Source: an uncultured Clostridia bacterium
Lineage (GTDB): Bacteria; Bacillota; Clostridia; Oscillospirales; Ruminococcaceae
NCBI GenBank assembly: GCA_947627945.1
Contig: CANQYC010000001.1
Coordinates: 1-51,555 of the forward strand
DNA length: 51,555 bases
Direction of reading: 5' to 3'
Below the pieces are notes generated by a model. It was not told the DNA's origin, ran no database searches, and saw nothing but the letters and a program-made list of their open reading frames with translations. A program made the translations under genes and the position numbers. Shown here in pieces: positions 1-51,555 of the stretch (positions are counted from its first letter, which is position 1; each line of letters begins with the position of its first letter).

Positions 1-56
1 TTTTTTATCCGTTTGTGAAAGATATGTAATGATATGATGAAATTTTAAAATGCATA

Positions 57-85
57 TTGACATTGTATCAGTTATGGTGTATACT
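57..85 (+). promoter_or_regulatory. candidate sigma-A type promoter of the first operon
   Basis: TTGACA at 57-62, a 17-nt spacer and TATACT at 80-85. It lies about 45 nt upstream of the ATG at 129. Confidence 0.45.
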
Positions 86-128
86 AATTACAGTGACACA
101 ACGTCAAAACAAATTGGAGGTTTTTATT

Positions 129-884
129 ATGGAAAAAATCACACAAACCGCAGGAAGAAACGCTCTCGGCGAATTTGCGCCGGATTTTGCACATTTCAAT
201 GACGATGTGCTTTTCGGCGAAAACTGGAACAATCAGGACATTGACCTGAAAACGAGATGTATAATCACAGTTGTTGCACTGATGTCATCGGGCGTAACGG
301 ATTCATCACTGAAATATCATCTCAAAAATGCAAAGGCTCACGGTGTGACAAGAGCTGAAATTTCCGCAATCGTAACGCACGTTGCGTTCTACGCAGGTTG
401 GCCTAAGGCTTGGGCGGTGTTCAATATGGCGAAAGAAATCTGGAATGAAGATTGCACTGGCGAAACCGAAAAAGAGAAATTTCAGAAAACGATTCTTTTC
501 CCGATTGGTGAACCGAATGACGGCTTTGCGCAGTATTTTACTGGGCAGAGTTATCTTGCACCCGTTTCAAAAGATCAGGTCGGCATTTTCAACGTGACAT
601 TCGAGCCTAAATGCCGCAATAACTGGCATATTCACCATGCTGACAAAGGCGGCGGACAGATTTTAATTTGTGTCGGCGGACGTGGCTATTATCAGGAATG
701 GGGCAAGGAGGCAATTGAAATGCACCCCGGCGACTGCATCAATATTCCCGCAGGCGTGAAACACTGGCACGGTGCTGCTCCTGACAGTTGGTTCTCACAC
801 CTTGCCATTGAAGTGCCCGGTGAAAATGGTTCTAATGAATGGCTGGAAGCTGTGAGTGATGAGGAATACAGCAAATTGAAGTAA
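129..884 (+). CDS. carboxymuconolactone decarboxylase (CMD/AhpD-like) domain fused to a cupin domain
   Basis: This is the ORF-track ORF 57..884. The ATG at 129 is preceded by GGAGG (116-120). The N-terminal half (DLKTRCIITVVALMSSG...AHGVTRAEISAIVTHVAFYAGWP) is CMD-like. The C-terminal half (WHIHHADKGGGQILICVGGRGYY...IPAGVKHWHGA) is a cupin barrel motif. Confidence 0.85.
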   Translation: MEKITQTAGRNALGEFAPDFAHFNDDVLFGENWNNQDIDLKTRCIITVVALMSSGVTDSSLKYHLKNAKAHGVTRAEISAIVTHVAFYAGWPKAWAVFNMAKEIWNEDCTGETEKEKFQKTILFPIGEPNDGFAQYFTGQSYLAPVSKDQVGIFNVTFEPKCRNNWHIHHADKGGGQILICVGGRGYYQEWGKEAIEMHPGDCINIPAGVKHWHGAAPDSWFSHLAIEVPGENGSNEWLEAVSDEEYSKLK

Positions 885-910
885 ATTTTATTACAGAAAG
901 GACGATTTTT

Positions 911-2080
911 ATGTTAGGAAATTTTGCATACTGCAACCCGACAAAACTCTATTTCGGAGATGATTCTCTGAAATATCTGAACGATGAACTGCCGAAATAC
1001 GGCAAAAATGTGGTTCTGGTCTACGGCACGGGTTCAATCAAAAAGAACGGCATTTACGACGAAGTAATGGGAATCCTCAAGGCAAACTGCTGTAATATCG
1101 CCGAAATTTCGGGAGTCATGCCCAACCCTACGCTTGAAAAGCTGTATGAGGGTATTGAGATTGCAAGAAATCATCACGTTGATTTTCTGCTTGCTGTTGG
1201 CGGCGGTTCGGTCTGCGACTACACAAAGGCGGTTTCCGTATCCGTAAATTGCACTGATGACCCGTGGGAAAAGTATTACATTCGTTTTGAAGAACCCAAT
1301 TGCGAAATTATCCCTGTGGGCTGTGTTCTGACAATGGTGGGTACAGGTTCGGAAATGAATGCAGGTGCAGTAATTACCAATCACGAAACAAAAATGAAAA
1401 TCGGTCATGTTTTTGCAGATGAAAATATCATGCCGAAATTTTCAATTCTCAACCCGAAATATACTCTCACTTTGCCACATTATCAGATGGTTGCAGGAAT
1501 TTATGATATTTTCAATCATATCTGTGAGCAATATTTTTCTGGTGAGGACGATAACACAAGCGATTATATCAGTGAGGGACTTATGCGTTCTCTGATTGAA
1601 TCAAGCAGAATTGCAAATGAAGATCCGCAAAATTATGAAGCCCGTTCTAACATTATGTGGACGGCAACATGGGCTTTGAATACGCTTGTTTCAAGAGCAA
1701 AATCAACCGACTGGGAAGTGCATATGCTCGGTCAGGCTATTGGTGCACATACCGATGCAACTCACGGAATGACGCTTTCTGCGGTTTCACTTCCTTATTA
1801 TCGCTATATCATGCCGTATGGGCTGAAAAAGTTTGTGAGATTTGCAAAAAACGTCTGGAATGTGGACACTTCCGGAAAATCTGATGAACAGACGGCAAAC
1901 GAGGGACTTTGTGCAATGGAAAACTGGATGAAAGAACTCGGACTTGTTATGCATATTTCTGAACTTGGAGCAAGTGAAGATATGATTGAAAAAATCGCTG
2001 ATTCAACACTTGTCATGGAGGGCGGTTACAAAGCCCTTGACCGTGATGAAATTATCAGGATTTTGAAAGAAAGTTTGTAA
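911..2080 (+). CDS. iron-containing (group III) alcohol dehydrogenase, butanol dehydrogenase/YqhD-like
   Basis: 389 aa. It carries the GGGSVCDYTKA nucleotide-binding motif and conserved His-rich metal-site regions (HICEQYF, HMLGQAIGAHTDATHG). Confidence 0.9.
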   Translation: MLGNFAYCNPTKLYFGDDSLKYLNDELPKYGKNVVLVYGTGSIKKNGIYDEVMGILKANCCNIAEISGVMPNPTLEKLYEGIEIARNHHVDFLLAVGGGSVCDYTKAVSVSVNCTDDPWEKYYIRFEEPNCEIIPVGCVLTMVGTGSEMNAGAVITNHETKMKIGHVFADENIMPKFSILNPKYTLTLPHYQMVAGIYDIFNHICEQYFSGEDDNTSDYISEGLMRSLIESSRIANEDPQNYEARSNIMWTATWALNTLVSRAKSTDWEVHMLGQAIGAHTDATHGMTLSAVSLPYYRYIMPYGLKKFVRFAKNVWNVDTSGKSDEQTANEGLCAMENWMKELGLVMHISELGASEDMIEKIADSTLVMEGGYKALDRDEIIRILKESL

Positions 2081-2107
2081 AAATATAATTTATTTGGAGA
2101 GATATTG

Positions 2108-2188
2108 ATGAAAAAATTCGCTGCAATTTCATGTGCATTGATGAGCATTTTTTTCAATGATGTCCGCTGTTTCTCCCGTGATCGCTGA
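2108..2188 (+). other. out-of-frame 26-codon ORF encoding a signal-peptide-like N-terminus that belongs to the downstream flavodoxin gene
   Basis: The ATG at 2108 has GGAGAG 8 nt upstream and translates MKKFAAISCALMSIFF. It runs into a T7 homopolymer (2148-2154) and then terminates. Removing one T fuses it in frame to the 2157 ORF, giving MKKFAAISCALMSIFSMMSAVSPVIA/ENAE. Confidence 0.6.
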
Positions 2189-2825
2189 AAATGCCGAAAC
2201 TGAGTATACAATTGACGATGTTCGGAATTTACAGGATTTTCTGCTGACAAAACCGACAGAAAATCTATCGGGGAAAAATTATGACCTTGACAGCGACAAT
2301 GCGTGGACTGTTTTTGATTTGTGCCTGATGAAGCGTGAAGTTTTTTCACCTGACGATGAACAGGAAAATACACTTGTTGTGTACTTTTCACGGACGGGAA
2401 ACACAGAAAAAATCGTTGATATTACAGGTGCGGACGTGTTTGAAATTGAGGCAAAGATCCCCTATACCGATGAAGATATGGCTTACAACAATTCAACTTG
2501 CCGTGCAAATCAGAAACAGAATGATAAAAATTGCCGCCCTGAAATTGCACAGTCTGTTGACAATTTTGACAGTTATGACATTGTTTATCTTGGCTATCCG
2601 ATATGGTGGTATGTCGCTCCGACGATCATCAACACATTCCTTGAAAGTTACGATTTTTCGGGCAAAAAAATTGTACTGTTCGCAACTTCGGGAGGCAGCG
2701 GTTTCGGTAAAACTGTTGACGGCTTGAAAGGCTCTGTTTCGGCGGATACAGAAATTGTCGAGGGAAAATTGCTCAACGACAAACTCTCGGAAAATAAGCT
2801 GAAAAAGTGGGTGGAAAGTCTATGA
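2157..2825 (+). CDS. flavodoxin-domain protein with an N-terminal dockerin-like (single EF-hand-like) segment; probably frameshifted at its 5' end
   Basis: LVVYFSRTGNTEKIV, YPIWWYVAPTII and VLFATSGGSGFG are flavodoxin-type FMN-binding motifs. YDLDSDNAWTVFDLCLMKR resembles a dockerin calcium-loop/helix repeat. There is no RBS before 2157. Confidence 0.75.
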   Translation: MMSAVSPVIAENAETEYTIDDVRNLQDFLLTKPTENLSGKNYDLDSDNAWTVFDLCLMKREVFSPDDEQENTLVVYFSRTGNTEKIVDITGADVFEIEAKIPYTDEDMAYNNSTCRANQKQNDKNCRPEIAQSVDNFDSYDIVYLGYPIWWYVAPTIINTFLESYDFSGKKIVLFATSGGSGFGKTVDGLKGSVSADTEIVEGKLLNDKLSENKLKKWVESL

Positions 2826-2875
2826 AAATTGTTGTGCTTGAGGGCAGTACGAACAGGCATGCTTTTTGCATAAAA

Positions 2876-3109
2876 TTATAACTCTTTGTTACAATTTTGA
2901 TTTCCTTCATCCTCAAAAACAAACAATTCCTCAACAGTTGTACCAAACACTTTTGCAATATCCATCGCCAGTTTAAGAGAGGGGTTATACTGCCCTTTCT
3001 CAAGCCGTATTATCGTTTCCCGCCGTACGCCCACCTTTGCCGCAAGTTCGTCCTGCTTCATATTGGTTTTTGCACGGTATCCTTTGATCTTAGTCGTAAA
3101 TCCTGCCAC
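2876..3109 (-). CDS. XRE-family helix-turn-helix transcriptional regulator
   Basis: 77 aa. [47 protein letters not shown] is a classic HTH_3 motif. It has a GTG start with GAGG upstream. Confidence 0.9.
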
Positions 3110-3112
3110 AGT

Positions 3113-3229
3113 CTATACCTCATTGTCAGGTGCGCTGCCCTTGCTGTCAAGTATCAGAAAAATAACACTGCGCAGTATCACAAGTCCGCAAAAGCTGAAC
3201 ACAAACACGTTGTAGTTCAGGCTTACCAT
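3113..3229 (-). CDS. possible 38-aa single-pass membrane peptide
   Basis: Hand translation gives MVSLNYNVFVFSFCGLVILRSVIFLILDSKGSAPDNEV. Its stop lies 3 nt before the XRE start. It is below the ORF-track size cutoff. Confidence 0.3.
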   Translation of the reverse strand: MVSLNYNVFVFSFCGLVILRSVIFLILDSKGSAPDNEV

Positions 3230-3277
3230 ATTGCTGTCGTCAAAGCATAAGAGCGAGTAGGCAAAAACGCATATCAG

Positions 3278-3514
3278 CTAGCATACCATTGTCACCGTGT
3301 TCGCCTGTGAGAGATTATATCTCGTCAGTTCGTCAGCCTTTTCAGTCTTGTTGCCGACACCCAGATAACCCAGTCCGAAGGCATACACCACCCAAATGAT
3401 CTTTTCGGCAAATTTGGAAATGCCGGACGGCAGCATACCCAGTATCTGCAAAACCACCAGCACTACCATCATCAATATTATTGTATAATGTTTGTTCCTG
3501 TAATTTCTTATCAT
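3278..3514 (-). CDS. small two-TM membrane protein
   Basis: This is the ORF-track ORF 3278..3577. The internal ATG at 3514 is preceded by AAGGTGGG. The sequence (MIRNYRNKHYTIILMMVVLVVLQILGMLP...) is hydrophobic. Confidence 0.6.
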   Translation of the reverse strand: MIRNYRNKHYTIILMMVVLVVLQILGMLPSGISKFAEKIIWVVYAFGLGYLGVGNKTEKADELTRYNLSQANTVTMVC

Positions 3515-3542
3515 TTTTTTGCCCACCTTAATAGTTATATCG

Positions 3543-4001
3543 TTATTCGCCCTCTGTTTTGCCCTCAATAAGCACAAACAGCAGGTTTTGCAGAAAACGA
3601 TAGCTCACCCAAATGATAAGCCACGCATTGCCGATAGAAGTCTTGTCAAAATGCAGCGTAAACTTCATATCGACCAGATAGCTTACGATCGTAAACACTG
3701 CAAGCAGCGCAATAAACGTACTCATCATAAAATCGTGTACTTTCAGCATATTGATATTTGAAAGCTCATCGTCTTTCTCAACATCGTATTTAATGATGAT
3801 CCTCATGTACATAAAGAAAACGGCAACAATAATTATCAGCAGAATAATGGCTATAAGGTCGCTTTCCATTTTGAAGTGATCGAAAACGGCGAATGTTACC
3901 GCCGCTATCAGCCCCAGCCCGAATATAACAGCCAGCTTTTTCCGGTAGCTCAGAAGCGAGATGACAGGTTTTTGAACAGCATTTTTTTCATTTTCAGACA
4001 T
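3543..4001 (-). CDS. multi-pass membrane protein, first gene of the XRE operon
   Basis: This is the ORF-track ORF 3543..4019. The ATG at 4001 is preceded by AAAGGAG. At least four hydrophobic segments are visible. Confidence 0.65.
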   Translation of the reverse strand: MSENEKNAVQKPVISLLSYRKKLAVIFGLGLIAAVTFAVFDHFKMESDLIAIILLIIIVAVFFMYMRIIIKYDVEKDDELSNINMLKVHDFMMSTFIALLAVFTIVSYLVDMKFTLHFDKTSIGNAWLIIWVSYRFLQNLLFVLIEGKTEGE

Positions 4002-4040
4002 TGAAATTTCTCCTTTCAAGTGACAAATAAACCACTTTAT

Positions 4041-4056
4041 GTGATAATTATATCAC
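4041..4056. promoter_or_regulatory. inverted repeat GTGATA-N4-TATCAC, candidate XRE operator
   Basis: The arms are perfect 6-bp repeats. The site is in the promoter region just upstream of the minus-strand operon start at 4001. Confidence 0.4.
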
Positions 4057-4081
4057 ATGGTATTCCCAATGTCAATAGAAA

Positions 4082-4099
4082 AGTGATGAATTTATCACT
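4082..4099. promoter_or_regulatory. inverted repeat AGTGAT-N6-ATCACT, second candidate operator
   Basis: It shares the GTGAT/ATCAC half-sites with the 4041-4056 repeat. Confidence 0.35.
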
Positions 4100-4194
4100 T
4101 TTTGTGGATATGCACAAAAACGGGACTGATATTTTGCGGGATATGATAAAACTATACATATGCGAATGGTGTTGATATCCCTCCACACAAAAAA

Positions 4195-4833
4195 TCACCC
4201 CCTCAGCTTCACCGTCTCCCGAAGCCCCTTACATCTGACTTTCCATTCCTCCGAAATACGATACGAGTCGCAGATCTTCTGGATCGCCTTGCCGTTGATG
4301 GAGTACCGCAGATCATTCTGCCGGAACCATTCATAGACCCTGTCAGGCGCACAGACCGCAAGTTCGGCGATCAGCCACGCCTCGCCCATCTGGACATAAT
4401 ACTCTTCGTCATTTTTCATCAGCGGAAGAAGCTCACTGGCATGCCCCCGGCAGAGCTTTGAGATAAACATCACATATCCCCACCGCCGGATGAACGGATC
4501 CCCGGAGAGGATGTACCGCTGCGCATATGTCAGTGCAGTATCAAATGCAAGATCACTGACGAAGCCGATCAGCTCGTCCGTATGCCACCAGTCCTCAAAT
4601 AACAGATTCTTGTCTATGAAGTCCATTCTTTCCCGCACATCTCTGATCTGTTTCAGCGACACATAGAAATAGATCCTGTGGAGCCGCTGCTCGGCAAGGA
4701 TATGCGCCCGCAAAGCCGAAACATCCGCCTTGTTTTTCACATATCCGGCTATCAGCTTATCAATGTCCTTCGTTTTATAATTTGCAGGAAGTGCCGCAAT
4801 GTCTTTCAGCACATCCTCTTTTGTCAGTTTCAT
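4195..4833 (-). CDS. DNA alkylation repair protein (AlkD-like HEAT-repeat family)
   Basis: 212 aa. The segment EDWWHTDELIGFVS...FIRRWGYVMFI...YYVQMGEAWLIAE is typical of this family, recognised from memory. Confidence 0.75.
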   Translation of the reverse strand: MKLTKEDVLKDIAALPANYKTKDIDKLIAGYVKNKADVSALRAHILAEQRLHRIYFYVSLKQIRDVRERMDFIDKNLLFEDWWHTDELIGFVSDLAFDTALTYAQRYILSGDPFIRRWGYVMFISKLCRGHASELLPLMKNDEEYYVQMGEAWLIAELAVCAPDRVYEWFRQNDLRYSINGKAIQKICDSYRISEEWKVRCKGLRETVKLRG

Positions 4834-4928
4834 AACGATCGCTCCTTTCGCATGCTATCCTCATTTTATCATAGGATACTGGAAAAGTCAAGAGGGCTTT
4901 GCCATTTATACGGCAAAGCCCTCATTTA

Positions 4929-5180
4929 TCATCCATTTGCGATCTTGTCCATCAGGAAATTGACGCCCTGTGCGATCAGATAGATCACGCCGATCAGGAT
5001 CGCCGCCGGGATGGCTGGAATGCCGATCAGCACCATGCCAACGCAGAACACGCCGTTCAGGGCAATTTTTCTGATGCGGGACGGCTGCTTTCCGGCGGGC
5101 GATGTGATCAAATCAAAGTGTTCTGACGGCATCGCCGGCATGGCAAGACCGCCGTTTATGCAATTGTCCGGTCTCATCAT
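4929..5180 (-). CDS. small two-TM membrane protein translationally coupled to the ABC permease
   Basis: The ATG at 5180 overlaps the permease stop (ATGA), with GGAGGA just upstream. The C-terminal part GVFCVGMVLIGIPAIPAAILIGVIYLIAQGV is hydrophobic. Confidence 0.55.
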   Translation of the reverse strand: MMRPDNCINGGLAMPAMPSEHFDLITSPAGKQPSRIRKIALNGVFCVGMVLIGIPAIPAAILIGVIYLIAQGVNFLMDKIANG

Positions 5181-7222
5181 TTGTCCTCCCGTGCACCGCT
5201 GACGATCTTGTAATAGGCATTGGACGTAAGCCGGTACACAATGGTATAAAATACGGCAAACACGAACAGGCTGATTCCCGTTGTCGCTGCAAACAGCGCA
5301 ACATTGCTGAGATTGAACATCAACAGCAGCTTGCGGACGATGGGGAACGCAAAGCACATGTGGATCGCAGCGAGGAGGAGCGGGAAGAAAAACACTGTGA
5401 GCAGCTGTGAATTGATGCTTTTCCGGATCTCCCGCTTTGTCATGCCCACTTTCTGCATGATGGCGAACCGTGCCTGATCTTCATACCCCTCGGAGATCTG
5501 CTTATAGTAGATGATCAGTACCGTGGCAAGGAGGAATACAAGGCTCAGGATCATGCCAAGGTAGAACAGAGAGCCGAATAAACTGTAGGAATCTTCACGT
5601 TCAAAATCCTGACTGCTCGTATAGACAGCGGTGTAGCCAAGCTTTTCCTTGACGGCATCGTTCGTGAACGTATCGGTCAGCGCATGATACAGTCTGATCT
5701 GTCCCTCCGTATCCATTTCCGTGTCAAAGTTGCAGATCCACTTCATTTGCAGCAGCTTGCTGCCGTTATAATTTGCGATGCTGTCGATCTGCTGCAATCC
5801 GGTCTCCAGATCCGGGATCACGAGCATGAGACTGCTGAGCATGTCCATGGCAGTGTCGCCGCTGCCGGTAAAGGCGTCGATCTTCTTCTTGACATGAAAC
5901 GATTCTCCGCCCCGGAAGGAGATCTGATCACTGTCGAAATCCGTCCGGTAGGAATAGAGCAGTGCTTCTCCGTCGGCAAGCGTTTCATTTGTCCCCATCA
6001 CCGCATTGTAATCCGCCAAGGGGACAAAATAAAACAGATAGGAGGAGTTGATCGCCTCTGCTTCGCTGATCAATGCGCTGTTTACTTCTACGCCATCGTC
6101 CCTGACCACCCCGTAAAGGTTGGCACTGCGGTAGCAATAGGCATTTTCCGGCGTGACGCCCCTTGCCTCCAATTCCTCCGAAACGCCGTCCTGCAGTGTC
6201 TGTATGCGTTCGTCCGAAAAGTCAGACAGCTCATCGAAGCGAAACTCGAGATCAATGTCCCTCGGATACCGGGAATTGATGGCATCCTCCTCACCGAAAT
6301 ACAGGCAGGCTGTGGAAGCCATGATGACCAGCACCATCGTGGCAAGAATGCAGATGGATGCAAGCCCCGCACCGTTGCGCTTCATACGGTAGACCATGGA
6401 GGAGACAGAGACAAAATGATTCGGCTTGTAATAATAACTCTTTTTCTTTTGCAGCAGCCGGCAAAACAGAACGGAGCCGGAGATCATCGCAAGGTAGGTG
6501 CCGACAATGACCATGATCACTGCGACAAAGAACACAAACAGCGCAGCGACCGGATTTTCGATCGTCGCAGCGAGATAATACGCCGCCGCCAGCAGCACGA
6601 CCCCAAGGATGCCGAACAGCCAGTTGCCCTTGGGCGGTTTTTCGCCTGTATTCTCACTTCGGAGCAAAGCGACAGCACTGGAAAACCGCACCTGACGGAT
6701 GGAATTGAGCAGCAGCAGAAAAAAGATCACGCCAAATACCTGCAAACTCCTGACAACGGCTGACCCGGAGACTGACAGATCATAGGTCACTTCACCATGC
6801 ATGACATTGACCATGCCGAGTTCGGCAAATTTGGAAAAGGCGATCCCGGCGACAAGACCAAGGGCAATGGAGACCACGGCAATGATCAGTGTCTCCCAAA
6901 AGAGGATCCGTGCGATGTTCCGCTTTCCCATGCCAAGGATATTATACAGTCCGAATTCCTTTTTCCTGCGCCGGATCAGAAAGGAATTGGTGTAGAACAG
7001 GAAAATTGCGGCAAATACGGCAATGACCCAGCTCCCCAGTGCGAACATCTGCCTCATCGTCTCCACGCCGATGATCGGGTCGAGAACGCTGCTCACGGCA
7101 AGATACATAATGATGTAGAACATCATGACCATGCCGGCGCAGGTGAGAATGAACGGGATGAACATCCTCTTGTTTTTCCGGATGCCGTCCGCCGCAAGAC
7201 GGGGATAAAAACCGATCTTCAT
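5177..7222 (-). CDS. FtsX-family ABC permease, BceB type (10 TM with a large extracellular loop)
   Basis: 681 aa. It has FtsX-like hydrophobic blocks at both ends and a soluble insert of about 200 aa. Its start overlaps the ATPase stop (ATGA). Confidence 0.9.
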   Translation of the reverse strand: MKIGFYPRLAADGIRKNKRMFIPFILTCAGMVMMFYIIMYLAVSSVLDPIIGVETMRQMFALGSWVIAVFAAIFLFYTNSFLIRRRKKEFGLYNILGMGKRNIARILFWETLIIAVVSIALGLVAGIAFSKFAELGMVNVMHGEVTYDLSVSGSAVVRSLQVFGVIFFLLLLNSIRQVRFSSAVALLRSENTGEKPPKGNWLFGILGVVLLAAAYYLAATIENPVAALFVFFVAVIMVIVGTYLAMISGSVLFCRLLQKKKSYYYKPNHFVSVSSMVYRMKRNGAGLASICILATMVLVIMASTACLYFGEEDAINSRYPRDIDLEFRFDELSDFSDERIQTLQDGVSEELEARGVTPENAYCYRSANLYGVVRDDGVEVNSALISEAEAINSSYLFYFVPLADYNAVMGTNETLADGEALLYSYRTDFDSDQISFRGGESFHVKKKIDAFTGSGDTAMDMLSSLMLVIPDLETGLQQIDSIANYNGSKLLQMKWICNFDTEMDTEGQIRLYHALTDTFTNDAVKEKLGYTAVYTSSQDFEREDSYSLFGSLFYLGMILSLVFLLATVLIIYYKQISEGYEDQARFAIMQKVGMTKREIRKSINSQLLTVFFFPLLLAAIHMCFAFPIVRKLLLMFNLSNVALFAATTGISLFVFAVFYTIVYRLTSNAYYKIVSGAREDK

Positions 7223-7983
7223 TGTTTCATCCCTCCGGTCGCAAGCAGTGTCAGCGTGTCGCTGATCTTCTGGTAAAGCTGTTCATCGGTATCGCTGCCC
7301 CGGTAGATCTGATGGAACACTTCGCCGTCCTTGATGAACAGGACACGTCCGGATACGCTGGCTGCCTTGACGGAATGCGTCACCATGAGGATGGTCTGCC
7401 CCATGCGGTTTACCTCCGCAAACTGCCGCAGCAGCTCATCCGTGGAGCGGGAATCCAGTGCGCCGGTGGGTTCGTCAGCAAGGATCAATTTCGGGTTCGT
7501 GATCATTGCCCGAGCCACGGCAGCTCTTTGCTTCTGTCCGCCGGATACCTCATAGGGGTACTTTTTCAGGAGAGCGGTGATGCCGAGCTTTTCTGCGATC
7601 GGCATCAAACGTTCCCGCATTTCCCTGTAGTTTTTTCCGACCAGCACCAGCGGAAGATAGATGTTATCTTCGAGCGTAAAGGTGTCAAGCAGGTTGAAAT
7701 CCTGAAAGACAAAACCGAGATTGTCCCTGCGGAATGCGGCAACCGCCGATTCCCTGACCTGTTTCAGATCCTTCCCGTCCAAGATCACGGTGCCGGCAGT
7801 CGGCTTGTCCAGTGCCGCTAAAATATTGAGCAGCGTCGTTTTGCCGGAGCCGGATTCGCCCATGATCGCAACATATTCACCGGCTTCCACACTGAAATTC
7901 ACATTTTTCAGGGCTTCGACCTTGTTGCCGCCGAAGCGGGATGCATACACTTTCTGAAGTCCCTTGACTTCCAAAATACTCAT
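7219..7983 (-). CDS. ABC transporter ATP-binding protein, BceA type
   Basis: Walker A is GESGSGKTT, the signature is VSGGQKQR and Walker B is LILADEPT. The ATG at 7983 is preceded by GGAGG. Confidence 0.93.
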   Translation of the reverse strand: MSILEVKGLQKVYASRFGGNKVEALKNVNFSVEAGEYVAIMGESGSGKTTLLNILAALDKPTAGTVILDGKDLKQVRESAVAAFRRDNLGFVFQDFNLLDTFTLEDNIYLPLVLVGKNYREMRERLMPIAEKLGITALLKKYPYEVSGGQKQRAAVARAMITNPKLILADEPTGALDSRSTDELLRQFAEVNRMGQTILMVTHSVKAASVSGRVLFIKDGEVFHQIYRGSDTDEQLYQKISDTLTLLATGGMKQ

Positions 7984-8076
7984 AAGGCTCGTTCCTCCAT
8001 TCAAGTTTATGTTTATAGTATAGCAGAAACGGGAAATGCGCCGCAATGGATTCGGCTTACATTTCCCGCCTTTTGT

Positions 8077-8092
8077 CTTACAGTTTTGTAAG
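8077..8092. promoter_or_regulatory. inverted repeat CTTACA-N4-TGTAAG, candidate response-regulator binding site upstream of the ABC genes
   Basis: The arms are perfect 6-bp repeats. The site lies 2 nt after the kinase stop and about 40 nt upstream of a weak TTGCGG-18-TATACT promoter that precedes the ATPase gene. Confidence 0.4.
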
Positions 8093-8093
8093 G

Positions 8094-9086
8094 TCACTCA
8101 TTTTTCAGCTTGTATTGTGTGAGATCCAGAAACACGCTCGTGCCTTCCCCGAGCTTCGAGGTGATCCTGACTTCGATCCCTAAGTTGTTACAGATCTGAC
8201 GGCACAGGTAGAGCCCGATCCCGCTGGCACGTTTGTCAGCACGTCCATTGAAACCGGTATAGCCTTTTTCAAACACACGTGGCAGGTCAGCGGGATCAAT
8301 GCCGATCCCGGTATCGGCAATACAGAGCGTTTTCGGTTTCAGCAGAGAGATCCGGATCTCCCCCTCACGGGTGTATTTCAGTGCATTGGAGAGTATCTGC
8401 TCGATCACAAAAGAAAGCCACTTTTCATCGGTCACGACCGTTTCGCCTGACGGCGTATAGTTCAGCCGGAGGTTCCGGACGATGAATTCTCCGGCAAATT
8501 TGGAAATGCTCTGTCTGACGATCTCATCCAGTGCATACTCTTTGAACACATAATCATTGCTGTCCGCATCCAGTCTGAGATACGCCAGCACCATTTCCAC
8601 ATACTGCTCGATCTGGAACAGGTCGGAGGATAACTTTCTGGAAAGTGCCGTATCTTCTTTTTCCAAGGATAGCCGCATCGAAGTGATGGGTGTTTTGATC
8701 TGATGCACCCATACGGTATAGTATTCGACCAGATCCTGATAGCGGGCAGACGAGACGGCAGCCGTATCGGTCACTTCCCGCTGCAATGTGCGGATGATCG
8801 CCTGATAGTCCGCATCGTCCATGCCCTGCGGTTCAGGCAGGGCATCGATCAGAGCGGCATTCATTTTCTGTATTTCGGACAGTGCTTCATGTTTTCGCTT
8901 TGCACGGGAAACATCCCATATCACAAACGCCGTGCCGAGCATAATACAGAGCAGCGTCGGATAGAGCAGCGCACGCACCGGCAGATGATACAGAATAAAA
9001 CTCACGGCAAACACAGCGCAGAAAAGCACCAACGCAAGCAGCCCTTTCCGCCGCTGCCGCAGATAAGAGAAAAACAGTTGCATCAC
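8094..9086 (-). CDS. intramembrane-sensing histidine kinase, BceS type
   Basis: Two N-terminal TM segments with almost no loop. The H-box is HQIKTPITS. HATPase motifs NALKYT, DTGIGI and GIGLYL are present. Confidence 0.9.
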   Translation of the reverse strand: MMQLFFSYLRQRRKGLLALVLFCAVFAVSFILYHLPVRALLYPTLLCIMLGTAFVIWDVSRAKRKHEALSEIQKMNAALIDALPEPQGMDDADYQAIIRTLQREVTDTAAVSSARYQDLVEYYTVWVHQIKTPITSMRLSLEKEDTALSRKLSSDLFQIEQYVEMVLAYLRLDADSNDYVFKEYALDEIVRQSISKFAGEFIVRNLRLNYTPSGETVVTDEKWLSFVIEQILSNALKYTREGEIRISLLKPKTLCIADTGIGIDPADLPRVFEKGYTGFNGRADKRASGIGLYLCRQICNNLGIEVRITSKLGEGTSVFLDLTQYKLKNE

Positions 9087-9099
9087 AGATCCTCCGCTC

Positions 9100-9771
9100 T
9101 CACTCCACCAGATACCCGACGCCGATCTTTGTCGTAATAAAGTCGTTCAGACCTGCGGCATCCAGCTTTTTCCGCAGGCGGTTTATGTTGACCGTCAGCG
9201 TGTTTTCATCGACAAATTGCTGCGTTTTCCAGATCCTTTCCATGAGTTTCTCCCGGCTCACGATCTTTCCTTTGTTCTCCATCAGGCAGAGGAGGATACG
9301 GTATTCATTTTTGGAAAGCGGGATGCTTTCCCCGTTGTAGGTGAGCGTGTCATCCCCGGTGTTCAGGAATGCGCCTCTGTGCGCCAGCATCGGCACACCG
9401 CCGGCAAAATCATAGACCCGCCGGAGCAGAGCCTGCATTTTGGCGATCAGCACTGTCCCGTCAAAGGGTTTGGCAATAAAATCGTCCGCCCCCATATTCA
9501 TGGTCATGACGATGTTCATGTTGTCAGAGGCAGAGGAAATGAAGATGATCGGCACTTTTGAGACTTTCCGGATCTCATTGCACCAATGGTATCCGCTTCG
9601 CACCGGCAGACCGATGTCGAGCAGAACGAGGTGGGGCTGATATGCCGCAAAGTCCGCCATCACATCCAGGTAATTTTCTGCGATATGGCACTCCATGTCC
9701 CACATCTGCGCCTTTTCTTTGATCAGTTCCGCAATGCTGCGGTCATCTTCCACGATCAGTACACGATACAT
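9100..9771 (-). CDS. OmpR-family response regulator, BceR type
   Basis: MYRVLIVEDD, the phospho-acceptor context LVLLDIGLP, and a C-terminal winged helix (TLTVNINRLRKKL). The ATG at 9771 is preceded by GGAGAAG. Confidence 0.92.
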   Translation of the reverse strand: MYRVLIVEDDRSIAELIKEKAQMWDMECHIAENYLDVMADFAAYQPHLVLLDIGLPVRSGYHWCNEIRKVSKVPIIFISSASDNMNIVMTMNMGADDFIAKPFDGTVLIAKMQALLRRVYDFAGGVPMLAHRGAFLNTGDDTLTYNGESIPLSKNEYRILLCLMENKGKIVSREKLMERIWKTQQFVDENTLTVNINRLRKKLDAAGLNDFITTKIGVGYLVE

Positions 9772-9880
9772 AGCTTCTCCTTGTTTCTCAGATCCCATCC
9801 TGATGTCCTGTCTGCCGGCATCCCCTGCTGCCGGATCATATCTATTATAGCACAGCGGCGTGAAAAATGCAAGATGCATA

Positions 9881-9909
9881 TTGACAATAGATCTGATCTA
9901 TGTTATAAT
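9881..9909 (+). promoter_or_regulatory. sigma-A promoter (TTGACA-17-TGtTATAAT) with a palindrome in its spacer
   Basis: The -35 is at 9881-9886 and the -10 at 9904-9909. The spacer contains the perfect palindrome ATAGATC-T-GATCTAT (9887-9901). Confidence 0.55.
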
Positions 9910-9939
9910 AACATCAGCACATCGCAAGGAGGCAGGAAC

Positions 9940-10377
9940 ATGAGGTTGAAAGGAAAGGTCGCTCCGTGGTTCTACGGGGTCATCGCCCTTGTGGCAGCAG
10001 TCGAGATCCCCATCCTGATCGTAAGCGTGTGGATAGAACCGGATCTGTTTGGGGCAGTGCTATCGCTTCTGGTGCTGATCTGCGTGGAATTTCTGTGCCT
10101 GTCCATTGTTGTCCGGAATTATGTGGCATTTCAGACGGATGCACTGCTTGTCGTCTTCGGATGTATCAAAAAGCGCATCCCCTACGATGAGATCACCAGT
10201 ATTTCTGCCGTCAGAGAGCCTTGGGCTTCCCTTGCTGCCTCCATGGACAGGATCAAGATCATGACAAAAAGCAAAGGGGATATCCTGATATCGGTCGTTG
10301 AGAAAAAACAGTTCTTCAGCGAACTGCAAAGCCGGCGACCCGATGCCGTGAGAGATCTTCCCCGGAATGAGGACTGA
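9940..10377 (+). CDS. membrane protein with bacterial PH domain (YdbS/YdbT-like)
   Basis: The ATG at 9940 follows AAGGAGG. There are two N-terminal TM helices, then a PH-like segment (IPYDEITSISAVREPWASLAASMDRIKI). Confidence 0.7.
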   Translation: MRLKGKVAPWFYGVIALVAAVEIPILIVSVWIEPDLFGAVLSLLVLICVEFLCLSIVVRNYVAFQTDALLVVFGCIKKRIPYDEITSISAVREPWASLAASMDRIKIMTKSKGDILISVVEKKQFFSELQSRRPDAVRDLPRNED

Positions 10378-10378
10378 C

Positions 10379-11365
10379 ATGGGATTTCTTTCATTCAACG
10401 AGAAATATTATACGGACGCACTCAAAAGGCTGGAGGGCAGGAAACTGGATAACAAGGAGCTGTACGAAGCAAAGCAGCTCCTCAAGCTCCTCGATGATCT
10501 GTCCGACGAGGGATATACGCTGCTGAATCACACGCTCGAAGAAAAATATGCCGTTCTTTCGAGGCTCCATGCCATTCTGAAAGCCCACAGCGAGGCACCG
10601 TTCCCGCTCCAAAACGCCGCATTTTCCGATGTGAGATACGGCACTGCCGAAATGGACATTGAGGCGGTCTGCGGGCGGCTGTCAGGGTATCTGCAGCAGT
10701 GCGCCGCCCCCTCGGAGGATCCGTTCCTTGCCGGCTTTCGGGATTACTGCCGGTGGATCTCATGGCAGCCCGGCACGGCATATGTGTTTTTGCTCCGTGA
10801 CACATTTTTGCCATATCTCTATTTCAGAGTAAATGGCAAAAATGCCCTGTATCCGTGGGTGATCAACCGGGACTTCCTGCGGCGGACTGCCGGGGAGAGC
10901 GTGGATGATCTCCTGCGGCTGCCCGTGTATGAGGCACTGGAAAGCGGTGTTCCGGACTATGTGGCATTCTCCGCATACTGCAAACCCCGCATACAGAAGG
11001 TACTGTGCAGGTATCCTGCTTTGGAAAGGATCCTCCGGGAGCTGCTCGGCACGATCCGGGAGAAGAAGATCCTTGTGATCGAGTCCGGCTATTGCGGGAC
11101 GATCCCGCTGACGCTTGCGGCACTGGATGAGCGTGTAGATCTCCGGTTGTATACGACAGCACCCTATCTGTACAAGATCTATCAGGAGAAGATCTTTTGC
11201 AGGCGATATGAACAGATCCGTTTATTCGAGACCTTGTATGCACAGGATGCCCTGATGAAATTTTCCTCCTACCGGAATGGGCATTTTTATGTCAAGACCG
11301 CCGCATACAACGAAATATGGGAGAAAGCCGCCGCAGAAGCCGCCGCCTTGCAGGGCGGGGAATAA
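10379..11365 (+). CDS. hypothetical protein
   Basis: This is the ORF-track ORF 10367..11365. The ATG at 10379 has GAGGA 5 nt upstream and lies just after the preceding stop. I recognise no family. Confidence 0.6.
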   Translation: MGFLSFNEKYYTDALKRLEGRKLDNKELYEAKQLLKLLDDLSDEGYTLLNHTLEEKYAVLSRLHAILKAHSEAPFPLQNAAFSDVRYGTAEMDIEAVCGRLSGYLQQCAAPSEDPFLAGFRDYCRWISWQPGTAYVFLLRDTFLPYLYFRVNGKNALYPWVINRDFLRRTAGESVDDLLRLPVYEALESGVPDYVAFSAYCKPRIQKVLCRYPALERILRELLGTIREKKILVIESGYCGTIPLTLAALDERVDLRLYTTAPYLYKIYQEKIFCRRYEQIRLFETLYAQDALMKFSSYRNGHFYVKTAAYNEIWEKAAAEAAALQGGE

Positions 11366-11378
11366 AAGCTGATACATC

Positions 11379-11415
11379 AAAATGCTCCGCAGCATTTCAG
11401 ACTGCGGAGCATTTT
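11379..11415. terminator. bidirectional intrinsic terminator
   Basis: AAAATGCTCCGCAG-9 nt loop-CTGCGGAGCATTTT, a 14-bp stem. It sits between convergent genes. Confidence 0.8.
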
Positions 11416-11417
11416 CT

Positions 11418-11516
11418 TCAATTCTGCAACAGCGGAAGAATGATAAAACCTGCAAACATCGCCAGAACCATCACAAGCACCAGTATGCGCATCCATGTAC
11501 TCTTTTTCGGCTTCAT
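11418..11516 (-). CDS. 32-aa membrane peptide
   Basis: Hand translation gives MKPKKSTWMRILVLVMVLAMFAGFIILPLLQN. AAGGAGG lies 7 nt upstream of the ATG. It is the last gene before the terminator. Confidence 0.5.
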   Translation of the reverse strand: MKPKKSTWMRILVLVMVLAMFAGFIILPLLQN

Positions 11517-11528
11517 GTCCATCCCTCC

Positions 11529-11936
11529 TTATTGTACCGTCGTCACCGTGGTCGTCTGCTCCTGTGCGGGTGCATCCGGCACCACCGGCAGTTCCCCTGC
11601 GCTGTCGGGAGTTTCCTCCGCAGCAGGTGCTGTCTCATCCGGAGCGAGCGTCTCATCCGGAGCCAGCGTTTCTCCGGGCGGCAGCGTGACCGGATCCCCG
11701 TTTTCATCCGTCTCCGGCGGCACGGTATCCGAGGTGACGGTCGTTGTTTCCCGCAGCTTATCCCAGATGCTGGTATTGGCAGTGGTGACAGCGATCTGCG
11801 AGGCGATGACCTTTCCGGCTTCCTTTTCCCGGCGGCGTTGGTTGACTTCGTCAATATTGTTCAGGGTATGCAGCCCGAATCCCAAAATGCAGATCATGAC
11901 GAGAATGGTGACCGCAAACCAGACAGTTCTTTTCAT
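11529..11936 (-). CDS. N-terminally membrane-anchored acidic Pro/Thr/Glu-rich protein
   Basis: The ATG at 11936 overlaps the upstream stop (ATGA), with GGAGGG upstream. There is a TM (VWFAVTILVMICILGFGL), then repeats (GETLAPDETLAPDETAPAAEETPD). Confidence 0.7.
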   Translation of the reverse strand: MKRTVWFAVTILVMICILGFGLHTLNNIDEVNQRRREKEAGKVIASQIAVTTANTSIWDKLRETTTVTSDTVPPETDENGDPVTLPPGETLAPDETLAPDETAPAAEETPDSAGELPVVPDAPAQEQTTTVTTVQ

Positions 11937-14287
11937 CTTGCATCCCTCCTGAGCATATAGGCAGAAACTTCTGTAAAGAGACTGTCGGCATCTTTCGGCT
12001 CGATGCCCCATGATGCCACACGGTCTGCCTCGATCTCGATCAGATCTCCTTCATGGACATCGGGGAGCGTCTCCGCTTCCTGATCGACACGGACGGTCAC
12101 AACGCCATTTTCCACACGTTCTACGATCGTCCACAGCAGTTCGATGCCATAGTCCACCTTCTCCGCCATTTCCTCACTGATCTCAAATTCCACACGGACG
12201 AATGCCCGGTCATACGGCGCAGCAAGTGCTTCCACAAACCGTGGGAATGTCTGTTTGGCAAGGCGGATCTTACGCAAAAACTCCGTATGCGTCCGGGGAT
12301 AGTCCGTGTGTTCCTCATCGTCGGCAACGCCTGCCTCTGTCGGCAGCACATCTCCGTCATCCGTCTTTATCAGCAGCATGCCGGCGGGTGTTTCCTTGCC
12401 AAGATCTTCCGGCAGCTCCGGACATTGTGCCCGGTACGATCCCAGATCTGCCCAGCAGAATGCATATTCCTGCTCACCGGATCGCATGGAGCCGAATGCT
12501 TCGCCGGCATCCGGCAGCATATTTCTGATCACACACTGTCCCGCTGCCTCGTCAAGCAGATCGACATAATTGGAATACACTTCCTCCGATGCACCGGCGA
12601 CCACCAGCTCACGCATGCCCAGACATACCAGACCGCAGGTCGTCATCCAGATCCTCGTTGTTCCGTCAACTTCTTCCCCGTAAAGCTGGATCCCGAACAG
12701 GTCATCCGGGGAGATGCTGTCTGCATTTTCTGCCGCATACTGTACCCAGAGCGGCGGATAGGCATGCCATGTATGCATATCTATGACACCGAGCATTTCC
12801 GGAAAGAGCTGATACAGCAGCTCCATGACATACTGGTAGTCCTGCTGCGGCTGCCCGCTGTACGTTGTCACCAGCAGATATTTCTGCGGGATGCCGAGCA
12901 TTTCCTCAAACGACTCCCGCTCAAATCCCCCGCATGGACGTGCAGGCAATCCCGGCGGCATCTGCGCCGCACGGAGCCGGTATTCCCGTATCTCTCCGTT
13001 TCTGCGCAGCATGAGATACAGCTCCTCCTCATCCGCATCACAGCTCAGCACTTCAACATCCTCCGGCATATGGAGACGCTCCGCCAGCTCCTGCATGGTG
13101 GGGGATACGCCCTCCGGCATCGTCACCGCCAGCACAGCCGGATCACTTCCGACAAGTCCATGTGACGTTCCTGACGGCTCTTCGAGGCGGAATTTTTCTG
13201 CCGCAGAGGCAAGATCTGCGGACAGCAGATCATTGTAGTAACTCGTGCCGTTCCGGGCATCGAGCTTGTCGGACTGCTCCTTTGCCTGCGCATAGAAATA
13301 GTCCCTTACTGCATCGAGCGAGATCCCCTCTTTTGTGACCGGCAGCGGCAGCACCCGCAGCAGCACATTCTTGGTGTAAGCAGTGTTGGTTTCCGGATCC
13401 CGGTTCGCATCTGCGCCCGTCTTGATCAGGCGGTAGGCACCCTGTGCATAGTTGATCCGGTACTGCGGATTATGGCAGTTGACCCAGTCGTTCACGCTCT
13501 GCTTGAACAGCACCCAGCCACGCTGCGGGTCTGTGGCACTGTAGACCTCAAGGAGCTTGCCTATCATCGACAGAAATGCGGGATCGCATCCGATAAGACG
13601 CTGGCAGCGGATGGCGTAATAGTTCGCCTCGTTCAGATCGCCCTTGTAAAGATAATAGTGCGCCAGCTGACAGTATGTGTCATGCGGGATCTCTGCACAG
13701 TGCTTTTCCCCGTTCAGCAGAGGCTGGGCAATGCGCAGTGCCTCCTCCTCGTCACCGAGCCGCAGTGCGACCTCCATGTCAAAGTTCATCTCACAGGCTT
13801 CGCAGTCGCTGTTCGCCCCCCGGCGATAGCGGTGGAATGCCTCATAGCATGCCGGCACCTTATCGGGATCCGCTTCGAGGTAGAATTTGCACTTTTTCAT
13901 GTACACGACCCGCAGGGAGTGACCGTATTTTTTGCTGCGCCTTTCAAATTCCTCCAAGTACCGTTCGATCTCCTCCCGGCTGATCTGATAGAAATCCTGC
14001 AAGTTTTCCACGACCCACTTGAAGCACTGCATCAGATCCTGACAGTTATCGTCCTCCAGTTCAGGATGTTCATCAAAGATCTGCACCAGCTCCGGAAAGC
14101 TCAGGATCGCCTGATAGCAGTCGCCGTGAAAAATGGACTCTTTGATGTAGTCGAACCGGAACCCCAGCCGCATGTCATGGGCAGACGCCTCGTCCGCCGC
14201 CTGTATCGCATTCTTGATCTCCCGCAGCCGCTCTGCGCCGTGGGGCATGCCGGAAATGCGCTTCATCAATGTATAAGGTTCAAACAC
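11933..14287 (-). CDS. 784-aa protein: N-terminal TPR-like helical domain (paralog of the upstream gene) plus a C-terminal extension of about 400 aa
   Basis: It has a GTG start with AAGGAGG 9 nt upstream. The first ~365 aa align by eye with ORF 14303..15385. The last ~100 aa (ELLWTIVERVENGVVTVRVDQ...GDLIEIEADRVASW) resemble a DUF2314/YegJ-type domain from memory. Confidence 0.8.
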   Translation of the reverse strand: MFEPYTLMKRISGMPHGAERLREIKNAIQAADEASAHDMRLGFRFDYIKESIFHGDCYQAILSFPELVQIFDEHPELEDDNCQDLMQCFKWVVENLQDFYQISREEIERYLEEFERRSKKYGHSLRVVYMKKCKFYLEADPDKVPACYEAFHRYRRGANSDCEACEMNFDMEVALRLGDEEEALRIAQPLLNGEKHCAEIPHDTYCQLAHYYLYKGDLNEANYYAIRCQRLIGCDPAFLSMIGKLLEVYSATDPQRGWVLFKQSVNDWVNCHNPQYRINYAQGAYRLIKTGADANRDPETNTAYTKNVLLRVLPLPVTKEGISLDAVRDYFYAQAKEQSDKLDARNGTSYYNDLLSADLASAAEKFRLEEPSGTSHGLVGSDPAVLAVTMPEGVSPTMQELAERLHMPEDVEVLSCDADEEELYLMLRRNGEIREYRLRAAQMPPGLPARPCGGFERESFEEMLGIPQKYLLVTTYSGQPQQDYQYVMELLYQLFPEMLGVIDMHTWHAYPPLWVQYAAENADSISPDDLFGIQLYGEEVDGTTRIWMTTCGLVCLGMRELVVAGASEEVYSNYVDLLDEAAGQCVIRNMLPDAGEAFGSMRSGEQEYAFCWADLGSYRAQCPELPEDLGKETPAGMLLIKTDDGDVLPTEAGVADDEEHTDYPRTHTEFLRKIRLAKQTFPRFVEALAAPYDRAFVRVEFEISEEMAEKVDYGIELLWTIVERVENGVVTVRVDQEAETLPDVHEGDLIEIEADRVASWGIEPKDADSLFTEVSAYMLRRDAR

Positions 14288-14302
14288 TGTGATATTCCTC
14301 CT

Positions 14303-15385
14303 TTATGTTTCTTGCTGATCACGGAAATGTCTCACCCGCCGCAGATAACAGTCCGTGCCGTTGCGTTTGTCAAACTGATCTGTCAATGCCTTTGCCGTGC
14401 GGTAGAAATGCGCCGACAGCCCTGTCAGGTCGTTCTCACACACTGCCGGATAGGCGGGGCTGTCCTTCGGCACCTGTACCGCCTGTGCCGAAAGTCCCTT
14501 CTTTGCGAGCGCATCAAACAGATGCACTGCACCGATCAGAAAATGCATCTGCATCCATGGGTTTTTGGAATCATTGCAAAGCGGGAAATTCCGGTTGAAG
14601 ATCTGCACCGCATGTTCCGGATCCGTCACACTGTACAGTGACACCAGTGTCCCGATCTGGTGCAGGTCAAAGGGATCACCGTCCACACGGCGTTCAAACT
14701 GCCGGGCATATTCCGCCGCCTTGTCATACTCTCCCCGGTACAGGTAGTAGCGGCAGAATTTATGCTGGGTAGAATGCGGAAGACAGTATGCTTTGAGCCG
14801 TCTTTCAAAAATGGGTCTTGCCGCCTCGATGGCATTTTCCTCCTCCCCGAAGGAGAGGTAGAATTCCACCCGGTAATTATAGCACAATGCCTTGCCGTCC
14901 GACATCCAATCGAGCGGTTCCTCCAGAAACCGGAAAAAATCCCTCGCTGCGATATTCTTGTCGATGTGCAGATAGATCATGCTGCGCTTCATGTAGTAGC
15001 TGCTCAGGGAATAGCCCTGCTCCTGTAACCGCTGACGGTAGAGACGGAAATAGCGGTCGATCTCCTGACGTGAGATCTGCGGGAATTCCTCCGTCGCCTC
15101 CATAATCCATTTGAAAGTGACGAGCATAGACCAGGAGATATTCCGATCTTCCTGCAGCTCCGGATGATCGTCATAGAGCTGGAGCAGCTCCGGGAACATG
15201 ATCAGTGCATAGTACCTGTCCCCGCAGAACACAGATTCCCTGATGTAATCATACCGGAACCAGAACTGCCAGCTCAGCGTACCCTGCCGATCAGCATCGT
15301 GGATGGCATCCCGCATGGCATTGAGGCGTGGCGTGCCACGTTCCAGTGTCTGAAAATCCTGTTCCCTCTGTTCAAAGGTCGGCAT
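14303..15385 (-). CDS. 360-aa TPR-like helical repeat protein
   Basis: The ATG at 15385 follows CAGGAGG and lies 12 nt after the HSP90-family stop. It contains helical-repeat-like segments (YYLYRGEYDKAAEYARQFER). Confidence 0.8.
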   Translation of the reverse strand: MPTFEQREQDFQTLERGTPRLNAMRDAIHDADRQGTLSWQFWFRYDYIRESVFCGDRYYALIMFPELLQLYDDHPELQEDRNISWSMLVTFKWIMEATEEFPQISRQEIDRYFRLYRQRLQEQGYSLSSYYMKRSMIYLHIDKNIAARDFFRFLEEPLDWMSDGKALCYNYRVEFYLSFGEEENAIEAARPIFERRLKAYCLPHSTQHKFCRYYLYRGEYDKAAEYARQFERRVDGDPFDLHQIGTLVSLYSVTDPEHAVQIFNRNFPLCNDSKNPWMQMHFLIGAVHLFDALAKKGLSAQAVQVPKDSPAYPAVCENDLTGLSAHFYRTAKALTDQFDKRNGTDCYLRRVRHFRDQQET

Positions 15386-15399
15386 ATCGTTACCTCCTG

Positions 15400-17175
15400 T
15401 TACATCGTGCCCCATTCGATCAGCTGAATAAGGTTGTCGTTGAGCAGTGCCATTTCACCGCCCTGCATCGGGAACCGTCCGGTCAGCAGTGCCTGCACAT
15501 AGAGGATCTCCAAGCAGACACGCACCTTTTCCGCATCCTCCAGTCCCGAAAGCCGCCTGATGAGCGGATTATTCCAGTTCAGGTAGAGCGTGGCACGGTG
15601 TTCTTCAAGCTCTCTGGCAAAGCTGTCGAGCATATTTCCAAAGAGGGGGCTGGAATGTTCCTTGGAATGCCGGATCTCCCGCAGGGTCTCGGCATTTCCA
15701 TCCATCATGTAAAACACCGGGAGCTGGGAGGGCGAGAATGCCCGCAATGCCGCATCGCAGTCAAAATCCTGTAACAGTGCCTTTGCCGTGCGCACCAGTC
15801 CATCTGCCTGCACCTGTGCGTCGGTGCTTGGTTCTTCCAGAAATTCCTCAAAAGTCGTCAGCTCGAGCGGACAGATGATCAGTTCCGGCTCATACTCCTG
15901 TAACATCCGCAGCAGTGCCACATCATAGACATAGCAGGCATTGAGAAGGAGCTGCCCCTGTGCGAGCATCATGGCGGAGGTGCGGTGGAATTGGTTGATG
16001 TCATTGGAAAAAGTGATCGGCTCACGCCGCTTGAGCAGTTCCTTGCCGGAAAGCTCTCCCATATTCGTCTCAAATTTCAGAAAGGGGATGAACGTCCTGA
16101 AAAACACCTCATCCTCGCAGGCGAGGGACTTGATCGCCATGAAGTGGATGCGGATCATCTCCTCGAGCAGCTCCGTATCGGTGCGGCTGAGCTGGATGAG
16201 ATAGTTCGAGATGCATTCGCTCAGCTCATCTCTTGCTGCGATGAGCAGATCATCCTCATAAAAGCCCTCTCGTGAAGCCGTGGGACGCAGCTTTGAGGTA
16301 TTCAGGAAGCAGCAGAGAAATCCCGACCACTTCGGCAGGATGGCATCGCCGTCCTCCGTCAGGAGCATATTTTTCAGGTAGATGCGGTGTCTGCTCTTGG
16401 CATGGGGCGAGACGGCATGGGGGAGTATGTAGGCAACGCCGCTGAAAAGCCCCTGTTTCGATTCCAGCGGGATGTAGCCTAAAAAATCCATCCCGAAGAT
16501 CTGTTTGCCGAGTGCGAGGACAGAGGCATCTGCCGATCCCCCCGGCTGGCGCATCTCATTGATACGGTACTCGCCGTCCGATGTCTGCATCATGACCGGG
16601 AACGGCAGGGGAAGTCCATAGTACCGCACCAGTTCGCAGATACGTTCCTCCTGAAAATACTGACCGCATCCCTTTTTGGCACGGATATAGATGGCAGTGC
16701 CGACCGCAGCATCCCCCGTAGGTATCTCCGTGATACGGTAGGTGCCGTCCGGTCTGCCGTGAAACTCATAGGCATGTTCCGGTTCCTTAGCGGAACGGGT
16801 GCGCAGCATGATCTCCTCCGTGACCATGAAACAGGAGAGCATCCCGATGCCGAAACGCCCGATATAGTCCTCTAAGATCCGCCCGGTCTGGAGATCCCGC
16901 TTTGAGCTTTGCCCAATAACGGCAAGAAACCGATGGATCTCCGGTTCGGTCAGACCGCTTCCATTATCTGTAAATATCAGACTTTCTCCGGGCACGACAG
17001 AGATCGTGATACGCCCCTCCTGAAAGCCGGGGTCGTCAAGCCGCCGGGCACTGATGGCATCCGTACCGTTCTGGAGCAGCTCCCGGATGAATACATCCGG
17101 GCTGCTGTAGAGGTGATTGGCAAGAATGTCGATCATGCCGCCGAGGTTGACTTTGAATACAAACGGTTCTGCCAT
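15400..17175 (-). CDS. HSP90-family (HtpG-like) GHKL ATPase, short paralog type
   Basis: IRELLQNGTDA (catalytic Glu and Asn), DNGSGL and GRFGIGMLSCF match the HSP90 N-domain. The ATG at 17175 is preceded by GAGGAA. The product is 591 aa. Confidence 0.88.
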   Translation of the reverse strand: MAEPFVFKVNLGGMIDILANHLYSSPDVFIRELLQNGTDAISARRLDDPGFQEGRITISVVPGESLIFTDNGSGLTEPEIHRFLAVIGQSSKRDLQTGRILEDYIGRFGIGMLSCFMVTEEIMLRTRSAKEPEHAYEFHGRPDGTYRITEIPTGDAAVGTAIYIRAKKGCGQYFQEERICELVRYYGLPLPFPVMMQTSDGEYRINEMRQPGGSADASVLALGKQIFGMDFLGYIPLESKQGLFSGVAYILPHAVSPHAKSRHRIYLKNMLLTEDGDAILPKWSGFLCCFLNTSKLRPTASREGFYEDDLLIAARDELSECISNYLIQLSRTDTELLEEMIRIHFMAIKSLACEDEVFFRTFIPFLKFETNMGELSGKELLKRREPITFSNDINQFHRTSAMMLAQGQLLLNACYVYDVALLRMLQEYEPELIICPLELTTFEEFLEEPSTDAQVQADGLVRTAKALLQDFDCDAALRAFSPSQLPVFYMMDGNAETLREIRHSKEHSSPLFGNMLDSFARELEEHRATLYLNWNNPLIRRLSGLEDAEKVRVCLEILYVQALLTGRFPMQGGEMALLNDNLIQLIEWGTM

Positions 17176-17212
17176 GTGACAGTTCCTCACTTTCCATTGT
17201 TTACTTCTTTAT

Positions 17213-17241
17213 ATCATACCATATTTTCAGATAAATTACAA
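17213..17241 (-). promoter_or_regulatory. candidate promoter of the HSP90-family operon
   Basis: On the minus strand it reads TTGTAA-17 nt-TATGAT. It is preceded by the A/T block CTTTTTTTACAAAAACCC (17242-17260). Confidence 0.5.
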
Positions 17242-17277
17242 GGGTTTTTGTAAAAAAAGCTGTGGGTATTGAATAAA

Positions 17278-17397
17278 GGGGGGGTTTGGGTTTGCCCCAC
17301 CCCCCGACCCCCTCCCCTGAAGGGGAGGGGGGCGATAGTGCGGGGGGCTTCGCCCCCCTGCACCCCCGCTTTAATGCGAGGGCTTCGCCCCTGCATC
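17278..17397. repeat. G/C-rich cluster of hairpins (REP-like element)
   Basis: The cluster contains G7 and C-runs. There is a perfect hairpin CCCCCTCCCC-TGAA-GGGGAGGGGG (17308-17331). The unit GnC-TTC-GCn-CTGCA occurs twice (17342-17364 and 17380-17397). Confidence 0.7.
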
Positions 17398-17535
17398 TTT
17401 GTCATATACCAAATATCCCCATTTTCTCCGATAAATGTTTTGTGGAAAATGCATATTTCCCCTTTACTTTTTCCTGAAAATATGGTATACTATATATACA
17501 CAAAACATAGGTGTTTTTTGGAGGGATCCTTTGTT

Positions 17536-19443
17536 ATGGAAGAAATGATCTCGCACTTTGCCGTCATTGTGGCTGGTATCGATGAAGAGTACCAGAACAG
17601 CGTGATTGACGGCATCGTGAGCTGTGCGAAAGCCAGCAATGCGAACATCTCCTGCTTTACGGCGTTCGGCGGTGTGATCGCAAGCAACCACTTTGACATC
17701 GGTGAGTACAACATTTATAATCTTGTGAATTATGACAAATTTGACGGCGTCATCCTGCTGACCAATACCATCAGTGATGCGGGAGAGAAAAAGAAGATCA
17801 TCCAGCGTGTCAAGGCGTCCGGCATCCCGGCAGTGTATCTTGACTGCAATGACGACCCGGAGGCGTACAATATCCGGATCGACAATACCAGAGCGATGCG
17901 TGACATCGTGCAGCATGTCATTACCAAGCACCATGCACGCACGATCAACTTCATCTCCGGTCCGCTCTCCAATCCCGAGGCACAGGACAGATACGAAGCC
18001 TTCCTGCATGTCATGGCGGAAAACAAGCTCATCGTCGATGCACGCAGGGTCTATTTCGGTGAATTCCGTGCCGTGGACGGAGAACGGGCAGTCCGTGAAC
18101 TGCTCCGCTCCGGCATGTCGATGCCGGATGCGATCATCTGTGCCAACGATGCCATGGCACTGGCGGCAATGCGCATCTTAGAGCGCAACCACTACGAAGT
18201 GCCGGAGGATGTCATTGTCACCGGTTTTGACAATACTTACAATGCAAGGCATTACTACCCGGCACTCACGACCGTGGAACGTCCGCTCTACGATGCCGGA
18301 TACAAGGCATGCGAAGTGCTGCTGAAAGTGACTGCCGGACAGCCCTGCGAAAAGGTCATCTCTTTGCAGGCAACGCCGGTATTCATGGAGAGCTGCGGCT
18401 GTAACCAAGCCGTCGCAGAGGATGTCAAAAACTACAAAAAGAGTACCTATCAGGTCATTGACAGCTGCCGTTCGGACATCTCTTTGCTCAACCGGATGAC
18501 CTCCGAGCTGGCAGAGACGGAGACGACGGAGGAAAACATCAAGGCGATCGGGGAATTCATGCACGAGATGGAGTGCGAGATCTGTGCGCTCTGCCTCTGT
18601 TCAGAGTGGAACGGTGCCTTCGGCACAAGGGCAGACGAGTACCAGATCAGCGGCTATACCAAGACGATGTATGCGCCTTTGATCTGGTCAAAGGAAGGCA
18701 TCGCCTGTGTGGACAGTTTCAACTGCAGCGATATGTTCCCGATCCCGCAGGAGGACGGCGGGCATGTCAATTTCTTCCTGCCGCTGCATTTCCGGGAGAG
18801 GTGTCTCGGCTATTACATCATCACGGACAGCGAGTTCCCGACCAAGAGCATGCTCTGCCACTCGATCATGATGAATATTTCCAATTCCATCGAAAACATC
18901 CGGAAACTGCTGCATCTCAACAGTGTCATCGAGGAGCTTGACAGACTGTATGTCATTGATCCCCTCACCGGCATCTACAACCGCAACGGCTTCATCCGGG
19001 AGGCAGATACGCTCTACCGCCGCTGTGAGGACAGCAAGGAGCTGCTGATGATCTCCTTCATCGACATGGACGGCTTGAAGCTCATCAATGACAATTTCGG
19101 ACACAAGGAAGGCGATTTTGCATTGCAGCGGCTTGCCAGCGTGATCAAGGACTGCTGCGGCAGCAGCTATATCTGTGCCCGGTTCGGCGGCGATGAATTC
19201 ATCATCCTCGGTGTCGGAACGAGTGAGGACGATGCCGCATCACTGGAACGTGCCTTTACCAAGCGGCTCGCAGATCTCAACCACATCCTGCACAAGCCCT
19301 ATGAGCTGTCCGCCAGCATAGGTTCGTTCGTATCCGGCATCGAGCCGGGTGTGACGCTGTTCAACATGATCACAAAGGCAGATCAGATGATGTATGAGAA
19401 AAAGAAGCGCAAAAAAACATCCCGCTATCTGCGGAAAGCATAA
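17536..19443 (+). CDS. diguanylate cyclase (GGDEF) with an N-terminal LacI-type ligand-binding core and no HTH
   Basis: The ATG at 17536 follows GGAGGGA. PDAIICANDAMALAAMRIL...VIVTGFDN is the LacI-family sugar-binding core. The C-terminus has DPLTGIYNRNGF and RFGGDEFII. I see no TM segments. Confidence 0.88.
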   Translation: MEEMISHFAVIVAGIDEEYQNSVIDGIVSCAKASNANISCFTAFGGVIASNHFDIGEYNIYNLVNYDKFDGVILLTNTISDAGEKKKIIQRVKASGIPAVYLDCNDDPEAYNIRIDNTRAMRDIVQHVITKHHARTINFISGPLSNPEAQDRYEAFLHVMAENKLIVDARRVYFGEFRAVDGERAVRELLRSGMSMPDAIICANDAMALAAMRILERNHYEVPEDVIVTGFDNTYNARHYYPALTTVERPLYDAGYKACEVLLKVTAGQPCEKVISLQATPVFMESCGCNQAVAEDVKNYKKSTYQVIDSCRSDISLLNRMTSELAETETTEENIKAIGEFMHEMECEICALCLCSEWNGAFGTRADEYQISGYTKTMYAPLIWSKEGIACVDSFNCSDMFPIPQEDGGHVNFFLPLHFRERCLGYYIITDSEFPTKSMLCHSIMMNISNSIENIRKLLHLNSVIEELDRLYVIDPLTGIYNRNGFIREADTLYRRCEDSKELLMISFIDMDGLKLINDNFGHKEGDFALQRLASVIKDCCGSSYICARFGGDEFIILGVGTSEDDAASLERAFTKRLADLNHILHKPYELSASIGSFVSGIEPGVTLFNMITKADQMMYEKKKRKKTSRYLRKA

Positions 19444-19448
19444 CAACA

Positions 19449-19471
19449 AGAGGGGGCGTCCAGCCCCCTCT
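19449..19471. terminator. bidirectional intrinsic terminator
   Basis: AGAGGGGGC-GTCCA-GCCCCCTCT followed by TTTATTT. It sits between convergent genes. Confidence 0.75.
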
Positions 19472-19476
19472 TTATT

Positions 19477-20244
19477 TCATGAGATCTGTTCTGCCTCATA
19501 CCATGCCCGGCTGACGACCGCCCGCTTCCATCGGCTGTAGGCAGCGGCATCCGCCGGATCCGGCTCCTGCCCGGCAGCCAGTGCGCACAGGACACGCTGC
19601 CCTGCCTGCCGTCCTCCGGATGGCAGCGGCAATGGCTCCGGCGGCTGCATTTCGCCCGCCCATGCAGTGACAGCGACCGCCGGCGGCTGCCCGTCCGCAT
19701 CTGAGATGCGGGCTTCTTCGGCAGTGAGCGGCTGTTCCTGCAAGGTGAGTTTCAGAAAGGGCGGGAGCAGCACTTCCGCCTCCTCCGCCTTGGCATATAC
19801 CGGCAGCACCTCCGCCATGGGGATGCAGGGCGTCCCTGCCGGCACCCGGTAGTGCATGAGGGCGATGCCCCGCCTGTCCCGGTAGGCATCCAAAAATCCC
19901 GCCGTGGAGGTGGAAGTGAACGAGACCGTTGCGCCCCGTTCCCGGTGCAGCAGATAATCCGAGAATCGTTCCACCCGGCAGAGATGCATCGGCTGGCTGG
20001 CTTTGCAGCAGCGGAACACAGACAGCAGCACTGCCAGAAGCCTGCAAAGGCGGTCTTGTTCCCCAAGGATCGCCGGATCCAGCCGTTTCCCCTCTGCCGC
20101 TCTGGCACGTTCTGTCATGATGCCCGGATAGAACAGTGCATTCAGCACCACATACGCTTTTGCATTCCCCCAGAAAGGATCACTGCCCGTCACATCCCCG
20201 GTATAATAGCGCAGGGCTGCCACCTGTTCATTCGTCAGTGTCAT
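19477..20244 (-). CDS. ADP-ribosyltransferase, C3/VIP2-like R-S-E type, with no signal peptide
   Basis: The N-terminus ALRYYTGD...VVLNALF, an Arg region LCRVERF, an STS motif (FTSTSTAGF) and EAEVLLPP (ExE) are present. The ATG at 20244 follows GGGAGAA and lies 17 nt inside the sortase gene. Confidence 0.8.
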   Translation of the reverse strand: MTLTNEQVAALRYYTGDVTGSDPFWGNAKAYVVLNALFYPGIMTERARAAEGKRLDPAILGEQDRLCRLLAVLLSVFRCCKASQPMHLCRVERFSDYLLHRERGATVSFTSTSTAGFLDAYRDRRGIALMHYRVPAGTPCIPMAEVLPVYAKAEEAEVLLPPFLKLTLQEQPLTAEEARISDADGQPPAVAVTAWAGEMQPPEPLPLPSGGRQAGQRVLCALAAGQEPDPADAAAYSRWKRAVVSRAWYEAEQIS

Positions 20245-21145
20245 GGCGTTTCTCCCATGCCGGTGCCGTCTGCACGGCGACCTGTGTCTCCGGGTATCCC
20301 TCGGCGGGGGCATAGCTCTCCAGATCGGTAAAGTCCCCGATACACCGGGCAAATACCACGCACCGCATCCCGTCATGGGAACCGGTATTGCACGTCTGCA
20401 AAGCAATGAGACGGTCTACCGAATCCCTCGGCGGGTCATCCTCCCCGTACCAGACGAGGGATGTGCTGCGGATATTCTCGTAGTAGGTGCGGTATTCCTC
20501 CCGGTTGAGGTCAATGTAGTTCCAGTAATCAAAGGCAGCCCCCGCTTCACCGCTGATGACATTGACCGAAAGCACCTTGTACAGATACCGGTGTTCCAGT
20601 GAAGCGACTTCTATGTAACGGTGCGCCATGCCCCATTCCTCGACCTTGTAGTTCTTGATGGCGTGCAGCATCGTGCCGTTGCCCATATTATGCCCGTATA
20701 TCAGCGCATTGTCGGTATCGTCCAGATCGCACCGCCAGTCCGCAAAGATCGCACCCGCATAGCTCGGCTGCCCCGTCCATGCATGTGTCGTATAAAATTC
20801 ATTGTTCGTGGTCTGGACGACGGGATAGTCGATCACCGTGTCCTGTATCCGCACCCAGCCGACCACATCGGAGACAGACTGGTGACAGGAGCGGACATGT
20901 GCCATGTCAATGCCGCATGTGTAGACCGGCTCGGTCTCCGGCTCCGTTTCCGGCTCCGTCGGGGGGATCCACACATGCTCCTCCCGGAGAAACTGCGGTG
21001 TGCCTGTCAACTGCTGTTCACTGGCTGCACGGGTGAACAGACTGAACCGGGATCCTGCGTAACAGAGCATCAGGCATATCGCCCCCGCCAGGACCAACAG
21101 CAGACCGGGGAGCAGCAGCCAGAGTCTTATCTGTTTTCGTGCCAT
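20228..21145 (-). CDS. srtB: class B sortase
   Basis: An N-terminal TM anchor is followed by VVGWVRIQDTVIDYPVVQ, IYGHNMGNGTMLHAIKNY and LIALQTCNTGSHDGMRCVVFA (catalytic Cys and Arg). The ATG at 21145 follows AAAGGAGGAG. Confidence 0.88.
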   Translation of the reverse strand: MARKQIRLWLLLPGLLLVLAGAICLMLCYAGSRFSLFTRAASEQQLTGTPQFLREEHVWIPPTEPETEPETEPVYTCGIDMAHVRSCHQSVSDVVGWVRIQDTVIDYPVVQTTNNEFYTTHAWTGQPSYAGAIFADWRCDLDDTDNALIYGHNMGNGTMLHAIKNYKVEEWGMAHRYIEVASLEHRYLYKVLSVNVISGEAGAAFDYWNYIDLNREEYRTYYENIRSTSLVWYGEDDPPRDSVDRLIALQTCNTGSHDGMRCVVFARCIGDFTDLESYAPAEGYPETQVAVQTAPAWEKRHDTDE

Positions 21146-21182
21146 GGGTCTCCTCCTTTCTGAGATAACTGTCCATACTATT

Positions 21183-21211
21183 ATTATACCTAAAAATTTC
21201 ATTTGCGTCAA
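21183..21211 (-). promoter_or_regulatory. sigma-A promoter of srtB (TTGACG-17-TATAAT) with an upstream A/T block
   Basis: The minus-strand sequence is GTGCTTTTTTACAAAAATCCC TTGACG caaatgaaatttttagg TATAAT. Confidence 0.6.
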
Positions 21212-21288
21212 GGGATTTTTGTAAAAAAGCACGAAAATTCATATTTCCCCGGTCAGCTCCCCCTGCGATGCAGAAAATGGACAAACAG

Positions 21289-21372
21289 GGCATCTCGGGA
21301 GCGCAGACACTGCGCCGACCTTTGCCGCCACAGGCGGCATTGGGAGGCATCTCGGGAGCGCAGACACTGCGC
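21289..21372 (+). repeat. 27-nt direct repeat (2 copies, 57-nt period), each copy containing a small hairpin
   Basis: GGCATCTCGGGAGCGCAGACACTGCGC occurs at 21289-21315 and 21346-21372. Each copy holds GCGCAG-ACA-CTGCGC. The second copy ends 2 nt before the asnS -35 box. Confidence 0.85.
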
Positions 21373-21374
21373 AC

Positions 21375-21403
21375 TTGACAAATCGCTCCGGATGTGTTAT
21401 AAT
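21375..21403 (+). promoter_or_regulatory. sigma-A promoter of asnS (TTGACA-17-TGtTATAAT)
   Basis: The consensus hexamers have 17-nt spacing. The sequence is nearly identical to the tRNA-Pro promoter at 23975-24003. Confidence 0.7.
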
Positions 21404-21434
21404 AAATCTGGTTTTTTCGGAAAGGATGGGAGTT

Positions 21435-22811
21435 ATGAAGCATACAGATATCAAAGAGATTTTCAGGGATCACGCATTCCTCGGTCAGCAGGTCACCGTC
21501 TGCGGCTGGGTGCGCACTTCCCGCAACTCCAAAACGATGGCATTTATTGCCCTCAACGACGGCACATCCCTGCCGCATTTGCAGATCGTCATTGACAAAG
21601 CCTCCGGGATCGCCTATGAAGATGCGATGCCGCTCGGGACGTCTCTGAAGGTCGTGGGGACGGTCGTAGAGGGGCAGAACGGCGGTGTGGAGATCAATGC
21701 GGAGGAGATCACTGTGCTGGGTGCCTGCCCGCCGGAGTATCCCCTGCAAAAAAAGCGGCATACGCTCGAATTTCTGCGGACAATGCCGCATCTTCGGGGC
21801 AGGACGAACCTGTTCAATGCCGTGCAGCGTGTACGCTCGATCCTTGCACAGGCGATACATGAGTATTTCCGGGAGCGGAATTTTGTGTATGTGAATACAC
21901 CGCTCATCACGGGCAGTGACTGCGAGGGCGCAGGCGAGATGTTTCAGGTCACGACCATCGGCTATGCACCGGACGGCACCTATCCGGATGCCGAGGCGTA
22001 CTATGCGGCGGATTTCTTCGGCAAGCGTGCGGGGCTTTCTGTCTCCGGTCAGCTTGAAGGCGAGGTCGCTGCCATGTCCATGGGAAAGATCTACACCTTT
22101 GGTCCCTCTTTCCGTGCAGAAAACAGCAATACCCCGAAGCATCTGGCGGAATTCTGGCACATCGAGCCGGAAGTCGCCTTTGCGGAGCTGCCGGATGTCA
22201 TGGAACTGGCAGAGGATATGGTGAAGCATGTTATCCGGGTCGTACTCGATACCTGCCCGGATGAGATGGCATTCTTTGACCAGTATGTGGAAAAGGGTCT
22301 GATCGCCCGTCTCGAAGACCTGATCTCCCATGACTTTGCGGTCTGCGACTACACAGAAGCGATCCGGCTCCTGAAAGAGTCCGGGGAGACATTCCAGTAT
22401 CCCGTGGAGTGGGGCTGTGATCTGCAAACAGAGCATGAGCGTTACATTTCCGAGAAAGTGTTCCGGCGTGCTACATTTGTGACAAATTATCCCAAGGAGA
22501 TCAAGTCTTTCTATATGAAGCTCAATCCCGACGGCAAGACGGTGGCAGCGGTGGATCTGCTGGTGCCGGGTGTCGGGGAGATCGTCGGCGGCAGCGAACG
22601 TGAAGCGGACTATGACAAGCTGGTCGCTGCCATGGAGGAGCGGGGCATGAACCTTGCGCCGTACAGCGACTATCTGGATCTGCGGCGGTACGGCTCTGTG
22701 CCGCACGGCGGCTTCGGGCTCGGTTTTGAACGGCTCATCATGTATGTGACCGGTGTTGCCAATATCCGGGACGTTATCCAGTACCCGAGAACTGCCGGTG
22801 CCATTCACTGA
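21435..22811 (+). CDS. asnS: asparagine--tRNA ligase
   Basis: 458 aa. It has an N-terminal OB-fold (VTVCGWVRTSRNSK) and class II motifs (FRAENSNTPKHLAEFWHIEPE, GGSEREADYD, HGGFGLGFERL). Confidence 0.95.
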   Translation: MKHTDIKEIFRDHAFLGQQVTVCGWVRTSRNSKTMAFIALNDGTSLPHLQIVIDKASGIAYEDAMPLGTSLKVVGTVVEGQNGGVEINAEEITVLGACPPEYPLQKKRHTLEFLRTMPHLRGRTNLFNAVQRVRSILAQAIHEYFRERNFVYVNTPLITGSDCEGAGEMFQVTTIGYAPDGTYPDAEAYYAADFFGKRAGLSVSGQLEGEVAAMSMGKIYTFGPSFRAENSNTPKHLAEFWHIEPEVAFAELPDVMELAEDMVKHVIRVVLDTCPDEMAFFDQYVEKGLIARLEDLISHDFAVCDYTEAIRLLKESGETFQYPVEWGCDLQTEHERYISEKVFRRATFVTNYPKEIKSFYMKLNPDGKTVAAVDLLVPGVGEIVGGSEREADYDKLVAAMEERGMNLAPYSDYLDLRRYGSVPHGGFGLGFERLIMYVTGVANIRDVIQYPRTAGAIH

Positions 22812-22827
22812 ACAGGAGGTTTTTAGC

Positions 22828-23841
22828 GTGTCAAGATCATTATACATTCCCGAGGGCTATGCCCCGAAGCTGGATCTGCGGGAAACGCAGCATGCGATCA
22901 AATATATCAAGGATGTATTCCAGCAGGCACTTTCCTTTGCACTGACGCTCGACCGTGTCACCGCACCGCTGATCGTGGAAAAGGGCAGCGGCATCAATGA
23001 TGATCTCAACGGCGTGGAGCGCAAGGTCGATTTTGATATCAAGGAGATCAACGGCAAGGAAGCCGAAGTGGTGCAGTCGCTTGCCAAATGGAAGCGCATG
23101 GCACTCTATCGCTACGGCTATCAGCCGGGCGAGGGCATCTATACTGATATGAATGCCATCCGCCGGGATGATGATACCGACAATCTGCATTCGATCTTTG
23201 TGGATCAGTGGGACTGGGAAAAGGTCATCACCCGCAGCGAGCGGACAAAGGACTATCTGCGGGATACCGTCCGCTCCATCGTCAAGGCGATCGTCTATAC
23301 CAAGAGAAAAGTACAGCTCCGCTACCCGGTACTGAAACAGGAGATCGTGGAGTCTCCCCTGTTCATCACATCGGAAGATCTGGCAGTGAAGTATCCGGAT
23401 CTGACACCGAGAGAGCGGGAAAATGCGATCTGCGAGGATCACGGCACCGTGTTCATCATGCAAATCGGCGGCAAAATGTCCAACGGGGAACGCCATGACG
23501 GGCGTGCGCCGGACTATGACGACTGGTCACTCAACGGTGACCTGTTTATATGGGATGAGACATTGCAGCGGGCACTGGAAGTTTCTTCCATGGGCATCCG
23601 TGTCGATGCACAGGCACTCGCAAGCCAGCTTGCCGAGGCAGGTGCCGAAGACCGTTCCCGCTTCCCGTTCCACCGGATGATCGCCGAGGATACGCTGCCG
23701 CTCACCATCGGCGGCGGCATCGGACAGTCCCGTCTTTGCATGCTCCTGCTCGAGAAAGCACACATCGGTGAGGTACAGGCATCTGTCTGGCCGGAGGAGA
23801 TGGTGCAGCAGTGCAAGGCGGCAGGGATCACGCTTCTGTAA
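22828..23841 (+). CDS. asnA: aspartate--ammonia ligase (asparagine synthetase A)
   Basis: The GTG at 22828 follows AGGAGG. LDLRETQHAIKYIKDVF, DDLNGVERKV and GGGIGQSRLCMLLL are AsnA hallmarks. Confidence 0.92.
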   Translation: MSRSLYIPEGYAPKLDLRETQHAIKYIKDVFQQALSFALTLDRVTAPLIVEKGSGINDDLNGVERKVDFDIKEINGKEAEVVQSLAKWKRMALYRYGYQPGEGIYTDMNAIRRDDDTDNLHSIFVDQWDWEKVITRSERTKDYLRDTVRSIVKAIVYTKRKVQLRYPVLKQEIVESPLFITSEDLAVKYPDLTPRERENAICEDHGTVFIMQIGGKMSNGERHDGRAPDYDDWSLNGDLFIWDETLQRALEVSSMGIRVDAQALASQLAEAGAEDRSRFPFHRMIAEDTLPLTIGGGIGQSRLCMLLLEKAHIGEVQASVWPEEMVQQCKAAGITLL

Positions 23842-23877
23842 TGCGTCAGATAAGCCATATCTGCGCATCGTTGTGAT

Positions 23878-23909
23878 GCAGGGGGCAGCGTCCCCCTGCG
23901 CCTGTTTTC
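23878..23909 (+). terminator. intrinsic terminator after asnA
   Basis: GCAGGGGG-CAGCGT-CCCCCTGC followed by GCCTGTTTTCT. Confidence 0.6.
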
Positions 23910-23974
23910 TGCCCATATACATCCACTTGTCAATATATGGCAGCAAAGCCCTCGATTTTTTTGTAAAAAAACAC

Positions 23975-24003
23975 TTGACAAACGCATCCGGATGTGTTAT
24001 AAT
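23975..24003 (+). promoter_or_regulatory. sigma-A promoter of tRNA-Pro (TTGACA-17-TGtTATAAT) with an upstream A/T block
   Basis: GATTTTTTTGTAAAAAAACAC comes immediately before TTGACA. The -10 box is at 23998-24003. Confidence 0.7.
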
Positions 24004-24039
24004 GAAATACGGTGGGTCGCCACCATACCCCATAAAGAT

Positions 24040-24112
24040 CTGGGTGTGGCGCAGTTGGTAGCGCGCTACCTTGGGGTGGTAGAGGCCGTGGGTTCAAGTC
24101 CCGTCACTCAGA
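24040..24112 (+). tRNA. tRNA-Pro (anticodon GGG)
   Basis: Hand-folded cloverleaf of 73 nt. The acceptor is CTGGGTG/CACTCAG (one G-U pair), the D arm GCGC-AGTTGGTA-GCGC and the anticodon arm CTACC-TTGGGGT-GGTAG. The T arm is GTGGG-TTCAAGT-CCCGT. It has a C1-G72 pair and G37. No CCA is encoded. Confidence 0.9.
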
Positions 24113-24132
24113 TCGTGTTATGATACACAGAG

Positions 24133-24159
24133 AAAAAGACCGCTTGCCGGTCTTTTTTT
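24133..24159 (+). terminator. intrinsic terminator after the tRNA
   Basis: AAAAAGACCG-CTTGC-CGGTCTTTTT plus a T-run. Confidence 0.8.
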
Positions 24160-24303
24160 CTTGCCAAAATGCTGTTTTTTGCGTTCCGTTTTCATCGCAG
24201 AGATGTTACGCAGAGTAGAGTTTTATCAGGATACTACAACAAATATCCACTGTTTTTGTGCAACACTACCAATGCATTGTGAATTTTTTGTTAAGTATGC
24301 CAG

Positions 24304-24332
24304 TTGCAATGTATGGGAAAAAATGCTATAAT
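24304..24332 (+). promoter_or_regulatory. sigma-A promoter of the pectate lyase gene (TTGCAA-17-TGcTATAAT)
   Basis: The hexamers are at 24304-24309 and 24327-24332, with an extended -10 TG. Confidence 0.55.
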
Positions 24333-24368
24333 GAAATCATATAAGACAGAAAAGGGGGTCCATCTCAA

Positions 24369-27300
24369 ATGAAGATGAATACAATGAAGAAAGCACTGGC
24401 TGCACTTTTGGCGGCTGCCACAGTGGCAAGCTCTGTCGGTATGGCTGGTGTACAGGCGTTGACGATCACGCCGAATGATCTGCTGACTTCCACAGCAAGC
24501 AGCTCCACGGTCGAGGTGACTGCCTCAGCAGGCTATGCGGAGGGTGCCTATGCGGAATGGGGTGCCGTTTCCGGCGCATCCGGCTACAATGTCTATGCAG
24601 ACGGCACAAAGGTCGACAGCATGCTGATCCGCCAGTATCCGAGCTGTTTCCGTGTGGATGTGGTCGGTCTGAAAGCCGGCAGCCACACGCTCCGGATCGT
24701 ACCGATCCTTGACGGCAAGGAGGACGCTTCCAAAGCAGCGGAGGTGACCGCTTCTGCCACAGCACATGAGCGCACCGGCTTTGCCTTCGTGAATGGTACC
24801 TCCTCCGGTGCCTATAATGAGGACGGCACGCTTAAGAGCGATGCGACCGTTATCTATGTCACCGAGGCAAACAAGGACACGGTGACAGTGACGATGCCGA
24901 ACAAAAAGGGCGTTGACACGGAGCTGACCGGCGTGCAGAACATCATCACCAACATGAAGGACAATACCAAGTGCGGACCTCTCTGCGTGCGGCTGATCGG
25001 CAACATCACCGATCCTGCCGATATGCCGAAGGGCGATCTCATGGTGGATGCCGCTGTCAGCGGACTGACCGTTGAGGGCATCGGCACGGATACGGTATTC
25101 AATGGCTTCGGACTTGTCATCAAGAATTCCTCCAATGTCGAGGTGCGCAACATCGGCTTTATGAACTGTGACTCCGACGAGGGGGACAATGTCGGATTGC
25201 AGCAGAAAAATGATCATATCTGGGTACATCACTGCGACATGTTCTACGGTTCTGCCGGGTCGGATGCCGATCAAGTCAAGGGCGACGGCGCATTGGATAC
25301 CAAGACATCCACCTATGTGACGCATTCCTATAACCATTTCTGGGACAACGGCAAGTGCAATCTGCAGGGCATGAAATCCGAGAGTACGGAGAACTATGCG
25401 ACCTACCATCATAACTGGTATGACCATTCCGACTCCCGCCATCCCCGCATCCGGACATGTACAGTACATAGCTACAACAATTATTATGACGGCAATGCCA
25501 AGTACGGTGTCGGTGCAACGATGGGATGCTCTGTCTTTGTCGAGAACAACTACTTCCGCAACTGCAAATACCCGATGCTCGCTTCCATGCAGGGTTCCGA
25601 TATTGCAGAGGGTGAGGGTACCTTCTCCGGCGAGGACGGCGGTGTGATCAAGTCCTATGGCAACTACATGACAGGGCAGAAGGGCTATGTCACCTATCAG
25701 CAGGACGGCACGGAATTCGATGCCTATGAGGCTTCTTCCCGTGATGAGCAGGTGCCTTCCTCCGTAAAGACCAAGCAGGGCGGCACGGCATATAATAACT
25801 TCGATACCAACAGCAGCCTGATGTACAGCTATACCCCGGATCCGGCAGAAGATGTGCCCGCCATCGTCATGGCAAATGCCGGACGTGTGCAGGGCGGCGA
25901 CTTCAAGTGGACATTCACAGAGGCAGACGATGCAAGCTATACCGTGGATCAGGCACTGAAAGATGCACTGGTGGCATATAAGGGCACTGTGGTCGCCATC
26001 GGCAGCGGTTTCACAGATTCCACCGAAACACCGCCTGCAACAGAACCGCCCGTGACGGAACCTCCGGTGACAGAGGCACCGCCCACAGAACCGCAGCCCA
26101 CGGACCCGCAGCCGACAGACCCGAAGCCTACAGATCCGGTCGTTACACCGTCTGTGTCCTATACGCAGGTCATTTACGCATCCCCCAAGGGCGGCGGCTC
26201 CGGTAAGACGGAAAGTGACCCGACCGATGTCCTGACAGCGATCCAGACTGTTCCGGCAGGCGGCATCATCTACCTGCTTGCGGGAACATACCAGTACACC
26301 GACACGATCCTCATCGACCAGAACAACAGCGGTGAAGCCGGCAAGTACAAGACCATCGCCGCATATCAGGGTGCGGATGTCGTCTTTGATTTCACCGGGC
26401 AGGCAGTCGGCAATTCGGCAAGAGGCTTTGTGCTGGATGGAAGCTACTGGCATTTCTATGGCTTTGAGATCACACAGGCAGGCGACAACGGCATGCTCCT
26501 TTCGGGTGATCACAACATCATCGAAATGATGGTCTTTAATGACAATGAAGACACCGGTCTCCAGATCTCCCGGTACAGAACGGATGCCGCTGCCATTGCG
26601 GACTGGCCGTCAGACAACCTCATCAAGAACTGCACATCGAAAAACAACTGCGATGAGGCAACGATGGAGAATGCCGACGGATTTGCCGCAAAGCTGACCT
26701 GCGGCGAGGGCAATGTCTTTGACGGATGCCTCTCGTACAACAATTCCGATGACGGCTGGGATCTCTATGCCAAGGAAGAGACCGGACCGATCGGCGTAGT
26801 CACGATCCGAAACTGCGTTGCGTTCCGGAATGGATTCACCGAGGATGGCAGAGGCTACGGCGATGCAGACGGCAACGGCTTCAAGCTCGGCGGCGGCGGT
26901 ATCGGCACACGCCATGTGGTCGAGAACTGTCTGGCATTCGAGAACCTTAACTGCGGCTTTACGGATAACAACAATCCGGAATTCGGCGATATGAAGAACT
27001 GCACCGCCTACAATAACGGCGTCGGCGGCAAGGGAAAGGCAAACTACATGGTATACCGCTGTGCTACAACAGCGACGTTCGAGAATATGATGTCCTACCT
27101 CAACACCGATCTGCTTTCCCAGACCGGCGCAGCCGGCATCAAGATCTCCAATGACAAGTTTGTCGGCTCCATGAAGAATTCCATCTACTACAACAGCAAG
27201 TATTATCTGGCAACGCAGGAGACGATGGAGAACGGTTCCAAGCTGGGCGATGTCATCACGCCGGAGACAACGGACTTCATTTCTCTGCATGCACCGGAGA

Positions 27301-27743
27301 TGGGGACAGATCTCCACAAGGTATGGCGTAACGAGGACGGTTCCCCGCAGCCGGACGGCTTTGCGGAGACGCCGGAGAACGGTACCTACGCTTCTATCGG
27401 CTACCATATGCAGAAGGGCGTGACACAGATCCCGACTCCGGCGATCGGATATGGCAGCAGCACAGAGCCTGTCGAGCCGACAGAAACACCGACCGAGACG
27501 CCCGAACCGACCGAGACAACGCCATCCGTTACAAAGGACTACGGCAATGTCAACGAGGATAATGAGATCTCCATTTCTGACGTGATCCAGCTGAACAAGT
27601 ATCTGCTTGGCGACACGAACGCCGTTTCTGAACAGGGCTTGCAAAATGCAGACGTAGATGATAACGGTATGATAGAGTCTGTGGATTCTCTCAACATTCT
27701 CAAGTACTGTGTACAGCTGATCAGTGAATTTCCTGTGAAGTAA
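24369..27743 (+). CDS. secreted bimodular pectate lyase (PL1-like + PL9-like beta-helix modules) with a C-terminal type I dockerin
   Basis: There is a signal peptide. PL1 motifs are IWVHHCDM...GDGALD...SRHPRIR...HSYNNYY. A Pro/Thr linker (TEPPVTEPPVTEAPPTEPQPTDPQPTDPKPTDP) follows. The second beta-helix has NADGFAAKL...NNSDDGWDLY...GNGFKLGG. The dockerin is NEDNEISISDVIQLNKYLLG...DVDDNGMIESVDSLNILKY. Confidence 0.9.
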   Translation: MKMNTMKKALAALLAAATVASSVGMAGVQALTITPNDLLTSTASSSTVEVTASAGYAEGAYAEWGAVSGASGYNVYADGTKVDSMLIRQYPSCFRVDVVGLKAGSHTLRIVPILDGKEDASKAAEVTASATAHERTGFAFVNGTSSGAYNEDGTLKSDATVIYVTEANKDTVTVTMPNKKGVDTELTGVQNIITNMKDNTKCGPLCVRLIGNITDPADMPKGDLMVDAAVSGLTVEGIGTDTVFNGFGLVIKNSSNVEVRNIGFMNCDSDEGDNVGLQQKNDHIWVHHCDMFYGSAGSDADQVKGDGALDTKTSTYVTHSYNHFWDNGKCNLQGMKSESTENYATYHHNWYDHSDSRHPRIRTCTVHSYNNYYDGNAKYGVGATMGCSVFVENNYFRNCKYPMLASMQGSDIAEGEGTFSGEDGGVIKSYGNYMTGQKGYVTYQQDGTEFDAYEASSRDEQVPSSVKTKQGGTAYNNFDTNSSLMYSYTPDPAEDVPAIVMANAGRVQGGDFKWTFTEADDASYTVDQALKDALVAYKGTVVAIGSGFTDSTETPPATEPPVTEPPVTEAPPTEPQPTDPQPTDPKPTDPVVTPSVSYTQVIYASPKGGGSGKTESDPTDVLTAIQTVPAGGIIYLLAGTYQYTDTILIDQNNSGEAGKYKTIAAYQGADVVFDFTGQAVGNSARGFVLDGSYWHFYGFEITQAGDNGMLLSGDHNIIEMMVFNDNEDTGLQISRYRTDAAAIADWPSDNLIKNCTSKNNCDEATMENADGFAAKLTCGEGNVFDGCLSYNNSDDGWDLYAKEETGPIGVVTIRNCVAFRNGFTEDGRGYGDADGNGFKLGGGGIGTRHVVENCLAFENLNCGFTDNNNPEFGDMKNCTAYNNGVGGKGKANYMVYRCATTATFENMMSYLNTDLLSQTGAAGIKISNDKFVGSMKNSIYYNSKYYLATQETMENGSKLGDVITPETTDFISLHAPEMGTDLHKVWRNEDGSPQPDGFAETPENGTYASIGYHMQKGVTQIPTPAIGYGSSTEPVEPTETPTETPEPTETTPSVTKDYGNVNEDNEISISDVIQLNKYLLGDTNAVSEQGLQNADVDDNGMIESVDSLNILKYCVQLISEFPVK

Positions 27744-27791
27744 AATAACTTGGATCCGCAGAGTTCCTCTAAAAAGGCAGTATGACAAAAA

Positions 27792-27819
27792 AGCAGACCC
27801 GGTGCAAACCGGGTCTGCT
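27792..27819. terminator. bidirectional intrinsic terminator
   Basis: AGCAGACCCGG-TGCAAA-CCGGGTCTGCT flanked by A- and T-runs. It sits between convergent genes. Confidence 0.8.
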
Positions 27820-27847
27820 CTGTTTCAAAAGGGGGGAAAATGACAGA

Positions 27848-29644
27848 TCATTTCTTCTGCGGTGAATCCTGAAGTGCATCATAGCCACGTTCACCGGTAC
27901 GCACCTTGACAACATCCTCCACATCGTAGATGAAGATCTTGCCGTCGCCGATGTTGCCGGTATACAGTGCCTTGCGTGCAGCCTCGAGTGCTGTCTCAAG
28001 CGGCACCTTGGTGATGACTGCCTCGACCTTGAACTTCGGATGCAGTGTCGGCAGCTCCTGCTTGATACCACGGTAATAGGCGGTATGTCCCATCTGTGTA
28101 CCGTAGCCGAGTACCTGTGTCACGGTGATGCCGTCGATACCCACGGCAGCCAGATTGGTCTGCAGCTCCTCCAGTTTACCCTGACGGCAGATGATGGAGA
28201 GCTTTGTGAGCTTTGCACCCTCACGAGCCACGGAGATCTCCGGGATCGGGGCAGATGCCTGCTGTGCCGTACCGCCGGACAGTTTCTGTGCGTCTGCGCC
28301 GAATACCTTTTGCAGCTCCTCGCTGTTGACATCGTGACGCTGTGCCTGACGGGTAGCGGTGATCATGGTATCTGCTGCCGGTGCAAAGTCGCCGTATGCG
28401 CTTGCGAGGTTATGCTCTGTCAGGTCAAGACCCACGATCTCTTCCTCCGCAGAGGCACGCAGACCAATGGTCTTTTTGATGATGAAGAATGTCACACCGA
28501 TGGTCACAGCCGTCCATGCGCCGACTGTCAGCAATGCAAGGCACTGGATGCCGAGCTGATGCAGACCGCCGCCATAGAACAGACCCTGTACAGTGTCATT
28601 GCCGGGGACGGATGTAGTCGCAAAGAGACCAACGGCAAAGGTACCCCACAGACCGTTGCAGAGATGCACAGCCACGGCACCGACCGGGTCATCGACATGG
28701 ATCACATGATCGAGGAACCATACACCAAAGACAACGACCAGACCGGATACGACGCCGACCGCAAAGGAACCGGCAGCATCCATGACATCGCAGCCTGCGG
28801 TGATGCCGACCAGACCGGCGAGGGATGCGTTCAGACACATGGAAACATCGGGCTTTCCGTACTTGATCCATGTAAAGAGCATGCAGACGCAGGTGGCAAC
28901 GGCAGGTGCGATCGTTGTTGTCACAAAGATGCTTGCAAGCTGTCCGCCGGAGGTCGCAGCGGCACCGTTAAAGCCATACCAGCCGAACCACAGGATAAAG
29001 CAGCCGAGTGCGCCGAGCGTCAGGGAGTGCCCCTGGATCGCACGTACCTTGACGACCTTGCCGTCCTTGTCACGCTTGAATTTACCGATACGGGCACCTT
29101 CGATCGCAGCACCGATGAGGGCGGAGATACCGCCGACATAGTGGATCGCACAGGAACCTGCGAAATCGTGAAAACCAAGCTCTGCCAGCCAGCCGCCGCC
29201 CCAGATCCAGTGCGCTTCGATCGGGTAGATCACGGCGGAGATGACTGCGGAATAGATACAGTAGCTCAGGAACTTGGTACGCTCTGCCATGGCACCGGAA
29301 ACGATGGTTGCGGTCGTGGCACAGAATACCAGATTGAACACGAAAGATTTCCAGTCAAAGTTTGCATAGTCCGAAAAGATGCCGATGGTCGGCAGTCCGA
29401 TGAATCCGCCGAGCGCATCCTCTCCGAGCAGCAGCCCGAAACCGAGGAAACTGAATACGACTGTACCGATACAGAAGTCCATCAGATTCTTCATAATGAT
29501 GTTGCCGGCATTCTTGGCACGGGTAAATCCAGTCTCCACCATGGCAAAACCTGCCTGCATAAAGAATACCAGTGCAGCACCGATCAGATACCAGATACCG
29601 AATATTTCCGTATCCGCCTGTGCAATTACTTCATTGACATCCAT
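27848..29644 (-). CDS. amt: ammonium transporter (Amt) fused to a C-terminal PII (GlnK/GlnB-like) domain
   Basis: Residues ~1-415 form the Amt part (FMQAGFAMVETGF, AIHYVGG, WFGWYGFNG). A linker of about 60 aa follows. Residues ~478-590 form the PII part (KLSIICRQGKLEEL, T-loop GYGTQMGHTAYYRG, GDGKIFIYDVEDVVKVRTGE). Confidence 0.9.
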   Translation of the reverse strand: MDVNEVIAQADTEIFGIWYLIGAALVFFMQAGFAMVETGFTRAKNAGNIIMKNLMDFCIGTVVFSFLGFGLLLGEDALGGFIGLPTIGIFSDYANFDWKSFVFNLVFCATTATIVSGAMAERTKFLSYCIYSAVISAVIYPIEAHWIWGGGWLAELGFHDFAGSCAIHYVGGISALIGAAIEGARIGKFKRDKDGKVVKVRAIQGHSLTLGALGCFILWFGWYGFNGAAATSGGQLASIFVTTTIAPAVATCVCMLFTWIKYGKPDVSMCLNASLAGLVGITAGCDVMDAAGSFAVGVVSGLVVVFGVWFLDHVIHVDDPVGAVAVHLCNGLWGTFAVGLFATTSVPGNDTVQGLFYGGGLHQLGIQCLALLTVGAWTAVTIGVTFFIIKKTIGLRASAEEEIVGLDLTEHNLASAYGDFAPAADTMITATRQAQRHDVNSEELQKVFGADAQKLSGGTAQQASAPIPEISVAREGAKLTKLSIICRQGKLEELQTNLAAVGIDGITVTQVLGYGTQMGHTAYYRGIKQELPTLHPKFKVEAVITKVPLETALEAARKALYTGNIGDGKIFIYDVEDVVKVRTGERGYDALQDSPQKK

Positions 29645-29694
29645 AAAAGCTCATCCTCTCTCAATGATAGAATGCCGGTTGGTACCGTTTCCGG

Positions 29695-29746
29695 CATAAA
29701 CAAAAGACGCTGAAACCATCCGTTACCATCCGATGGTTCCAGCGTC
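29695..29746 (-). terminator. intrinsic terminator inside the amt 5' leader (candidate attenuator)
   Basis: On the minus strand the sequence is GACGCTGGAACCATC-11 nt-GATGGTTTCAGCGTC, a 15-bp stem with one G-U pair. It is followed by TTTTGTTTAT. It lies between the predicted promoter and the ATG at 29644. Confidence 0.6.
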
Positions 29747-29765
29747 CTTGCTGTTTACAATACTT

Positions 29766-29794
29766 AGTTTACTCCTTTTCTCCGGTTTTGTCAA
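29766..29794 (-). promoter_or_regulatory. candidate amt promoter (TTGACA-17-TAAACT)
   Basis: The minus-strand hexamers are at 29794-29789 and 29771-29766. Confidence 0.5.
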
Positions 29795-29825
29795 GATGCA
29801 GAAGTGCGATATTTTTCTGACAACA

Positions 29826-29843
29826 TCACTAAAAATTTAGTGA
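29826..29843. promoter_or_regulatory. palindrome TCACTAAA-AA-TTTAGTGA upstream of the amt promoter
   Basis: The arms are perfect 8-bp repeats. The site is centred about 40 nt upstream of the -35 box. Confidence 0.4.
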
Positions 29844-29973
29844 AAAGCGACAATTGCTATGGTTTTCCGGCGGATGAGATATGAAAAATAAAGTAAGATG
29901 TGGTTTTGCTTTATTTTATTTTGTCTCAGGCTGAAAAAAGAGAAACGCCCCCCGCTGCGCCATGCAGCAGGGC

Positions 29974-30002
29974 AAAAAAATCAGGAGCAAAAATGCTCCT
30001 GA
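29974..30002 (-). terminator. intrinsic terminator after rpmB
   Basis: TCAGGAGCA-4 nt loop-TGCTCCTGA followed on the minus strand by T7. Confidence 0.8.
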
Positions 30003-30025
30003 ATCTTTTCCTGTTTTCCAGAACC

Positions 30026-30211
30026 TTATGCACGCTCTACCTTACCGGAACGCAGGCATCTGGAGCATACATAGATATGGCAGGGAGTTCCCTTCACAAC
30101 TGCCTTCACACGCTGTACATTGGGTTTCCAAGCTCTGTTGGACAACTTGTGGGAGTGGGACACCTTGTTGCCGAACGTCACACCCTTACCGCAGATCTCA
30201 CACTTTGCCAT
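30026..30211 (-). CDS. rpmB: 50S ribosomal protein L28
   Basis: MAKCEICGKGVTFGNKVSHSHKLSNRAWKPNVQRVK. The ATG at 30211 follows AAGGAGG. Confidence 0.95.
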   Translation of the reverse strand: MAKCEICGKGVTFGNKVSHSHKLSNRAWKPNVQRVKAVVKGTPCHIYVCSRCLRSGKVERA

Positions 30212-30501
30212 GAAACACACCTCCTTCAATATGTAAAAAAACGCCCATGTATTATATTATAGCAGATTCTCCCTGAAAATGCAAGTGTTTTTTCTCATTT
30301 TTTCAAAAAAATTTTTTCCACCGTGAAAAATGACGGAATTTCGGGAAAATCTCTGTTAGTGAAAGGAAAAACCGGGAGAAATTGTGCAAAATCACTTGCA
30401 TTGCCGGTCAGTTTGTAGTATAATATAAGAAGTAACTGCGATCGCAGAGCCGTGTTTCCGGGCGTTATATCCGGAAAATGCCCCCGAAACGGAGGAATCA
30501 T

Positions 30502-31146
30502 ATGGGTATCCTGTCAACTGAAAGACTATTGCAGTATCTTATCCGCCTGATGGTCATTCTGCTCATCAATCCGCTGCATGAGTGCGCACACGCATTCGCC
30601 GCCTACAAGCTCGGCGACAACACCGCCAAGGACAAGGGCAGAATGACGCTTTCCCCGCTGGCGCATATTGACATATTTGGCGCACTGCTGCTGTTCTTCT
30701 ATGGCTTCGGCTGGGCAAAGCCCGTGCCTGTCAACCCGATGAATTTCAAGAAACGCCGCCTTGGCATGATGATCACCGCTGCCGCAGGACCGCTCACCAA
30801 CCTTGCAGCCGCCTACATCGGCATGGTCGTCATGCGCATGATCGGCGCACCTGTGACAGAGACGATGAGTTATGTCTATGTGATGCTCTACTACTTTGTG
30901 TTCATCAATATCAGTCTCTGCCTGTTCAATCTGATCCCCGTACCGCCGCTTGACGGCTCCCGGATCCTGAGTTTTTTCCTGCCGCCCCGTGCGGAACTGT
31001 TCATGATGCGCAATCAGGCATATTTTTATGCCGCAGTCATGGTACTGATGGTCACAGGCATCCTCAGTACGCCGCTGGGCTTTCTCTGTGAGCTTGTGTA
31101 CAGGCTGCTCGGTCTGCTGACATTATGGGTACCGGTGGTGATGTAG
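30502..31146 (+). CDS. M50-family (site-2 protease-like) membrane metalloprotease
   Basis: An HExxH motif (HECAHAF) and NLIPVPPLDGSRIL, with multiple TM segments. The ATG at 30502 follows GGAGGAA. Confidence 0.85.
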   Translation: MGILSTERLLQYLIRLMVILLINPLHECAHAFAAYKLGDNTAKDKGRMTLSPLAHIDIFGALLLFFYGFGWAKPVPVNPMNFKKRRLGMMITAAAGPLTNLAAAYIGMVVMRMIGAPVTETMSYVYVMLYYFVFINISLCLFNLIPVPPLDGSRILSFFLPPRAELFMMRNQAYFYAAVMVLMVTGILSTPLGFLCELVYRLLGLLTLWVPVVM

Positions 31147-31149
31147 TAC

Positions 31150-31857
31150 ATGGCGATCGAATTTCATCTTGAGGTCTTCACGGGTCCCCTCGATCTGCTG
31201 CTGCACCTGATCTCCAAACACAAGCTCAATATCTATGACATCGAGATCACCAAGCTCCTGGAACAATATCTGCTCTACATCGAGCAGGCAAAGGAGCAGG
31301 ATTTTGAGCTTGCCGGGGAATTTCTGGAAATGGCAGCCCGTCTCGTCTACATCAAGACCGCCTCGCTGCTCCCGAAACCGGAGGAAGCGGAGCGTGTCCG
31401 TCAGGAGCTGCAGGGTGCCCTGATCGAATACTCCCTCTGTCAGGAGGCGGCAAAGGCACTGCGGGAGCGTTTTGCAGGGAACGTGATCTTCGTCCGTTCC
31501 CCCATGCAGCTCCCGAAGGTGAATCAGGACTATGCACTGACGCATGACCCGGAGGAACTCCGCCAGACACTTGCCCGGCTCGGCAAGGCGCATCTGAACG
31601 GGCGGGCACTGTCGGAAAAGATCACCGACACGGTCACACAGGAACGTGTGGTCTCGGTGATGTCCAAGGTCGTATTTGTACTGCGCCGGCTGTTCGGCGG
31701 AGAGACAGTGACCGTCGCATCCCTGTATGAGGGCGTGACCGACCGGTCGGCACGGGTCGCCACCTTTCTGGCAGTGCTGGAGCTGACACGCTTCGGGCGC
31801 ATACGGCTCAATGAAGACAATTCCCTGTTGACAATGTGTGAAAGGAGGAGCAGCTGA
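31150..31857 (+). CDS. scpA: segregation and condensation protein A
   Basis: FTGPLDLLLHLISKHKLNIYDIEITKLLEQYL is the typical ScpA N-terminus. Confidence 0.92.
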   Translation: MAIEFHLEVFTGPLDLLLHLISKHKLNIYDIEITKLLEQYLLYIEQAKEQDFELAGEFLEMAARLVYIKTASLLPKPEEAERVRQELQGALIEYSLCQEAAKALRERFAGNVIFVRSPMQLPKVNQDYALTHDPEELRQTLARLGKAHLNGRALSEKITDTVTQERVVSVMSKVVFVLRRLFGGETVTVASLYEGVTDRSARVATFLAVLELTRFGRIRLNEDNSLLTMCERRSS

Positions 31858-32483
31858 TGGAGGAAAGGCTGATCGCATCGGCGGAAGCCATCCTGTTCGC
31901 AGCGGGAGAACCGGTCGCCCCGGCACGGCTGGCACAGGTACTGGAGATCCCCGAAGAACAGGTCGTTCTGCTGATGGGCAAACTTCAGGCACGCTATGAT
32001 GAAATGTACAGTGCCATTCAGGTACTCCGCCTCGGGGGATGCTATCAGCTCGGCACACGGGAGGAATTTTCCTCCCTCATCCGTGCGGCAATGGAACAGA
32101 AGCGGATGCAGCCGCTGACCAGTGCCGCCATGGAGGCACTCACGATCATTGCCTACAACCAACCCGCCAGCAAGGGATTTGTGGAGCGGGTGCGGGGCAT
32201 CGACAGCTCCTCCGTGGTCAACTCCCTTGTGGAAAAGGGGCTGCTCGAAGAAGCCGGGCGCATCGATGTGCCCGGACATCCCATAGGATACCGGACGACA
32301 CCGCTGTTTCTGCGGACATTCGGGCTTTCCTCGCTCGAGGATCTGCCTGTCCCAGCCGGAAAACCTCCGGATGAGGACTTTTCCGGGGAGCTGGATAGCT
32401 TTGCCGAGGAGGACACAGACATGGCACCGGACGGCGGTGAAGTGCCGCCGGAGCCGCAGGAAAGTCAGGTGGACAGCACATGA
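31857..32483 (+). CDS. scpB: segregation and condensation protein B
   Basis: EAILFAAGEPV, LTSAAMEALTIIAYNQPASKGFVERVRG and YRTTPLFLRTFGL. Its start overlaps the scpA stop. Confidence 0.92.
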   Translation: MEERLIASAEAILFAAGEPVAPARLAQVLEIPEEQVVLLMGKLQARYDEMYSAIQVLRLGGCYQLGTREEFSSLIRAAMEQKRMQPLTSAAMEALTIIAYNQPASKGFVERVRGIDSSSVVNSLVEKGLLEEAGRIDVPGHPIGYRTTPLFLRTFGLSSLEDLPVPAGKPPDEDFSGELDSFAEEDTDMAPDGGEVPPEPQESQVDST

Positions 32484-33283
32484 GGATCTTTCTGACAATT
32501 ATGCTCGTGCTGCTTGTCCTGCTGCTGGCGGTCTGCCTGTCCAATGCCGTGATCTCTCTGCGGTACTGGGACAATGCCTTTACATGGAGCATCCGGTATC
32601 TGGGTATCCGCATCCTGCCGAGGAAAAAGAAGCCGGAGAAAAAGTCCGCTGCCCCGGAGACGGATGCTGCGGCGGATACTGCCCCGGATGCAGAAGACAT
32701 GCCGGAGACGGATGCATCACAGGAAACTGTCGCAGAAACGCCGCCGGAGGGAACGCCCCCGCAGACGGATGCACAGGCACCTGCTGAAACGCCTACCGAG
32801 GATGACAAGGCGGCAGAAACCGAACCGGCGCAGGAGGAACAGAGACCGGCAAACAAGGACTTTGCGGTGGACAAGCTCCGGAAACTGATACAGGGGCTTT
32901 CGGAAAAGGCAGATCTGGCAGGAAGTGCCTTTGCCGCACTCCCGCCGCCGCTGAAACGGCTGCTCTGGTCTGTCAAACTCAGCCGGATCGAAACGGATAT
33001 CATTGTCGGCGGAGAAGATGCCGCAGACTGTGCCCGTCTCTATGGCATGATCTATGCGCTGCTTGAGCCGCTCATCGGCAACGCAGCACACACCTTCCGG
33101 GCAGGACAGCGCAAACTGTTCGTCCGGTGCGACTACACACGGGACACCAGCCAGTGGAATGCCGATGTGTGCATAAAAGTCAATGTCGGCATCGTCCTTT
33201 CCGCCGGCATCTGGCTGGCAGCACGGTTCCTGAAAGACCGCTGCCGTGCCCGGAAAACAACGGCGCAGTCCCCCCGTATCTGA
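32480..33283 (+). CDS. DUF2953/YtfI-like sporulation-associated membrane protein with an acidic low-complexity insert
   Basis: There is an N-terminal TM. Its position between scpB and ytfJ matches the conserved Firmicute arrangement. The start overlaps the scpB stop (ATGA). Confidence 0.7.
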   Translation: MRIFLTIMLVLLVLLLAVCLSNAVISLRYWDNAFTWSIRYLGIRILPRKKKPEKKSAAPETDAAADTAPDAEDMPETDASQETVAETPPEGTPPQTDAQAPAETPTEDDKAAETEPAQEEQRPANKDFAVDKLRKLIQGLSEKADLAGSAFAALPPPLKRLLWSVKLSRIETDIIVGGEDAADCARLYGMIYALLEPLIGNAAHTFRAGQRKLFVRCDYTRDTSQWNADVCIKVNVGIVLSAGIWLAARFLKDRCRARKTTAQSPRI

Positions 33284-33389
33284 CCCGGAGCTTCCGGGAT
33301 AGGAGGACTGCCGTCCCCATCTGTAAAACAGCTGCTGTGGCAGCTTTCAAATCTATCCGCGGCAGTGCCGCAGTAAGGAGTAAACTGCA

Positions 33390-33830
33390 ATGAGTGAACA
33401 TGCGATCAACAGTTATATGGGAATCAGTATGGAGAAGATCCGGAGTCTGGTCGATGCCAATACCATGCTCGGCGACCCCATCACCTGCGGAGACGGCACA
33501 ACGGTGATCCCGGTCTCCAAGGTCTCTGTGGGCTTTGCCTCCGGCGGATCCGATCTGCCGACACGAACCAGCAAGGAGTACTTTGCCGGCGGTGCCGGCG
33601 GCGGCATGAGCGTCAAGCCGGTGGGATTCCTTGTGGTCAAGCAGGGCGATGTGGAGCTGATCCAGCTCACGATGGGTGCCGACAAGGGCAATGTGCTGCT
33701 CGATATGCTGCCGGGTCTGATCGACAAGGTCTCCGGTCTGTTCGGCAAGAAGAAAAAGGACGATGCCCCGGAGGAAACGGAACCGGCAGAAGATCTGCCC
33801 AAAGTGGACAGCGAACTGGTCTCCGAATAA
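33390..33830 (+). CDS. ytfJ: GerW/YtfJ-family sporulation protein
   Basis: GDPITCGDGTTVIPVSKVSVGFASGGSD...GGAGGGMSVKPVGFLVV. Confidence 0.9.
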   Translation: MSEHAINSYMGISMEKIRSLVDANTMLGDPITCGDGTTVIPVSKVSVGFASGGSDLPTRTSKEYFAGGAGGGMSVKPVGFLVVKQGDVELIQLTMGADKGNVLLDMLPGLIDKVSGLFGKKKKDDAPEETEPAEDLPKVDSELVSE

Positions 33831-33935
33831 GCCTGCCCGCATATCCCGCCCCCTGTCCGCATAGGATGTAGTACGGATCCCGGAAAGACCGGAAGATCGC
33901 AGCAAACGCATCCCGGAGAAGGAGGACAAAAGGAT

Positions 33936-35063
33936 ATGCAGAAGTGTCTGGCAATGGCAGTTGTGTGCTGCCTGCTCATGGTACTGGTGCCCGGACGGGC
34001 AGCAGCGGCAGGACCGGAAACATCCGCAAAGGCTTGCGTGCTGATGGAGATGATGACCGGGGAGGTGCTGTATGCATCCAATTCACAGGAAAAACGCTCC
34101 GTCGCCAGCACGACCAAGATCATGACTGCGCTGCTCACACTTGAGAGCGGCGACCTCGATACGCAGTTCCCGGTGGACAATGATGCCATCCATGTGGAGG
34201 GTTCTTCCATGGGCTTGCAGGAGAATGACATCGTCACCCGCCGTGCCCTGTGCTATGGCATGCTGCTGCCGTCCGGCAATGATGCGGCAAATGCCGCCGC
34301 TGTTTCCGTGGCGGGGAGCATCCCTGATTTTGCAGACCGGATGAATGCCCGTGCCAAGGAGATCGGCATGACGAGGACTTGCTTTGTCACGCCCTCCGGA
34401 CTGGAGGCACCCGGACATGGCAGCTCCGCCTATGACATGGCACTTCTGGCGAGGGAGGCAATGCAGAACCCGGACTTCCGGGACATCTGCTGCCAGACAG
34501 AGGCGACTGTCAGCTTCGGAGATCCGCCCTATGAACGGACGCTCTACAATTCCAACAAGCTGCTGAAACTCTGTGACGGTGTCATCGGCATCAAAACAGG
34601 CTTTACGGACGAGGCAGGACGCTGCTTGGTATCGGCATGTGAGCGGGGCGGCATCACGCTGCTCTGCGTGACGCTGGGAGATCCCAATGACTGGCAGGAT
34701 CATCAGCGTCTGTATGACTATGGCTTTTCTCTGGTCAGCCTGACAGAACCGCCGCTGCCGGAGAATATGACACAGACAGTCGTCGGCGGTGTGGAAACGT
34801 CTGTGCCCCTGCGTGCGGCACAGACCGTGACCGTGGCTGCCCGGAACGGAGATGCCTCCGGCATTTCCGTGCGGGTGCTGCTGCCGCCTTTTACCTATGC
34901 ACCGGTGTCGGAGGGCGATGTCCTCGGCGAACTGGTGTATGTCTGTCAGGACAGGGAGATCGCATCTGTCCCGCTCCTTGCAGCGGCAGATGCGCAAATG
35001 CAGCCCGAACAGACGGCGCAGAGCTTCTGGGAGAAGCTGCTGCACCGTGGGAACGGGAAATGA
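33936..35063 (+). CDS. D-alanyl-D-alanine carboxypeptidase (S11 family, DacB/DacF-like)
   Basis: There is a signal peptide. The catalytic motifs are SxxK (SVASTTKIM), SGN (LPSGND) and KTG (GIKTGFT). Confidence 0.92.
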   Translation: MQKCLAMAVVCCLLMVLVPGRAAAAGPETSAKACVLMEMMTGEVLYASNSQEKRSVASTTKIMTALLTLESGDLDTQFPVDNDAIHVEGSSMGLQENDIVTRRALCYGMLLPSGNDAANAAAVSVAGSIPDFADRMNARAKEIGMTRTCFVTPSGLEAPGHGSSAYDMALLAREAMQNPDFRDICCQTEATVSFGDPPYERTLYNSNKLLKLCDGVIGIKTGFTDEAGRCLVSACERGGITLLCVTLGDPNDWQDHQRLYDYGFSLVSLTEPPLPENMTQTVVGGVETSVPLRAAQTVTVAARNGDASGISVRVLLPPFTYAPVSEGDVLGELVYVCQDREIASVPLLAAADAQMQPEQTAQSFWEKLLHRGNGK

Positions 35064-35088
35064 GTACAGTAAACAGTAAGGAGAAACC

Positions 35089-35817
35089 ATGGCAGAGATC
35101 AGAATACAGAAGCTGCTCTCCGATGCGGGCTACTGTTCACGCCGGAAGGCGGAAGCCCTCATCCGGGCAGGCAGGGTGCAGCGCAACGGCAGACCTGTCA
35201 GCCTTGGGGACAAGGCATCACCGAAGGACATCCTCACCGTGGACGGTGAAAAGGTCGCCATCCCACGCAAGAAGACATTCCGTTACCTCATGCTCTACAA
35301 GCCGAGAGGCTATGTGACGACTGTCTCGGACGACCAGAACCGCCGCTGCGTCATGGATCTGCTGGACGGCGTGGAGGAACGTGTCTACCCCGTGGGACGT
35401 CTTGACCGGAATTCCGAGGGACTGCTACTGCTGACCAATGACGGAAATTTTGCCAATGGCATCATGCATCCGAGCCGCCATGTCACAAAGACCTACCGTG
35501 TGACCGTGCGCCCGCCGGTGACGGAACAGCAGCTCGTGCAGCTTGCGGACGGCATCGTCCTGGACGGACGCAAGACGCTGCCGGCGAATGTGCTTGTCCT
35601 GACGAATGAGCCGACACGGGTGGTGTTACAGATCACCATCAAAGAGGGCAGGAACCGCCAGATCCGCCGGATGTGCGAGGCAGTCGGACTGGAAGTCGCA
35701 AGACTGCGCCGGACGGCAGTGGGACCGCTGAAACTCGGTATGCTCAGACCGGGCACATGGCGTGACCTGACACCGGAGGAGCTGCGTGCCATCCGGAACG
35801 CCATCGGGAAAGAATGA
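35089..35817 (+). CDS. rluB: pseudouridine synthase, RsuA/RluB family with an S4 domain
   Basis: The S4 N-terminus is RIQKLLSDAGYCSRRKAEALI. The catalytic motif is GRLDRNSEGLLLLTNDG. Confidence 0.9.
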   Translation: MAEIRIQKLLSDAGYCSRRKAEALIRAGRVQRNGRPVSLGDKASPKDILTVDGEKVAIPRKKTFRYLMLYKPRGYVTTVSDDQNRRCVMDLLDGVEERVYPVGRLDRNSEGLLLLTNDGNFANGIMHPSRHVTKTYRVTVRPPVTEQQLVQLADGIVLDGRKTLPANVLVLTNEPTRVVLQITIKEGRNRQIRRMCEAVGLEVARLRRTAVGPLKLGMLRPGTWRDLTPEELRAIRNAIGKE

Positions 35818-35860
35818 AAAGTCACGAGCCTTAGAGCATGGCAGAAACGGAGTGAACAGG

Positions 35861-36247
35861 ATGCTGAAGATCATCGAACAGAAAGATAAAAACGCCTATG
35901 CCGCACTGCGGGCACAGCTCCCGGCGCATGTGCTGCTGCATATCACTGAGGCAGTGGAGGACAGCGGTGCCGTGAGCGGCTATATCGCCTATGCCTACGA
36001 GCCGGAACAGGTCGTGATCTATGCCGTGGAGGACGGCGGTGATCCCGATGCATGTGATGGGCTGGTGCGTTCTGTCCTGTTCAAGGCGGAACTGCGGGGA
36101 CTGGAGCGGGCTGTCTTTGCAATGGACGAGCCGTCGGCACATCTGCGGCAGTTGGGATTTGTAAGAAATGACGAAAAAACACTTGAAAATATTACGGAAA
36201 TTATGGAAGGTTGCAAAAAATGTAAGGAAAAGCCGGCAGATACTTGA
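35861..36247 (+). CDS. hypothetical small protein
   Basis: The ATG at 35861 lies within ORF-track ORF 35786..36247. I recognise no family. The C-terminus contains CKKCKEK. Confidence 0.55.
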   Translation: MLKIIEQKDKNAYAALRAQLPAHVLLHITEAVEDSGAVSGYIAYAYEPEQVVIYAVEDGGDPDACDGLVRSVLFKAELRGLERAVFAMDEPSAHLRQLGFVRNDEKTLENITEIMEGCKKCKEKPADT

Positions 36248-36340
36248 AAAAAACCGAAAAAAATAGTATGATAGTAGTGTATGCAGAGAGGATCGGCACC
36301 GCCGGTTGCCCTGTGATCTATAGTAGGAAGGAACGATACT

Positions 36341-37693
36341 ATGCAGATGGAGAAAAATGCAGCCAGTCCTGCAAGACAGCGGCTCGCCTCGCTTTTTGAT
36401 GACGGCGTTTACCAGGAACTGGGTGCCTATGTCAAGGAGAAAGATGCCCCGGCAGGTGCCGTGACAGGCTACGGCTATGTCAACGGCAACCCGGTGTGCG
36501 CTTTTGCACAGGATCAGAGTGCCGTATCCGGTGCTGTCGGCATGGCACAGGCGGAAAAAATCGCAAAGCTCTATGCACTTGCCGCAAAGGTCGGTGCGCC
36601 CGTGGTCGGCATCTATGATTCAGATGGTGCCTTCGTGGATGGCACGGCGGTTTCCCTCAACGCCTACAGCAGCATGTTGTCTGCTGCGGCTTCTGTTTCC
36701 GGCGTGGTGCCGCAGATCGCTCTGGTCGCCGGTGTCTGCAATGGCAGTGCGGCTGTGATGGCATGTACGGCGGATCTTGTGATCATGACAGAGGATGCGG
36801 AATTGTACCTCACGCCCGGTGCGGAAAAGAATGCCGGCAGTGCAGAGGTCTGCGCCGCCAATGGCACAGCAGCACTCACGGTCAGCGACACAGATGCCGC
36901 ATTGGCACAGGTGCGTGCCCTCATCAATTTGCTGCCCGTGAACAATTTGGCAGGGGTGCCTTGCATGGAATATGCACCGCCGGAAGCCGGCGGCAGCGGG
37001 CTGACTGCCTGTGTGCAGGGCATTGCTGACGGCGGCAGCGTGACGGAATTGTATGCCGCCTATGCTGACGCAGCCTATACGGCACTGGCAACTGTGAACG
37101 GTGCCACGGTGGGCATTGCGGCAACGAACAAGACGGATGCCGGACTGACGGCGGCAGACTGCGAAAAACTGGCACGTTTTGTCAGATTGTGCGATGCGTT
37201 CTCCATCCCGGTCATCACGCTGGTGGATACCCCCGGTTTTGCCGGAAATACGGAGACAGAGCTTGCCGGTGCTGTCCGGGCAATGACACGCCTTGCAGGC
37301 AGCTATGCGGAGGCAACGACCGCCAAGATCTCCGTGGTAACGGGTACGGCAGTGGGTGCCGCCTTTACGGTGCTTGCCGGAAAGGGCAGCAATACAGACA
37401 TTTCCTATGCGTATGAGACTGCCTGCATCGCTCCGCTCGCACCGGAGGCAGCGGTAGAATTCCTGTGGCATGACAAGCTCCAGGGCTGCAAGGATCTTGA
37501 GGCAAAGCGCAGGGAGCTTGCAAAGGAATATGCGGCAACGCTTGCAAGTGCCGGATCTGCGGCACAGACCGGCGTTGTGGATGAGATCGTCACACCGGAG
37601 ACACTGCGTGAAACGCTTTGCAGTGCGCTGGCAATGCTTGAGGGCAAGCGTGTGACAAATCTCCCGAGAAAGCACTCTAACCTTCCGTTCTGA
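36341..37693 (+). CDS. acyl-CoA carboxyltransferase subunit (methylmalonyl-CoA decarboxylase alpha / transcarboxylase 12S-like)
   Basis: Carboxyl-transferase domain features are present (GYGYVNGNPVCAFAQDQSAVSGAVG, PQIALVAGVCNGSAAV, IPVITLVDTPGF). Confidence 0.85.
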   Translation: MQMEKNAASPARQRLASLFDDGVYQELGAYVKEKDAPAGAVTGYGYVNGNPVCAFAQDQSAVSGAVGMAQAEKIAKLYALAAKVGAPVVGIYDSDGAFVDGTAVSLNAYSSMLSAAASVSGVVPQIALVAGVCNGSAAVMACTADLVIMTEDAELYLTPGAEKNAGSAEVCAANGTAALTVSDTDAALAQVRALINLLPVNNLAGVPCMEYAPPEAGGSGLTACVQGIADGGSVTELYAAYADAAYTALATVNGATVGIAATNKTDAGLTAADCEKLARFVRLCDAFSIPVITLVDTPGFAGNTETELAGAVRAMTRLAGSYAEATTAKISVVTGTAVGAAFTVLAGKGSNTDISYAYETACIAPLAPEAAVEFLWHDKLQGCKDLEAKRRELAKEYAATLASAGSAAQTGVVDEIVTPETLRETLCSALAMLEGKRVTNLPRKHSNLPF

Positions 37694-37732
37694 CGGCGGA
37701 GGACTGAAAATCTATAGATTGGTGGTAAACAG

Positions 37733-38110
37733 ATGATGAAAAGATTCAATGTGACTGTAAACGGCAAGGCATACGATGTTGCTGTCGAAGAGCTTGGTGC
37801 GGGCGCACCCGCAGCTCCGGCGGCTCCTGCTGCACCCGCTGCTGCGCCTGCGGCACCGGCAGCACCTGCCGCTGCACCGGCTCCCGCTGTCGGCGAGGGC
37901 GAAAAGGTATCCGCCCCGATGCCCGGCACCATTCTCGATGTCAAGGTGGCAAGCGGTGCGGCTGTATCCAAGGGCGATGTCATCATGGTACTCGAAGCCA
38001 TGAAGATGGAGAACGATATCGTTGCTCCCTGCGACGGTACGGTGACCAGCATCGTTGTGAAGAAGGGCGATACCGTCCAGAGCGGCGACACACTGGCTAC
38101 TGTTGGCTGA
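37733..38110 (+). CDS. biotin carboxyl carrier protein (1.3S-like)
   Basis: An Ala/Pro linker is followed by the biotinyl-lysine motif LEAMKMEN. Confidence 0.9.
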   Translation: MMKRFNVTVNGKAYDVAVEELGAGAPAAPAAPAAPAAAPAAPAAPAAAPAPAVGEGEKVSAPMPGTILDVKVASGAAVSKGDVIMVLEAMKMENDIVAPCDGTVTSIVVKKGDTVQSGDTLATVG

Positions 38111-38138
38111 AAATAGCGAAACGAAAGGACTTTGTAGT

Positions 38139-39551
38139 ATGGCAAAGGTAAAAATTACTGAAACGGTCCTGCGTGATGCCCACCAGTCCCTGCTGGCGAC
38201 CCGTATGCGCATGGACGAGATGCAGCCGATCCTCGGCAAGATGGATCAGGTAGGCTTTCATTCCGTAGAATGCTGGGGCGGTGCGACTTTTGACGCATGT
38301 CTGCGTTTTCTGGACGAGGATCCGTGGGAGCGTCTGCGCACCATCCGGAAAGAAATGCCCAATACCCGTCTCCAGATGCTGTTCCGGGGACAGAATATGC
38401 TCGGGTACCGTCACTATGCCGATGACGTGCTGGAAGAATTTGTACAGAAGTCCGTGGAGAATGGCATTGATGTCATCCGTATCTTTGATGCCCTCAATGA
38501 CATCCGCAACCTCCAGACGGCGATCTCCGCTGCCAAGAAGGCGACCCGTGACGGCAAACATGCCGATGTACAGGTGGCGATCTCCTATACCACCGGGGAA
38601 GTCTTTACCACGGAATATTATGTAAATTATGCCAAGAAGATCGAGGCTGCCGGTGCGGATTCCATCTGCATCAAGGACATGGCAGCACTTCTCACACCGT
38701 ATAAGACGGAAGAACTGGTCAAGGCACTCAAAGCCAATGTGAAGATCCCGATCCAGCTGCACACGCACTATACCTCCGGTCTGGCTTCCATGTGCCTGCT
38801 CAAGGGCATCGAGGCTGGCGTGGATATCATCGATACCGCCATGTCGCCGCTGGCACTGGGCACTTCCCATGCACCGACAGAATCCATGGTCGCTGCACTT
38901 CAGGGGACGCCCTACGATACCGGACTGGATCTGATGCTGCTGACGGAGATCCGTTCCTATTTCATGGATCTGCGTGCCAAGTACATCAAGGAGGGTCTGA
39001 TCGACCCCAAGATGCTGGCAACGGATGCCGGTGCGCTCATCTATCAGGTACCGGGCGGGATGCTGTCCAATCTTCTGTCCCAGCTCAAACAGGCTGGCAA
39101 GGAAGATCTCCTGAACGAAGTGCTTCTTGAGGTGCCGAGAGTCCGCAAGGATGCCGGCTATCCGCCGCTCGTTACGCCCTCCTCGCAGATCGTGGGGACA
39201 CAGGCAGTGTTCAATGTTCTGAACGGCGAACGGTACAAGATGGTGACCAAGGAATTCAAGGGCGTGATCCGTGGCGAGTACGGACAAACTCCCGTGCCGA
39301 TCGACCCGGAGTTCCGCAAGAAGATCATCGGCGATGCCGAGCCCATCGACTGCCGTCCGGCAGATCTGCTCGAACCCGAGCTTGAAAAACTGCGTCATGA
39401 GTGCGCTGAATGGGCAGAGAGCGAGGAAGATGTCCTCAGCTATGCACAGTTCGGTCAGGTGGCAGTGAAGTTCTTTGAGAAACGCCGTGACAAACGCTTT
39501 GGTCTGGATGGAAAGCACGGCAGTGCAGAGACAGGCGTTCATCCGGTCTGA
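38139..39551 (+). CDS. pyruvate/oxaloacetate carboxyltransferase subunit (OadA / transcarboxylase 5S-like)
   Basis: ITETVLRDAHQSLLATRMR, a HMGL-like TIM-barrel region, and HTHYTSGLA. The ATG is at 38139. Confidence 0.9.
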   Translation: MAKVKITETVLRDAHQSLLATRMRMDEMQPILGKMDQVGFHSVECWGGATFDACLRFLDEDPWERLRTIRKEMPNTRLQMLFRGQNMLGYRHYADDVLEEFVQKSVENGIDVIRIFDALNDIRNLQTAISAAKKATRDGKHADVQVAISYTTGEVFTTEYYVNYAKKIEAAGADSICIKDMAALLTPYKTEELVKALKANVKIPIQLHTHYTSGLASMCLLKGIEAGVDIIDTAMSPLALGTSHAPTESMVAALQGTPYDTGLDLMLLTEIRSYFMDLRAKYIKEGLIDPKMLATDAGALIYQVPGGMLSNLLSQLKQAGKEDLLNEVLLEVPRVRKDAGYPPLVTPSSQIVGTQAVFNVLNGERYKMVTKEFKGVIRGEYGQTPVPIDPEFRKKIIGDAEPIDCRPADLLEPELEKLRHECAEWAESEEDVLSYAQFGQVAVKFFEKRRDKRFGLDGKHGSAETGVHPV

Positions 39552-39564
39552 AAAGAGGCTGTCC

Positions 39565-39924
39565 ATGAAACGGATACGCACGCTGCTGCTCACGGCTGTG
39601 ATCGTGTTTTGCGTCTGCATGACGGCTTGCGGCGGCGGCAATGATATTGCTGTCGATCAGGTCGCCGGGACATGGGTACGCACCATGTCAGACGGCACGG
39701 ATACGATCACATTCAACAAGGACATGACCTATGACAAGACCATTGCGCTCACGTCTGCACCGCCTGTGACGACCAACACCAGCGGCACCTATTCGCTCAG
39801 CGGCGATACCATCAACATCTTCTACTCGGAGTATGGCACGTCTTCTGACTATACAGTGACATTTTCCGGCAATAAGATGACATGGGACAACGGCAATACC
39901 ACGCTGGAATATGTCAAGCAATAG
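39565..39924 (+). CDS. small lipoprotein
   Basis: MKRIRTLLLTAVIVFCVCMTAC|GGGN is a lipobox-type signal peptide. Confidence 0.7.
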   Translation: MKRIRTLLLTAVIVFCVCMTACGGGNDIAVDQVAGTWVRTMSDGTDTITFNKDMTYDKTIALTSAPPVTTNTSGTYSLSGDTINIFYSEYGTSSDYTVTFSGNKMTWDNGNTTLEYVKQ

Positions 39925-40015
39925 TATCAGCTGAAAACGACTGCCCCTCTGCCGCATGGCATGGGGGCAGATCTATCAAGGCAGCCCGACATGCAAGTGA
40001 AAGGGGGTATGCGGT

Positions 40016-40942
40016 ATGCCGATACGCATCCCGGGGGATCTCCCGGCGTATGAAACACTGGAAAAGGAACACATTTTTGTCATGCGCAGCGACCGTGCGG
40101 AGCATCAGGATATCCGTCCGCTGCGGGTGCTGATCCTGAACCTGATGCCCAAGAAGATCGAAACAGAGACACAGCTCATGCGGCTGCTGAGCAACTCTCC
40201 CTTGCAGGTCGATGTGGAGCTGTTACAGGTCGAGCATATCTCCCGGAACACGTCCCTGCGCCACATGGATATGTTCTACAAGACATTCCCGGAGGTGGAG
40301 CAGTGCTTTTATGACGGCATGATCATCACGGGTGCCCCGGTGGAGCAGCTCGACTATGAGCAGGTCGATTACTGGCGGGAGCTTTGCCGTATCATGGACT
40401 GGACAAAGCAGCATGTCTACTCGACCATCTACATCTGCTGGGCAGCGATGGCGGGGCTGTACTATCGGTTCGGTGTCCCGAAATACCGGCTGGACAGGAA
40501 GCTGTTCGGCGTGTTCCAGCACAAGGTAGAATCGGATAACCCGCTACTGCGTGGCTTTGATGACATCTTCCCGGCACCGCATTCCCGGCATTCCGGTCTG
40601 CACCGGGAGGATATCGAGAACGTGCCGGAGCTGGAGATACTGGCTTACTCTCCGCTGGCAGGCGTGTATATCGTCGCCAACCGCAACGGGCGAGAATTTT
40701 ACCTGACCGGACACAATGAATATGAACGCTACACGCTCAAGGAGGAATACCTCCGTGATCTGCAAAAGGGACTGGATATCCAGATACCCTATCAATATTT
40801 CCCGGGAGATAATCCGGGCTGTGAACCGGTGTTCAACTGGCGGTGCCATGCGAATCTGATGTATTCCAACTGGCTCAATTACTGTGTTTACCAGAAAACG
40901 CCATTTGATCTCCGGGAACTTCTGATACAGGAGGAACATTGA
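40016..40942 (+). CDS. metA: homoserine O-acyltransferase (MetA family)
   Basis: MPIRIPGDLPAYETLEKEHIFVM, RVLILNLMPKK and YSTIYICWAAMAG (catalytic Cys context). Confidence 0.93.
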   Translation: MPIRIPGDLPAYETLEKEHIFVMRSDRAEHQDIRPLRVLILNLMPKKIETETQLMRLLSNSPLQVDVELLQVEHISRNTSLRHMDMFYKTFPEVEQCFYDGMIITGAPVEQLDYEQVDYWRELCRIMDWTKQHVYSTIYICWAAMAGLYYRFGVPKYRLDRKLFGVFQHKVESDNPLLRGFDDIFPAPHSRHSGLHREDIENVPELEILAYSPLAGVYIVANRNGREFYLTGHNEYERYTLKEEYLRDLQKGLDIQIPYQYFPGDNPGCEPVFNWRCHANLMYSNWLNYCVYQKTPFDLRELLIQEEH

Positions 40943-40949
40943 CAGGATC

Positions 40950-40983
40950 AGGCACGCACTTCTATCTGACAGGGTGCGTGCCT
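40950..40983 (+). terminator. hairpin after metA (weak terminator)
   Basis: AGGCACGCAC-14 nt-GTGCGTGCCT followed by GTTATG. The T-run is poor. Confidence 0.45.
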
Positions 40984-41258
40984 GTTATGCGCATACCGGT
41001 GCTGCATGCCAATTTTACAGATCCTTTCCCTGAATATCGCCATTTTCTGACGAAGTCTTGTCTCTTTTGTGCAAAATCAACAAGAAATTGAATCCGCCTT
41101 AGTTGAGATTGCGGATAGATTTTTTTGAAAACATATGTTATAATAATAACGAGCATGTAAACCAGTGCAACATTTTCCTGACGGACTGCATTGGTATACA
41201 AAACGCACGCTCCCGTATGGGCGGCGTGTATATGCAATACAAACTGGGAGGTTACACA

Positions 41259-41756
41259 ATGGCTGAAAAAACGAAGAAAACGGTTCCCTTCAGCGGCACA
41301 CCCGAGCAGGAAGCTCAGCTGCGGGCTGTGATCGCCGAACACAAGGACAGCCAGGGCGCACTGATGCCGGTACTGCAGCAGGCGCAGGAGATCTATGGGT
41401 ATCTGCCGATCGAGGTGCAGAAGATCATTTCTGACGAAATGGGGATCCCGCTCGAAAAGATCTATGGTGTTGTGACATTTTATGCACAGTTCTCACTGTA
41501 TCCGAAGGGCAGATACAATATTTCTGTCTGTCTCGGTACGGCTTGTTATGTAAAGGGCTCCGGCGACATTTACAACAAGCTCCAGGAGGTTTTGGGTATC
41601 GGCGGCGGTGAGTGTACTGCCGACGGCAAGTTCTCTCTGGAAGCCTGCCGCTGCATCGGTGCATGCGGTCTGGCACCGGTCCTGACCGTCAATGAAGATG
41701 TTTACGGCAGACTGACGGTGGATGATGTCGCTGACATTCTGGCAAAATATGAGTAA
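41259..41756 (+). CDS. hydC: [FeFe]-hydrogenase NuoE-like [2Fe-2S] subunit
   Basis: The ATG at 41259 follows GGGAGG. The Cys pattern is VCLGTACYVKG...CRCIGACGLAP. Confidence 0.9.
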   Translation: MAEKTKKTVPFSGTPEQEAQLRAVIAEHKDSQGALMPVLQQAQEIYGYLPIEVQKIISDEMGIPLEKIYGVVTFYAQFSLYPKGRYNISVCLGTACYVKGSGDIYNKLQEVLGIGGGECTADGKFSLEACRCIGACGLAPVLTVNEDVYGRLTVDDVADILAKYE

Positions 41757-41812
41757 TGTCCCTGTCTGCACGGGTAGGCAGACAGATCTTACATAACAAG
41801 GAGGAAATATAC

Positions 41813-43717
41813 ATGAAATCGTTGCAGGAGATCCAGGCGATTCGTGAGACAATGCATCCCGAGCTTGCGCTGCGGCAGGAAGACTCCAAGGAAGCAGCCA
41901 GCAAATACGAGAAGCATGTCCTGATTTGCGGCGGTACCGGCTGTACCTCATCCGGCTCCGCTGCCATTGAGAAAGCACTGCATGAGGAGATCGACAAGGC
42001 AGGTCTGCATGATAAGGTGCAGGTCGTAAAGACCGGCTGCTTCGGTCTGTGCGCACTCGGTCCGATCATGATCGTATACCCGGAGGGTACGTTCTATTCC
42101 CGCATTTCTGCGGAAAATATCCCGCAGATCGTTGAGGAGCATCTGATCGGCGGCAACCCGGTCAAGGAGCTGCTGTACAATGAGACCGTCACCGAGGAAG
42201 GCATCAAGTCCCTGAACGAGACGAGCTTCTACAAGAAGCAGCACCGTGTGGCACTGCGCAACTGCGGCAACATCAACCCGGAATGTATTGACGAGTACAT
42301 CGGTAAGGACGGCTACAAGGCACTTGCCAAGGTCGTGAAGGAAATGACACCGGAGGAGGTCATCAAGACCGTGCTGGATTCCGGACTGCGTGGCCGTGGC
42401 GGCGGCGGCTTCCCGACCGGCAGAAAGTGGCAGCTTGCCCGTGACATCGTACCGGATGCTGACCAGAAGTATGTATGCTGCAATGCCGACGAGGGCGACC
42501 CCGGTGCCTTCATGGATCGTTCCGTTCTGGAGGGCGACCCGCATGTCGTTCTTGAGGCAATGGCAATTGCCGGTTATGCGATCGGTGCAACACAGGGCTA
42601 CATCTACGTCCGTGCAGAGTACCCGATCGCAGTAGAGCGTCTGCGCATCGCCATCGGTCAGGCAAGAGAGTACGGCGTACTCGGCAAGAACATCTTCGGT
42701 TCCGGCTTTGACTTTGACATTGATCTGCGTCTGGGTGCAGGTGCATTCGTCTGCGGTGAGGAAACTGCGCTGATGACATCCATCGAGGGCAACCGTGGCG
42801 AGCCTCGTCCGAGACCTCCGTTCCCGGCTGAAAAGGGATTGTATCAGAAGCCCACTATCCTGAACAATGTAGAGACATATGCCAATATCCCCCAGATCAT
42901 CCTGAACGGTGCAGAGTGGTTCGCCTCCATGGGTACCGAGAAGTCCAAGGGTACCAAGGTCTTTGCGCTCGGCGGCAAGATCAAGAATACTGGTCTGGTC
43001 GAAGTGCCGATGGGTACCACACTGCGTGAGGTCGTTGAGGAGATCGGCGGCGGCATCCCGAACGGGAAGAAGTTCAAGGCTGCCCAGACAGGCGGTCCTT
43101 CCGGCGGCTGCATTTCCGCAGAGAATTTCGACATTCCGATCGACTATGACAACCTGATCTCCATCGGTTCGATGATGGGTTCCGGCGGTCTGATCGTCAT
43201 GGATGAGGATAACTGCATGGTGGACATCGCCAAGTTCTTCCTCGAATTCACCGTTGACGAGTCCTGCGGCAAGTGTACACCGTGCCGTATCGGTACCAAG
43301 AGAATGTATGAGATGCTCGACAAGATCACCAAGGGCAATGCAACGCTCGAGGATCTTGACAAGCTCGAAGAACTGTGCTACTATATCAAGGCAAATTCCC
43401 TCTGCGGTCTGGGTCAGACAGCACCGAACCCGGTTCTGTCCACACTCAAGAATTTCCGCAACGAGTACGAGGCACATGTCGTTGACAAGAAGTGTCCGGC
43501 AGGCGTCTGCAAGGATCTGCTGATGTTCTCCATTGATCCGGAGAAGTGTGTCGGCTGCGGTCTGTGCGCAAAGAACTGCCCTGTCAGCGCAATTTCTCAG
43601 GGCGATTATACCGCTCCCGGAAAGAAGCGTGCTGCCTATGTCATTGACACCACAAAGTGCGTAAAGTGCGGCGCATGTATGGATAACTGCCGCCCGAAGG
43701 CAATTTCCAAGGGTTAA
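41813..43717 (+). CDS. hydB: [FeFe]-hydrogenase NuoF-like flavoprotein subunit (NADH/FMN binding, Fe-S clusters)
   Basis: GLRGRGGGGFPTGRKW, the SLBB/4Fe-4S motif ESCGKCTPCR, and a C-terminal 2x[4Fe-4S] ferredoxin (CVGCGLCAKNCP, CVKCGACMDNC). The ATG at 41813 follows AAGGAGG. Confidence 0.92.
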   Translation: MKSLQEIQAIRETMHPELALRQEDSKEAASKYEKHVLICGGTGCTSSGSAAIEKALHEEIDKAGLHDKVQVVKTGCFGLCALGPIMIVYPEGTFYSRISAENIPQIVEEHLIGGNPVKELLYNETVTEEGIKSLNETSFYKKQHRVALRNCGNINPECIDEYIGKDGYKALAKVVKEMTPEEVIKTVLDSGLRGRGGGGFPTGRKWQLARDIVPDADQKYVCCNADEGDPGAFMDRSVLEGDPHVVLEAMAIAGYAIGATQGYIYVRAEYPIAVERLRIAIGQAREYGVLGKNIFGSGFDFDIDLRLGAGAFVCGEETALMTSIEGNRGEPRPRPPFPAEKGLYQKPTILNNVETYANIPQIILNGAEWFASMGTEKSKGTKVFALGGKIKNTGLVEVPMGTTLREVVEEIGGGIPNGKKFKAAQTGGPSGGCISAENFDIPIDYDNLISIGSMMGSGGLIVMDEDNCMVDIAKFFLEFTVDESCGKCTPCRIGTKRMYEMLDKITKGNATLEDLDKLEELCYYIKANSLCGLGQTAPNPVLSTLKNFRNEYEAHVVDKKCPAGVCKDLLMFSIDPEKCVGCGLCAKNCPVSAISQGDYTAPGKKRAAYVIDTTKCVKCGACMDNCRPKAISKG

Positions 43718-43731
43718 GGAGGAACGTTGAG

Positions 43732-45483
43732 ATGGCAGATATTAATGTAAAAATCAACGGCATTGCGATTGCTGTTCCCAAGGGTACCACCATCCTGGAG
43801 GCTGCACATCAGGCAGGCGTGGACATTCCCACCTTCTGCTACATGAAGGAGATCAATGAGATCGGTGCATGCCGTATCTGTATGGTAGAGATCAACGAGG
43901 GCAGAGGTTTCCGTCTGGTGGCAGCCTGTGTATACCCGCTGGCATTTGATGGTACCGAGATCCGCACCAACTCTCCGAAGGTGCTGGATTCCAGAAGAAA
44001 GACCCTCGAGCTGATCCTGTCCACACATGACAGAAAATGCCTGTCCTGCGTCAGAAGCGGTCACTGCGAACTGCAGTCGCTCTGCAATGAGATGGGCATC
44101 GAGGAAGAGAACACCTATGCCGGCGAGGCACCGACCTACGAGGTAGATGATTCCGCTGTGCATATGTACCGCAACAACAACAAGTGCATTCTGTGCCGCC
44201 GCTGTGTTGCTGTCTGCTCGAAGTGGCAGGGCGTAGGCGTGATCGGTCCGAATGAGCGTGGTTTCGCCACCAACATCGGCTCTGCCTTTGAGATGGGTCT
44301 GGGCGAGACGAGCTGCGTTGCCTGCGGTCAGTGTATTGCCGTATGTCCTGTTGGTGCGCTGTCCGAGAAGGATTACACCGACGCTGTCTTTGCAGCGATC
44401 GCCGACGAGTCCAAGCATGTGATCGTCCAGACAGCTCCGGCTGTCCGTGCCGCACTGGGTGAGGAATTCGGCTATCCGATCGGCACCAATGTAGAGGGCA
44501 AGATGGCTGCTGCACTGCGCCGTCTGGGCTTCGATGATGTATTCGACACCGACTGGGGCGCAGACCTGACGATCATGGAAGAGGCTACCGAGTTTGTGGA
44601 TCGTTTCCAGAATGGCGGCAAGCTCCCGATGATCACCTCCTGCTCTCCCGGCTGGGTAAAATACTGCGAGCATTACTTCCCGGAGATGACCGACAACCTG
44701 TCCACCTGCAAGTCCCCGCACCAGATGCTGGGCGCAGTGGCAAAGACTTACTATGCTGAAAAGCTCGGCATCAAGCCGGAGGATATCGTCGTTGTCAGCG
44801 TAATGCCCTGCACTGCCAAGAAGTTTGAGATCGGCAGACCGGATGAGAACGCTGCCGGTGTTCCGGATGTGGATTATGTTCTGACGACCCGTGAGCTGGC
44901 AAGAATGATCCGCCGTGCAGGTCTGAACTTCACAGCACTGCCGGATGAGGACTTCGACAATCCGCTCGGTCTGTCTGCCGGTGCAGGCGACATCTTCGGT
45001 GCGACCGGCGGTGTTATGGAAGCTGCCCTGCGTACTGCATACTGCTGGCTGTCCGGCAATAACGAGGAAGTCGTGGAATTCCACGAAGTCCGTGGTACGG
45101 ATGGCATCAAGCGTGCATCCATCGACATCAACGGCACAGAGATCAAGGTCGCTGTCGCAAGCGGTCTGGCAAATGCCGGAGAGCTGCTCCGCAAGGTACA
45201 GAGCGGCGAGGAGAAGGTAGATTTCATCGAGATCATGGGCTGTCCCGGCGGCTGTGTCAATGGCGGCGGTCAGCCGCAGCAGCCGGCAAGCGTCCGCAAC
45301 TTTGCAGATCTGCGTGAGCTGCGTGCAAAGGCTCTGTATGATGAGGATGCTGCCAAGACGCTCCGTCTGTCACATTTGAATCCTGATGTACAGAAGCTCT
45401 ATGATGAGTATCTGGAGAAGCCCGGCAGCCACAAGGCACATGAGATCCTGCATACTTCGTATGTAAAGCGTTCTGTCAACTAA
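43732..45483 (+). CDS. hydA: [FeFe]-hydrogenase catalytic subunit (group A, multimeric type)
   Basis: An N-terminal 2Fe-2S and 4Fe-4S domains are present. The H-cluster motifs are TSCSPGW, MPCTAKKFE and EIMGCPGGCVNGGG. Confidence 0.95.
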   Translation: MADINVKINGIAIAVPKGTTILEAAHQAGVDIPTFCYMKEINEIGACRICMVEINEGRGFRLVAACVYPLAFDGTEIRTNSPKVLDSRRKTLELILSTHDRKCLSCVRSGHCELQSLCNEMGIEEENTYAGEAPTYEVDDSAVHMYRNNNKCILCRRCVAVCSKWQGVGVIGPNERGFATNIGSAFEMGLGETSCVACGQCIAVCPVGALSEKDYTDAVFAAIADESKHVIVQTAPAVRAALGEEFGYPIGTNVEGKMAAALRRLGFDDVFDTDWGADLTIMEEATEFVDRFQNGGKLPMITSCSPGWVKYCEHYFPEMTDNLSTCKSPHQMLGAVAKTYYAEKLGIKPEDIVVVSVMPCTAKKFEIGRPDENAAGVPDVDYVLTTRELARMIRRAGLNFTALPDEDFDNPLGLSAGAGDIFGATGGVMEAALRTAYCWLSGNNEEVVEFHEVRGTDGIKRASIDINGTEIKVAVASGLANAGELLRKVQSGEEKVDFIEIMGCPGGCVNGGGQPQQPASVRNFADLRELRAKALYDEDAAKTLRLSHLNPDVQKLYDEYLEKPGSHKAHEILHTSYVKRSVN

Positions 45484-45493
45484 TGGCAGTATT

Positions 45494-45512
45494 GCAGGGG
45501 GGTGCCCCCTGC
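45494..45512 (+). terminator. G/C hairpin after hydA
   Basis: GCAGGGGGG-TG-CCCCCTGC. It belongs to the same hairpin family as the one at 23878-23899. Confidence 0.45.
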
Positions 45513-45535
45513 GGCTCCGTTCACATTAAATAGCG

Positions 45536-45563
45536 AAAAGCCCCCGTGACCGGGGGCTTTTTC
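45536..45563. terminator. bidirectional intrinsic terminator
   Basis: AAAAGCCCCCG-TGAC-CGGGGGCTTTT. It lies between convergent hydA and the cotF-like gene. Confidence 0.8.
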
Positions 45564-45565
45564 TG

Positions 45566-45811
45566 TTACGATGCAGAAAATTTCTGCCGTACCTGCTGTA
45601 GCTTGGTCTGCTCTGCATTGTCCTGCTGATACCAGCCCTTTGCGGACATTTCAGAGTAGATGCGTCCCTGCATCCCGAGGGACTCGTTCAGTGCGGTGCG
45701 GAAAGACTGCTGCACATTGGGCGTGCTGGACTCGATCGTGCCGTGCAGATAGAGGTCGCATACCCCTTTCTCGATCAGCAGCATGTCCTCCATCAAATTC
45801 TGATCCTGCAT
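45566..45811 (-). CDS. spore coat protein, CotF-like
   Basis: EDMLLIEKGVCDLYLHGTIESSTPNVQQSFRTALNE is CotF-family-like. The ATG is at 45811. Confidence 0.75.
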   Translation of the reverse strand: MQDQNLMEDMLLIEKGVCDLYLHGTIESSTPNVQQSFRTALNESLGMQGRIYSEMSAKGWYQQDNAEQTKLQQVRQKFSAS

Positions 45812-45825
45812 GTGGTTACCCCCTC

Positions 45826-45999
45826 TCAAAGCAAGCCGTACAGGCTTTTGAAGATCTGCTGGTGCTTCTGTGCCATCTGCTGGATACAGGATCTCAGACC
45901 CTCATCCTGCAGCTGGGACATGGCTTCGTTGCATTTGGACTGGAAGAATTGCTCATGACCGAGCGCATCCTCCACATACTGCAATTCTTTGGATGTCAT
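45826..45999 (-). CDS. small CotF-associated spore coat protein
   Basis: MTSKELQYVEDALGHEQFFQSKC. The ATG at 45999 has GGAGGTG 8 nt upstream. Confidence 0.6.
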   Translation of the reverse strand: MTSKELQYVEDALGHEQFFQSKCNEAMSQLQDEGLRSCIQQMAQKHQQIFKSLYGLL

Positions 46000-46097
46000 T
46001 GCTATCACCTCCGACCATAGTATGGGAGGGAGAAAGGGGATCTATTCAAATGCCGGCAGAAAAACATGCAGATATTTCTGCCGCTTCGAGGCATGGC

Positions 46098-49000
46098 TCA
46101 TTCCGAGGGAGACTCGCTCATCTCCTGCGTTTCTGTTTCCTCAGGGGGTGCGTCGGATGTTGCTCCCTCCGTTTCTTCGGAGGATGTTTCTGTGCTGTCC
46201 TCGCTGTCCTCCGTGGATCCTGTATCTGTCAAGGTCTCTGTGGGGAGCGTCTCGGTGGAAAACTCCGTCGCATCGGTGGAGGAAGTTTCCTCTGTTGGGT
46301 CGGTGACTTCGGTGCTTTCCGTTTCCGGCTCCGTGGAGGTCTCCGTCATATCGGTATCCGTGGTGACGGTTTCTGTGGTGATCTGTACTGCGGTCTCGGA
46401 TGTTTCTTCCGTGGAGACAGTCGGCAGAGGGGCACCTGACCAGCCTCCGGTACTGAGGACATGACTATCCGTGCCGATGCTGACCGTCAGCCAGACCTCT
46501 GTATCTACCGGGATCCGTGTTCCCTCTGCAATGTTCTGCGAGAGGACACAGTCCATGACATTGCTGTCAGAAATATAACACATGACACATTTCAGTCCTG
46601 CCTTTTCGATCGCTGCCCTTGCCTCTGCGGCACGCATCCGGACGACGCCGGGAGCCCGTGTCATCTCTACCCCCAGACTGACTTTCATGCCGATGGTGGT
46701 ACCCTGCGGCACCTGCCGTCCCTCTGGAATGTCCTGCGCAATAATGACACCTGCTGGGATCTCCTTGTCATAGACCGTCTCGACCTGGAGCGCATAGAGA
46801 TAAGACGCCGACAATGCCTGTTTGGCGTCTTCAAAGTCCATACCGACATAGTTTCCCACGGTTTCAAGACGGTTGACATCCAGATCTTCCCGTCCGAGGG
46901 AGACTGTCAGGTGGATCGTGCTGTCCCGGAGCAATTTGGTATCCGGGGCGGCATCCTGTGCCATGACCGTGCCGGGCGCATCGCTGATGCTCGGGACACC
47001 CTCTGATGTCACCTGAAAACCAAGCTCTTCGAGCCGTTTTTTCGCATCGGCAAGCAGCATGTTCCGTACATCCGGCACATAGTTCGACCAGCCGTTGCTG
47101 AGACCGAGCAGGACGGTGTCCCCCGGTCTGACAACGGCACCTGCCTCCGGCTGCTGTGTGACGACACAGTCCTCTGGTATGACCGGATTGTTCTCCCGTG
47201 CGGTCAGGACCATCTGTAACCCCATTTCGGAGAGCAGAGCTTCCGCCTCCGCAAGCGGCATGGAGAGCAGTGCGGGAAGCTGCTGTTCTTCCCCGGTGAG
47301 CGTGTAGCTGACATCGGGAAGTGCTGCCGTTTGCAGGAGAGACTGCACGCCCCAGCATGCGGGCGGTGCCGCCAGACAGACCGCACAGAACCCCGCAGTC
47401 AGCCGGGTATGCAAAGCCTGTGCAGACATGTGCGGGCGATAGCATTTCACCGGGGATGCCGTGTGAAGCTGTTTCCAGAGCGAGGGGATCGTCATTGCCG
47501 GATCCTGTGAGCCGTTGTACAGGGCATTCCGAATACGGCGGGGCAATGCCTTTGCCGCCGGCGACTGACAGTCCGGATCTCCCGTCATCATCGTACACAG
47601 CAGCCGGCTCACTGCCTGTACATCCCCCACAGGTGCAGCCGTATCTGTGCCATTGCACCAGCCGAGCAGCAGACAGCCAGCAGTGGAAATGCGCACCGTC
47701 TCCTCTGTCATGGCACCGTGACAGATACCCTGTTCATGCAGACCGCTCAGGGTATCCATGACGGGCGTGAGCTTTGCGATGGCATCCGCAGGCGGACAGT
47801 CTCCCCCCTGCAGGGCATCGCCGAACGGCGGCGGAAAGGCATACCACAGTGTGCCGTGTTCCTCAAAAATGTCGCAGATCTGCGGCAGGGCAGATTCCCC
47901 GGAAAGCCGCTGCAAGGTCTCCAGACGTTTCCGCAGCGTACTGCGCACCTGTTCCCACGTCTCCCGTGCCACGGCATGGTAGGGTACAAATACGCCGTCC
48001 TGCCGGAAACACCATTGCATCGGGAGAATTTCACACAGGATGCGTTCTCCGTCCGGATGCTGTGCGGAATAGTACAGTTCCCGCCCCTCCACGAGCAGCG
48101 GCGTTATGATCTCATATGCCCCGACGGATGCACCGGCAGACAGAGCCACATTTGCCACGGCAGCCGGGAATGCTGCCGGATCATTGCAGGACACCTCCTC
48201 TGTCTGCTGTTCCAGCACCGGGGGCATGTTCAGACCGGGCTGGACAGCCTGCATCTGCGCCAGAGCGGTGCGGTGCAGGGGGAGGTAGGAAGAATGCTCC
48301 ACGAACAGGATCTCCTGCGCTTCTTCTGTCAGCAGGTAATGCAGCCAGCGCATCCCCACCAGCCGTGCATTGCGGCTGACCTGCCTGCTGACCATGCAAT
48401 ACAGCTCATACTGCACCGGACAGGTGCCATTCACAGAAACGGGCATCATCTGTACTGCGCCCGCACTCTGCACACTGCGTGACAGTGTGCCCATTTTGGC
48501 GGAGGAGGCAAGTACCGGATGGCGTCCATCCTCCAGAAATGCAGAAAAGCAGTCCGTCACGGCAGTACCATCCGGCAGAAATGGCTTTGCACTGCTGTCG
48601 GATAGGGTCGATGCGGGGAGTTCTCCCCATGCTGCGGTCTCGGGCAGGGGCGTGTAATAGGTATTGCAGTAGAGTGCCGGATAGCTGCACCCGAGCGGCA
48701 TAGCGGTCTTGAATGCAGAAAGATCTGTCACATAGACATCTTCTGCCGCATTGGTCAGCGGTGTCAGCCGGACGGCATATCGCTCTGCCAGCGGGTCGGT
48801 GGTATTCATGAGGACTGCGGGTGCCTCGGAGATCTCTGCCAGCCGTGACAGTGACGCCGCAAAGGCATCCGGTGTAAAGAGCCGGACATTGACACCGCAG
48901 CCCGGTTCGCTGCGTGCAAAGCCCTCTGCGAGTTTTTCGTACATGGCGCATGCGTCTGTCTCATCCGCATCCGGTCCCATAGCGACCCAGACGGTGATGA

Positions 49001-49175
49001 CCTCCGGCTGGACGGAACGTGCAGAAAGCGGCGTATGTACCTCAAAGACGAACAGAATCCCGGCAACAGCGGCGATCAGACACAATCCGCAAAGTGCGAG
49101 CCGATAGGGAAAAGCGGGCAGAAAGTGCGGCGGTACGGAGCTATGGCGTGAACTGTCTTGTTTCGGGAAATGCAT
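46098..49175 (-). CDS. multidomain membrane protein: TM - solute-binding-protein-like domain - degenerate Ser/Thr kinase-like domain - TM - 4 PASTA domains - acidic Thr/Glu/Ser tail
   Basis: The SBP-like part has ITVWVAMG...EKLAEGF...PGCGVNV and a C-terminal WLHYLLTEEAQEILF...YLPLH. The kinase-like part has ICHGAMTEETV (in place of HRDLKPxN), LLGWCNG (in place of DFG) and GDVQAVSRLLCTMMTG. Four repeats of about 65 aa end in LGLSNG, LTVSLG, MKVSLG and LTVSIG. Confidence 0.85.
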   Translation of the reverse strand: MHFPKQDSSRHSSVPPHFLPAFPYRLALCGLCLIAAVAGILFVFEVHTPLSARSVQPEVITVWVAMGPDADETDACAMYEKLAEGFARSEPGCGVNVRLFTPDAFAASLSRLAEISEAPAVLMNTTDPLAERYAVRLTPLTNAAEDVYVTDLSAFKTAMPLGCSYPALYCNTYYTPLPETAAWGELPASTLSDSSAKPFLPDGTAVTDCFSAFLEDGRHPVLASSAKMGTLSRSVQSAGAVQMMPVSVNGTCPVQYELYCMVSRQVSRNARLVGMRWLHYLLTEEAQEILFVEHSSYLPLHRTALAQMQAVQPGLNMPPVLEQQTEEVSCNDPAAFPAAVANVALSAGASVGAYEIITPLLVEGRELYYSAQHPDGERILCEILPMQWCFRQDGVFVPYHAVARETWEQVRSTLRKRLETLQRLSGESALPQICDIFEEHGTLWYAFPPPFGDALQGGDCPPADAIAKLTPVMDTLSGLHEQGICHGAMTEETVRISTAGCLLLGWCNGTDTAAPVGDVQAVSRLLCTMMTGDPDCQSPAAKALPRRIRNALYNGSQDPAMTIPSLWKQLHTASPVKCYRPHMSAQALHTRLTAGFCAVCLAAPPACWGVQSLLQTAALPDVSYTLTGEEQQLPALLSMPLAEAEALLSEMGLQMVLTARENNPVIPEDCVVTQQPEAGAVVRPGDTVLLGLSNGWSNYVPDVRNMLLADAKKRLEELGFQVTSEGVPSISDAPGTVMAQDAAPDTKLLRDSTIHLTVSLGREDLDVNRLETVGNYVGMDFEDAKQALSASYLYALQVETVYDKEIPAGVIIAQDIPEGRQVPQGTTIGMKVSLGVEMTRAPGVVRMRAAEARAAIEKAGLKCVMCYISDSNVMDCVLSQNIAEGTRIPVDTEVWLTVSIGTDSHVLSTGGWSGAPLPTVSTEETSETAVQITTETVTTDTDMTETSTEPETESTEVTDPTEETSSTDATEFSTETLPTETLTDTGSTEDSEDSTETSSEETEGATSDAPPEETETQEMSESPSE

Positions 49176-49269
49176 GATATGTCACCTCATTATCAGTAGC
49201 TCTTGTTTTAGTATACCATAAATCAGGTGTTAAGTCAAGTATGCAGTATTTGGCAGCAATATAGCAAAT

Positions 49270-49300
49270 CAGGGGGAGCCTTTCCAAAAGGCTCCCCCTG
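49270..49300 (-). terminator. hairpin after the LRR-dockerin gene
   Basis: CAGGGGGAGCCTTT-3 nt-AAAGGCTCCCCCTG, a 14-bp stem. The T-tract that follows is modest. Confidence 0.6.
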
Positions 49301-49315
49301 AGCATTACCTGTTTC

Positions 49316-50428
49316 TTACTTCACAAGCTCCCGGATGTCAAACTCTTTCCCGTTCGCTCCCTTGATCGCCGCATATTGCAGGATGTAGGCGGCATCGCTG
49401 GCGTTGACCATGCCGTTGCCGTCAATGTCCGCCGCAGTGATCTGTGCTTCGGTCAAATTGCCATAAGTTCCGGTCGCACCGTATACGGCAGCGGTGGAAA
49501 GTGTCATGGCTGCATCGCCGGCATTGATGACGTTGTCACCACTCACGTCGCCGAGCATACTTGCGGACACAGGTGCATGGTCGATCGTGTCAAAATTGTA
49601 GCCATATTTTTCGGCATATGCCTGTGCGGTGGAATTTTCATAGCCGTAGATGGTGCCAGTAAAAGTGCATGAATCCGTTTCATAAATGTAGCCGTCGCAA
49701 ATTGTGCTTGGATCATCAAATATCTCACAGTCTGGATTTTCAATGATGATCGAAGTGAGCGCAAGGCAGTCATAAAATGCATGACCGCCGATGCTCGTCA
49801 CGCTGTCCGGAATTGTCACAGATGTCAGGGAAGCACAACCGCAAAAAGTCGATGCGGTGATCTCTGTTTCACTGTCCGGGATATTCACAGATGTCAAAGA
49901 CTCACAGCCAATAAAAATTGCATAACCAAAGCTCGTCATGCTGTCCGGGATCGTTACAGAGATCAGGGAAGTACAACCATCAAAAACAGCGGAACCAAGT
50001 TGTGTTACACCATCCGGAATTTTCACAGAAGTCAGGGAAGTACAGCACGTAAAGGCATAACTCCAAATCACTGTCACGCTGTTCGGGATCGTTACAGAGG
50101 TCAGCGAAGAACAGCCATAGAATGCGCAAGATCCGATACTCGTCACACCTTTTTCAATGTTCACATGTTCTATGTCAGTCACATACGAGTTCCACGGCTT
50201 ATAATCTTCAGAACAATCCTCCATCTCCCCCGTCCCGCTGATCGTCAGCGTTTTGGTGGTCTCATCATACTCCCACGTCAAATTTTCCCCGCACGTCCCC
50301 GATGTCGCATCTGCTGCCCGCACCGTCAGCACCGCACCGAGCTGCATGACCGGCTCCGCCGGCATTGAGATACCGCAAAACATGGCTGCCGCTGTCAGAA
50401 ATGACAGCACTTTTTTGGTTTTTTTCAT
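49316..50428 (-). CDS. secreted BspA-type leucine-rich-repeat protein with a C-terminal dockerin
   Basis: There is a signal peptide. It has repeated IP(D/N)SVT.IG..AF..C.SLTSV units. The dockerin is GDVSGDNVINAGDAAMTL...ADIDGNGMVNASDAAYILQY. Confidence 0.88.
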   Translation of the reverse strand: MKKTKKVLSFLTAAAMFCGISMPAEPVMQLGAVLTVRAADATSGTCGENLTWEYDETTKTLTISGTGEMEDCSEDYKPWNSYVTDIEHVNIEKGVTSIGSCAFYGCSSLTSVTIPNSVTVIWSYAFTCCTSLTSVKIPDGVTQLGSAVFDGCTSLISVTIPDSMTSFGYAIFIGCESLTSVNIPDSETEITASTFCGCASLTSVTIPDSVTSIGGHAFYDCLALTSIIIENPDCEIFDDPSTICDGYIYETDSCTFTGTIYGYENSTAQAYAEKYGYNFDTIDHAPVSASMLGDVSGDNVINAGDAAMTLSTAAVYGATGTYGNLTEAQITAADIDGNGMVNASDAAYILQYAAIKGANGKEFDIRELVK

Positions 50429-50522
50429 AAGAATTCTCCTTTCATGTCAAACCGGATACTTATAGTATACCACATTTCCCCGCACATTGCAAGCACAAAT
50501 ATACAAAAACTAACACCCCCCG

Positions 50523-51392
50523 CTACGCCATCCCATCCCGTTCAGCCAGCGCATTTGCCAGTGAGGTGAGCTGGGGCATCGTCATTGCCTCGATGCGGAC
50601 ATCCGGCGGAAGTCCGAGCGATGCCAGCAGTGCCATGAGCGTCTCTTTGGAAATGCCAAGCTCCCCGGCAAGTATGCCCGCAAGCTGCTTGCGGCGGCGG
50701 GAAAATCCCAGTTTTACGATAGAAAACAGCAGCCCCGCATCCGTCACATGCCACGGGTCTTCCTTGTGCAGACGAATCTGCATGACAACAGAATCCACCT
50801 TCGGCGGCGGCAGAAAGCTGCCCCGCCCGACATCAAAGAGCTTCTCCGCCGTCCCGTAGTAGGCAATGGCGGCGGTGACTGCCCCCGCTTCCCTGCTGCC
50901 GACCTTGGCACAGAGCCGCTGCGCCGCCTCTTTCTGCACCATCACCGTGATCGTCTCCACCGGCAGCCGTTCCTCGAGCAGCCGCATAATGACCGGAGAC
51001 GTGATATAATACGGCAGATTCGCACAGACAGCCACACGCAGCCCGGCAAATTCCGAGGCGATCAGCCCCGCCAGATCGTACGTCATCACATCACCATGCA
51101 CGATGTGGATATTATCAAAACCTTGCAGTGTCTCCTCTAAGATCGGAAACAGCCGTGTATCGAGTTCCACCGCAGCAACTTTGTCCGCACGTTTTGCCAG
51201 TTCTGCGGTCAGTGTCCCGATGCCGGTGCCGATCTCGAGGATGCCAAACCCCGGTGCAGCATTTCCCAGTTCTGCCATCCGGGGGCATACCGTGGGATTT
51301 ATCAGGAAATTCTGCCCCATCGCCTTGGAAAAGTGAAAGCCATGACGCTCTAAAAGCGAACGCACATAGCCGATATCCGTCAGCCGTTCCAT
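50523..51392 (-). CDS. rsmA: 16S rRNA (adenine1518/1519-N6)-dimethyltransferase
   Basis: The ATG at 51392 gives MERLTD. It carries KAMGQNFL, the SAM motif ILEIGTGIGTLT and NLPYYITSP. Confidence 0.93.
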   Translation of the reverse strand: MERLTDIGYVRSLLERHGFHFSKAMGQNFLINPTVCPRMAELGNAAPGFGILEIGTGIGTLTAELAKRADKVAAVELDTRLFPILEETLQGFDNIHIVHGDVMTYDLAGLIASEFAGLRVAVCANLPYYITSPVIMRLLEERLPVETITVMVQKEAAQRLCAKVGSREAGAVTAAIAYYGTAEKLFDVGRGSFLPPPKVDSVVMQIRLHKEDPWHVTDAGLLFSIVKLGFSRRRKQLAGILAGELGISKETLMALLASLGLPPDVRIEAMTMPQLTSLANALAERDGMA

Positions 51393-51555
51393 ACTTCTCC
51401 CCCCAGTTCTCTGATGATCGCTTCCGCACAGCGGATGCCGTCTGCGGCGGCGGAGGTGATGCCGCCCGCATAGCCTGCACCCTCTCCGCATGGATACAGC
51501 CCCCGCATGCCCAGTGAACAGCAATGTTCATCCCGCAGGATCCGCACCGGCGAGG
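51380..51555 (-). CDS. 3' end of an FAD-dependent protein gene (COG2509-like), 5'-truncated by the window edge
   Basis: Hand translation gives ...GMRGLYPCGEGAGYAGGITSAAADGIRCAEAIIRELGGEVWNG*. Its stop overlaps the rsmA start by 13 nt. It is absent from the ORF track because it has no in-window start. Confidence 0.6.
   Translation of the reverse strand, partial: SPVRILRDEHCCSLGMRGLYPCGEGAGYAGGITSAAADGIRCAEAIIRELGGEVWNG

Follow-up and report, generated by a model that had tools for sequence, protein, structure and literature searches.

Across a broad range of bacteria, an HSP90 paralog of the PRK14083 type and a TPR-like helical protein, here called HEL, probably constitute an ancient two-gene chaperone module, in which HEL would be the dedicated partner of the ATPase, likely as an adaptor or co-chaperone within a common complex. 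One such operon lies in the window, i.e. the whole analysed stretch of 51,555 nucleotides from an uncultured Clostridia bacterium. Linkage was assessed with 74 informative loci of PRK14083-type HSP90 from Bacillota, Actinomycetota, Planctomycetota, Myxococcota, Acidobacteriota, and Pseudomonadota. The HEL gene immediately follows the HSP90 gene in 65 of them, is found directly upstream in one more and nearby in another, which adds up to 67 of 74, and four further actinobacterial loci outside this sample have the same order of HSP90 and HEL. In 39 of 66 loci the HSP90 stop and the HEL start overlap (by 4 nt in 25 cases), and gaps of 0-20 nt are found in 18 of the 66. A preliminary description of the operon had proposed a module of HSP90 and TPR-like partners in a five-gene operon and had named co-conservation with this HSP90 subtype as a test. 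The HSP90-HEL pair is co-conserved in several phyla, whereas conservation of the remaining components, a DUF4026-DUF2314 extension of one HEL, a TM protein, and a 32-aa TM peptide, is limited to Oscillospiraceae/Ruminococcus. In 14 loci, HEL paralogs stand in tandem, and an all-vs-all clustering of the neighbourhood ORFs of 80 loci revealed no other neighbour family that is kept across phyla.

The association has exceptions. About 7 of the 74 HSP90 genes have no HEL neighbour, as in two loci in which HSP90 is followed by DUF1275 (L017) or by a pyrimidine nucleoside phosphorylase (L051), and Nocardia miyunensis encodes a HEL homolog behind an AAA+/VWA_CoxE pair that stands in place of HSP90. 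HEL is thus not strictly HSP90-specific. The type of cassette that is present in the window was found again in different chromosomal flanks.

In the window, all five co-directional minus-strand genes that had been described are present with only minor corrections of coordinates, and the operon comprises the following features:

17213-17241, minus strand: sigma-70-like promoter (TTGTAA, 17 nt, TG-n-TATGAT; 9/12 in a consensus scan, plus extended TG)
15400-17175, minus strand: HSP90-family ATPase, 591 aa, PRK14083 / NF010683 type
14303-15385, minus strand: HEL1, 360-aa TPR-like helical protein, a derived paralog without the family Cys triad
11933-14287, minus strand: 784-aa protein, HEL2 domain plus DUF4026/DUF2314 C-terminal half
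13217-14287, minus strand: HEL2, N-terminal helical domain, aa 1-357 of the 784-aa protein
13682-13804, minus strand: codons of the HEL2 Cys triad and His (C162, C165, C197, H202), a putative metal or redox site
12449-13129, minus strand: DUF4026_N (aa 387-521) and DUF4026_C (aa 539-613) of the 784-aa protein (Pfam)
12002-12268, minus strand: DUF2314 (YegJ-like; 'Imm34'), aa 674-762 of the 784-aa protein (Pfam)
11529-11936, minus strand: single-pass membrane protein, 135 aa, with a variable acidic Pro/Thr-rich tail (from the sequence)
11418-11516, minus strand: TM peptide, 32 aa, with basic N-terminus, hydrophobic core, and LPLLQN end
11379-11415, minus strand: intrinsic terminator hairpin (15-bp stem, -24.3 kcal/mol, z -4.7)

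The likely start of the ATPase is the ATG at 17175, which is preceded by a GAGG motif, while the longest ORF begins with a GTG at 17190. The 360-aa protein begins 14 nt after the ATPase stop, and not 12 nt as first reported. The claim of one promoter and one strong terminator could be substantiated by the promoter-like site and the hairpin listed above. This promoter sits in one arm of a 35-nt inverted repeat that is common to the promoter of the divergent GGDEF gene. As to the hairpin, none of 200 shuffled sequences folded as stably; it is not among the entries of the consensus scan for signals, and it is also placed to serve the convergent gene at 10367-11365. No CIRCE heat-shock operator was found in the window, and a classical stress-chaperone role is therefore not indicated. 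Elsewhere in the window, a 309-aa ORF (19477-20406) that by eye had been guessed to encode an ADP-ribosyltransferase found no support for this in Pfam, NCBIfam, or PDB.

The ATPase had been described as HtpG-like. It is a member of the HSP90 family, as it matches NF010683 ('HSP90 family protein') with 621.8 bits (cutoff 455) over residues 11-594 of 596 and profile positions 7-595 of 604, but it belongs to the PRK14083 family and not to canonical HtpG, whose profile NF003555 gives 148.6 bits, under the cutoff of 371, with the best stretch covering residues 12-214 only. The GHKL N-domain, the catalytic Arg loop of the middle domain, and the overall length are shared with canonical HtpG, and sequence similarity to the E. 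coli protein is found in the N-domain only (residues 11-202). All three ATP-site signatures that had been noted (ELLQNGTDA, DNGSGL, GRFGIGMLS) are intact and contain the Bergerat-fold motifs E-x3-N, D-x-G-x-G, and G-x-x-G-x-G. When ATPases of Clostridia and Streptomyces are compared, E32, N36, D70, G72, G74, G106, G109, and G111 are invariant, and so is the catalytic R302 of 'TASRE'. The ATPase aligns to TRAP1 and HtpG across the N and M domains, with the Arg loop 'LRPTASRE' opposite 'IPLNLSRE' of TRAP1. With these intact catalytic motifs, the HSP90 paralog of the locus is predicted to be ATPase-competent. Its C-terminal third lies inside the NF010683 profile and matches the TRAP1 C-domain with 1.3 bits only. 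A conserved acidic EEVD-like tail is absent from the HSP90 C-termini (…LIEWGTM, …EWGLGDE, …EWGIGA, …EWGVS, …HALRKDS), and docking by a eukaryotic-type TPR clamp is thus unlikely.

The family is probably the HtpG group C that was defined by Chen et al. 2006 (PMC1525184), an assignment by size and species only: HTPG2 of S. coelicolor has 615 aa, and so has the Streptomyces protein of PRK14083 type. Nothing sets the window ATPase apart from the known PRK14083 / NF010683 family. What is new is the near-constant partner gene, which is absent from the family description and from the searched literature; searches for a bacterial HSP90 partner, DUF4026, lmo0940-0942, and HtpG2 returned nothing relevant. 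In RefSeq, the ATPases are labelled 'HSP90 family protein', the partners only 'hypothetical protein'.

HEL constitutes a large family, with 1,994 clusters at E<=1e-3 and 1,456 at E<=1e-10 in an exhaustive library search, and the best 150 relatives listed are mostly bare proteins of 350-380 aa with no effector domain. In profile searches, neither HEL1 nor the helical domain of HEL2 matched a Pfam or NCBIfam family. The AlphaFold2 model of HEL1 (pLDDT 94.6) is all-alpha with 19 helices, and the best Foldseek matches of this model are PPR/TPR proteins, including the TPR of APC, at E values of about 1e-4 and TM-scores of 0.45-0.5. The modelled fold of HEL is confidently a TPR/PPR-like alpha-solenoid. 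Among homologs, single TPR-repeat Pfam matches are found at aa ~215-250, and the Listeria member exceeds the TPR_12 and TPR_1 cutoffs. The possibility that the helical proteins belong to an unrelated enzyme family has found no footing, as Pfam and NCBIfam gave no match and structural comparison only generic TPR/PPR solenoids.

The family has the signature [ST]DCxAC[ED]…C.E.P[HQ]…FD.RNG, in which the FD-x-RNG motif is invariant. Its Cys triad is all-or-none: 75 of 96 domains possess all three cysteines, 18 have none, three have one, and not a single domain has two. When the sequences are made non-redundant at 60% identity, the triad columns contain 81-84% Cys. The single-copy HELs of two loci (L015, L024) lack the triad cysteines. 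The cluster Cys-x2-Cys…Cys(…His) is a putative zinc or redox site, with metal binding suggested by the motif, and the three cysteines are predicted to be spatially close, as the secondary structure of the model places them at helix N-termini.

The two HELs of the window are paralogs, as had been recognized, with 34% identity when residues 14-351 of the 784-aa protein are aligned to the 360-aa protein (E 2e-57). At the motif positions, HEL1 has SDGKALC and AYCLPH and thereby none of the three triad cysteines, whereas HEL2 has all three (SDCEACE, HCAEIPH, LDARNGT). A profile built from out-group partners only scores HEL2 with 337 bits and HEL1 with 313. As the 784-aa protein retained the family Cys triad, it is the orthodox partner, and the 360-aa HEL1 is a derived, degenerate duplicate. 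The Cys-less paralog is kept under purifying selection beside the Cys-bearing copy.

It may be asked whether HEL is not a helper but an obligate client or cargo of the HSP90 paralog, or an independent operon-mate such as a metal-binding scaffold that needs the ATPase for folding or loading. Tight linkage and coupling would be expected of a chaperone and its client no less than of a chaperone and its adaptor, the Cys triad hints at a cofactor whose insertion may need assistance, and the Nocardia homolog is encoded behind a CoxD/CoxE-like AAA+/vWA pair, a type of pair that is known for metal-cluster insertion (PMC7159879). However, an all-helical solenoid of 350 aa that is modelled with such a high pLDDT is not an obvious difficult folder, tandem HELs and varied C-terminal fusions point to adaptors more than to a single client, and the maintenance of a Cys-less paralog beside a Cys-bearing one also speaks against such a role. 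We therefore regard a client or cargo function as rather unlikely and favour HEL as an adaptor or co-chaperone.

What follows the helical domain varies between lineages. Most bacteria have no appendage at all, some Clostridia MAGs labelled Ruminococcus or Clostridiales carry an uncharacterised domain of ~330 aa, and in Actinobacteria there is a long TPR-containing C-terminal extension. A common origin of the long C-termini was considered and rejected, as hhalign gave a probability of 0.3 for the ~700-aa Clostridia MAG HELs against DUF4026/DUF2314, and according to hhalign and Pfam the appendages appear to be unrelated between lineages. In the 784-aa protein, the DUF2314/YegJ-like segment that had been suspected at the C-terminus indeed matches DUF2314 (22.8 bits, cutoff 22, E 1.1e-4). 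It is preceded by DUF4026_N (38.5 bits, cutoff 27, E 1.5e-9) and DUF4026_C (22.8 bits, below the cutoff of 27, E 1.3e-4). A word-index search with the C-terminal half alone gave 8,000 candidates, none of which was significant, and homologs were retrieved instead with a four-sequence full-length profile. Among the 47 aligned sequences (the C-terminal part of the window protein and 46 homologs), DUF4026_N, DUF4026_C, and DUF2314 match 46, 44, and 41, respectively. The AF2 model of aa 359-784 reaches a pLDDT of 93.8 and has no fold match in the PDB at E<0.001 (Foldseek), nor did a profile search of the PDB sequences give any match. The idea that DUF4026 may be SuFu-like ('Imm-SuFu family 2') found no support in this comparison with the PDB, and none of the 47 aligned sequences matches the SUFU Pfam family.

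DUF2314 has been equated with the immunity domain Imm34, which in polyimmunity proteins is reported to be joined to other Imm domains as well as to TPRs and TM helices (Zhang et al. 2012, PMC3482391). With this domain in an HSP90 operon, an uncharacterised conflict system comes to mind, which the preliminary description had offered as an alternative. The GHKL ATPase would here be the NTP-dependent motor or switch, HEL a TPR sensor or scaffold, and the variable C-termini effector or immunity modules. Conflict systems typically combine a constant core with a variable C-terminus, in Listeria the two HEL genes are followed by a SUKH (SMI1/KNR4) gene, and the Nocardia HEL with its AAA+/vWA pair recalls the MoxR-vWA systems. 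The latter (MoxR/CoxD AAA+ and vWA/CoxE; Kaur et al. 2020, PMC7159879) are likewise built from a chaperone-like ATPase and a scaffold or adaptor of variable C-terminus, but HSP90 or GHKL systems are not mentioned there, the window operon has a GHKL/HSP90 ATPase and no vWA, and most HELs among the best 150 relatives listed come without effector domain. The weak PADLOC matches to TmtA and REase_II span only the ~100-aa Bergerat ATP-binding region (best E 8.5e-10) of models with 695-1782 positions; PADLOC-DB gave no full-length defence match for the ATPase and no match for the other four proteins. The same DUF4026 and DUF2314 domains are carried by the C-terminal 426 aa of the 784-aa protein, yet polyimmunity loci of polymorphic toxins contain a toxin gene or an immunity array, neither of which is found near the window operon, and for proteins with these domains a HEL fusion and an HSP90 linkage have not been described. 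Beside the pair, the 80 loci show no recurrent toxin, nuclease, or other defence gene, and the neighbours in the window (an ABC transporter, a two-component system, a bPH protein, a GGDEF protein, a pectate lyase, and AmtB) are of a housekeeping or environmental kind. Synteny is stable among seven Streptomyces genomes. A mobile-element origin was rejected, as plasmid matches are few and mostly on replicons of 0.2-2.9 Mb, with two on small Xanthomonas plasmids, and the phage matches are also few, the closest being short unannotated records. The conflict alternative thus found no support, and we consider it unlikely.

The two small genes at the end of the operon are as previously described. The TM-anchored acidic protein of 135 aa has an ATG that overlaps the upstream TGA in an ATGA, and the ORF of the 32-aa TM peptide (11418-11516/11522, 32-34 aa) has an AGGAGG 7 nt ahead of its ATG. 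Homologs of the former have 109-153 aa, occupy the corresponding place in 11 Oscillospiraceae loci, and share a juxtamembrane segment (MKRIV..TM..N.I.E.NQ.RRE..GE..AS..TTATTSIWD.LR), and the peptide is conserved in related loci as KPKKS..MRI.VL....L.GF..LPLLQN. As sequence conservation extends over the 11 related loci, both tail genes are real and not chance ORFs. With its basic N-terminus, hydrophobic core, and conserved C-terminal LPLLQN, the peptide could be a secreted SHP- or Phr-like signal, for which the TPR-like proteins would be RNPP/Rgg-type receptors, and NprR and Rap are indeed among the Foldseek matches of HEL1 with TM-scores of ~0.5. These matches are, however, generic TPR matches with E values of 7e-3 or worse, HEL has no HTH, DNA-binding, phosphatase, or other output domain, the peptide is missing from most HSP90-HEL loci and confined to one lineage, and it is conserved as a whole and not only at its tail, as expected of a membrane-resident helix. 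A signalling function of this type is thus highly improbable.

For the HSP90-HEL module, the following mechanism is probable. HEL is made in step with the ATPase by translational coupling, and its most likely role is that of an adaptor or co-chaperone which binds the HSP90 dimer. The combination of a constant HEL with a lineage-variable C-terminus suggests that HEL links the ATPase cycle to targets that differ between lineages. In the Oscillospiraceae cassette, HEL was duplicated; the 360-aa copy lost its cysteines, and the other copy kept them and gained DUF4026-DUF2314 as a putative protein-binding module. Two small membrane proteins joined the operon, where they probably serve as membrane anchors of the machine or as its local clients. 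A more far-reaching proposal, to which we give somewhat less than even weight, is an ancient and widespread bacterial HSP90 co-chaperone system, in which TPR-like adaptors with a Cys3(-His) zinc or redox site would be dedicated to the basal PRK14083 / HtpG group C paralog, modular at their C-termini for target recruitment, and wired to the membrane by the two TM proteins in Oscillospiraceae.

The obvious comparison is with the TPR co-chaperones of eukaryotic HSP90 (Hop/Sti1, PP5, FKBP51/52, CHIP, Tom70), where likewise an ATPase is combined with a TPR-like solenoid that sometimes has extra domains. No homology of HEL to these proteins is detectable: Hop, PP5, FKBP, and CHIP are absent from the top 50 Foldseek matches of HEL1, and Tom70 appears only at ranks 42 and 45 with E>0.03. 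The Cys triad and the FD.RNG motif are not known from these eukaryotic TPR co-chaperones, and HSP90 and HEL are linked by an operon, unlike the eukaryotic partners. Canonical HtpG works with DnaK and is stated to have no co-chaperones (PMC9478669), whereas the paralog of the window has a coupled partner gene.

According to the same source, Hsp90 co-chaperones "are found only in eukaryotes" and bacteria lack them (PMC9478669), a premise that conflicts with an HSP90 paralog and a TPR-like partner that are coupled in about 90% of the sampled loci. The linkage is the first functional handle on about 2,000 orphan protein clusters and places DUF4026/DUF2314 in a concrete chaperone context, and the HEL signature motif is diagnostic and may point to a metal- or redox-dependent step. 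Whether bacterial HSP90 has helpers is now a testable question in Listeria monocytogenes (lmo0942 and the two genes downstream), Streptomyces, Paenibacillus, and Myxococcota, and if true, a co-chaperone system in bacteria would invalidate the statement that HSP90 co-chaperones were invented by eukaryotes.

On the minus strand, five consecutive ORFs were called at 11418-17190, which bears out the five co-directional genes of the preliminary description, as well as their single promoter and single strong terminator, and the ATGA overlap of the gene for the membrane-anchored acidic protein, which is followed by the 32-aa TM peptide. Also the gene of the 360-aa protein lies close behind the ATPase stop as described, but the spacing is 14 nt and not 12 nt. 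The operon is organised as follows:

17241-17213, minus strand: sigma-70-like promoter with extended -10, 5' of the operon
Likely start ATG 17175, minus strand: HSP90-family ATPase, preceded by a GAGG motif (longest ORF from GTG 17190)
Start 15385, minus strand: 360-aa helical protein, 14 nt 3' of the ATPase stop
Start GTG 14287, minus strand: 784-aa protein, 15 nt 3' of the preceding stop
Start in the ATGA overlap with the 784-aa gene, minus strand: 135-aa protein, single TM helix at the N-terminus, tail acidic and Pro/Thr-rich
3' of the 135-aa gene, minus strand: TM peptide of 32-34 aa, preceded by an AGGAGG site
11379-11415, operon end: 15-bp terminator hairpin (-24.3 kcal/mol, z -4.7)

A CIRCE element was not found in the window, and classical heat-shock control is thus not indicated.

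The ATP-site signature of the ATPase is intact as had been claimed, with ELLQNGTDA, DNGSGL, and GRFGIGMLS all present in the window protein. The label "HtpG-like", however, does not hold in the sense of a canonical HtpG, as the protein scores 149 bits with the canonical HtpG model, far below the cutoff of 371, and is instead matched over its full length by NCBIfam NF010683 (PRK14083, "HSP90 family protein") with 622 bits. This family is already known and named, and by size and species it is probably the "HtpG group C" of Chen et al. 2006, exemplified by the 615-aa HTPG2 of S. coelicolor. Clostridia and Streptomyces proteins do not differ in the residues for ATP binding and hydrolysis (E32, N36, D70, and the glycine-rich loop), nor in R302 of the middle-domain "TASRE" loop, and the catalytic residues align to TRAP1 and HtpG. 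There is no solved structure for the NF010683 subfamily, the best PDB E-value being ~1e-23.

Next to this ATPase, a helical partner domain (HEL) is encoded twice, as the 360-aa protein (HEL1) and as the N-terminal domain of the 784-aa protein (HEL2). The proposed paralogy of the two is confirmed, with 34% identity between residues 14-351 of the 784-aa protein and the 360-aa protein (E 2e-57). No Pfam, NCBIfam, or PADLOC family matched HEL1 or HEL2, and the helical proteins thus do not fall into a known unrelated enzyme family. AlphaFold2 predicts 19 helices for the 360-aa protein (pLDDT 94.6, pTM 0.91), and the fold neighbours of this model are generic alpha-solenoids only, namely designed PPRs, NprR, Rap, APC subunits, and LGN (E ~1e-4, TM 0.45-0.5). 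Homologs in other taxa have single TPR-repeat Pfam matches near residues 215-250, and TPR_12 and TPR_1 are found above curated cutoffs in a Listeria homolog. Together, the solenoid likeness of the model and these repeat matches make "TPR-like" a fair description, but not membership in a known co-chaperone family. A role in SHP/RNPP-like peptide sensing is improbable. An exhaustive profile search gave 1,994 HEL clusters (50% identity) with E<=1e-3, and 1,456 when the limit is set to E<=1e-10, mostly of 350-380 aa; in RefSeq, the partner is labelled "hypothetical protein".

Relatives of the ATPase were collected by scanning one genome per species, and the best 80 loci were kept, 37-77% identical to the query. 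On the Bacillota side, these belong to Oscillospiraceae, Lachnospiraceae, Tissierella, Paenibacillus, Saccharibacillus, and Listeria, and the others to Streptomyces, Promicromonospora, Pyrinomonadaceae and other Acidobacteriota, many Planctomycetota, Corallococcus, Archangium, Bradymonadales, Undibacterium, and a Saprospiraceae MAG. When the 74 loci having at least 1.2 kb downstream were searched with the HEL profile (hmmsearch), HEL was found in 67, directly downstream of the HSP90 gene in 65, directly upstream in one and nearby in another; more than one HEL gene is present in 14 loci, and a minority of this HSP90 type is truly without a HEL partner. HSP90 stop and HEL start overlap (negative distance) in 39 of 66 loci, by 4 nt in 25 of them, and are 0-20 nt apart in 18 further loci, which is a signature of translational coupling. 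The HSP90 paralog with its intact catalytic motifs is coupled to a TPR-like family both genetically and in translation, and the co-conservation on which the preliminary description had staked its module claim is found for the helical partner. It is not found for the five genes as a whole, as the TM protein and the peptide are outside the universal core, and clustering of all other neighbourhood ORFs gave no further family conserved across phyla.

The genomic linkage suggests that HEL would bind the HSP90 dimer, as an adaptor or co-chaperone. Sequence alone fits equally well a HEL that is a client of the HSP90 paralog or has an independent function, and this is considered unlikely. For an adaptor, docking in the eukaryotic EEVD-clamp mode appears unlikely, since conserved or acidic C-terminal tails were not found among the HSP90 paralogs compared.

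Other arrangements were seen as well. In Nocardia miyunensis (L007 6581-10992), a HEL homolog of 663 aa that has all three cysteines of the triad described below follows AAA+ (AAA_2/AAA_5) and VWA_CoxE genes with no HSP90, and the partner domain may serve other chaperone-like ATPases, too. Distant HEL homologs of Streptomyces and other Actinobacteria have 963-1039 aa, and their genes lie 3 nt behind, or overlap, an HSP90 gene of 608-616 aa. Directly upstream of HSP90 and on the same strand, Streptomyces loci encode a conserved protein of ~325-329 aa (L006 6109-7095, L091 4096-5085, L093 3935-4912) that has no Pfam family and may be an additional actinobacterial component. In one Oscillospiraceae MAG, an SseB / SseB_C gene is directly upstream of HSP90 and co-directional (L001 4933-6084).

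The most conserved positions in 96 HEL domains (62 after removal of sequences >60% identical) are [ST]-D-C-x-A-C-[ED] … C-x-E-x-P-[HQ] … F-D-x-R-N-G. All three cysteines are present in 75 of the 96 domains, two in none, one in three, and none in 18; they are one unit, kept or lost together. The HEL1 model has the CxxC position at the N-terminus of helix 165-178 and those of the third Cys and the His just before helix 204-216; in neighbouring repeats, they occupy the same end, which points to a putative shared zinc or redox site. The triad might thus serve in metal binding or redox sensing. The 784-aa protein has the motif as SDCEACE / HCAEIPH / LDARNGT, the 360-aa protein as SDGKALC / AYCLPH / FDKRNGT, and none of the short paralogs in the Oscillospiraceae cassettes has any of the three cysteines. 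With a profile from non-cassette HELs only, the N-domains of the long proteins outscore the short paralogs (337 bits versus 313 bits in the window). Cysteine retention and higher score show the ancestral partner domain to be that of the 784-aa protein, with the 360-aa protein as a lineage-specific degenerate duplicate, which reverses the earlier emphasis. Two Ruminococcus/Oscillospiraceae loci are exceptions to the rule of a Cys-less beside a Cys-bearing paralog: L015 (6849-7943, HEL upstream of HSP90) and L024 (7919-8944) have a single HEL gene without any of the three cysteines and no Cys-bearing paralog within the fetched stretch.

The HEL family consists of a constant N-domain bearing the Cys triad and a variable C-terminus. 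The C-terminal half of the 784-aa protein matches DUF4026_N, DUF4026_C, and DUF2314 (46/47, 44/47, and 41/47 aligned sequences), in agreement with the DUF2314/YegJ-like end noted before. This extension occurs only in Oscillospiraceae/Ruminococcus proteins; its AF2 model has a pLDDT of 93.8, and no PDB relative was found at E<0.001. In some Clostridia MAGs labelled Ruminococcus/Clostridiales, HEL is fused to an unrelated ~330-aa domain, and actinobacterial HELs have long extensions with a few TPR-repeat matches. The C-terminal modules may choose the targets. A conflict or immunity system would have such a constant core with variable tails, DUF2314 is listed as the immunity domain Imm34 (Zhang et al. 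2012, PMC3482391), and a SUKH gene lies behind the Listeria pair; but PADLOC matches are limited to the ATP site, most HELs among the matches listed lack an effector domain, there is no recurring defence or toxin neighbour and no mobile-element enrichment, and the gene context in the window is ordinary, which makes such a system quite unlikely. In E. coli K-12 (2147674-2153128; L094 3675-9129), YegJ, the type DUF2314 protein, is encoded among yegD (HSP70 family protein), yegI (Ser/Thr kinase), pphC (phosphatase), and yegL (vWA), and thus beside a non-canonical chaperone paralog, a single-genome anecdote that parallels the HEL-DUF2314 fusion.

Among Oscillospiraceae MAGs, the five-gene cassette was found again in three different chromosomal flanks. 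The TM protein (109-153 aa) and the peptide (32-41 aa) follow the long gene in 11/11 related cassette loci with clear conserved motifs and are real genes outside the universal core. As part of an adaptor-equipped HSP90 machine, the two HEL paralogs and two membrane proteins could place it at the membrane or present membrane-proximal clients.

In the surroundings, 35-nt inverted copies (17210-17244 and 17460-17494, 77% complementary) contain the HSP90 operon promoter (-) and that of a divergent Peripla_BP-GGDEF gene (+). Common to both is TGAAAATATGGTAT, a sequence without another occurrence in the window or the 94 fetched loci; this suggests local promoter duplication or co-regulation. Between them, a G+C-rich palindromic block (17280-17400) with inverted repeats CGACCCCCTCCCCT/AGGGGAGGGGGGCG and the direct repeat GGGCTTCGCCCC (twice) resembles a repeat insertion, by which the ORF call of the GGDEF gene is extended too far upstream. 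This diguanylate cyclase gene (17536-19443, +) adjoins HSP90 in eight Oscillospiraceae loci (window, L002, L003, L009, L010, L011, L013, L032). In six of these it precedes HSP90 co-directionally at 16-43 nt, in one it is ~1.4 kb upstream, and in the window the two genes diverge. The arrangement may reflect a functional tie to c-di-GMP signalling, or synteny and nothing more. Three further ORFs lie near the operon:

19477-20406, minus strand: 309 aa
21018-22847, minus strand: 609 aa
10367-11365, plus strand: 332 aa

None has a Pfam match, nor an NCBIfam match at E<=0.05 (309 and 609 aa) or E<=0.1 (332 aa). The 309-aa ORF has no PDB sequence match, and its by-eye likeness to an R-S-E ADP-ribosyltransferase found no tool support. 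Fibre degradation of the cellulosome type is indicated for the Oscillospiraceae/Ruminococcus host by a 1124-aa pectate lyase (24369-27743, +), which has beta-helix domains and carries a dockerin at its C-terminus, together with GH9 genes with dockerins next to related cassettes (L001, L002).

Hsp90 co-chaperones have been stated to occur only in eukaryotes (PMC9478669), and no description of the HSP90-HEL pair, of DUF4026, or of the function of lmo0940-0942 was found in the full-text literature. In Listeria monocytogenes NCTC7974 (L092 3980-9078), fri is followed by the HSP90 family protein, two HEL genes, both with the Cys triad and annotated 'hypothetical protein', SMI1/KNR4 (SUKH), and a low-molecular-weight tyrosine phosphatase, which makes the module accessible in a genetically tractable organism; a further 'immunity-type' domain adjoins it here. 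With binding and function inferred from genomics only, what is new here is an HSP90 machine with a dedicated partner family that has not been recognised before.
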